Below, in pieces: positions 1 through 32,000 of a DNA stretch of 32,000 bases. The notes beneath the pieces are model-generated. The model saw only the letters and a list, made by a program, of their open reading frames with translations. It was not told the origin of the DNA and ran no database searches. The DNA lies in assembly GCF_000148385.1 (NCBI RefSeq), contig NC_014537.1, forward strand, positions 450,001-482,000, given 5' to 3'. Numbering within the stretch: the stretch's first letter is position 1; each line of letters opens with the position of its first letter. Made by a program: the position numbers and the translations under genes. This DNA is from Vulcanisaeta distributa DSM 14429 (GTDB lineage: Archaea > Thermoproteota > Thermoprotei > Thermoproteales > Thermocladiaceae).

Positions 1-254
1 CATGATTATACCCTGCCGGTAACCCAGCATTCTTTCTTAATTTAATTATATTAACCTTAAACCTTAGGTTCTTTACTCAGTCTTTCAGAAACTACCTGTA
101 CTGTTGCATCGCTGGATGCATTGTCAACTATCGCTATTCTTACATTTAAATCGCCGGTATTGAGGTTCGTTAATGATTCAAGGACCTTATTGAAGAATTC
201 ACCTAGTTTAGTGACGCTATTATACGTGACCATTACAATACCAACATCGCACAT
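1..254 (-). pseudogene. Family-2 glycosyltransferase (GT2), N-terminal part, apparently frameshifted; continues past the window start
   Basis: ORF 57..254 has a GT2-type N-terminus (VGIVMVTYNS ... IAIVDNASSDAT) and then stops. Bases 1..56 read in the adjacent minus-strand frame give VNIIKLRKNAGLPAGYNH. That is the N-x-G...G-x-N stretch that normally follows in GT2 enzymes, so a frameshift near 57-70 is implied. Confidence 0.5.
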
Positions 255-284
255 ATCTAATCCCTACCTATACTGACATTTCTT

Positions 285-617
285 CTAATGACTGATTGAA
301 ACACACAAATCGCTCCTTAAATTACCGTTTAATTTAACGTACCTTAGCCATGTCCTACCATACCAAAGCTGCTGCCTAATAACATCCCTTAACGTGTGTG
401 GATAACAGCGCCTAACATTGGTATCGACTATAACAGGTTTTGTTCTTAACTTGCTTAATAGCTCCATATCTTCGCGAAAGCCGAGCATTGGGTTAAATGG
501 ATTTTTAAGCAGTAATTCTCTTAAGAAGCCGCATAAAACATGTTGACCCAGTGCTCAACCCCTTTCAAGAACAATAATGATAATACCATGATTATTTGAT
601 ATTGCATTCTTCTTCAT
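285..617 (-). pseudogene. GT2 glycosyltransferase remnant, C-terminal half only, with an in-frame TGA at 555..557
   Basis: ORF 285..488 encodes GFREDMELLSKLR ... RQQLWYGRTW, which resembles the ED-x-x-L and Q-x-x-RW-like C-terminal GT2 motifs. The same frame stays open upstream (ALGQHVLCGFLRELLLKNPFNP) as far as a TGA at 555..557. There is no room for the N-terminal DxD half before the neighbouring gene ends at 656. Confidence 0.4.
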
Positions 618-655
618 CTTTTCTTCATGCTTAACTTCTTTAATTCTTTATAAAT

Positions 656-1867
656 TCATAATTTGTTGATAACTTGTATGAAATTCTTTATGAATGATTC
701 CCATGAGTAGTGTCTATATGCTAGACTTCTTATCAGCTCCGATTTATAATTGTTAATATTTTCAACTATGTACGTTAAGGCTTTGAGGAATTCATAATAG
801 TCATCCTCGTTACTTACATATTCCGTTACAGCACCCAAGTACTTCACTTCCCTTAACTCTGGGTAATCAGTCAGTGTTGGGCTTACTACGGGCTTCCCAA
901 GGGCTAGCGCCTCCATTACCGCTACGCCTATTCCACCGTAGTAGCCTGGGGTTGCCATTAGGAAGTATGCATCGGATGCCTTTAATAGCTCTATGAAGGT
1001 TTTATGGGGCAAGAAACCATAAGCCACTATGCCTAATTCTCTGAATGCCTTAACCCAAGCCTCACCAAGCCCAGTGACCATTAGCATTAGTCTGATGTTG
1101 AGCACCCTCCTTAGGTCTTTCCATAGTCTCGCAATTAGGTGAGTACCCTTTAACGTGCTGAACTCCTCGCCAAAGACCCCGGTGTATGTTGTTAACACTA
1201 CTGCGTCTTCCGGTATGCCGTATTTTATTCTCAACTTCCTCTTCTCTTCCATGCTTGGTGGCTTTAATTCGTTGAAGTCCACGGCCATTGTCCTGACCAT
1301 GACTTCAGCGTCTACGCCTAGGGATTCCAGGTACTCCTTCTCTACCCTATTGATTACAAATATGGCGCCCTTAACCCTCTTCAGTAGCGTCTCCCTCCTT
1401 ATTTTCGAGAGTTCCTTAACGTCACTAATTAGGTCAGGTCTTAATGCGTTCCTTAGCATTGGTGGTCGTGAACCGTGGTGTTGGAGTATCATTGGGTAAT
1501 TTATGAGCCTCCTGATGATTAGTTCCGAGTTTAATGCCCTATACTCGTGGATGTAGGGTACCGCTTCATGCCTCTTAACTAAGTATTCCGTTAATTGGGC
1601 TAATGCTGGTGAGTACTCACTCCACTTCAATAGCCTCCTCGATGGTGATAGGTTGATTGTCGGTGTTAAAACAACGGGCACGTCCTCAATAATCTTAGTT
1701 AAATAGTCCTCAGAGCCGCTTGGCCTCATGGCTACTGCCTTAAACCCCCCATACCTTGTTAATGCCTTTGCTGCCCTGAAGTGCCAGCCCACATCATCCT
1801 CCTCGGCTAATGCGCCAGGCCTTATCGACGGTATTGAGTGGTGCAGCACGCTCACCACGTACCTCAT
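656..1867 (-). CDS. Glycosyltransferase, group 1 (GT4, GT-B fold)
   Basis: A 407-aa ORF (656..1879). The C-terminal region GYYGGIGVAVMEALALGKPVV is typical of the GT4 nucleotide-sugar binding segment. I prefer Met5 (1867) as the start because it gives an ATGA overlap with the upstream gene, as at the other junctions of this cluster. 1879 is the alternative start. Confidence 0.8.
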   Translation of the reverse strand: MRYVVSVLHHSIPSIRPGALAEEDDVGWHFRAAKALTRYGGFKAVAMRPSGSEDYLTKIIEDVPVVLTPTINLSPSRRLLKWSEYSPALAQLTEYLVKRHEAVPYIHEYRALNSELIIRRLINYPMILQHHGSRPPMLRNALRPDLISDVKELSKIRRETLLKRVKGAIFVINRVEKEYLESLGVDAEVMVRTMAVDFNELKPPSMEEKRKLRIKYGIPEDAVVLTTYTGVFGEEFSTLKGTHLIARLWKDLRRVLNIRLMLMVTGLGEAWVKAFRELGIVAYGFLPHKTFIELLKASDAYFLMATPGYYGGIGVAVMEALALGKPVVSPTLTDYPELREVKYLGAVTEYVSNEDDYYEFLKALTYIVENINNYKSELIRSLAYRHYSWESFIKNFIQVINKL

Positions 1868-2481
1868 AGGCCTAGGCACCTGAGCCCCTCCCTCAACGTT
1901 ACGAACCTCACGTTGAAGGCCTTGAGGTAGCCTATGGTTAGCTTTATCAACCAGCTGGGCTCATCGTGAAAGACCACCACGATTAATCTCGGCTTACTCA
2001 CCAGCACCTTCAGGGGGTATTTCACCAGGTGCCTAACCCCCATACCACCCACTGCATACCTCATCGGCCTCTCATTCCACCTATTGAACCTACCCATGAC
2101 CCTACCGTATATGAAGTATCTACTCGCCTCATTAGCGATATTCTCATTGAATGAGCCGTATGGGTAGGCTATACCAAACCCATCGCCATTCCTCAACACC
2201 TTCATTAAAGTTTCAATACTCCTAGCGAACTCCTCCCTCAATTCACTAGGGCTTACCGTTGTTAAATCCCTGTGGGTGTGGGTGTGGGAGCCGACCTCGT
2301 GGCCCATGTCGATTAATTCCTTAATCAGTTCGGTTCTTGTGATGATTAATTTTTTACCCATGTATTCGTTGAGTCCCGTGATTATGAAGAATGTGGCTGG
2401 TATGTCCATTCTGTACAGAGTCTTGGCGTACTCATAGTGTATTAGGTATCCATCATCAAAGTTAATTGAAATGCAGGTCAT
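1864..2481 (-). CDS. Polysaccharide deacetylase (NodB homology / CE4 family)
   Basis: A 205-aa ORF with FDDGY near the N-terminus and GHEVGSHTHTH, matching CE4 metal-binding motifs 1 and 2. It has 4-nt overlaps with both flanking GT genes. Confidence 0.85.
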   Translation of the reverse strand: MTCISINFDDGYLIHYEYAKTLYRMDIPATFFIITGLNEYMGKKLIITRTELIKELIDMGHEVGSHTHTHRDLTTVSPSELREEFARSIETLMKVLRNGDGFGIAYPYGSFNENIANEASRYFIYGRVMGRFNRWNERPMRYAVGGMGVRHLVKYPLKVLVSKPRLIVVVFHDEPSWLIKLTIGYLKAFNVRFVTLREGLRCLGL

Positions 2482-3647
2482 GAACCATTGATAGCCTTGG
2501 AATAAACCTTTAAGTAGCCCTTAACCATATTCTCCATACTAAACCTCTCGGAGACCTCAAGCGCCCTCTGTGAAAGCTTTCTGTACAGGTTTTCGTCTGT
2601 GAGTAGTTGAATTAGGGCGTCCGCGTACTCCCTTTCATTGAGGGTATTAACCATGAGCCCCGCGCCTGTCTCAGCAACTAGTTCATACGAGTATGTTGAT
2701 TTATGTGTAATGACGGGTTTACCCATTGCATAGGCCTCGGCAATCACTATTCCAAAGCCCTCGGCTAAGCTTGGGTGCGTGAGTACCATTGATTGGGCGA
2801 GTACCTTCATGGCCTCGGTCCTGGGTAATGAGCCGTGCATGATTACGTTGTTCTCGAGGTCGAGCTTGTTAACTAGGTCCTTAATGTCCCTGTATATTGG
2901 TCCATCACCAACAATGTGAAGCTTAGCCTTTGATAGCTCATTAACCACAAGCCTGAAGGCCCTTACTAACCACTTAACGCCCTTATACTCCATTAACCTG
3001 CCAATGAAGACCACCGAGTAATTCTCTACATGAGTAGTACTCTTTGCTATGTCTCTTAGCCAATTAATATTGACGCCATTATATACTACATGAACCTTCT
3101 TGAGAAGCCCATTCTTAGCCTTATCGTCTAGGCCTATTAATGAATCCCACAAGGCTGATTTAGAGGCAAACACAATATACTTAATGTCAGGTTTAGTAAT
3201 GATTTGCACTAGCCTGGCGGGTATTGAGTGCGTTAGGTCGAAGAGTATTGACCTGATCCTATCCTCGCCACCCATGAGTAGCCTAATTCTGCCTAGGAGT
3301 GGTGTACCGTGTACCGTGACTATTGTTGGTGCTATTTTCGAAATCCAGGGTAAATACCCTGTTACACCGCTTACATCGTGAATCACATCAGGCTTAAGTC
3401 CCTTTACTAGCTTAGTGATGCTATAGCTCCTTGTTATGTAGAACCAGATATCCTTAGGTGGTATAGCCGGCGATGTAAGAAAGTACTCGTTTAAGGATTG
3501 AGAATTATAATTAATCATGTGCTTCTTAGAAATTATGAAGACTTCATTACCGAATGTTTCAAGCCCCTTACTTAGTTCGTATGTGAATGTGCCAATACCA
3601 CCTCCTGAATATGGTGGATAATCAGTCGTTAATAAGACAATCCTCAT
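2478..3647 (-). CDS. Glycosyltransferase, group 1 (GT4)
   Basis: A 389-aa ORF. The N-terminus MRIVLLTTDYPPYSGGGIGTF and the motif EGFGIVIAEAYAMGKPVI (E-x7-E region) are classic GT4 signatures. Confidence 0.9.
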   Translation of the reverse strand: MRIVLLTTDYPPYSGGGIGTFTYELSKGLETFGNEVFIISKKHMINYNSQSLNEYFLTSPAIPPKDIWFYITRSYSITKLVKGLKPDVIHDVSGVTGYLPWISKIAPTIVTVHGTPLLGRIRLLMGGEDRIRSILFDLTHSIPARLVQIITKPDIKYIVFASKSALWDSLIGLDDKAKNGLLKKVHVVYNGVNINWLRDIAKSTTHVENYSVVFIGRLMEYKGVKWLVRAFRLVVNELSKAKLHIVGDGPIYRDIKDLVNKLDLENNVIMHGSLPRTEAMKVLAQSMVLTHPSLAEGFGIVIAEAYAMGKPVITHKSTYSYELVAETGAGLMVNTLNEREYADALIQLLTDENLYRKLSQRALEVSERFSMENMVKGYLKVYSKAINGS

Positions 3648-4831
3648 CGTGAATTTTCAATAAATCTTTCTAAGGCACGTATATTACCGGTACTTGAGAA
3701 TAACATTTCGTATGCATTCCCTATTTGCTTACTTAACTCTTCCTGTATTTTATCATTTTTAAATAATATCTTTATTTTATTCGTATAATCATCTAAATTA
3801 TCTGCTAATGATAGATTAAGATCAATAAATTTTACCAATTCAGGATATAACTCCAGGGCTGTCCTATTGAATATCATAGGTTTTCTAAAATAAATTGTCT
3901 CAAGAAATCTATTAGATACGCTCCTATTACTTATATATATAATTACCACTGATGCATTTCGATAAAGATATCTTATAAATTTATTCGATAAGCCTTTACC
4001 TATAAAAACTAAATTTTGAGGAAGCCTTCTTGCTAATTCGGGAAAAGCCCTCTGAAATTCATCTTTAGTACTTCCAAATACAATTATTGGTATCTCTGGA
4101 TTCCTCCGTGCTATACCATAAATAAGTAATGCATGCGGTACTGCTTCATACTTCTCTATATCAAAAGCCTTGATAAGTATCGTTGAAGCAAGTACATATC
4201 CCCCATACTTATTGATAATATTGTTAATTATTTCGTATGCCTTTTCATCTACTTCATTAATAGTATCTTTAGGAATACCTGGCGTAGGATATATCTTACT
4301 TCCTGGTATATGTGGTGCTATATATTTACCGACTTTATATGTATAGTGATCTTCATATATTATTGCATTAGAGGATATCATTTTTACGTAATTTACAAAA
4401 AGTGATGGCATAAACAATGCAAGGTCATAATATGATCCGTGCAATAAATTATCTATAAGTTTAAGCGCCCTTATAGACCAGAACCTGGTAATGAGTAATG
4501 CGCCAATAGATCTCTTAATATAATTATATATACTAATGCTTTGTTTCCATGGAATTCCGGATGTTAGTATAATAATATCTAACTCATTAATGCAACAGCT
4601 TAATGCTTTAATTAATGAGCTAGATCCATAATTTAATGGTATCTCAATAATATTTACTTTAGAATGCCCTCTATCAATTTCTACCCACATACTGTTCTTC
4701 CTAATATCTCTAATGAATGGATTTAATGCAATAGCATATGTATGGTAACCATGATAATTAAGTGTAGCTATCAATCCTAATTCATGCCTCGTGTAAAGGT
4801 CTAAGGCGCCTATTACGGCAATAGTCTTCAT
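3644..4831 (-). CDS. Hypothetical protein, possibly a divergent GT-B-like glycosyltransferase; AT-rich gene
   Basis: A 395-aa uninterrupted ORF chained by 4-nt overlaps on both sides. The C-terminal half (IIVFGSTKDEFQRAFPELARRLPQNLVFIGKGLS) resembles a Rossmann-like GT-B domain. I recognised no catalytic motif. The composition is markedly Ile/Asn/Lys/Tyr-rich. Confidence 0.6.
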   Translation of the reverse strand: MKTIAVIGALDLYTRHELGLIATLNYHGYHTYAIALNPFIRDIRKNSMWVEIDRGHSKVNIIEIPLNYGSSSLIKALSCCINELDIIILTSGIPWKQSISIYNYIKRSIGALLITRFWSIRALKLIDNLLHGSYYDLALFMPSLFVNYVKMISSNAIIYEDHYTYKVGKYIAPHIPGSKIYPTPGIPKDTINEVDEKAYEIINNIINKYGGYVLASTILIKAFDIEKYEAVPHALLIYGIARRNPEIPIIVFGSTKDEFQRAFPELARRLPQNLVFIGKGLSNKFIRYLYRNASVVIIYISNRSVSNRFLETIYFRKPMIFNRTALELYPELVKFIDLNLSLADNLDDYTNKIKILFKNDKIQEELSKQIGNAYEMLFSSTGNIRALERFIENSR

Positions 4832-6669
4832 GAGGGTTCAAGCAGTGTGGCGTAGTTGCTGTTGAATATGATGTTAGGGTTGTTTAATGGGTTATACACT
4901 ATTGTTGGCGGTATGCCTGGGCCTAAGGTTACGTAGTAGGCCTTGCTCAGTGTCCCATTGTAGACTACCACGTATACGTTCACGCTGCTTTCATTATATA
5001 TGAAGCGTATCATGGGCAATGCTTGGGCTATCACGTTAGTTGGATATGCGCCAACGCCGCCTAGGCTAGGCGTATACCACGGTAATGTACCCATTATCGG
5101 CGAATATACGTATAGTGGACCCGTGTTGCTGGGCAGTAGGTTGTTTAACAACAATGTGCATTCATACTCACTCCTGGTTAATGGGGGTACGTTGTAGTGG
5201 TGTATCTTGGCGTACTCAATGGGTGATATGCTTGGGTCGTATGAGGCTATGGGGACTATCGCCACCAGTAGCAGTATTAAGAGCATTAGAATAGCTTTAC
5301 TTTTATCCTTAAGCCTTGTTAAGGCAAGGCCCACTATCGGGAAGGTTAGGGGTATTGCGGTGTAGGCATTCACCGTTATTGGATATGTTGCCGTAAATAT
5401 CCTCTGCACGGCGGCTATCCCTGGTACAACAAGACCCACCACTAGGAGTGTCATTAACCACACGTTCTCCCTCCTCTTCCTAAACACGACATAAAGTAGG
5501 TACGATGCGGCTATTGAGAATGCCAGCGACCACGCATAGGCCAATACTGGGTTAGCCCCACTGTATAGGAAGTGGTATTGAACACCCTTAACCTTAGTTA
5601 TGCTTCTTACGAATAATCTAATTAATATTTGCCATATTGCCTGGTTTAAGCTATCCAACATTGGGTATACATACGTGAAGTAGCCCTGCGTGTATAGGAA
5701 GACCAGTAGGGTAACTACCGTATATACTGCGAATAGGAATAGTATTAGGCCTTTCCTAGCCGAGGTAGCCCCCTGGTGAATTGGCTTATATAGCCTCAGG
5801 GCCCTTAAGACATACCATGCCACTATGAATGAAATAGGCACCAGCAGCATTAGTAGGGCTGTGGTTAGTGAGAGCACGGCCAGTATGTAGCTCAGGGCGC
5901 TGATTACTGCGTTTTGCGCCGGTTCAAAGCCCTCTATAACGTTGATTAACGTCACCGTGGAGATTAGTACGAATAGGTTGGATAGCCATAGGTGTGGGTT
6001 GAGGGTTAATGCAGTCTCAGGGGTTACCCCTACGAAGAATGCCGCCAGCACGGATGCTGCCTTATTTTGCGTCAGCCTGAGCGTCAGCATGTATATGACC
6101 ATGTCGTAGACTATGGTGAATACCGCATACCAAATACCCCATACCAGTGACGAATACCAGGGTAGGTTAAGGACCTTAGCCATCATAACCACCTGAGCCA
6201 CCTGGGCTGGGAATGGGTTATAGGCCGGGTTGTAGGCGAAGCTGAAGCTCCAATGCCCAGCCATATACATATCCCTATACATCTCTATCCCCTCTCCCCA
6301 ACTAATGCCAGTGCTTGGCAATTGATCATTTAGCAGTATTATGTTAAGCATTATTACGGATGACAGGGCCTTGGAGATCATGGAGTCCGTTGGCTTAGAT
6401 GCAATCATTGGTATTATCGTTAATGCGGCTATTGCCGTTATGGCTACTTCGTAAATCATCGGGTAACCCGCCCTAATGGGCGTGGCTAAGTTAAGGAACA
6501 GCGTGACTAAGGCCAATACGTCGGCGGCTGTGAGCATCGCGTTGGCCGTCCCATGGCTCAAGGGTGGCTCACGGTCACCTTTATTATGTGTTAATATGAG
6601 CAGTGTCGTGAATAGTACCGTAAATAGGCCCGTTAATAGCAGTAACGCTGATGGGAAGCTTATACCCAC
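4828..6669 (-). CDS. Multi-pass integral membrane protein; candidate glycan polymerase or GT-C-like enzyme (function inferred from context only)
   Basis: A 613-aa ORF with a GTG start. It has many hydrophobic segments over roughly the first 480 aa, followed by a soluble C-terminal domain of about 130 aa containing the N-x-S/T sequons NES and NGT. It sits inside the GT cluster. Confidence 0.7.
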   Translation of the reverse strand: MGISFPSALLLLTGLFTVLFTTLLILTHNKGDREPPLSHGTANAMLTAADVLALVTLFLNLATPIRAGYPMIYEVAITAIAALTIIPMIASKPTDSMISKALSSVIMLNIILLNDQLPSTGISWGEGIEMYRDMYMAGHWSFSFAYNPAYNPFPAQVAQVVMMAKVLNLPWYSSLVWGIWYAVFTIVYDMVIYMLTLRLTQNKAASVLAAFFVGVTPETALTLNPHLWLSNLFVLISTVTLINVIEGFEPAQNAVISALSYILAVLSLTTALLMLLVPISFIVAWYVLRALRLYKPIHQGATSARKGLILFLFAVYTVVTLLVFLYTQGYFTYVYPMLDSLNQAIWQILIRLFVRSITKVKGVQYHFLYSGANPVLAYAWSLAFSIAASYLLYVVFRKRRENVWLMTLLVVGLVVPGIAAVQRIFTATYPITVNAYTAIPLTFPIVGLALTRLKDKSKAILMLLILLLVAIVPIASYDPSISPIEYAKIHHYNVPPLTRSEYECTLLLNNLLPSNTGPLYVYSPIMGTLPWYTPSLGGVGAYPTNVIAQALPMIRFIYNESSVNVYVVVYNGTLSKAYYVTLGPGIPPTIVYNPLNNPNIIFNSNYATLLEPS

Positions 6670-6816
6670 AGCCTTAACACCTCTTCAGCAACCTCGCCCC
6701 AGGTTGGGGTCTTTTCCTTCTTTAATAACTAAAGGTACTTTCCCATAATACCTATCATCAATTAACTTAATCATAGCCTCGTTAAGCTTAATCCTTCTGT
6801 AGATTCCGCTATCATG

Positions 6817-7947
6817 CTACTTAATGACCTCGTTATAATATTTAATCGTTAACTTAGCCACATCACTCCATCTAAGTAGCCTTTCCCTGACCTTTTTAGC
6901 CTTATCCACGTAATCTTTGTAATATTCACTATTTAGCATTTTAATCATAGCCTCTGCAATGCTGGTCTCGTTTAGTTCTGTTATTACTATATGTTCCATG
7001 CTAAGCCTCGGTATTGAACCAATGCCTGTCGCTATTAATGGTTTAAGCCTGGCGGCAGTTTCATTAGCGATTAATGGGTAACTCTCGCCAGCATGCCTCG
7101 ATGGTAAGATCACGGCCCTTGACGCGTCTATTAACGCTATTTTATCGTCCTCATTGATATATCCAAGCATTAAAACTAGGCCATTAAGTCTAAGTTTATC
7201 AATTAATTTACTTAAGTAACTAATATATTTACGGTCTCCTTTCCCAGCTAACACCAGTCTTATATTATCAAATTTATTAATAACATATTTAAAAGCTTTA
7301 ATAAGCATATCAATACCCTTAGTCCAATGAAGCCTACCAATGTAGGTAAATATCTCATCGGTGATCCCATATTTATTCCTAAAGGCCCAGGCCCTACTGG
7401 GCTCCTCTAAGTATTCATCATCAATGCCATGGGGAATAACCGCTGAATCCACACCATACCTACTCATCAATAATTCTCTTTCATAATTATTCGTAACGAA
7501 TAAAAGCCTTGACAATTTAATGAACCTTCTGGTTAAGTATACCTGGTACTTGAAACCTAGTGTTCTCATTAATAGCCTGTAGTGATTATGTAGATAATCC
7601 ACTGCAATGAGGTATGTAATGATAGGCTTACCGTATTCATAAGCCTTTCTCTCGATGATGTATGTAAATAAGCTATTTTGATTATACCCCTGAATTATAT
7701 CGGCATTCTTCAATAACTCATTAGGTACATTTATCGGTATAGAAATCTCACGGTAATTAGGTATGTGAATTATCGGTACTCTATGAACCCTCAATATGCC
7801 ATCACCCTTAAAGCCATCATTAATATTGCCAGTCAAGACGTAAACCTCATTACCAAACTTAGTCTGCCAAAGACCTAACCTATTCATTGTGACTTCAATA
7901 CCACCAACTACTGGAAAATAATTATGATGGATATGTATGATCCTCAT
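6817..7947 (-). CDS. Glycosyltransferase, group 1 (GT4); AT-rich gene
   Basis: A 376-aa ORF. The N-terminus MRIIHIHHNYFPVVGGIEV and the segment SRHAGESYPLIANETAARLKPLIAT fit the GT4 pattern. Confidence 0.85.
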   Translation of the reverse strand: MRIIHIHHNYFPVVGGIEVTMNRLGLWQTKFGNEVYVLTGNINDGFKGDGILRVHRVPIIHIPNYREISIPINVPNELLKNADIIQGYNQNSLFTYIIERKAYEYGKPIITYLIAVDYLHNHYRLLMRTLGFKYQVYLTRRFIKLSRLLFVTNNYERELLMSRYGVDSAVIPHGIDDEYLEEPSRAWAFRNKYGITDEIFTYIGRLHWTKGIDMLIKAFKYVINKFDNIRLVLAGKGDRKYISYLSKLIDKLRLNGLVLMLGYINEDDKIALIDASRAVILPSRHAGESYPLIANETAARLKPLIATGIGSIPRLSMEHIVITELNETSIAEAMIKMLNSEYYKDYVDKAKKVRERLLRWSDVAKLTIKYYNEVIK

Positions 7948-8156
7948 AATATCATCCTCCTCTCAATCTCAATACCCTTAAGATTATCAGGCACCTCATC
8001 CGGTGTACCGTGTCCATTCATGTAGGCTTTACTTGCTATAATGTTAAGCGTCTCCGGCCCAGTGTACCTTGCCACATCCATCCTATGCTTAATTAAGGCA
8101 TGCGTTGAGTACGCTACTTGGTAATCCAGCCTATTGCCGTGTGTATGGCTACGCAT
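7944..8156 (-). CDS. Small hypothetical ORF (70 aa, or 45 aa from the internal Met)
   Basis: The ORF ends in an ATGA overlap with the GT4 start at 7947. It overlaps the upstream ORF by 43 nt. No recognisable motif. Confidence 0.25.
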   Translation of the reverse strand: MRSHTHGNRLDYQVAYSTHALIKHRMDVARYTGPETLNIIASKAYMNGHGTPDEVPDNLKGIEIERRMIL

Positions 8157-8497
8157 GGCTCACCCGTGGCTGTTATGAAGCCATCAGCGATCATTACTGC
8201 CATGGGCTCTATATAGACGTCGAACACCCTCCCATCAACCCTAACCACAGCGTGGGCCAATTCAACCAATTTGAAGGAGGCGGGCCTGTAGGGCACGTTA
8301 TCACCGCATAGGCCAACCACCTGCTGTGGCTGTTTACTAAACCTAGCCCCCACGTCAATGAGGGCCGTTATTTCGTAGCCCTCGCCAACCCTAGCTGCCT
8401 TAACGCCAACTATCCTATACCTAATAGTCACGTAATCCTCAACCTCAATTAGGCCTGGCTGGCTGTCTAGGATCTCTACATCAAGTGGCGTTACCAT
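8114..8497 (-). CDS. Hypothetical protein, predicted beta-rich
   Basis: Track ORF 8114..8539. I prefer Met15 (MVTPLDVEILD) as the start, which overlaps the upstream ORF stop by 17 nt. No family recognised. Confidence 0.45.
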   Translation of the reverse strand: MVTPLDVEILDSQPGLIEVEDYVTIRYRIVGVKAARVGEGYEITALIDVGARFSKQPQQVVGLCGDNVPYRPASFKLVELAHAVVRVDGRVFDVYIEPMAVMIADGFITATGEPCVAIHTAIGWITK

Positions 8498-8780
8498 AAA
8501 CCCCCACTTTAACCCTCCTAAACACGTTAACAACCTCACCGCGGTCGCTCACCCACCTCTTAACCTCAAGGTCGACACCCCATACGCCGTTATCGTCTGC
8601 GAATATTGCGAAGTTACCAACACCCTCAATAACGTACTTAACCTCACCATCCCTAAACCTAATAGACACAACCTCAACCGAGGCGTCATAATAAGCCCTA
8701 GCAACCGCCACCACAGGGGCCTGTGACCCAGAGTTAGTCACGACATTTGACTGTACATTACTCACCCACACACCCACCAC
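8481..8780 (-). CDS. Hypothetical protein (99 aa)
   Basis: GTG start at 8780, preceded by a GGAGGG Shine-Dalgarno-like motif (plus-strand ccctcc at 8785..8790). No family recognised. Confidence 0.45.
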   Translation of the reverse strand: MVGVWVSNVQSNVVTNSGSQAPVVAVARAYYDASVEVVSIRFRDGEVKYVIEGVGNFAIFADDNGVWGVDLEVKRWVSDRGEVVNVFRRVKVGVYGNAT

Positions 8781-8822
8781 TATACCCTCCAGTTAATTAA
8801 ACCTATCTAACATTACAAGCCC

Positions 8823-9377
8823 CTAACCAAGCACCCTCTTTAATTCACTCAACGCCTCCTCCAGATCACTACCCCACTTTACTCTAGTTTTTACCTCCTC
8901 TATTCTTCTTGTTAATTCCTTGATTAGTTCCATTGCTGCTTTTGCTGCTTCTTCCCTGTTTCTGAACTTTGATAACGCCATGTCTGGGTCTGGCCCGTTG
9001 TATTGGTAGTCGTGTAGGTCTAGGGCAGCGCTTGTGGTGAAGTATAACCCAACATACCCAACCTCCTCAAGCATCTGCGACAATGCTACCATTCTGGTGG
9101 TTGGAACCCTGGGAACAGCCTTATCCATTAACCACCTACGCTCCTCCTCAGTCTTAGCAACCTTAAGAAGATTATTGAGTTCAAGCCTTAGTAAAGCCGC
9201 CAAAAACGCCCTCCAAGCCTGAAAAGCCTTACCAGCCGCATTTCTAACCAAGCCCTCACTGAGGAACCTAATGGCTAGGTATGCCTCAACAAGTGCTTCG
9301 AGTAACCTGGCGCTCACGTAGTCCTCCGTGGTGAGTTTCGGCAGTGGTTTCTCGATTGTCTCGGTGCTCATACCCAC
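8823..9377 (-). CDS. PaREP1-family protein (intact copy)
   Basis: A 184-aa ORF. The N-terminal helix pattern FLSEGLVRNAAGKAFQAWRAFLAALL and the later LDLHDYQYNGPDPD match my recollection of the archaeal PaREP1/PaREP8 family (PF05942). A TATA-like CTTTTAAA lies about 22-29 nt upstream (plus strand 9399..9406). Confidence 0.8.
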   Translation of the reverse strand: MGMSTETIEKPLPKLTTEDYVSARLLEALVEAYLAIRFLSEGLVRNAAGKAFQAWRAFLAALLRLELNNLLKVAKTEEERRWLMDKAVPRVPTTRMVALSQMLEEVGYVGLYFTTSAALDLHDYQYNGPDPDMALSKFRNREEAAKAAMELIKELTRRIEEVKTRVKWGSDLEEALSELKRVLG

Positions 9378-9424
9378 CTAGTTGCTGGGCCTGGGTTTAA
9401 AAGCGCTCAATGCTCTGCTGGGCT

Positions 9425-10429
9425 TCATGTTACTTCCTGCAGGGCCTTCTTCACGGCTTCCCTGTGTATTGGTGTTTGCCATGCCACGTACCTACCAATG
9501 CCCAGCTCCCCATCCTTTTCTGGCGGTGGTGTGTCCACCCAGTAGTCTGGTTTTCTCTTGGGTAGGAAGTGGATGATGAGGTTCCTCTCGATTAACTCAT
9601 TGATTAATTCCCCGGGTGCGTTGAACCATAGGTAATCAGGGTCACCAACGGCCTCCCTAAGGTGACCCGCCCACTTCTTAATGAAGTCGGGTGATAGTTC
9701 CTTTTCCTTGGTGATTTTATCAATGATTTTACCTACGTCCCAGTTGGCGCTGTATAGGCTCTCTAGCATTGCTGGGTTTCCTCCGGTTATTCGCCAAACC
9801 TCTTCGAGGTCCGGCTTATCGCCGGGTAATTGCTCGTAGAGTTGCTTGAAGCCTTCCCTAGGCATGTTCCACATGGGTGTTGACCAAGCCCACCTATGCC
9901 TACCAATCTCCCTCAAACTCACACCCTCGCTCGTGGCTACTATCGTGACTATCCTCTCATAATGCTCGGGTGGGTACTCAATGAGGTTTAGCAGTGCCTT
10001 CACGTACAATGCAGACTCCTTAACGCCAATGACTTGGAATGCATCATCGACTATCACGGCTACCTTGCCCCTGGTCACCCTAATCAACTCCTTGGCGAAG
10101 TCAAAGGCAAGCCAAGCCAACCTACCGAGGGCATTTTGGGCAAGAGCCTCCCTAACCATCCTAAGGAATTCATCCCTGAGACTAGCCACACCGAACTCGG
10201 CAAGAACCTCCTTATTAATTGGGTTAACGTAAATAACCTCAAAACCAAACTCCCTAAGCAACACCACAGACTGCAGAAGCCAAGCAGACTTACCACAACC
10301 CTCAGGGCCATAAATGACCTGCACCGGGTATGTGCCTTTCCCAGCCCACTCCTCAATGAGTTTAAGGGCGAGGTCCCTATCCACGAATTCCACTTGTTGA
10401 TTTGCGAAGTTGAGTTTGACCCTCTTCAT
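9425..10429 (-). CDS. Archaeal AAA+/STAND-like ATPase (Arch_ATPase / COG1672-like), paralog A1
   Basis: A 334-aa ORF. It has FVDRD, then Walker A GPEGCGKSAW, Walker B VAVIVDDAFQ, and the conserved C-terminus PPPEKDGELGIGRYVAWQTPIHREAV. Confidence 0.85.
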   Translation of the reverse strand: MKRVKLNFANQQVEFVDRDLALKLIEEWAGKGTYPVQVIYGPEGCGKSAWLLQSVVLLREFGFEVIYVNPINKEVLAEFGVASLRDEFLRMVREALAQNALGRLAWLAFDFAKELIRVTRGKVAVIVDDAFQVIGVKESALYVKALLNLIEYPPEHYERIVTIVATSEGVSLREIGRHRWAWSTPMWNMPREGFKQLYEQLPGDKPDLEEVWRITGGNPAMLESLYSANWDVGKIIDKITKEKELSPDFIKKWAGHLREAVGDPDYLWFNAPGELINELIERNLIIHFLPKRKPDYWVDTPPPEKDGELGIGRYVAWQTPIHREAVKKALQEVT

Positions 10430-10986
10430 TGTTTATCCTTAGTTGGGTTTTTCCTGGGTTCATTTAGTGCCTCCTCTAGGTCGTTGCTCCACCTTACTCT
10501 TGGCTTCAACTCCTCAATGCGCTTGGTCAGCTCCTCTATGAGTAGTTTTACGTCCACCGCAGCCTCCCGCCTACTCCTATACTTCGACAGCGCCAAATCC
10601 GGGTCCGGACCATTGTACTGATAATCGTGTAGTTCCAGGGCCACCGCTGTCCAAGCAGATAACGCTTCATAATCAATCTCCTCAAGCATTTGCGCCAGCA
10701 CCTTCATCCTGCCCGTTGAAACCCTAGGGACAACCCTCCCCATTAATCACCCACGTACTTCATCAGTCCTAACCACCTGGAGCAACCTATCAAGCTCAAG
10801 CCTCAGTAATACAGCCAATAAAGCCCTCCAGGCCTGGAAGGCTTTGCCCGCCGCGTTTCTGACTAGGCCTTCATTAAGGAATTTGATGGCTAGGTTTGCC
10901 TCGGTTAGGGACTCCAGGAGCCTGGCATTTATGTAGTTCTCCGTGGTTGGCTTGGGTAGGGGCCTCTCGAGGTTTTCAGCGCCCAT
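10426..10986 (-). pseudogene. PaREP1-family gene interrupted by an in-frame TGA (10747..10749) at a conserved Trp position
   Basis: ORFs 10747..10986 and 10426..10743 are in the same frame. Together they align without gaps to the intact copy at 8823..9377. The stop falls exactly where the intact copy has W: RRWLMDKAVPRV versus RG*LMGRVVPRV. Confidence 0.8.
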
Positions 10987-11010
10987 GCCCCGAGCCTTCA
11001 GTGGGATTCC

Positions 11011-12027
11011 TCACATTAATCCCTGCAATGCACTCCTGACTGCTTCCCTGTGCAGTGGTGATTGCCACGCGACGCGCCTGCCAATCCCCAGCTCTGGGTC
11101 CTTCTCCGGCGGTGGTTGATCGATCCATAGGTATTCATCCCTCCACTGCGGTATTTCGATTATGAGGTTTAGCTCGATTAGCCTATTCATTAGTGGTATT
11201 CTTTCCCTGCTCATGAGTGTGTCTGGGTCGTTGATTGCCTCATCAAGCCAACGCTTTTCTTCACTGGTAAGTGAGTCTATGAATGCGTCAAGGCCCTTCT
11301 CATCACGCATATCCCTAATGACGGCCTTCACACCCCAACCAGCATTGTAAAGCCTCTCCAACATCCTCGGATTTCCACCCGTCAATTTCCAGACCTCCTC
11401 GAATGGCGGCTTATCGCCGGGCAACTGATCATACAACTGCCTGAACCCATCCCTAGGCATATTCCACATAACCCTTAGGTTAGCCCACGTGTGCCTTCCT
11501 ATCTCCCTCCTCGACACGCCCTCGCTCGTTGCTGCTATTGTGATTATTTTCTCGTAGTGCTCGGGTGGGTACTCTATTAGGTTGAGTAGTGCCTTTACGT
11601 ATAGGGCTGATTCCTTTATGCCGATTACCTGGAAGGCGTCGTCAACGATGATGGCTATTTTTCCCCTGGTCGCCTTAATCACGTCATAAACCACATTATA
11701 TGCTATCCAGGCAATCCTCGCTAGGGCATTCTGAGCAATGGCTTCCTTAATTAGTCTCAGGAACTCATCCTTAAGGCTGTTGATGCTTATCTCGGCGAGG
11801 GCAAGCCTATTGACGGGGTTAACATAAACAACCTCAAAACCAAACTCCCTAAGCAACTCAATGGACTGAAGCAACCAGGCGGTCTTACCACAACCCTCAG
11901 GCCCCAAGACAACCTGGACTGGGAAGGTACCCTTCACAGCCCATTCCTCGGCAACTCTCCTGAGGGCCGAGTCTCTATCAACGAATTCTATTTCCTTGCC
12001 TGCGAAGTTGAGTTTGACCCTCTTCAT
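11011..12027 (-). CDS. Archaeal AAA+/STAND-like ATPase, paralog A2
   Basis: A 338-aa ORF with Walker A GPEGCGKTAW, Walker B IAIIVDDAFQ, and C-terminus PPPEKDPELGIGRRVAWQSPLHREAV. Confidence 0.85.
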   Translation of the reverse strand: MKRVKLNFAGKEIEFVDRDSALRRVAEEWAVKGTFPVQVVLGPEGCGKTAWLLQSIELLREFGFEVVYVNPVNRLALAEISINSLKDEFLRLIKEAIAQNALARIAWIAYNVVYDVIKATRGKIAIIVDDAFQVIGIKESALYVKALLNLIEYPPEHYEKIITIAATSEGVSRREIGRHTWANLRVMWNMPRDGFRQLYDQLPGDKPPFEEVWKLTGGNPRMLERLYNAGWGVKAVIRDMRDEKGLDAFIDSLTSEEKRWLDEAINDPDTLMSRERIPLMNRLIELNLIIEIPQWRDEYLWIDQPPPEKDPELGIGRRVAWQSPLHREAVRSALQGLM

Positions 12028-13043
12028 GGCTTAGTCTCCCCTAGTACCTTCCTGATTGCTTCCCTGTGTATTGGTGTTTGCCATGCCACGTACCTACCAA
12101 TGCCCAGCTCCCCATCCTTTTCTGGCGGTGGTTCTCCGATCCACAGGTATTCCTTCCTCTCGGGTATATCATCAATTATTAGGTTTAATTCGACGAGTTT
12201 GTCCATGAGAGGTATCCTCTCCCTATTCATTAGGGTGTCTGGGTTTTCGGTGGCTTCCTGGAGCCAGGATTTCTCGGTGTTGGTGAGGGATGATATGAAC
12301 GTCCTTAGTCTCTTTTCGCTGATTATATCGCTGATTACCTTATCCGTGTTCCACCTGTTCTCGTAGAGGTTTCCCAGCATCCTCGGGTTACCGCCGGTTA
12401 GCTTCCACGCTTCCTCGAGGCTTGGCTTATTGTCGGGTATTTGCTCGTAGAGTTGCCTAAAGCCGTCCCTCGCCATGTTCCACATGATGTCTAGGTGGGC
12501 CCACGTGTGCCTTCCTATCTCCCTCCTCGACACGCCCTCGCTGGTGGCTACTATTGTTATTACCCTCTCGTACTCGGCTGGTGGGTACTCGATTAGGTTG
12601 AGCAGTGCCTTCACGTACATTGCCGATTCCCTAACGCCAATCACCTGGAATACGTCGTCTGCGAGTATGGCTACCCTGCCCCTCCTCGCCTTTATTAATT
12701 CATTAATTACGTTATAGGCTATCCACGCAATCCTCGCCAGGGCGTTTTGGCTAATCGCCTCCTGGGCGAGCCTGTAGAGCTCGTTTCTTAGGTCCTTAAT
12801 CCCAACTTCAGCGTAGACGCGCCCGTTGAGTGGGTTTATGTAGATCACGTCGAAGCCATAATCCCTAAGCAACTCCACAGACTGCAGGAGCCAAGCCGTC
12901 TTACCACAACCCTCAGGCCCTAGGACAACCTCCACAAGCCTCATGCCCCTATCAACCCACTCATCAATGCGTTTGAGGGCTATCTCCCTGTCCGTGAACT
13001 CAACCTGCAGGTCTAGGGCCAGGGGTAGTTTAATCCTCCTCAC
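12024..13043 (-). CDS. Archaeal AAA+/STAND-like ATPase, paralog A3
   Basis: A 339-aa ORF with Walker A GPEGCGKTAW, Walker B VAILADDVFQ, and the conserved C-terminus. It overlaps A2 by 4 nt. Confidence 0.85.
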   Translation of the reverse strand: MRRIKLPLALDLQVEFTDREIALKRIDEWVDRGMRLVEVVLGPEGCGKTAWLLQSVELLRDYGFDVIYINPLNGRVYAEVGIKDLRNELYRLAQEAISQNALARIAWIAYNVINELIKARRGRVAILADDVFQVIGVRESAMYVKALLNLIEYPPAEYERVITIVATSEGVSRREIGRHTWAHLDIMWNMARDGFRQLYEQIPDNKPSLEEAWKLTGGNPRMLGNLYENRWNTDKVISDIISEKRLRTFISSLTNTEKSWLQEATENPDTLMNRERIPLMDKLVELNLIIDDIPERKEYLWIGEPPPEKDGELGIGRYVAWQTPIHREAIRKVLGETKP

Positions 13044-14044
13044 ATTAACCCCTGCAACGCCCTCCTAACCGCCTCTCTATGCAGTGGCGACTGCCACGCG
13101 ACGTAGCGGCCAATCCCGAGTTCCTCATCCTTCTCAGGCGGTGGTGTGTCCACCCATTGGTCCGGGTCCCTGCTGGGTATTCCGTAGATTATTAGGTTCC
13201 TCTTGATGAGTTCATTGGCGAGTTCCCTGGGCCCCTCATTCCATAGGTAATCCGGGTCGCTAAGTACGGCCTCCATCTCCCTCCTCCACCGCCTAATGAA
13301 CTCCCTAGTCACTTCCCTATCCAGGATTAACTGCTCAATGACCTTATCAGCATTCCAACCCCTCTCGTAGAGTCTCTCGAGCATCCTCGGATTCCCACCA
13401 GTCAATCCCCACACCTCCTCGAATGGCGGCTTACTGCCCGGTATCTGCTCATAGAGTTTCTCGAAGCCCTCTTTCGGCATGTTCCAAATTGGCGTGATGT
13501 CCGACCACGAGTGCCTTCCAATCTCCCTTAGGCTGACGCCCTCGCTTGTTGCGGCTATTGCTATCATGCTCTCATAATTGGCTGGCGGGTGTTCGAGCAG
13601 TCCAAGTAGTCCCTTGACGTATATGGCTGCCCTGTCTAAACCAATCACTTGAAAGGCATCATCGACGATCACGGCTAGCCTGCGCACCCTAGCCTCAATG
13701 GCCTCCCTGGCAACGTCAATCACAGCCCAGGCAACCCTACCCCAGGTGAGTTGGCTCGTGGCCTCGCGGATTATATCCATTAGTTTATTCCTCAGTTTTT
13801 CAATACCAAGCTCAACAATGAATGAACCCTCGATGGGGTTTACGTAGATTACCTCAAACCCATGATCCCTCAGCACCTCAGCCGACTGCATTAGCCAAGC
13901 GGTCTTACCACAGCCCTCCGGGCCATAGACTACGTGTGGAAGGGCCATACCCCTATCAATCCATTGCTCAATCCATTTAATCGCTGAATCCCTATCCACG
14001 AAGTTAATCCTTACGTTAGCGAGCCTAAGCTCAATCCTCCTCAT
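13040..14044 (-). CDS. Archaeal AAA+/STAND-like ATPase, paralog A4
   Basis: A 334-aa ORF with Walker A GPEGCGKTAW, Walker B LAVIVDDAFQ, and the conserved C-terminus. It overlaps A3 by 4 nt. Confidence 0.85.
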   Translation of the reverse strand: MRRIELRLANVRINFVDRDSAIKWIEQWIDRGMALPHVVYGPEGCGKTAWLMQSAEVLRDHGFEVIYVNPIEGSFIVELGIEKLRNKLMDIIREATSQLTWGRVAWAVIDVAREAIEARVRRLAVIVDDAFQVIGLDRAAIYVKGLLGLLEHPPANYESMIAIAATSEGVSLREIGRHSWSDITPIWNMPKEGFEKLYEQIPGSKPPFEEVWGLTGGNPRMLERLYERGWNADKVIEQLILDREVTREFIRRWRREMEAVLSDPDYLWNEGPRELANELIKRNLIIYGIPSRDPDQWVDTPPPEKDEELGIGRYVAWQSPLHREAVRRALQGLM

Positions 14045-15057
14045 TACTTCAGGGATTCAAGGACCCTCTTAACGGCTTCCCTATGTATTGGGCTTTGCCA
14101 TGCGACGTACTTGCCGATCCCTAGTTCCTCATCCTTTTCTGGTGGTGGTTGGTCTATCCATAGGTACTCCCTCCTCTCGGGCACATCATCAATTATCAGG
14201 TTCAATTCAACCAGTCTGTCCATGAAAGGTATCCTCTCCCTAGCGAATAACGTGTCAGGATCATTAACCGCCTCCATGAGCCAAGCCCTCTTGACGCTTG
14301 AGAGAGACCTTGCGAATCGCCTTAACTTATTTCTATTAATCACCTCATTAACCACCTTATCAACACTCCAATTATTCTCATAGAATCTCTCCAACATCCT
14401 TGGGTTTCCTCCGGTTATTCGCCAAACCTCGTCGAACGGTGGCTTATCGCCGGGTATTTGATTATACAACTGCCTAAAGCCTTCCTTCGGCATGTTCCAC
14501 ATGGGCATTATGTCGGACCACTCATGCCTACCAATCTCCCTCAAACTCACACCCTCACTCGTGGCTACTATCGTGACTATTTTCTCGTAATCCCCAGGTG
14601 GGTGTTCTATTAGCCCGAGCAGTCCCTTGACATATACGGCCGCCTTATCAAGGCCTATGACTTGGAAGGCGTCGTCGACGATAACCGCCAGTCTACCCCT
14701 CCTCATCCTTATTAATTCCCTGGCTAGGTCAATGATCACCCACACAGCCCTGACCCAGGCGTCGCTGGTGGCCTCACGGAGGATCTCAACCAGTCTCTTC
14801 CTAACATCCTCAACGCCCACCTCAGCCATGAACCTCTGCTCAATGGGGTTTATGTAGATCACGTCGAAGCCATAATCCCTAAGCAACTCCACAGACTGCA
14901 GGAGCCAAGCCGTCTTACCACAACCCTCAGGCCCATAGATGACCTTCGGAAACCCAGCACCCTTCTCGGCCCATTCCTCAACGCGTCTCATTGCTAGGTC
15001 TCTATCCACGAACTCAACCGCCAGGCTTAGCGCTAGGGATAGCCTTATCCTTCTCAC
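14044..15057 (-). CDS. Archaeal AAA+/STAND-like ATPase, paralog A5
   Basis: A 337-aa ORF with Walker A GPEGCGKTAW, Walker B LAVIVDDAFQ, and the conserved C-terminus. It overlaps A4 by 1 nt (TAATG). Confidence 0.85.
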   Translation of the reverse strand: MRRIRLSLALSLAVEFVDRDLAMRRVEEWAEKGAGFPKVIYGPEGCGKTAWLLQSVELLRDYGFDVIYINPIEQRFMAEVGVEDVRKRLVEILREATSDAWVRAVWVIIDLARELIRMRRGRLAVIVDDAFQVIGLDKAAVYVKGLLGLIEHPPGDYEKIVTIVATSEGVSLREIGRHEWSDIMPMWNMPKEGFRQLYNQIPGDKPPFDEVWRITGGNPRMLERFYENNWSVDKVVNEVINRNKLRRFARSLSSVKRAWLMEAVNDPDTLFARERIPFMDRLVELNLIIDDVPERREYLWIDQPPPEKDEELGIGKYVAWQSPIHREAVKRVLESLK

Positions 15058-15467
15058 GCCAGTCCTGGCCTATACATCATTGGTGTGTTTAGCCACATTA
15101 GGCCTATGTTTATCATGTCCTGGACCCTCCTAACCACTGCCCTAACCCAGCCAAGTCTCTCGGTTAGTCTCCTACCCACTAGGTAGGCTATGAACCTCAC
15201 CTTCCTCATTAGTACTAGGCTTAGCGCCTCTATTACTGCCTCCCTGAGCATTTCCAGGGCCTTCGGTGACTTGAACCTGAGACCTCGCCTTAGGTATGGA
15301 ATTGCCGCCTCGAGGAGGCCCCTGCGAAGTGAGTTGACCCTCCACCAAACGCCGAGTCTAATGGCTACCCTCCTTATTGACTGTATTAGTTGCAGGCTGA
15401 CTGCATTTATGGTGTTGTTCAGGAAGTCCCTTATGAGTCCCAGGGCCTCCTCGGGCGGTATAAACAT
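15054..15467 (-). CDS. Hypothetical small basic (Arg-rich) helical protein; first gene of the ATPase chain
   Basis: A 137-aa ORF that overlaps the A5 start by 4 nt. A TATA-like TTAAATAA lies 27-34 nt upstream of its ATG. No family recognised. Confidence 0.6.
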   Translation of the reverse strand: MFIPPEEALGLIRDFLNNTINAVSLQLIQSIRRVAIRLGVWWRVNSLRRGLLEAAIPYLRRGLRFKSPKALEMLREAVIEALSLVLMRKVRFIAYLVGRRLTERLGWVRAVVRRVQDMINIGLMWLNTPMMYRPGLA

Positions 15468-15493
15468 TATTAATTATAGGCTGTACCAAGCCA

Positions 15494-15501
15494 TTATTTA
15501 A
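15494..15501 (-). promoter_or_regulatory. TATA-box-like element (TTAAATAA on the minus strand) upstream of the 137-aa ORF and ATPase chain
   Basis: Plus-strand ttatttaa at 15494..15501 lies 27-34 nt upstream of the ATG at 15467. That spacing fits a leaderless crenarchaeal transcript. Confidence 0.45.
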
Positions 15502-15523
15502 GCATTGCCTTGGTGATGAGTCG

Positions 15524-15871
15524 TTATCCACGCCCAGGCCCATTGACCCTCCTCACCTCCATGGCCGCCGGTATCGCCATTAACCCCGCGGTCAGGGCAG
15601 CCCAGTATATTGGGTGTGGTGTTATTGTTATCGCCATCAGCGCGCTGGCCCCACCGTAGTTTACGCCCATGACGCCGCTGCCCATGAGGACCAGTGGGTA
15701 CCTCGCGGGTACGTGGTAGAGGCTAAGTACGTAATTGGCTACGTAGTATATTATGACTGGGGATACTAGGTATGGTATCGACAGCAGAGCCAGTGTGTAG
15801 TTCCTTATTGGTCTACCTATCATGGCCACTAGGTATGTGTTCCACGCCAGGGTCCCTACGTAATGACTCAA
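15524..15871 (-). CDS. Small hydrophobic membrane protein
   Basis: A 115-aa ORF with 3-4 hydrophobic segments, immediately downstream of and overlapping the GT2 gene. The true start may be the internal Met at 15823. Confidence 0.5.
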   Translation of the reverse strand: MSHYVGTLAWNTYLVAMIGRPIRNYTLALLSIPYLVSPVIIYYVANYVLSLYHVPARYPLVLMGSGVMGVNYGGASALMAITITPHPIYWAALTAGLMAIPAAMEVRRVNGPGRG

Positions 15872-16775
15872 TCGCCTTCCTGAGCCTGTACTCCATCCTC
15901 TTCATGTATATTGCCATGGCCGCCATTCCGAGGAATTGTAGGCCGATTAACGTGAGCATTATGGCAACCAAACCCTTCAAGTAATACTTAATCCCATAAA
16001 ACAGGTACCAATAACCAACGTAGGCACCTAGGGCGAGCCCCGGTATGAGTAGTAATGCGCCTATTAGGAATAGGATTAGCATGGGGTTATACCTTGTGGT
16101 TAGTCTCACCATGTCGCCGAATATCGCCAGGCCATCCTTTACACCGAGCTTCTTCTTACCAACCCTACGCCTATACTCAATGGGTATCTCCCTAATCACC
16201 CTGCCCGTACTAACCATGTGAGCCGCTATATGAGCCTCAATACTGAACCCACCAACCTCAGCAACCGCGTCCCTCAAGGCCTCAACCCTGACTACGTACA
16301 TGCCACTTAATACGTCGTGAAGCCTCGTGTCGAAGAGCAGGTTGAAGACCCTAGTCAACAACCAATTACCAAACCTATAAATGAGCCTCTGACTACCGGG
16401 CAAAGGCCTCCTGACACCAATCACCTCATCAGCCCCAGTCCTCACGATCTCCTCGACCAACTCCAAAACGTGCTTGGCTGGGTATGAGTAGTCGCCGTCC
16501 ATCACGAGCATGTACGGCGTGCTAACGTACTTGAGCGCAGTCCAGATGGCCATGGCCTTACCCCTACCCTCCTGCTGAACAACCCTAACACCATACCTCA
16601 AAGCCACATCCACAGTACCATCAGTGCTACCACCATCAACAACGAGGACCCTATCCCTGGGAACACCAACTCCAATGAGTTCATCGAGGACGAGCCCAAT
16701 ACCCTTAACCTCGTCTCGCGTTGGTATGACCACGGTAACTAGGTCCAGCAATTTATTGCCAACGCCACTAGCCAT
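15813..16775 (-). CDS. GT2 glycosyltransferase, dolichyl-phosphate mannose/glucose synthase-like, with C-terminal TM helices
   Basis: A 320-aa ORF with VVIPTRDE, VVDGGSTDGT, the VMDGDYSY (DxD) motif, and a hydrophobic C-terminal tail. Confidence 0.85.
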   Translation of the reverse strand: MASGVGNKLLDLVTVVIPTRDEVKGIGLVLDELIGVGVPRDRVLVVDGGSTDGTVDVALRYGVRVVQQEGRGKAMAIWTALKYVSTPYMLVMDGDYSYPAKHVLELVEEIVRTGADEVIGVRRPLPGSQRLIYRFGNWLLTRVFNLLFDTRLHDVLSGMYVVRVEALRDAVAEVGGFSIEAHIAAHMVSTGRVIREIPIEYRRRVGKKKLGVKDGLAIFGDMVRLTTRYNPMLILFLIGALLLIPGLALGAYVGYWYLFYGIKYYLKGLVAIMLTLIGLQFLGMAAMAIYMKRMEYRLRKAIESLRRDPGVEHIPSGHDR

Positions 16776-16829
16776 ATGAAGGCATTAATACAATTAATGA
16801 ACCGCACGCAATTAAGCATTACTGTCAAA

Positions 16830-17459
16830 TTAGGGCTTGAAGAGACTTACCAACCCCTCAATACTCCTAACCTCAGCATCAGCCACAACGCCAAGCTCAG
16901 GCGGTGAGCCCCTCCTGTTTAGGTGGATTGCGCACACGCCGGCATTCTTGGCGCCAGCCACGTCGAAGTAGTTTGAGGAGACCAGGCAAACCTCACTCCC
17001 AGGCTCACCGATGAAGTCAAGGAAGGTCCTGTAGATCGCCGGGCTCGGCTTGTAAGCCCTAACCCTCTCCGCGGTGAATACCCCGTTGAATAAGTCCGCG
17101 AGGCCCCATCTACTCAGTAGCGGTTTCACCATGCCCTCATCACCGTTGGTGAGGACGTACATCCTAACCCTACCCACGAGCCCCCTGAGTAGGTAAACAT
17201 CACTGAATGGCTCGAGCTCCTCCCAATATCTCATTAACTCATCGACTGGCTTATCAATCCTGTATTGCGTTAGGGCGTACTCAAGGGCCATTCTGGTGAC
17301 CTCCCTAAAGCTCATCCACTTACCCATTATTGTCAATAGCCAGGTATACTCTAACTGCTTCCTCCTCCACAACTCAACAAAGCCCATGTCACCCAACCTC
17401 CTACCAATACTATTAACGTCAAAGAGGGTCCCATAAACATCAAAGGCCAAAACCCTCAT
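16830..17459 (-). CDS. HAD-superfamily hydrolase, type II 2-haloacid dehalogenase-like
   Basis: Motifs FDVYGTLFDV (D-x-Y-G-T), RRKQLEYTWL, YKPSPAIY and SSNYFDVAGAKNAG. I chose Met31 (MRVLAFD) as the start because a TATA-like CTTTTATT lies about 25-30 nt upstream. The ORF itself extends to 17549. Confidence 0.8.
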   Translation of the reverse strand: MRVLAFDVYGTLFDVNSIGRRLGDMGFVELWRRKQLEYTWLLTIMGKWMSFREVTRMALEYALTQYRIDKPVDELMRYWEELEPFSDVYLLRGLVGRVRMYVLTNGDEGMVKPLLSRWGLADLFNGVFTAERVRAYKPSPAIYRTFLDFIGEPGSEVCLVSSNYFDVAGAKNAGVCAIHLNRRGSPPELGVVADAEVRSIEGLVSLFKP

Positions 17460-17660
17460 AAGAACCTCAGGGAAACAGAGAATAAAAGCCATTCCCCAAT
17501 GGATGAGGTTAATGCGAGGGTTCATCAAGTAGCGCAATAAGTAGTACATAACCCTTAGGTACCAACTATTTCAGTAAGCAAGGCATTAATGGGTCGTGAA
17601 CCTCGCGGTACAGGGCTCCAACGCCCTACACCTCTACTACCATCAATAGTGGGTGTGAAC

Positions 17661-18060
17661 ATGACGAAATACACCATTCAAGTCATGAGCAGGATTAACG
17701 ATTTAGTCTATCCAGTCATAAGCCTCAACGCCAGACCGCCGCCAATGCCCAGGGAATTAATAATTAGGGTGAGTGTCGAGGAGGAGATGCCCAACGGCTA
17801 CTACCTACAGATACCACCAGGCGCATACCTATAATAAACGAAACACCCCACCAAACAAAACAGAGATTATTGGAAACACCGTAATACTCATCTACGAAGA
17901 ACCAATGTTTGGTGAATGGATAACCATAAACATAAAGGGCAATTACACGAAGGACAATTACCTATGCTGGGAAGCACCAAAATACCTAATACCGGCACTC
18001 GGCGAAGACGAAGTAAACGCCATACTAATCAACTACTGCCCCAACCAATTAAACCAATAA
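17661..18060 (+). other. Two partly overlapping ORFs (17661..17834 and 17773..18060) that may be one frameshifted gene
   Basis: Both frames give protein-like sequence: MTKYTIQVMSRINDLVYPVISLN... and ...TEIIGNTVILIYEEPMFGEWITINIKGNY... They switch frame near the A-rich run at 17830-17850. No homology recognised. Confidence 0.25.
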
Positions 18061-18206
18061 ACCCACGAAGACCCCACCATCGAAGAAAATCAGCATTAAA
18101 GCCAGCGTACAATCACGCATCATAACCCCTACCATCATCACCACCATTATAACCCACCAAGACCAAAACCATACCCCACCCAAACACCCACAGGACAGCG
18201 AAAGCC

Positions 18207-18213
18207 TTAAAAG
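18207..18213 (+). promoter_or_regulatory. TATA-like TTAAAAG upstream of the initiator tRNA
   Basis: ccTTAAAAGc lies 23-29 nt upstream of the tRNA 5' end at 18236. Confidence 0.45.
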
Positions 18214-18235
18214 CACAAGGAAGGACCCATAAACC

Positions 18236-18309
18236 AGCGGGGTAGGGTAGCCTGGTAGCCTGCGGGGCTCATAACCCCGAGGTCCCCGGTTCAAATCCGG
18301 GCCCCGCTA
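18236..18309 (+). tRNA. tRNA-Met (anticodon CAU), initiator type
   Basis: Hand-folded cloverleaf. Acceptor AGCGGGG/CCCCGCT with A1:U72. D-arm GGGT/GCCT. Anticodon stem CGGGG/CCCCG with three consecutive G:C pairs. Anticodon loop CTCATAA. T-arm CCCGG-TTCAAAT-CCGGG. Discriminator A. No encoded CCA. Confidence 0.9.
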
Positions 18310-18473
18310 CTAATAACATTTCTTTAAATCTCTTATTAATCTTCATGGATCTTTTCTAGTATTAAATTGGCTATTATTGCATTAATTTAGTTACCCCTGT
18401 TACCTTTCACGTTGAGTACCTCCTTCATTTCCTGGGTGCCTTATTAGTTGTTTTGAGTATTTTTACTATAAGT

Positions 18474-20026
18474 ATGCGTTTTGCTCAGGATAAGCAGGCG
18501 GTGAGTGATGAGGTTATTAAAAGAAATAAGTTTTGTAGTGGTGTTAGGGTTGGCCATAAATATGCATGCGGTGGTGAGGTTAATGATGTTGAATTGCTTA
18601 ATGAGTCCGTTAATCTACTTACCGAGGCTGTTAATCGAATATTGAAGTGGCAGGTTTGGGATACGTGGTGGATTGATGTATGGAGACGTGAGTGGAACAG
18701 AGTGAGAGATAATGTGAAGGAACAGTTCAAGGGTAAGTATAGTGATGAGGTAATGAATAATCTGTTAGTGGTGATTGATGAGTATATAAGGTATATTGAT
18801 GTACTTAAGGAATACTGGGTTACAAATGATGTAGGTGGTAATATTCGAAAATTAGTCGAAGACTTAATGAGTGAAAGGGCAGAGGTAATCGTTAGAAGGA
18901 CGGGCAATTCGCTGATAAACAGTGTTCATGGTAAGTACGTATCATTAACAGCTAAAAGGCCGGGTGAAGGCGTAATAGTTCATTTAGAACTTAGTGATCT
19001 TAGGGTTATGACTGTTAAAGTACCTGACATATGGAATATTATTAATGTTGATCATGATGAATCCATTAAAGATGTGCTGATGGCATTGAGATTAGCTTTG
19101 CCGCCACTGATGAGGGTGTGAACAATGGTAAGCCTAGTATGAATACTTCACAGCCTTGGCAAGCATTGCTTTGAGCGCTACTTTATCCGGGTAAGATATC
19201 CATGCATATAAATGCCATTAGTGTGAATGTAAATGATGTATCAATACTATGGTATTTAGGCGCTAATGACTATCCTTCATTTAAAGATCGTGTTTTTGAG
19301 ATTGTCAAGAATTTGAATGATAAGGCGTTGTTGATTTTTATGCTAGCAGCAGTACTTGGTGATGGTTATGCAGGGATTAAGAAGCCAAGAATTCGCTTGG
19401 TAATAAGTGCTGCTGAGCTTGATATGTGGAGACCAATACTTGATAAGCTGAATAGTATGGGCTTTAGAGAATATCAAGACCCACTTCGTAACACATTTAA
19501 AATAACGTATACCAGCGGTTATGCCACTGACTTAGCTAAGGCCATGGTTAATGCCTTACCATTAGTATTAAGAGACTTGTTGGATGCTCTCAGTATTAAG
19601 AAGTGGCTGGACATAAAGCAAATTGCTAGTATGGAGGTTAAGTTTAGGCTTGGTGAGTCGCGGGTTCTGGTTGGTGGTGAGTCGTTTACTATGGCTGTTA
19701 GTAGGGGTTCGGTTACGTTGTTGCGTAGGGTTAGGGATTGGGTTGAGGTTGGTAGGGTTCTTGAGGAGTTGAGGGTTAGTTATGGTGAGGGCTTTGTTTC
19801 TCAGGTTAGGGTTCATAGGAGTGGTGGGTATATTGTTATTGCGATACCTGCAAGGCTCATTGAGGGACATGAGGATATTAGGGTGCAGGTTATTAATGTG
19901 CTTTGTAGGAAGTACCGGAGGGTTAAGGATGATAATAAAAGGAAGGAGGTGGTTAAAGCATTGAGTAGATTCGCATCTATGGAAACTATTCGTATCTGCT
20001 TAGGTAATACTTCACTACCTTCCTGA
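18474..20026 (+). pseudogene. Disrupted gene in an AT-rich island: one frameshift (about 19095-19105) plus an in-frame TGA (19172..19174); carries a LAGLIDADG-like motif
   Basis: ORF 18453/18474..19121 is in frame 0. Frame 2 opens at 19070 (…ISFAATDEGVNNGKPSMNTSQPWQALL*) and, after the TGA at 19172, continues in the same frame into ORF 19202..20026 (ALLYPGKISMHINAIS…). The second part contains LIFMLAAVLGDGYAG, which resembles a LAGLIDADG dodecapeptide. Confidence 0.45.
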
Positions 20027-20375
20027 GTGCTTTATGGGTAGTTTCCGTAAGTAACGTGGTCTCAAATGGCACCTTACACGTGCGGCTTTTAATCTCTCAC
20101 TACCGCACTAACGTGACTAGTGTGTATTTTAGATGTAGGGTTGCTTTCTATTTCTTAAATTAATAATTACTACTAAGATAATGCCCAGTTCATGAAACCC
20201 TTAATTAATGCCACGCCACGGTAATGTAGATATTTCTAAATTACGTAATACTTAATTATCACTGATGTACATGCCCTAGATGGCATTTCTTGCCTTAGTT
20301 TTCGAAATTCAGCTTTATACTTGCCACTAACTGTTTGCCGGGTAGAGAATATCTTACGGTGTAGATGGCCCATCG

Positions 20376-23580
<3,205 letters not shown>

Positions 23581-23793
23581 GGTACATGGGCATTATTTAA
23601 AGGGGTCGTTAGTTCAATGACCAATACCTTAATGAGATAACCAAGACTATCGTTAACAGACTTAAGGGCTTAGTAATAGTCCTGGCATCCTTTTAATTGC
23701 AAAATGAGCTTGGTGTGGTGTTGGCTTTCTGTTTCCTTTGGCTGTTTCCGCGTGGTATGTTTTAAATGTGTCTTAAAATATGCCTGCCGTGGT

Positions 23794-24999
23794 ATGGATA
23801 TCGTTGATAAGCGGAATGCTAGGTGGATATTAACCCTACTGCCCTATAGCGTTGCCATTGGTCCATTGGGTACTCTGATAACTCTTGAAATTGCTTCGTT
23901 AAGAGGTGGCCCGGTGGATGTTGGTTATGCCATGGCGGCGGGCTCTGCCGCTGGGATAATCGCACCATTGCTGTGGGGTTTCCTGTTGGATAGGTACGGT
24001 AGTAGGGATGTGCTTGCCCTGGGCTTCCTCGGCACGGCCCTTTTCATCCTGGCACTTACCTACGCACCCAATGTTCCGCAGATAACCCTCTACTACGCTG
24101 CATCGTCACTATTCTCCTCCGCTGTTGGTGTTTCCACGAGCTTCATCCTCGTTAAGTCCTCGAGTAGGCTTAGGCTTAATGAGTCGTACTCCATGCTCAA
24201 CTTCATTAATTCAATGGGTTACCTGGTGGGTGATGTGTCGGCAGCCGTGTTATCGGGCTTCATGGACATTAAGGCCATTTTGCTAATCATGGGCCTACTA
24301 CCCATAATCTCTTTCGCCTGGTCATTAGTCTCCGTGCCACGGGTAAGCAATGGTGAAGGGCCAGTGTTGAGTAGGCAGTTGGTTAGTGGCCGTGTGCGTG
24401 ATGTTGGTTTAGGTGAGTTAGTTACTCTTTATTTGGCGCTTGTTATTTTCTATTTCTCATCAGGGATCTTCAACACGCTCTATCCCTATGGGCTGAGGGT
24501 TGGTGGTTTATCGAGGTCCTGGGTTATGACCATAATTTCCGTGGGCATGGGAATTCAAATTATGGGCTTCATGATAACGCCTCGCATAATACGCCTATTC
24601 GGTGGTAATGCCAGGGCGTCATCCCGTGCATTAATACTTAGGGGTCTTTCATACTTCCTAATTGGCTTGACATCAACGACGCCTGAGGCCATGATGATTA
24701 CGGGACTAACACTATACCCACTGGCGGCGGGCATTGCCTTCTCAACCTTTTACACCGCATCGAGCGTGATGGTCTTTGAGAGGCTCGGCAGTGGTGAGGA
24801 GGGTAGGGGCCTTGGGGCCTACAACTTCATCACCGGTTCCGCATACCTGGCTGGGTCATTGACGTCTGGTTACCTGGCTGATTCCATAGGCATTGGCGGT
24901 AGTTACATGGTGGCTGGTGCCATGCTTTGGGTCTCGTCATACCTATTCGAGCAGATGCACAGGAGTGAGGGTGTTAGGAGGATTCTTAATCCTCACTAG
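23794..24999 (+). CDS. Major facilitator superfamily transporter
   Basis: A protein of about 400 aa with roughly 12 hydrophobic segments and an LLDRYGSR loop motif between the early TM helices. I chose the start at MDIVDKRN (23794), which has TATA-like TTTTAAAT 28-35 nt upstream. The Cys/Phe-rich extension back to 23704 looks non-coding. Confidence 0.8.
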   Translation: MDIVDKRNARWILTLLPYSVAIGPLGTLITLEIASLRGGPVDVGYAMAAGSAAGIIAPLLWGFLLDRYGSRDVLALGFLGTALFILALTYAPNVPQITLYYAASSLFSSAVGVSTSFILVKSSSRLRLNESYSMLNFINSMGYLVGDVSAAVLSGFMDIKAILLIMGLLPIISFAWSLVSVPRVSNGEGPVLSRQLVSGRVRDVGLGELVTLYLALVIFYFSSGIFNTLYPYGLRVGGLSRSWVMTIISVGMGIQIMGFMITPRIIRLFGGNARASSRALILRGLSYFLIGLTSTTPEAMMITGLTLYPLAAGIAFSTFYTASSVMVFERLGSGEEGRGLGAYNFITGSAYLAGSLTSGYLADSIGIGGSYMVAGAMLWVSSYLFEQMHRSEGVRRILNPH

Positions 25000-25072
25000 G
25001 CACATTTTATTCCCCATACCTCACGGCTAAGGATAATTAATGATTTGTGCCATTAAACCTCTGGGTTTAACT

Positions 25073-25078
25073 TTAAAG
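25073..25078 (+). promoter_or_regulatory. TATA-like TTTAAA upstream of the AOR gene
   Basis: acTTTAAAgg lies 23-28 nt upstream of the GTG start at 25101. Confidence 0.4.
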
Positions 25079-25100
25079 GTAGACTGTTGAGTGCATTATC

Positions 25101-27014
25101 GTGACCATTAAGGGTGTTAATGGGGTTGTGGGCTTTGTCAACCTCTCGACGGGCGAGATCAAGAAGATTCAGGTGCCCGATGAGGTTTACAGGAATTTCC
25201 TGGGTGGTTATGGGCTAGGCGTCTGGTTCCTATACACCCACATGAAGCCCAGGGTTGACCCACTGGGTCCCGACAACATACTTGGCATAATATCCGGCCT
25301 ACTAAACGCCAGTGGTATTCCAATGACTGGTAGGTCCATGGCCGTTGGCAAATCACCACTAACTGGCGGGTGGGGCGACTCAAACGCTGGTGGTAGGTTT
25401 GGGCCTAAGTTGCTGGAGGCCGGGTTGGACGCCATATTCGTCACCGGCGTCTCCGAGAAGCCCGTCTATATATTGATTGATAATGGTGATATACACATAG
25501 AGAGTGCCTCGGACCTCTGGGGCAGGAACACAAGGGAGACTGAGGATGAGTTAAGGCGCAGGTACAGGGGTGCTCAGGTGGTTAGTATTGGCCCGGCTGG
25601 CGAGAGGCTCCAGTTGATTGCCGCCATCATTAATGAGTATGGTAGGGCCTACGGCAGGTCTGGGCTTGGCGCCGTTATGGGTAGTAAGAAGTTGAAGGCA
25701 ATAGTCGCGGTTGGTGATAAGAAGCCGGAGATACATGATAGGGACCTACTTAGGCAAAAGATTAAGGAGATGCTCGACGCCCTAAAGACGACGAGGGCTA
25801 GGGCCTACGAGATCTGGCATAAGTATGGCACAATATCCACACTGGACACCAGCGTACTATCTGGCGATACACCAATCAAGAATTGGGCAGGCATTGGTGT
25901 TAGGGATTATGGGACCAAGAACCTGGAGAGGTTTGGGACGAACACGGTAATCCAAGACAACATTAAGCCCTACGGCTGCGCCAGCTGCCCAGTGTCCTGC
26001 GGCGCGTGGATTAGGAGGAACACCAGGTACGGCCTAGTCGACATGGGCCATAGGCTTGAGTACGAAACCGCATCACTCTTCGGACCAGCACTCCTAAACG
26101 CAGATCAGGATTCCGTGGTTTACGTGGGCGAGCTCTGCAATATGTATGGGCTTGACACTATCTCGACCGCGAATGTCGTGGGCTTCGCCTTTGAGTTATA
26201 CGAAAAGGGGATACTGACTGAGAAGGATGTTGGCTTCCCACTCAGGTGGGGTGATCCTGATGCTGTAGTCAAGCTCGTTGAGTTAATAGGTAAGGCGGAG
26301 AGCATTGGTAAGGTACTTGGTCAAGGCGTTAAGAGGGCTGCCGAGATTATTGGCAGGGGCGCCGAGCAGTACGCAATGCATGTTGGTGGTCAGGAACTAC
26401 CGGCGCATCACCCACAGTTCCTGCCTGGGCTGGCCATTACGTACACGGCTGATCCAACACCGGCTAGGCACACGGCTGGTGGTGTTCATTGGTGGGGTGA
26501 GGGTGGTAAGAGGCTTTGGGCGCCCTTCGACGTAGGCCTGGACCTGGGCGCGTCGCCTAAGTATGACTATGGTGATAAGGGTCGCAAGGCGGCCATAATA
26601 GCCATGTCAACGCAGGTGGAGAACTCCCTAGGCTTCTGCCAGTTTGCTTCCCAGGTGATTTATAGGACGTTACCGTACATAGACCTGATATACGCGGTCA
26701 CGGGCATGAAGTATACACCGCAGGAGTTGCTTAAGGTTGGCCATAGAATACACACGCTTAGGCAGTTATTCAATGTTAGGGAGGGCGTTAACCCGAAGAA
26801 GGACTTCAAGCTGCCAAGGAGGGTTCTCGAGCCATTTCCAGAGGGGCCACTCGCCGGCGTTAAGTTGACTGAGGAGGATGTGGAGAGGATGAGGGAGCAG
26901 TACTGGGAGACGCTTGGTTGGGACCCGAGCACCGGTTACCCGAGGAGGAGGACTGTCGAGGAGCTTGGGCTCGCTGAGATAGCCGGCGATATCATTAACA
27001 TCCTGCCCCCATGA
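25101..27014 (+). CDS. aor: Aldehyde:ferredoxin oxidoreductase family (tungstopterin enzyme)
   Basis: A 637-aa ORF with a GTG start. The N-terminus VNLSTGEIKKIQVPDEVYRNFLGGYGLG, the 4Fe-4S ligand motif CASCPVSC (C-x2-C-x3-C) and GLDTIS are characteristic of the AOR family. Confidence 0.9.
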   Translation: MTIKGVNGVVGFVNLSTGEIKKIQVPDEVYRNFLGGYGLGVWFLYTHMKPRVDPLGPDNILGIISGLLNASGIPMTGRSMAVGKSPLTGGWGDSNAGGRFGPKLLEAGLDAIFVTGVSEKPVYILIDNGDIHIESASDLWGRNTRETEDELRRRYRGAQVVSIGPAGERLQLIAAIINEYGRAYGRSGLGAVMGSKKLKAIVAVGDKKPEIHDRDLLRQKIKEMLDALKTTRARAYEIWHKYGTISTLDTSVLSGDTPIKNWAGIGVRDYGTKNLERFGTNTVIQDNIKPYGCASCPVSCGAWIRRNTRYGLVDMGHRLEYETASLFGPALLNADQDSVVYVGELCNMYGLDTISTANVVGFAFELYEKGILTEKDVGFPLRWGDPDAVVKLVELIGKAESIGKVLGQGVKRAAEIIGRGAEQYAMHVGGQELPAHHPQFLPGLAITYTADPTPARHTAGGVHWWGEGGKRLWAPFDVGLDLGASPKYDYGDKGRKAAIIAMSTQVENSLGFCQFASQVIYRTLPYIDLIYAVTGMKYTPQELLKVGHRIHTLRQLFNVREGVNPKKDFKLPRRVLEPFPEGPLAGVKLTEEDVERMREQYWETLGWDPSTGYPRRRTVEELGLAEIAGDIINILPP

Positions 27015-27040
27015 TCATTTTACTTAATTAATACGATAGG

Positions 27041-27048
27041 TTTAAAAA
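27041..27048 (+). promoter_or_regulatory. TATA-like TTTAAAAA upstream of the EF-Tu-domain-2 gene
   Basis: ggTTTAAAAAcg lies about 25-32 nt upstream of the GTG start at 27073. Confidence 0.4.
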
Positions 27049-27072
27049 CGGTAATTCCCTAAGCGCAGCCTC

Positions 27073-27939
27073 GTGCTTCGAGGGAGCATCATAACGGTAT
27101 TATCAACCAACGAGCAGGAGGCCTTCAGGGTAGCGTCAATGTTAGGCAAGAGGGATAGGGGTGAGGAGAGGGTTTATTATAGGAAGGTTGGTGAGCTTGT
27201 CCGAAGCATTTTAATACCAAGCCCAAATAGCGTACTTGATGAGGCCATAGCCCTATCAATATCGAGCTCCTTCTACTTCAGGGTTAATAATGAGGTTACC
27301 TGGCTCGACGGCGAGAAGGCACTACTTCTTGAGGCCTCTGGGATACCCGGCGTGGTTCTTGCGGATGATACAAACCTATTCATGAAGTACTTCGGCGAGC
27401 TGGGCATTTCCAGGTTCATCTCAGAGTTTAGGGAGTTTGATGTTGAGGTCCCCGATAGGGGTCTTGTGTATGTTGATAGGGCATTCAATGTTAAGGGCGT
27501 CGGCGTTGTTGTGCTTGGTTACGCATTAACCCAGGTATCAATTCATGATAAGTTCATTGCCTACCCAATGAACCTGGAGGTTGAGGTTAGGAGTATTCAG
27601 GTCCTTGATGAGGACCAGGACTCAGTAATGCCAGGCACACGTGTTGGCTTGGCACTTAGGAATGTAAGGCTAGAGGATATTGAGGGTATACAGGCACTCA
27701 TTAGGCCGGGCACCAGGTTCACGAACTCCATCAATGGATTTACAAGGTTTAGGTGGAGTGATGATGCCAGGGAGGTTCACGTGATATTCAATGGCATTAA
27801 GGTCATGGGCAAGATCGAGGGTAATGGCATCACCCTAACCAGGGAATTACCCATGGCCAGTGGTAGGGCATTGATAGTAAACGTAAACGCCAAGCCCAGG
27901 AGACCAAGGATAATCGGTTACGCCATCATCAACGCCTAA
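27073..27939 (+). CDS. EF-Tu domain-2-containing protein with a degenerate (P-loop-less) N-terminal G-like domain
   Basis: A 288-aa ORF. The central segment VDRAFNVKGVGVVVLGYALTQVSIHDKF...VRSIQVLDEDQDSVMPGTRVGLALRNV matches the beta-barrel domain II of EF-Tu/SelB/aIF2-gamma. The N-terminus has GSIITVLSTNEQ where G-H-x-D-H-G-K-S/T would normally be. Confidence 0.65.
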   Translation: MLRGSIITVLSTNEQEAFRVASMLGKRDRGEERVYYRKVGELVRSILIPSPNSVLDEAIALSISSSFYFRVNNEVTWLDGEKALLLEASGIPGVVLADDTNLFMKYFGELGISRFISEFREFDVEVPDRGLVYVDRAFNVKGVGVVVLGYALTQVSIHDKFIAYPMNLEVEVRSIQVLDEDQDSVMPGTRVGLALRNVRLEDIEGIQALIRPGTRFTNSINGFTRFRWSDDAREVHVIFNGIKVMGKIEGNGITLTRELPMASGRALIVNVNAKPRRPRIIGYAIINA

Positions 27940-29548
27940 CAGCCTTCTCAACCACCTCCAGCAGGCCCATGGGCCCATCCCTAAATACGGCATCATCCAT
28001 TGGCTGTAGGTGCCTCGAAACTATTGGCTCAAACTCCATCTTAGCCAGTATATCCCTCTCGATGTCAACACCAGGCGCGTACTCCTCAAGCACTAATCCC
28101 TCACCCGTTAGCCTAAACACCGCCCTCTCGGTTATATAAAGGACCTCCTTACCCATCTTAAGGCCAAGCTCTGCGTTGAAGCCAACCTTATAGGGCTTTT
28201 TAATAAACTTGATTATTTGTCCATCCCTAATTATAGTCAGTCTACCATTCACGACCGCTATATCCCTCTTACCAGCCGTAAACGCCCCCGCGAAGTAAAG
28301 CCTTGGCGAACCATGGACAATTACCGGGAACCCGCCAGGTCCCGTGACCCTCTCAGGCAGGAAGCTCGGATTCACATCCCCGTTGGGCCCAACCTGCATG
28401 AAGCCCAGCGATGCCGCGTCTATTATGCCGCCCTCATACATTATGAATTGGTCCGGCATTGGTAATATTGCCTTAGGCGATATCGCAACGCCAAAGTCAT
28501 CATCACTAAGTGCAATTCCACCCCAGGGCCCTGACTCGACGGTAGTGACTATGTAGTCGTCAACGCCCTCACTCCTTATGATCTTCGCAACTAGGGCGGG
28601 TATTCCAATGCCGAGGTTAACGGCTATCGGCCTACCCAACTTCTCTATGAGTCTCACGAACTCAAGCACGACCCTCCTGGCTATTACATACTCAAAGTTA
28701 GGCTTATCATTATTGGGCAAACACGCGTTACTAACTACAACGCGGCCGCAAATGCTTGGGTCATACCTAACACTGGCTGATTGGGTGTGGTATTCGGGCG
28801 GTGAGGTAACGATGTAATCAATTAACGGGCCTGGCACATGGACATCCCTGGGATTGACAAACCTACTCACGTAAAGAACCTGGGCAATCACAACGCCTGG
28901 GTTGGGCTGGGCCTTAACGGCCTGGGTAATGGCCAGTACCGAGCCGTAAATAGCCTCCTCACTCATTGTTAGGTTACCGAACTCATCAGCCGTACTACCC
29001 CTAATTAAGCCAACCCTAGGCTTTGGACAGTCGTAGAGTAGGTACTCATCACCATTAATGCTAATTAACTCAACCCTACACGTCCTCCTCTCCCTCGCCA
29101 GGCCATTTAGATAAATACCGTCCTGCCTGGGGTCGAGGAACGTGCCAAGCCCAACTTTGGTAATGGTGGGCACGCCAGAGGCCACGCTCCTAAACCACCT
29201 AGTCGCCACGCCAATCGGGAACGAGTAAGCCTCAACCCTATTCTCAATAACCAGTCTCTGCAGCGATGGGGCTACACCAAAGAATGTTATCATGAAGCCC
29301 CTAATGAAGCCAAAGTCATTATCCCTAATCATGCGCTCAGCAATCAAATCCAGCGCACGCCCCCTAGACGCAGGTAATGTGTCGGTGACTATGAATAGGT
29401 CACGCGGATGCCCCGTCTCTTTATACCTCTCATAAAGCCTAATAAGTAGGTATTCAGGGGTTGTAGCCATATTAAAGCCAGAAACCGCAATAACATCACC
29501 ATCCCTAATAACGTCTAATGCCACATTAACATCCACGACCTTACCCAT
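27929..29548 (-). CDS. Family I CoA-transferase, fused alpha/beta subunits (acyl-CoA:acetate/3-ketoacid CoA-transferase-like, COG4670-type)
   Basis: A 539-aa ORF. The N-terminus ALDVIRDGDVIAVSGFNMATTPEYLL and the glutamate-containing segment TTVESGPWGG fit single-chain CoA-transferases. Confidence 0.75.
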   Translation of the reverse strand: MGKVVDVNVALDVIRDGDVIAVSGFNMATTPEYLLIRLYERYKETGHPRDLFIVTDTLPASRGRALDLIAERMIRDNDFGFIRGFMITFFGVAPSLQRLVIENRVEAYSFPIGVATRWFRSVASGVPTITKVGLGTFLDPRQDGIYLNGLARERRTCRVELISINGDEYLLYDCPKPRVGLIRGSTADEFGNLTMSEEAIYGSVLAITQAVKAQPNPGVVIAQVLYVSRFVNPRDVHVPGPLIDYIVTSPPEYHTQSASVRYDPSICGRVVVSNACLPNNDKPNFEYVIARRVVLEFVRLIEKLGRPIAVNLGIGIPALVAKIIRSEGVDDYIVTTVESGPWGGIALSDDDFGVAISPKAILPMPDQFIMYEGGIIDAASLGFMQVGPNGDVNPSFLPERVTGPGGFPVIVHGSPRLYFAGAFTAGKRDIAVVNGRLTIIRDGQIIKFIKKPYKVGFNAELGLKMGKEVLYITERAVFRLTGEGLVLEEYAPGVDIERDILAKMEFEPIVSRHLQPMDDAVFRDGPMGLLEVVEKAVRR

Positions 29549-29705
29549 AACCGGGAAATTATGAAACCTCGAAATTTATACCTTTATAAAAATGCATTTT
29601 TTGCCTAACCCCTTGACAAACTATACTTGAACAAGAATATATGAAAATAAATAAATGAACATAGCCATGAAGACCCAGCAAGAGCAACGAAGGTCGAAAC
29701 AAAAA

Positions 29706-29714
29706 AGTTAAAAA
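29706..29714 (+). promoter_or_regulatory. TATA-like GTTAAAAAG upstream of tRNA-Leu
   Basis: It lies 25-33 nt upstream of the tRNA 5' end at 29739. Confidence 0.4.
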
Positions 29715-29738
29715 GACCGTGAAAAGTAAACTAAACCT

Positions 29739-29826
29739 GCGGGGGTGCCCGAGCCTGGTCAAAGGGGGCGGACTTAAGATCCGCTGGCGAAGGCCTGCGT
29801 GGGTTCGAATCCCACCCCCCGCACCA
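29739..29826 (+). tRNA. tRNA-Leu (anticodon UAA), type II with a long variable arm; 3' CCA apparently encoded
   Basis: Hand-folded. Acceptor GCGGGGG/CCCCCGC. Anticodon arm GCGGA-CTTAAGA-TCCGC. A 14-nt variable arm. T-arm GTGGG-TTCGAAT-CCCAC. Discriminator A, followed by CCA. Confidence 0.9.
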
Positions 29827-29945
29827 ACTTCATAATTAAATAATTCGTCTTTGAAGTGGGCACCTAATCAGCGGTGGAAGCGTTATTATATGGTGATTTT
29901 AAGCCTTGATACGAGAAAATACTTGGCGAATGAATGCTAAAAATG

Positions 29946-29953
29946 CTTAAAAG
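29946..29953 (+). promoter_or_regulatory. TATA-like CTTAAAAG upstream of speE
   Basis: It lies 19-26 nt upstream of the ATG at 29972. This argues against the GTG at 29960 as the start. Confidence 0.4.
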
Positions 29954-29971
29954 TCGAGCGTGGTAATTCGC

Positions 29972-30904
29972 ATGATGAGTCTTGAGAAGGTGAGTAAGGA
30001 GGGTACGTGGTTCATTGAGTTTAATACGCCATTTAGTTACCATGTTAGGGGTATTAGGAGGGTTTTGTATAGTGGCGTGACTAAGTATCAGAGGGTTGCC
30101 ATTGTCGAGTTTGAGGACTTGGGTAAGGCGTTGGTGCTTGATGGTAAGATACAGAGTTCATTATATGATGAGTTTGTTTACCACGAATCGCTCGTTCACC
30201 CAGCAATGATTACTCATCCAAATCCAAGGAGGGTGCTTATTCTCGGTGGTGGTGAGGGTGCTACGGCGAGGGAAGTACTTAAGCATAGGAGTGTTGAGAA
30301 GGTGATCATGGTTGATATTGATGATGAAGTAGTCAGACTCGTTAAGGAGTACCTACCTGAGATGAGCCAGGGTGTATTTGACAATCCAAGGTTTAAGCTC
30401 ATACTTCAGGATGGTAGGAAGTTCCTTGAGGAGTCAGGGGATAAGTACGACGTGATAATACTAGACCTGACAGACCCACTTGAGGGTGGGCCATCATACC
30501 TACTATATACCATTGAGTTTTACAGCATTGTTAGGGATAGGCTGAGTGATGATGGTATAATGGTGACCCAGGCAACATCAACCTCATACTCATTAAGGAC
30601 ATTCGCAACGATCTATAGGACCGTAGCCTCGGTATTTCCAATAACCAGGGCTTACCAGGTCTATATGCATTCGTACGACAGTACGTGGGGTTTCGTAATC
30701 GGGTCTAAGAAATACGACCCAGCAATACTAACGCCAGACGAAGTTAATAATAGAATTAGGGAGAGAATAAGTGGTGAACTTAAGTTCTACGAGGGTGATA
30801 TACATAGGGCAATTTTCGTATTGCCAAAGCATATAAGGGCTGTATTGAGCGATGAGTCGATAAAGCCTGCAACGGATAAGAACCCAACATTCCTACCAGC
30901 ATGA
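29972..30904 (+). CDS. speE: Spermidine synthase / polyamine aminopropyltransferase
   Basis: Motifs VLILGGGEGATAREVLKH (SAM-derivative binding), VDIDDEVV and VIILDLTDP are the canonical spermidine synthase signature. The ORF opens at GTG 29960, but I prefer ATG 29972. Confidence 0.9.
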   Translation: MMSLEKVSKEGTWFIEFNTPFSYHVRGIRRVLYSGVTKYQRVAIVEFEDLGKALVLDGKIQSSLYDEFVYHESLVHPAMITHPNPRRVLILGGGEGATAREVLKHRSVEKVIMVDIDDEVVRLVKEYLPEMSQGVFDNPRFKLILQDGRKFLEESGDKYDVIILDLTDPLEGGPSYLLYTIEFYSIVRDRLSDDGIMVTQATSTSYSLRTFATIYRTVASVFPITRAYQVYMHSYDSTWGFVIGSKKYDPAILTPDEVNNRIRERISGELKFYEGDIHRAIFVLPKHIRAVLSDESIKPATDKNPTFLPA

Positions 30905-31010
30905 TCATTTAAGTATTTTATTAAAAATTCTATGTTAATGTTAATTTGTTAGTAAAAAATTTAAGAATTCCACAATAAAATTTATTAATATATTCTAATA
31001 ATGAATACAT

Positions 31011-32000
31011 ATGAGCAGTGAGGATGTTAGTAAGGTCGTTCGTGAGCACTTATTCGGCACTTGGCGTAGGCAGAGGGGTTGGGAGCCTATGAATATCGTT
31101 AAGGCTGAGGGCGTGTATTTCTATGATTCACAGGGTAAGAGGTACCTGGACTTCTCATCGCAGCTTGTCAATGTTAATCTTGGTTATGGTAATGAGAACG
31201 TGATTAATGTGATCAAGAGGCAATTAGAGGCGCTGCAGTACATATCGCCTGCCTTCGCGACTGAGGCGAGGGCTAGGGCTGCCAGGGCGTTGCTTGGGAT
31301 AATGCCTGAGGGCTTAACTAAGTTCTTCTTTTCAACGTCCGGCACTGAGGCCAACGAAGCCGCTGTTAAGATTGCCAGGCTCTTTAAGAGGCCCGCCTAT
31401 AAGATAATTGTTAGGTATAGGTCGTATCACGGCTCCACATTTGCGTCAATATCCATGACGGGCGACTATAGGCGTTGGTTCATTGAGCCACACACCATGC
31501 ATGGCGTTGTCAGGGTGCCCGAGCCGTACTGCTATAGGTGCCCACTCGGCCTTAAGTACCCTGAATGCGGCTTGGCCTGTGTCAATTACGTGGATTACGT
31601 CATTAAGAATGAGAGGAATGTGGCCGCGATACTCATCGAACCAATCACAGGTACCAACGGTGTTGTTGTGCCACCCAAGGAGTACCTACCAACACTTAGG
31701 AGGATTGCTGAGGAGAATGATGTCTTGTTCATTGCTGATGAGGTCATGACTGGGTGGGGCCGTGTCGGTGACTGGTGGGCGGTGAATCTGTGGGGTGTTA
31801 GGCCGGACATACTAACAACGGCTAAGGGTGCGTCGGCCTCATACGTACCCATCGGGATAACGGCGGTGAGTAGGAAGATCGCGGATTACTTTGAGGATGA
31901 GTTCTTCGCGCATGGCCATACATTTGAGGCCCACCCTGTCTCCCTTGCGGCGATACCAGCGGTTATTGAGGAGTACAGGAGGCTTGACTTACTGAGTCAT
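31011..32000 (+). CDS. Class-III (omega) PLP-dependent aminotransferase, 5' part; continues beyond the window end
   Basis: My own translation from ATG 31011 stays open for 330 codons to the window edge: MSSEDVSKVVREHLFGTWRRQRGWEPMNIVKAEGVYFYDSQGKRYLDFSSQ... It contains STSGTEANEAAVKIAR, LIADEVMTGWGRVG and TTAKG (the PLP lysine). The ORF is missing from the track because no stop codon falls inside the window. Confidence 0.85.
   Translation, partial: MSSEDVSKVVREHLFGTWRRQRGWEPMNIVKAEGVYFYDSQGKRYLDFSSQLVNVNLGYGNENVINVIKRQLEALQYISPAFATEARARAARALLGIMPEGLTKFFFSTSGTEANEAAVKIARLFKRPAYKIIVRYRSYHGSTFASISMTGDYRRWFIEPHTMHGVVRVPEPYCYRCPLGLKYPECGLACVNYVDYVIKNERNVAAILIEPITGTNGVVVPPKEYLPTLRRIAEENDVLFIADEVMTGWGRVGDWWAVNLWGVRPDILTTAKGASASYVPIGITAVSRKIADYFEDEFFAHGHTFEAHPVSLAAIPAVIEEYRRLDLLSH

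Follow-up and report, generated by a model that had tools for sequence, protein, structure and literature searches.

A tandem array of PF01637 ATPases with PaREP1 genes and a small arginine-rich ORF in Vulcanisaeta distributa

Genes and signals of the array

The array of the hot-spring archaeon Vulcanisaeta distributa lies on the minus strand at positions 8823-15467 of the window, the whole 32,000-nt stretch of DNA that was analysed, and it consists of an Arg-rich 137-aa ORF (S137), five paralogs of the PF01637 family (A5 to A1) and two PaREP1 genes; the recomputed ORFs, lengths and junctions agree exactly with those of an earlier note on this DNA. The features are the following.

15494..15501, minus strand: TATA-like box TTAAATAA, 27-34 nt before the S137 ATG (-34); putative promoter
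15054..15467, minus strand: S137, 137 aa, head of the array
14044..15057, minus strand: A5, ATPase_2 paralog, 337 aa; GTG start, 4-nt overlap with the S137 stop
13040..14044, minus strand: A4, ATPase_2 paralog, 334 aa; C-terminal variable segment short
12024..13043, minus strand: A3, ATPase_2 paralog, 339 aa
11011..12027, minus strand: A2, ATPase_2 paralog, 338 aa; ATPase of the first ATPase>PaREP1 pair
10426..10986, minus strand: PaREP1 pseudogene, in-frame TGA at 10747-10749; 3' end runs 4 nt into A1
9425..10429, minus strand: A1, ATPase_2 paralog, 334 aa, Walker A with GKS; ATPase of the second ATPase>PaREP1 pair
9396..9403, minus strand: TATA-like box CTTTTAAA, 25-32 nt before the PaREP1 ATG at 9371 (-32); putative promoter
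8823..9377, minus strand: intact PaREP1 (PF05942, non-canonical HEPN-T), Pfam E 6e-28
8874..15841, no strand: block common to V. souniana, 93% DNA identity; outside it the sequence is unrelated

Regarding the junctions, S137, A5, A4, A3 and A2 are joined by overlaps of 4, 1, 4 and 4 nt; after A2 come a 24-nt gap, the PaREP1 pseudogene, a 4-nt overlap, A1, a 47-nt gap and the intact PaREP1. The TTAAATAA box is probably the promoter of the chained genes, with a leaderless transcript: no other gene start of the locus has an octamer with 8/8 A+T at this spacing, and no TATA-like box precedes A5, A4, A3 or A2. The intact PaREP1, for which the ATG at 9371 is a more likely start than the GTG at 9377, probably has its own promoter, CTTTTAAA. 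Both boxes had been described in the earlier note as the only ones; they were recovered, and weaker octamers with 7/8 A+T were also found ~34-37 nt before the middle PaREP1 and before A1, so that internal promoters are possible there. The operon-like chaining is in agreement with the overlaps and box positions, and the best description of the array is S137-A5-A4-A3, then A2>pseudo-PaREP1, then A1>PaREP1. No terminal direct or inverted repeat of at least 10 nt occurs at the ends of the block shared with V. souniana.

The encoded proteins

A1-A5 belong to a subfamily of PF01637, the "archaeal ATPase" family, that lacks a nuclease: all five match Pfam ATPase_2 with 222-238 bits (cut-off 33.2; E 2.8e-70 for A5), and they have sub-threshold matches to nSTAND_NTPase5. 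Walker A (GPEGCGK[TS]AW), Walker B (hhhhDDxFQ), the EGVS[LR]REIGRH segment and the C-terminal PPPEKDxELGIG..VAWQ.P.HREA block, already noticed in the first reading of the sequence, are invariant or nearly so in the five proteins and are also kept across 60 homologs; the TGGNP motif, the SRREIGRH segment and both Walker motifs are all intact. Pairwise identity among the five is 54-66%. Compared with V. souniana, dN/dS is 0.09-0.22 for the ATPases (A3 0.09; A2 0.14, with a dS of 0.40; A5 0.22) and 0.09-0.30 for all the array genes, while A4 has 99.4% DNA identity with its ortholog and a dS of 0.018. To judge from these values, the five paralogs diverged long ago and are kept by purifying selection; five intact 334-339-aa copies with such ratios are far beyond chance.

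The AF2 model of A5 (pLDDT 90.3, pTM 0.88) has Orc1/Cdc6 as its top Foldseek match (2qby_A, E 3e-6, full length), followed by Avs3, a STAND defence NTPase; further matches are RFC, DnaA, the plant NLR RPP1 and SAMD9. The fold predicted for each ATPase combines an AAA+ core with a helical lid; its C-terminal domain aligns with the winged helix of Orc1/Cdc6. A winged-helix-like nature of this last domain is suggested only by the full-length Foldseek alignment to Orc1/Cdc6; in the model, its secondary structure is mostly coil, with few bridges and one terminal helix.

As for PaREP1, the intact protein matches PF05942 with 97.4 bits, so that this family assignment and that of the ATPases are both as first proposed; it has 64-71% identity to the ATPase-linked copies of Pyrobaculum and Vulcanisaeta, and its dN/dS is 0.16 (vs V. 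souniana). The link to HEPN/KNTase_C, stated in the earlier note, is found in the literature, where PaREP1/8 is placed in the HEPN-T clade with the Arg lost and the His kept (PMC3710099); the paREP1 HEPN proteins are expanded in Thermoproteales, have no link to MNT, and no partner had been identified for them (PMC2701414, PMC3632139). Neither copy at the locus has an Rx4-6H motif, as previously noted, and the single conserved His lies within LDLHDYQYNG; RNase activity is uncertain because the catalytic Arg is missing. The middle copy, which matches the intact one at 117/186 aligned positions, carries a TGG>TGA change where the intact copy has Trp and is broken into ORFs of 79 and 105 aa; V. 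souniana has the TGA stop in common and an extra 1-nt indel, and this gene is therefore a pseudogene.

S137 belongs to a small, rare and undescribed family, with just 13 representative clusters in 1.84 billion proteins and no match in Pfam, NCBIfam, PADLOC or PHROGs. It contains 20 Arg, has a pI of 11.7 and is all-alpha: the AF2 model (pLDDT 87) has six main helices and a short four-residue helix, and no fold match was found in PDB or BFVD. W41, R43, Y58, G62, S67 and the WLNTP..YR motif are among the invariant residues, and dN/dS is 0.30 (vs V. souniana). At 11 independent loci, representing no fewer than four lineages, S137 stands directly upstream of a gene of the ATPase subfamily; these ATPases fall in several clusters. 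A paralog of S137 heads an unrelated operon (DUF1616 to MoxR).

Recurrence and genomic surroundings

More than 1,400 relatives of the ATPase subfamily were found; it was located at 75 loci in Thermoproteota and other archaeal phyla, with at least four loci in some genomes. The adjacency of S137, ATPase and PaREP1, on which the idea of a joint module depended in the earlier note, is kept in relatives: synteny extends to V. souniana, V. moutnovskia and a further two Vulcanisaeta assemblies, and the arrangement is found again in Pyrobaculum, in Desulfurococcales and in metagenomes from hot springs. On the same strand, PaREP1 follows an ATPase by about 27-76 nt twice in the window and at five other loci (L005, L007, L035, L037, L061); the same position is taken by RHH-PaREP1 at L001/L002 and L031, and by canonical HEPN PF05168 at L009 and L028. 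Four different HEPN families fill it; many loci share a spacing of 74 nt, and at others the genes overlap by 4 nt.

In the reciprocal count, made on 80 PaREP1-anchored metagenome loci from related hot-spring organisms and thus not fully independent, an ATPase was directly upstream of 23/76 PaREP1 genes (modal gap 74 nt), downstream of 13/74 and on either side of 21/56, and alternating ATP-PAR-ATP-PAR runs were seen. About 60% of the PaREP1 genes have no ATPase neighbour, and outside Thermoproteales most ATPases are without any HEPN neighbour, so the partnership is facultative; moreover, HEPN/TA genes are very abundant in thermophile genomes, and part of the adjacency is expected by chance. Recurring in many related genomes, this pairing could give the long-orphaned PaREP1 a partner.

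Regarding the surroundings, the array is flanked by glycosyltransferases, a HAD hydrolase and NAD biosynthesis genes, and the 32,000-nt window contains no known defence or mobile-element gene. The ATPase family is not a characterised housekeeping one: it has no match in PADLOC, NCBIfam or PHROGs. No relatives were found in 2.9 million viral contigs, phage records or plasmid records. ATPase, PaREP1 and S137 gave no above-noise PADLOC match: the best scores, to mad8 and PDC-S01, had E 0.001-0.05 and covered the N-terminus only. PDC-S01, a nuclease-fused ATPase, is an archaeal-enriched defence candidate (PMC12988326). AriA/PD-T4-4_A/GajA-like ATPases occur in or beside related arrays (L031, E 2e-34; L005, E 8e-15), and the Pfam census of 150 neighbouring ORFs included AAA_21/AAA_15 (6), PIN (3), Polbeta (3) and HepT (2).

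Weighing the explanations

The locus is best explained as a lineage-specific tandem cluster of PF01637 ATPases. On its role, the reading preferred here is tentative, at slightly less than even odds: diversified NTP switches may act with non-canonical HEPN partners in a conflict-type module. For the array itself, the label of conflict or defence module is plausible, by association only.

It is rather unlikely that the ATPases are instead cellular DNA- or chromatin-binding regulators, like Orc1/Cdc6, acting in transcription control or genome maintenance, with PaREP1 adjacent as a joint resident of the same island. Such regulators would suit the full-length top fold match to Orc1/Cdc6 on DNA, the strong purifying selection, the lack of viral, phage or plasmid relatives and of a PADLOC match, and the very basic S137, whose paralog heads an unrelated operon; however, copy number is highly variable, occurrence is patchy and a genome can have many paralogs, genes of four HEPN families stand on the same strand at a tight and stereotyped distance, and related arrays carry inserted defence-type ATPases.

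Still less probable is the hetero-oligomeric machine favoured in the earlier note, in which A1-A5, with or without S137 and PaREP1, would form a clamp-loader-like heteropentamer with its stoichiometry set by co-translation. The overlaps from S137 to A2 suggest translational coupling, all five genes are intact and under purifying selection with the same order and lengths in V. souniana, RFC subunits are among the Foldseek matches, and the SRREIGRH segment could provide an arginine finger across subunits. Nevertheless, the orthologous site holds one ATPase in V. moutnovskia, five in V. souniana and ~8, interrupted by an unrelated AAA_15 gene, in another Vulcanisaeta (GCA_001316285), and the Vulcanisaeta MAG L024 contains another set, of four or more; these numbers count against a fixed five-subunit assembly, and one PaREP1 is dead. 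In addition, most genomes have only scattered single copies, and each paralog has its nearest kin elsewhere: identity is 66-73% with copies from other genomes but 53-65% within the array. The array mates fall in separate sequence clusters, members of which are also found as solitary genes. A5 is closest to L007 and Caldivirga (~66%), A4 groups with the solitary copies of L013 and L012, and of the five it is A3 that most resembles the lone V. moutnovskia ATPase (72%); A1 and A2 share a cluster with other PaREP1-linked Vulcanisaeta copies, and A1 is most similar (73%) to the final ATPase of array L005, where PaREP1 is again next. Finally, dS against V. souniana ranges from 0.018 to 0.40 between neighbouring genes, indicating that units are exchanged individually. 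With both number and identity varying between species, the five ATPases would be a repertoire of independent units and not subunits of one fixed machine.

A service to the adjoining cell-surface glycosylation cluster, such as assembly or quality control of glycan/S-layer machinery, is very improbable: the module does lie inside a glycosyltransferase/Polysacc_synt/DUF1616 cluster in every Vulcanisaeta genome examined, GT1/GT4 are the commonest families in the 150-ORF census (8), and a GT2 gene follows the ATPase by 85-86 nt in two Desulfurococcales MAGs (L017, L020), but glycosylation genes are absent from the neighbourhood of most of the 75 loci, surface-glycan clusters are as a rule variable regions that gather unrelated genes, and the flanking glycosylation genes of V. 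distributa and V. souniana are unrelated although the block is 93% identical, so block and flanks evolve separately.

In the preferred reading, a conflict-type (defence or addiction) module of ATPase, PaREP1 and S137, each ATPase would be an NTP-driven switch whose ligand, a nucleic acid or a protein, is recognised by the variable helical insert (aa 71-120) together with the surfaces of the lid and C-terminal part (aa 231-300). Its partner would be PaREP1, the HEPN-T protein with His and without the catalytic Arg, which could be an effector or a controlled toxin-like protein, and the basic S137 may be an accessory nucleic-acid-binding or regulatory factor. The closest fold match of the ATPase model, over its full length, is the DNA-bound structure of Orc1/Cdc6, and the tandem diversification of the array would be comparable to that of NLR immune receptor gene clusters.

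Organization of the array

The anatomy of the locus is established: the ORFs and junctions described in the earlier note were all recovered (successive overlaps of 4, 1, 4 and 4 nt from S137 to A2, then 24 nt between A2 and the middle PaREP1, a 4-nt overlap of the latter with A1, and 47 nt between A1 and the last PaREP1), with S137, a 137-aa Arg-rich basic protein, heading the ATPase paralogs A5 to A1 and two PaREP1 genes.

Genes of the array, in transcription order
15054-15467, minus strand: S137, 137 aa
14044-15057, minus strand: A5, ATPase_2 paralog
13040-14044, minus strand: A4, ATPase_2 paralog
12024-13043, minus strand: A3, ATPase_2 paralog
11011-12027, minus strand: A2, ATPase_2 paralog
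10426-10986, minus strand: middle PaREP1, a pseudogene, with PF05942 on both halves
9425-10429, minus strand: A1, ATPase_2 paralog
8823-9377, minus strand: terminal intact PaREP1, PF05942 at E 6e-28

Regarding the middle PaREP1, the earlier note had the gene and its position right and called it a copy; it is a pseudogene: an in-frame TGA takes the place of a Trp codon of the intact gene, and V. souniana has the same stop plus an additional 1-nt indel. In Pfam, its two halves match PF05942 with 48.8 and 35.5 bits, and the intact gene with 97.4 bits (cut-off 24.4).

Promoters were searched with a simple A+T octamer check, the sigma-70 scanner being inapplicable to archaea. TATA-like boxes were found at −34 of S137 (TTAAATAA) and at −32 of the PaREP1 ATG at 9371 (CTTTTAAA), and none in front of the starts of A5, A4, A3 and A2; the earlier observation that only the head of the chain and the last PaREP1 carry such boxes thus holds for the strongest ones, but weaker octamers (7/8 A+T) also precede the pseudogene and A1. 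By sequence clustering, A1 and A2, the two ATPases followed by PaREP1, fall in one cluster with other PaREP1-linked Vulcanisaeta copies, and A5, A4 and A3 do not; therefore the array is parsed as S137-A5-A4-A3, then A2 with the pseudogene, then A1 with the intact PaREP1.

Two other minus-strand features border the array. Upstream, a 115-aa hydrophobic ORF (15524-15871) corresponds by alignment to the 3′ portion of a gene of 193-196 aa that precedes S137 in both V. souniana and V. moutnovskia; in the window, a GT2 gene (15813-16775) ends where the 5′ portion would be, so the ORF may be a truncated remnant. Just downstream of PaREP1 lie two overlapping ORFs of 99 and 141 aa (8114-8780); neither is matched in Pfam or PHROGs, and the block shared with V. 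souniana does not reach them.

The array is flanked by GT1/GT4, GT2, polysaccharide deacetylase and HAD hydrolase genes, then by NadA/B/C, an MFS transporter and AFOR; the two tRNAs listed below are the only RNA families found in the window with Rfam, and no known defence or mobile-element gene is recognisable there.

Other features of the window
18236-18310: tRNA-Met
20376-23580: NadA/NadB-like/NadC operon
25101-27014: aldehyde ferredoxin oxidoreductase
29739-29826: tRNA-Leu

The G+C content is 34-38% in the flanking glycosyltransferase and unknown genes (1-1000, 3000-5000 and 7000-8000) against about 50-55% in the array and the housekeeping genes, which would fit horizontally exchanged surface-glycan genes.

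The ATPase and S137 families

As for the ATPases, family membership is firm: A1-A5 all match PF01637 (ATPase_2) end to end in Pfam (profile positions 1-225, 222.6-237.7 bits with a cut-off of 33.2, E 1e-66 to 1e-70), and their scores with nSTAND_NTPase5 (17.7-26.0 bits) stay below its 34-bit cut-off. The Walker A GPEGCGK[TS] and Walker B hhhhDD motifs are intact and invariant in A1-A5; the motifs first read from the sequence vary little or not at all among the five copies, and their conservation across 60 homologs is strong. Conservation in the subfamily peaks at the P-loop, Walker B, SRREIGRH, TGGNP and the C-terminal PPPEKD...HREA block, and is lowest at residues 71-120, 231-260 and 271-300.

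With a full-length match, an AAA+ fold and many paralogs per archaeal genome, these proteins resemble the rest of PF01637. Unlike the nuclease-fused forms of that family (DUF234 or PD-(D/E)XK), A1-A5 have a lid and C-terminal region of ~110 aa carrying the invariant PPPEKD.ELGIG..VAWQ.P.HREA block, and they end straight after it, at 334-339 aa; Pfam detected no DUF234 or PD-(D/E)XK nuclease domain, and neither Pfam nor the A5 model revealed a C-terminal repeat or sensor domain (TPR, WD40, LRR) or a fused effector domain. A 2026 survey describes PDC-S01, an ATPase fused to a PD-(D/E)XK nuclease, as an archaeal-enriched, unvalidated defence candidate (PMC12988326), and from this description we infer that it is a PF01637 relative; the PADLOC model of PDC-S01 matches the ATPases only at their N-terminal 60-70 residues (14-77), with E 0.018-0.052.

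The AlphaFold2 model of A5, built with 60 homologs (pLDDT 90.3, pTM 0.88), has an AAA+ core and a helical lid, followed by a C-terminal region that is well ordered and ends in a helix. Its best Foldseek matches in the PDB are archaeal Orc1/Cdc6 on DNA, 2qby_A (E 3e-6, full length) and 2v1u, followed by Avs3 (STAND defence), RFC, DnaA, the plant NLR RPP1 and SAMD9, all with modest TM-scores (0.3-0.5); AAA+ proteins make up the bulk of the matches. The full-length alignment to Orc1/Cdc6, rather than inspection of the model, suggests that the C-terminal region may correspond to a winged helix. By sequence, searches of the PDB with a single ATPase and with the 60-sequence profile returned only P-loop-level noise, and NCBIfam gave only sub-threshold RFC and DnaA matches (13-18 bits); membership of Orc1/Cdc6 was not found with PDB, NCBIfam or Pfam models, the likeness being structural only (TM about 0.40).

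S137 has 20 Arg in its 137 residues and a pI of 11.7; it has no Pfam match, and when 1.84 billion representative proteins were searched exhaustively with HMMER only 13 clusters of relatives turned up, with W41, R43, Y58, G62, S67 and a WLNTP..YR motif as family invariants. Its model (pLDDT 87) consists of six main helices and a short one, with no significant match in PDB or BFVD. Using the S137-family profile, the gene was located directly upstream of the ATPase subfamily at 11 independent loci, including a Sulfolobales MAG, two Desulfurococcaceae MAGs, Ignisphaera and two metagenome contigs, and the ATPases that it precedes belong to several clusters; this recurrent adjacency to the ATPase is a solid observation.

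Other members of the S137 family occur in different settings. In other Vulcanisaeta genomes, an S137 paralog of 124-126 aa (E 1e-23 to 1e-27 with the window S137) heads a separate operon, in the order DUF1616, DUF1616, DUF7982, small ORFs, DUF4350 and a MoxR AAA+ ATPase, so that S137-family proteins lead two different ATPase-containing operons; the window has no copy of this paralog. The paralogs, found by similarity to S137, are listed here under the numbered loci (L) of related genomes and MAGs that carry the same ATPase subfamily.

S137 paralogs heading the DUF1616-MoxR operon
L001 5740-6120, minus strand
L003 (V. souniana) 5767-6141, minus strand
L005 3435-3809, minus strand
L018 1480-1854, minus strand

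In Pyrobaculum oguniense (L035 12684-15718), a 169-aa S137 homolog is followed by proteins of 221 and 341 aa, both with no Pfam or PADLOC match, and then by PaREP1; the 221-aa protein has a VLIEAKL stretch that recalls an ExK nuclease motif, and the two genes, lying between S137 and PaREP1, may be an alternative cargo. Finally, in the 308-aa family representative P0134 the S137 domain occupies residues 213-306 and is preceded by a long unrelated N-terminal region; P0134 may be a genuine fusion or an artefact of gene calling.

Adjacency of the ATPases with HEPN-family genes

The relation of PaREP1 to HEPN proteins is taken from the Pfam clan and from the work of Anantharaman et al. 2013 (PMC3710099), who reported that in the PaREP1/8 clade of HEPN-T the Arg of Rx4-6H is missing and the His is kept. 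As the earlier note had remarked, neither PaREP1 copy of the window contains an Rx4-6H motif; each has a single His, in LDLHDY or LELHDY, in agreement with that description, and by its PF05942 score the intact PaREP1 of the window is a clear member of the PaREP1/PaREP8 HEPN-T family. Compared with the canonical HEPN neighbours by hhalign, it gave a probability of 0.4%, from alignments too shallow to be informative (9 and 2 sequences); the canonical HEPN neighbour in L009 cross-matches the PaREP1 model (E 8e-4), and PaREP1 had no match in the PDB by sequence.

The ATPase subfamily recurs next to HEPN-family genes. In the ATPase-anchored genome sample, PaREP1 follows the ATPase on the same strand, at a distance of 27-76 nt, in L005, L007, L035, L037 and L061 and twice in the window; the same post-ATPase position is held by RHH-PaREP1 in L001/L002 and L031, and by a canonical HEPN (PF05168, E 4e-26) in L009 and L028, and in L023 a HepT-MNT fusion is found 365 nt downstream. 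The reciprocal sample comprised 80 metagenome loci anchored on the window's PaREP1 subfamily: an ATPase is directly upstream of 23 of 76 genes (modal gap 74 nt), directly downstream of 13 of 74, and on at least one side in 21 of 56, and runs with alternating ATPase and PaREP1 genes occur. For PaREP1 genes with no adjacent ATPase, the search for another conserved neighbour returned only alternative-frame artefacts.

The paREP1 subfamily of HEPN is described as expanded in Thermoproteales and never found in an operon with MNT, its partner not being identified (Makarova et al. 2009, 2013; PMC2701414, PMC3632139); the contexts given by Anantharaman et al. 2013 (PMC3710099) are only tandem PaREP genes, or MNT and REase (DUF1626) neighbours, and in P. 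oguniense paREP1/8 genes mark strain-variable regions. The recurrent ATPase_2 partner distinguishes the present loci from these published contexts: in the openly searchable literature on COG1672, PF01637, PaREP1 and nSTAND/HEPN, an association of ATPase_2 with PaREP1 or S137 is not described. The gene families are known, and their association, like the S137 family, appears undescribed.

Regarding the wider neighbourhood of the ATPase loci, a census of 150 ORFs placed glycosyltransferases first (8), with AAA_21 (6), further PaREP1 (5), AAA_15 (4), KaiC (4), PIN (3), Polbeta (3) and HepT (2). AAA_15/AAA_21 ATPases like AriA, PD-T4-4_A or GajA stand inside or beside related arrays (E 2e-34 and 8e-15 with PADLOC models).

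AAA_15/AAA_21 defence-type ATPases matched with PADLOC
L005 13571-15149
L007 3650-4866
L031 6590-8304
L065 13615-15441

In L005 and L031, each of these ATPases is followed by a small ORF of no assigned family. At three loci (L017 1402-1755, L020 3077-3364 and L028 7562-7921), the gene 1-73 nt upstream of the ATPase encodes a small retropepsin-like protein that has a DTGAT motif; the L017 protein had no PADLOC match.

The array components themselves gave nothing meaningful with PADLOC, NCBIfam or PHROGs: PADLOC-DB 2.0 yielded no significant match for any of them (best E 0.0013-0.077 for the ATPases, none for S137 and PaREP1), and PHROGs no match. A discrete mobile element or virus cargo was also considered and rejected: the block shared with V. 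souniana is not bounded by terminal repeats of at least 10 nt and has no tRNA at its edges, no ATPase or PaREP1 relatives were found in 2.9 million viral contigs, and no ATPase relatives in phage or plasmid records.

Copy-number variation, interpretation and known systems

A scan of one genome per species placed the ATPase subfamily at 75 loci, several per genome, in Vulcanisaeta, Caldivirga, Pyrobaculum, Thermoproteus, Thermofilum, Desulfurococcales, Ignisphaera, Sulfolobales MAGs, Nezhaarchaeales and Methanomethylicota; most have a single ATPase, long tandem arrays occur in Vulcanisaeta, and the protein database holds more than 1,400 relatives. In other Vulcanisaeta genomes the locus is syntenic, within a glycosyltransferase / Polysacc_synt / DUF1616 cluster, and its ATPase content differs: in V. 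moutnovskia S137 is accompanied by one ATPase and by a PaREP1 remnant (intact in a metagenome relative, where it is an RHH-PaREP1), V. souniana has the same five ATPases, PaREP1 pseudogene included, and GCA_001316285 has about eight ATPase genes or fragments, with an AAA_15 gene interrupting them. Copy number thus varies at one and the same site.

A1-A5 are 54-66% identical to each other, and each has nearer relatives (66-73%) in other genomes or loci; they are spread over different sequence clusters, which also hold solitary genes. Recent duplication or gene conversion was ruled out, the copies being only 63-81% identical in DNA, with no long near-identical tracts. The block 8874-15841, roughly 7 kb, is collinear with V. 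souniana (L003 9645-16663) at 93% DNA identity, and both flanks, with their glycosylation genes, are unrelated, which suggests recent piecewise interspecies recombination or flank replacement. All array genes are under purifying selection (dN/dS 0.09-0.30 with V. souniana); the spread of dS within the one array, 0.018 (A4) to 0.40 (A2), points to units having been exchanged piece by piece. Between the two species, the PaREP1 pseudogene shows 99.6% identity.

In our tentatively favoured reading, possible rather than probable, the array is a diversified repertoire of independent NTP switches with PaREP1 partners, in the style of immune-receptor clusters, the locus being of the kind of NTPase plus HEPN conflict-type modules. 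Each ATPase would act as an independent NTP-driven switch, with specificity provided by the variable insert and by the lid and C-terminal surfaces; PaREP1 would be its partner, as an effector or a controlled toxin-like protein, and S137 a basic accessory or regulatory factor. A more specific version is unlikely as it stands: S137, ATPase_2 and PaREP1 might form an archaea-specific immune system, in which minimal Orc1/STAND-like sensors, each with its own invader cue, would activate or de-inhibit the non-canonical HEPN effector PaREP1, and basic S137 would be a shared nucleic-acid-binding component. If so, it would be a prokaryotic counterpart of NLR gene clusters, and part of the apparent shortage of defence systems in Thermoproteota would be filled.

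Among the alternatives, it is rather doubtful that the ATPases are cellular DNA-binding regulators, their island neighbours merely incidental. Orc1/Cdc6 is the best structural match and shares the overall domain order; it differs in that the window ATPase genes are multi-copy, patchy and clustered with HEPN genes, with a TM of only about 0.40. The hetero-oligomeric five-ATPase machine of the earlier note, whose observations stood and whose interpretation is partly supported, is distinctly improbable: the RFC clamp loader also has five paralogous AAA+ subunits, and RFC subunits are among the Foldseek matches, but it needs a fixed, conserved subunit set, and the syntenic site holds 1, 5 or about 8 copies in the relatives, which also differ in cluster composition. 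Very improbable, lastly, is a role tied to the glycosylation cluster. The probability left over is assigned to explanations beyond these.

Both PF01637 "archaeal ATPases" and paREP1 are among the most expanded families in hyperthermophilic Crenarchaeota, with no known function for either, and the recurrent tight ATPase-PaREP1 pair offers a concrete, testable hypothesis for both, as does the small basic protein heading the arrays. If defensive, the favoured repertoire of switches would be a new type of system for a phylum that scores low for known ones other than RM, CRISPR-Cas and argonautes (PMC12988326); if not, the locus would still illustrate clearly how AAA+ paralogs undergo birth-and-death evolution in a hot spot of surface glycosylation.

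Of the known systems, HEPN-MNT (HepT-MntA) type VII toxin-antitoxin modules are likewise small two-gene modules with a HEPN-superfamily protein, abundant in thermophiles, and they share the same islands, L028 and L023 carrying HEPN-MNT modules that adjoin the ATPase; here, instead, the partner is an AAA+ NTPase, the HEPN protein of the window is devoid of the catalytic Arg, and no minimal nucleotidyltransferase is adjacent (window 8000-16000). As for STAND NTPases, such as Avs sensors and plant NLRs, the window ATPases differ from them in their size (~335 aa), in having no C-terminal repeat sensors and in that any effector is encoded separately; the likeness comprises the Foldseek matches to Avs3, RPP1 and SAMD9, the weak nSTAND_NTPase5 scores and, as in STAND immune-receptor clusters, tandem diversified paralogs associated with a HEPN-type partner.

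Follow-up and report, generated by a model that had tools for sequence, protein, structure and literature searches.

The window, a 32,000-nucleotide stretch of Vulcanisaeta distributa DSM 14429, carries a minus-strand cassette in the order ORF137, A5, A4, A3, A2, a PaREP1 pseudogene, A1 and an intact PaREP1 gene, where A1 to A5 are paralogous ATPases (Table 1). All five ATPase genes are intact, run in one direction and have stop codons that overlap start codons; they encode proteins of 334–339 residues, have no internal stops and are 62–70% identical overall. A 4-nt overlap joins the ORF137 stop to the A5 start, and another joins the downstream ORF of the disrupted PaREP1 gene to the A1 start. 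The tightly packed cassette, from ORF137 to PaREP1, is probably co-transcribed. The number of ATPase copies at the orthologous locus among relatives is 1, 5 or 6. The array sits in a glycosyltransferase-rich variable region.

Table 1. Positions, within the window, of the cassette genes, the variable winged-helix segments and the exact runs common to two copies
Feature	Position	Matching position	Strand	Remarks
PaREP1/PaREP8-family (HEPN-T clade) gene, intact	8823..9377		-	End of cassette; PF05942, E=6e-28
A1	9425..10429		-	ATPase paralog; central type I, class X
A1=A3 exact 75-nt run	9456..9530	12058-12132	-	PPPEKD...HREA tail; permutation maximum 28 nt
Variable winged-helix segment, A1 (X)	9542..9736		-	Residues 232-296
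PaREP1 (HEPN-T) gene, second copy, disrupted	10426..10986		-	In-frame TGA at 10747-10749
A2	11011..12027		-	ATPase paralog; central type I, class Y
Variable winged-helix segment, A2 (Y)	11128-11331		-
A2=A3 exact 44-nt run	11483..11526	12499-12542	-	Sensor block, codons 169-183; permutation maximum 34 nt
A3	12024..13043		-	ATPase paralog; central type I, class Y
Variable winged-helix segment, A3 (Y)	12144-12347		-
A3=A5 exact 89-nt run	12832..12920	14846-14934	-	P-loop region, codons 43-72; permutation maximum 38 nt
A4	13040..14044		-	ATPase paralog; central type II, class X
Variable winged-helix segment, A4 (X)	13157-13351		-
A5	14044..15057		-	ATPase paralog; central type II, winged-helix class Y
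Variable winged-helix segment, A5 (Y)	14161-14364		-
A5=A1 exact 33-nt run	14524..14556	9896-9928	-	Within a ~57-nt stretch with one mismatch
ORF137	15054..15467		-	First gene of putative operon; Arg-rich helical protein

Homologs of ORF137 were found in Vulcanisaeta only (82–94% identity), and lie directly upstream of one or more ATPase genes at several loci (L001, L030, L075-77 and L082). ORF137 had no match among Pfam, NCBIfam or PADLOC profiles; PADLOC profiles likewise gave no match to the ATPases or PaREP1, except a marginal one of A4 to mad8 (E=1.3e-3). The HEPN assignment of PaREP1/PaREP8 follows PMC3710099; in the literature these proteins constitute the HEPN-T family, for which no partner has been identified, and the arginine canonical to the Rx4-6H motif is missing from PaREP1 (PMC3710099, PMC3632139). 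The TGA in the second PaREP1 gene stands in place of a conserved Trp codon. Because the two PaREP1 copies are 71% identical at the nucleotide level and the repeat spacing is 1615 nt, an ATPase gene and a PaREP1 gene were duplicated as one unit. In several Vulcanisaeta and Pyrobaculum loci, independent of one another, PaREP1 immediately follows an ATPase gene on its strand; among the Thermoproteaceae loci examined, only about one in three has it downstream, and ATPase relatives outside the Thermoproteaceae have no PaREP1 linkage. The ATPases may cooperate with the HEPN-like protein encoded by the neighboring PaREP1 gene.

Motif types and predicted fold

The five ATPase reading frames, two sequence types after Walker B and two types near the C-terminus, reported in all four combinations in a preliminary description of this DNA, were confirmed together with their coordinates. 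Central type I, [KR]ESA[LM]YVKALLNLIEYPP, occurs in A1, A2 and A3, and type II, D[RK]AA[IV]YVKGLLGL[LI]EHPP, in A4 and A5; C-terminal type X, DPDYLW..[AG]P.EL.NELI.RNLII, occurs in A1 and A4, and type Y, DPDTL..RERIP.M..L[IV]ELNLII with a three-residue insertion, in A2, A3 and A5. Two small deviations from type Y as described are that A3 reads NPDTL and that the K of '..K.WL' in A5 is displaced by one residue. The combinations are thus I+X (A1), I+Y (A2, A3), II+X (A4) and II+Y (A5). The two central types hold within A1–A5, but family-wide they are not discrete states, many intermediates being present; type I is specific to Vulcanisaeta and Caldivirga, and occurs with both X and Y.

Each protein matches ATPase_2 (PF01637) over model positions 1–225 of 225, with E-values of 1e-66 to 1e-70 and scores of 222–238 bits against a gathering cut-off of 33.2. 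Walker A (GPEGCGK[ST]) and Walker B ([VIL][IL][VA]DD) are invariant in A1–A5 and 72 homologs, and GGNP in the lid is invariant in A1–A5 and homologs, making it a candidate for the GxP motif of the STAND helical domain. The conserved His of HREA would be a candidate nucleotide contact. AF2 models of A1 (class X, pLDDT 93.9) and A2 (class Y, pLDDT 93.8) share one predicted topology, with an AAA+ α/β core, a helical lid and a C-terminal winged helix. Foldseek ranked Orc1/Cdc6 structures (1w5t, 2qby, 1w5s) top for both models (E about 5e-6, probability 1.0), with TM-scores of only 0.35–0.42 because domain orientations differ; the best TM-scores, 0.44–0.48, were to CED-4 (2a5y), NRC4 and wheat resistosomes (9cc9, 9h2l) and Avs3 (8dgc). 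The predicted fold of A1–A5 is therefore like that of Orc1/Cdc6 and of STAND nucleotide-binding modules. No Cdc6/Orc profile in Pfam or NCBIfam matched, NCBIfam gave only sub-threshold RFC and DnaA matches and a PDB sequence search was empty; membership of the Orc1/Cdc6 family proper was rejected on the lack of a family-profile or PDB sequence match. The STAND profile nSTAND_NTPase5 (PF25199) scored 18–26 bits, below its cut-off of 34, and in the 334–339 residues Pfam detected no domain beyond the winged helix, whether sensor repeat or effector.

Mosaic structure and recent conversion tracts

Recombination among the five copies was examined with parsimony-, distance- and permutation-based re-implementations, in place of GARD or RDP. 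Against site-order permutations, which ignore autocorrelated rates along the gene, PHI gave z=−8.7 (reached by 0 of 2000 permutations) and z=−4.0 for third codon positions alone, and a parsimony breakpoint search gained 30, 41 and 51 steps for two, three and four segments, exceeding the maxima of 23, 26 and 32 steps in 200 permutations. Segment trees conflict at 94–100% bootstrap: codons 1–158 support A4+A5 and A1+A2 (97–100%), codons 241–309 support A1+A4 (100%) and A3+A5 (79–98%), and codons 310–343 support A2+A4 (94–96%). The mosaic is therefore finer than a two-by-two scheme, comprising at least four segments with different topologies. PHI, breakpoints and segment-tree conflict agree with the preliminary description in favoring recombination among the paralogs over divergence alone.

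The longest exact runs common to two copies exceed their permutation maxima, and the 89-nt A3/A5 and 75-nt A1/A3 runs are recent conversion tracts. The synonymous variants common to A3 and A5 in the 89-nt tract differ from those common to S3 and S5 (S1–S5 being the orthologs of A1–A5 in V. souniana, locus L075). In the tail region it is instead S3 and S5 that agree in V. souniana, with identity 1.00 over a 38-nt patch of ortholog differences. The 44-nt sensor block is also common to S2 and S3, with species-specific differences, and at the 33-nt A5/A1 run S5 is only 60–75% identical to A5. The recent tracts coincide with blocks of 80% or higher nucleotide identity among the copies, namely the P-loop, the sensor region and the C-terminal tail.

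Comparison with V. souniana reveals conversion tracts directly. V. souniana has the same cassette, 99–100% identical outside patches, and in most divergent patches one copy agrees with another paralog in the same genome. Ortholog divergence within this one putative operon ranges from 0.6% for A4 (6 of 1002 nt differ from S4) to 11% for A2, and A5 and S5 are 91% identical as proteins, with differences clustered in patches. The best-resolved tract runs from S1 to S2 over about 250–350 nt, roughly codons 42–150 of S2; there S2 differs from A2 at 68 'A2 alone' sites, matching S1 and A1 (z=15), and S1-specific variants are shared with S2 6:2. The transfer was non-reciprocal, S1 still being 92–95% identical to A1 whereas S2 falls to 60–75% against A2. 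Paralogs also share species-specific synonymous variants, at 4–8 sites per pair against 0.5–3.1 expected in the five best pairs (1/2, 1/3, 2/3, 2/5 and 3/5), and in Vulcanisaeta sp. JCM 16161 a 303-nt tract is common to the copies Je and Jf (z=12.6). For some divergent A5 patches (codons 1–18, 32–55 and 80–108) the array contains no donor.

High identity to V. souniana stops near 8900, in the intact PaREP1 gene. Because the cassette is 99–100% identical, while the homologous flank is 74–87% identical and a third genome about 80%, a recent exchange between species seems to have taken place. The V. souniana orthologs keep the same type combination at each position; the JCM 16161 array has I+X, I+Y and II+X, with II+Y in 0 of 6 copies. 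No recent X/Y swap was seen between the window and the V. souniana orthologs, and the recent tracts never move the X/Y segment.

Winged-helix classes across the family

The X/Y segment spans about 65–68 codons and encodes helices of the predicted winged-helix domain. Mean pairwise nucleotide identity among A1–A5 is 0.14–0.6 within it, whereas the flanking anchors reach 0.8 or more. X and Y are two ancient, mutually divergent versions of this segment, and both are present in many archaeal orders among 170 family sequences. On neighbor-joining trees of these sequences, built on saturated distances, the X/Y character changes 36 times on the N-domain tree (47 for random labels) and once on the winged-helix tree. 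Between clades, sharing a class makes no difference to N-domain identity (0.538 for pairs of like class, 0.539 for pairs of unlike class), and pairs of unlike class from one clade reach 0.591, above the 0.538 of like-class pairs from different clades; identity of the winged-helix segment, by contrast, follows class (0.33 vs 0.47–0.52). Winged-helix class is thus uncoupled from ATPase-domain phylogeny across the 170 relatives. Individual pairs illustrate this: A3 (Y) and the class X protein P0026 are 83% identical over the N-terminal 225 residues and 20–45% in the winged-helix segment, and A1 (X) and the class Y protein P0011 are 81% identical in the N-domain and 5–40% in the segment. In both pairs the drop in identity is abrupt and confined to the segment.

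The A4 segment is closest to those of proteins from P. aerophilum, Vulcanisaeta sp. JCM 16161 and V. distributa JCM 11216, and A4 therefore belongs to an old II+X lineage. Synonymous divergence between A1 and A4 in the segment is high (dS about 0.9). A coarse dN/dS of 0.2–0.56 indicates relaxed constraint, and this estimate gave no value above 1, as positive selection would. The X/Y reassortment predates Vulcanisaeta speciation and is not recent among these five copies. Because V. souniana and JCM 16161 share combinations, and X and Y occur in many orders, the four combinations are inherited products of older exchanges; the step creating them is inferred from phylogenetic conflict. The suggestion in the preliminary description that the variable module is a specificity or partner-binding domain is plausible, since the module forms helices of the predicted winged-helix domain, and the segment may set specificity for a ligand, whether DNA or protein.

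Origin of the mosaic and comparison with known systems

Very probably, the mosaic of A1–A5 arose by homologous recombination between paralogs, through old winged-helix exchanges and continuing short-tract gene conversion. The old exchanges would have moved the winged-helix segment of some 65–68 codons, bracketed by the conserved blocks ...TGGNPRML and PPPEKDxELGIG..VAWQ.P.HREA; these blocks could act as homology anchors, and may guide the segment exchange. Such exchanges would have split winged-helix class from ATPase domain, giving the four combinations that A1–A5 inherited. Non-reciprocal conversion would continue in tracts of about 30–350 nt, mostly in the three conserved blocks, and would re-pattern the copies in each lineage.

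The divergent patches that separate the window from V. souniana could also be resident islands left by patchy homologous import, having survived when a foreign array was recombined into the diverged resident one. The recent exchange between species indicated by the identity values (99–100% for the cassette, 74–87% for the flank and about 80% for the third genome) fits this reading, as do the several A5 patches for which the array contains no donor. Remnants of a resident allele are disfavored because they would not match paralogs of their own genome, yet the best-resolved patches have just such a near-identical paralog (S2 and S1, 0.91–0.98; A1=A3; S3=S5; A5 and A1, one mismatch in 57 nt), and we consider this explanation unlikely. 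We hold it to be quite unlikely that the array is a programmed diversification device, in which frequent recent shuffling yields new combinations of winged helix and ATPase on ecological time scales, as in antigenic-variation cassettes or plant NLR clusters. Many conversion tracts within a background divergence of only about 0.6%, the copy number of 1, 5 or 6, the STAND-like predicted fold, the HEPN neighbor and an AriA/OLD-like ATPase inserted in the JCM 16161 array, which matches the AriA, PD-T4-4_A and GajA-like models of PADLOC, would all suit such a device. However, the recent tracts lie in conserved blocks, spare the X/Y segment and mostly raise the likeness of copies; window and V. souniana copies at the same position have kept their X/Y class, every copy is whole and in one orientation, silent donor cassettes are absent, dN/dS stays under 1 and no known defense model was matched.

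Serial duplication and ordinary divergence, with the motifs arising by convergent or parallel substitution under constraint and without recombination, would account for protein similarity in constrained regions, where the shared blocks (P-loop, sensor, tail) do lie. This is nevertheless highly improbable: identity extends to synonymous sites (the 89- and 75-nt runs, third-position PHI and shared species-specific variants), S2 departs from A2 at the 68 sites that match S1 and A1, and class Y, with its three-residue indel and many further positions, has a single origin on the winged-helix tree. Chimeric assemblies classically arise at tandem repeats, but mis-joining of reads across the repeated genes has a negligible chance of explaining the mosaic, as the copies, at 62–70% identity, are too divergent to collapse, two V. 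souniana and two JCM 16161 assemblies show the same architecture, and A4 with both its junctions is reproduced in the independent read-set assemblies Logan SRR3924012 and SRR060963.

Recombination between paralogs thus being the preferred reading, the cassette can be set beside several known systems. With Orc1/Cdc6 (1w5t, 1w5s, 2qby), A1–A5 have in common the AAA+ core, lid and C-terminal winged helix, and the best Foldseek E-values; they differ in that sequence kinship is limited to the P-loop fold, and in forming multi-copy tandem arrays next to HEPN genes. A PaREP1 (HEPN-T) gene adjoins an ATPase gene here, recalling two-gene HEPN conflict modules such as HEPN-MNT, although the cassette has no nucleotidyltransferase partner, ATPase-PaREP1 linkage is facultative and any toxin/antitoxin role is putative. 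In the antigenic-variation systems pilE/pilS and vlsE, segmental gene conversion between related copies gives mosaics, and segmental conversion yields mosaic copies here too. The Vulcanisaeta array, however, has neither silent or truncated donors nor a single expression site, all copies being full-length in one putative operon; programmed cassette variation of the pilS or vls kind was rejected on the absence of silent truncated donors among five intact, co-oriented copies. Plant NLR (R-gene) clusters and STAND arrays consist of tandem nucleotide-binding-domain/lid/winged-helix NTPases that are chimeric by sequence exchange. A1–A5 are likewise tandem and chimeric, vary in copy number among relatives and have a similar predicted fold (TM 0.44–0.48), but at 334–339 residues they are without sensor repeats or effector domain, the winged-helix domain rather than a repeat domain is exchanged, and the STAND Pfam match is below cut-off.

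The closest parallel is interlocus gene conversion, of which archaeal thermosome paralogs are reportedly one example. Tree incongruence, tracts of excess identity, species-specific sharing and non-reciprocity, by which gene conversion is recognized, were all found in A1–A5. Duplicated mtrA genes of methanogens provide an example of interlocus conversion (PMC4632066), and long-lasting concerted evolution has been described in 26 genes (PMC6053082). As in such cases, parts of genes are transferred non-reciprocally, variants are shared within a genome and trees conflict by gene part. Unlike them, the array comprises five to six probably co-transcribed copies that form a patchwork rather than being homogenized, its winged-helix segment exists in two ancient classes and acts as an exchangeable cassette, and many tracts lie within a background divergence of about 0.6%. 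The array is thus a new and clean case of an established mechanism, gene conversion between copies, made distinctive by the swapping of a discrete winged-helix segment and by an unusually active process.

The ATPase–PaREP1 cassette

The five ATPase paralogs A1–A5 are encoded in a cassette of closely packed minus-strand genes, most of which overlap their neighbors by 1–4 nt. The two gaps are one of 24 nt between A2 and the split PaREP1 gene and one of 47 nt between A1 and the intact PaREP1 gene. All five ATPases are intact (334–339 aa), and each aligns with the whole of PF01637 (ATPase_2) at E values of 1e-66 to 1e-70. The ATPase + PaREP1 unit is present twice as a 1.6-kb tandem duplication, and the remaining ATPase genes repeat every ~1.0 kb. 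A repeat search returned only these paralog repeats themselves and no flanking direct repeats of the kind that signal an integration site; a scan of viral contigs gave just two very weak P-loop matches, and hence nothing to suggest that the cassette is viral or proviral in origin.

Features of the cassette (8823–15467, in transcription order) and of its surroundings in the window
Feature	Position	Strand	Description
ORF137	15467–15054	-	first in transcription order
A5	15057–14044	-	ATPase, type II + Y
A4	14044–13040	-	ATPase, type II + X
A3	13043–12024	-	ATPase, type I + Y
A2	12027–11011	-	ATPase, type I + Y
PaREP1, split by in-frame stop	10986–10426	-	between A2 and A1; PF05942 match
In-frame TGA of split PaREP1	10747–10749	-	
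A1	10429–9425	-	ATPase, type I + X
PaREP1, intact, 184 aa	9377–8823	-	PF05942 match; last in cassette
Antisense ORF	9981–10232	+	on ATPase gene
Antisense ORF	10034–10621	+	on ATPase gene
Antisense ORF	12100–12366	+	on ATPase gene
Antisense ORF	14111–14383	+	on ATPase gene
Glycosyltransferase GT4	6817–7947		flanks cassette
Glycosyltransferase GT2	15813–16775		flanks cassette

The TGA in the split PaREP1 gene stands where the intact copy has the Trp codon TGG, and an ATG two codons past it opens a 105-aa ORF that overlaps the start of A1; the Vulcanisaeta souniana copy has an extra 1-nt indel. The split copy is probably a pseudogene, the C-terminal half of which could still be expressed. ORF137 specifies an Arg-rich, all-helical protein of 137 aa without family assignment, and its stop overlaps the A5 start. 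It is Vulcanisaeta-specific and lies directly upstream of the ATPase gene(s) in every Vulcanisaeta genome examined, with a weaker homolog ahead of an ATPase gene in a Sulfolobales MAG (L030); ORF137 may belong to the module as a third component. The antisense ORFs (80–195 aa) recur at matching positions in several paralogs and are most likely by-products of sense-gene codon usage, not genes.

Glycosyltransferase genes flank the cassette, with more further upstream (regions 1–8000 and 15813–16775), and GC content is low at 3–5 kb and 7–8 kb (0.34–0.38, versus ~0.51 in the array). The corresponding place in V. souniana and Vulcanisaeta sp. JCM 16161 is occupied by other glycosylation genes that are not homologous to these, and the surroundings of the cassette appear to be a hypervariable surface-glycosylation island.

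Recombination among A1–A5

The preliminary description had proposed that these paralogs recombined, on the grounds that two central types and two C-terminal classes occur in all four combinations. The motifs lie where it placed them: type I ([KR]ESA[LM]YVKALLNLIEYPP) in A1–A3, type II (D[RK]AA[IV]YVKGLLGL[LI]EHPP) in A4 and A5, class X (DPDYLW..) in A1 and A4, and class Y (a 3-residue insertion plus DPDTL..RERIP.., with two one-residue deviations from the pattern) in A2, A3 and A5, so that all four combinations are indeed represented. Overall pairwise identity among the five is 62–70% at the nucleotide and 54–66% at the protein level.

Recombination was assessed with our own parsimony, distance and permutation re-implementations of the PHI, breakpoint and tract tests, not with GARD or RDP. 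The PHI statistic was far below expectation (z = -8.7, a value reached in none of 2000 permutations; 288 informative sites), including at third codon positions alone (z = -4.0). Parsimony dynamic programming, in which each segment picks among the 15 possible five-taxon trees, divided the genes into four segments with different trees: ((1,2),3,(4,5)) for codons 1–158, ((1,5),4,(2,3)) for 158–240, ((1,4),2,(3,5)) for 241–309 and ((1,3),5,(2,4)) for 311–343. Tree length fell by 30, 41 and 51 steps; the largest falls among the permutations were 23, 26 and 32. Bootstrapped neighbor-joining (NJ) trees conflicted strongly, including those for the three segments originally proposed; bootstrap values were 97–100% for the 45 and 12 splits (codons 1–158), 100% for the 14 split and 79–98% for the 35 split (codons 241–309), and 94–96% for the 24 split in the tail. 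Exact common runs reached 89 nt in A3/A5 (P-loop), 75 nt in A1/A3 (tail), 44 nt in A2/A3 (sensor) and 33 nt in A1/A5; the longest runs in shuffled columns were 28–38 nt. Segment trees are therefore incongruent and breakpoints present, and the recombination interpretation is supported. The data likewise support interlocus gene conversion, together with older cassette-like domain exchange, as the mechanism. This mechanism is of a familiar type and not new in itself, conversion between paralogs being textbook knowledge.

Conversion between copies was seen directly in sister arrays of V. souniana and Vulcanisaeta sp. JCM 16161. The V. souniana locus (L075) has the same cassette, gene order and type combinations as the window; homology is limited to ~8900–15850, and the cassette is 99–100% identical at the nucleotide level apart from discrete patches. 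Orthologs in this one operon diverge to very different extents—A4 by 0.6% (6 of 1002 nt), A3 by 3%, A1 by 5%, A5 by 8% and A2 by 11%—with the differences tightly clustered. In the best-resolved patches, one ortholog of the pair matches a paralog of its own genome. Thus, codons ~42–150 of S2 (S1–S5 being the V. souniana counterparts of A1–A5) are S1-like (GENECONV-style z = 15), with 68 sites at which A2 alone differs and S1-specific variants outnumbering A1-specific ones 6:2; S1 itself is unchanged, so the event was non-reciprocal. For the tail, the matching pair is A1 = A3 in the window but S3 = S5 in V. souniana, which requires at least two independent events. Codons ~160–180 of A5 equal A1 but for one mismatch in ~57 nt, and S5 there resembles S2. 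The synonymous variants common to A3/A5 and A2/A3 in the P-loop and sensor blocks differ from those of S3/S5 and S2/S3; paralogs sharing species-specific synonymous variants are a hallmark of concerted evolution. In Vulcanisaeta sp. JCM 16161, two ATPase copies (Je and Jf) have a 303-nt tract in common (z = 12.6).

Tracts are 30–350 nt long and lie on blocks of at least 80% identity, recent ones falling on codons 41–66, 164–195 and 309–329 (mean pairwise nucleotide identity ≥0.8). Their position on conserved blocks fits a homology-dependent mechanism, although conversion itself also helps to keep the three blocks similar. More type-I/Y paralogs are found outside the array (P0013 and P0021 in the window genome, P0011 in V. 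souniana), with ATPase domains 80–85% identical to those of A1 and A2; these are candidate sources of the A5 patches that match no donor in the array.

The window and V. souniana have the same type combination at each orthologous position, the Vulcanisaeta sp. JCM 16161 array has three of the four (I+X, I+Y, II+X), the nearest matches of the A4 segment are proteins from P. aerophilum and other Vulcanisaeta strains, and dS in the variable segment is high. Together, these observations indicate that the reassortment behind the four combinations predates Vulcanisaeta speciation and was inherited. Present-day activity is short-tract conversion plus copy-number change: the same syntenic locus holds five ATPase genes in the window and V. 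souniana, six in Vulcanisaeta sp. JCM 16161, and one in a metagenome contig (L082; ERZ1669247, 6001–7575) that has the same upstream genes (543-aa, 196-aa and ORF137-like) and PaREP1 downstream. The first 670 nt of this single ATPase gene match gene 3 at 80.8% and the last 210 nt match gene 1 at 75%; this pattern is consistent with expansion or contraction by unequal crossing-over, in either direction. In Vulcanisaeta sp. JCM 16161 (L077, 6215–7793), an insertion comprising a 404-aa ABC-type ATPase gene and a 128-aa ORF separates ATPase genes three and four. The 404-aa protein has an AAA_15 match, and its best PADLOC matches are AriA, PD-T4-4_A, NsnB and GajA (AriA/OLD-like); a putative defence-type gene has landed inside this array.

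The cassette as a whole appears to have been exchanged recently between species. Window positions 8900–15060 align with L075 5371–11556, whereas the flank at 15061–15850, which includes ORF137, is 74–87% identical in the two genomes (one 100-nt block, 97%), and beyond this flank the sequences are unrelated. Over this flank, L082 and V. souniana share ~80% identity. NadA, considered as a genome-wide divergence baseline, had no V. souniana ortholog among the matches or in its 90% cluster, so that the baseline is this ~0.8-kb ORF137 flank plus the third genome, L082.

Because the cassette is ~99–100% identical in two genomes, single tracts, their donors and their lengths can be read directly. This makes it an unusually clean archaeal case of gene conversion, notable for its clarity, for how frequent conversion appears to be in relation to point mutation, and for its leads on PF01637 and PaREP1, and offers a natural measure of a hyperthermophile's conversion rate relative to its mutation rate.

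The X/Y segment across the family

The two classes were followed in an alignment of 170 relatives from Vulcanisaeta, Caldivirga, Pyrobaculum, Thermoproteus and Ignisphaera and from Desulfurococcales, Sulfolobales and Nezhaarchaeales MAGs, with X/Y and central classes assigned by alignment and trees built by NJ. The variable segment comprises 65–68 codons between the conserved ...TGGNPRML and PPPEKDxELGIG..VAWQ.P.HREA. Both classes were found in most of the sampled groups, from which X and Y must be ancient. The X/Y character changes once on the variable-segment tree and 36 times on the N-domain tree, compared with 47 for random labels. N-domain identity between clades is the same for same-class (0.538) and different-class (0.539) pairs, and is higher within a clade across classes (0.591) than across clades within a class, which a strictly vertical history of two old lineages cannot produce. 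The variable segment behaves in the opposite way (0.33 versus 0.47–0.52). Individual pairs illustrate this: A3 (Y) and its homolog P0026 (X) are 83% identical over residues 1–225, with >60 consecutive identical residues, but 20–45% in the segment and 80% in the tail; for A1 (X) and V. souniana P0011 (Y) the corresponding protein-level values are 81%, 5–40% and 80%.

The central types fared differently. The I and II motifs hold in the window, but among the 170 sequences there are many intermediates and the types are not discrete. Type I is a state specific to Vulcanisaeta and Caldivirga, where it is combined with either class; Pyrobaculum and Nezhaarchaeales each show central variants of their own, likewise common to X and Y copies. 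As judged from the alignment, this again points to homogenisation of the ATPase domain within lineages, irrespective of winged-helix class.

The large PF01637 family thus has a discrete winged-helix segment that is exchangeable and comes in two ancient forms, so that whole-protein phylogenies and orthology calls in it will mislead. Within the segment dN/dS is 0.2–0.56, versus 0.07–0.23 in most nucleotide-binding-domain comparisons, which means relaxed constraint; coarse Nei-Gojobori dN/dS, with dS saturated for most pairs, gave no sign of positive selection.

PaREP1 linkage, predicted fold and possible role

[quoted passage not shown] A same-strand PaREP1 gene lies directly downstream of an ATPase gene in the window (twice), V. 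souniana, Vulcanisaeta sp. JCM 16161, L082/83, V. distributa JCM 11216 (L039, L057) and P. oguniense (L008, L016); at another P. oguniense locus (L026) it is 550 nt downstream. This linkage was seen at about one in three of the Thermoproteaceae loci examined and at none outside Thermoproteaceae. The recurrent pairing provides a concrete candidate partner for a HEPN family listed as partnerless. PADLOC and NCBIfam gave no meaningful match for the ATPases, PaREP1 or ORF137, a PDB sequence search with A1 gave no match, and the literature on PF01637, COG1672 and DUF234 yielded nothing on function amid mostly unrelated DUF234x matches.

We offer as speculation, and consider rather unlikely, that ORF137, the ATPase array and PaREP1 form an unrecognised archaeal conflict or immunity module. 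Minimal STAND-like ATPases would act in it as sensors or switches controlling PaREP1, the HEPN effector; the exchangeable X/Y winged-helix segment would set each paralog's recognition target; and gene conversion, unequal crossing-over and whole-cassette transfer between species would continually re-assort the repertoire. As a working model, a HEPN module regulated by the NTPases, with the winged helix setting ligand specificity, is plausible, but we give it a low probability. If true, it would supply PaREP1, an orphan HEPN family, with the partner it lacks.

AF2 models of A1 (X; pLDDT 93.9) and A2 (Y; pLDDT 93.8) are confident and predict an AAA+-type core, a helical lid with an invariant GGNP, and a C-terminal winged helix. 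The variable segment corresponds to the predicted winged-helix helices, while the wing and terminal helix are the most conserved part; in the Y model the first winged-helix helix is split in two, the topology being otherwise as in X. Foldseek ranked archaeal Orc1/Cdc6 first for these models; TM-scores were highest (0.44–0.48) for STAND modules, namely those of CED-4, the NRC4 and wheat resistosomes, and Avs3. A1–A5 have no sensor or effector domains and score below the cut-off of the Pfam STAND model; as modeled, they resemble a minimal nucleotide-binding/oligomerisation module. Were the proposed role correct, the array would be an archaeal counterpart of NLR-cluster evolution.
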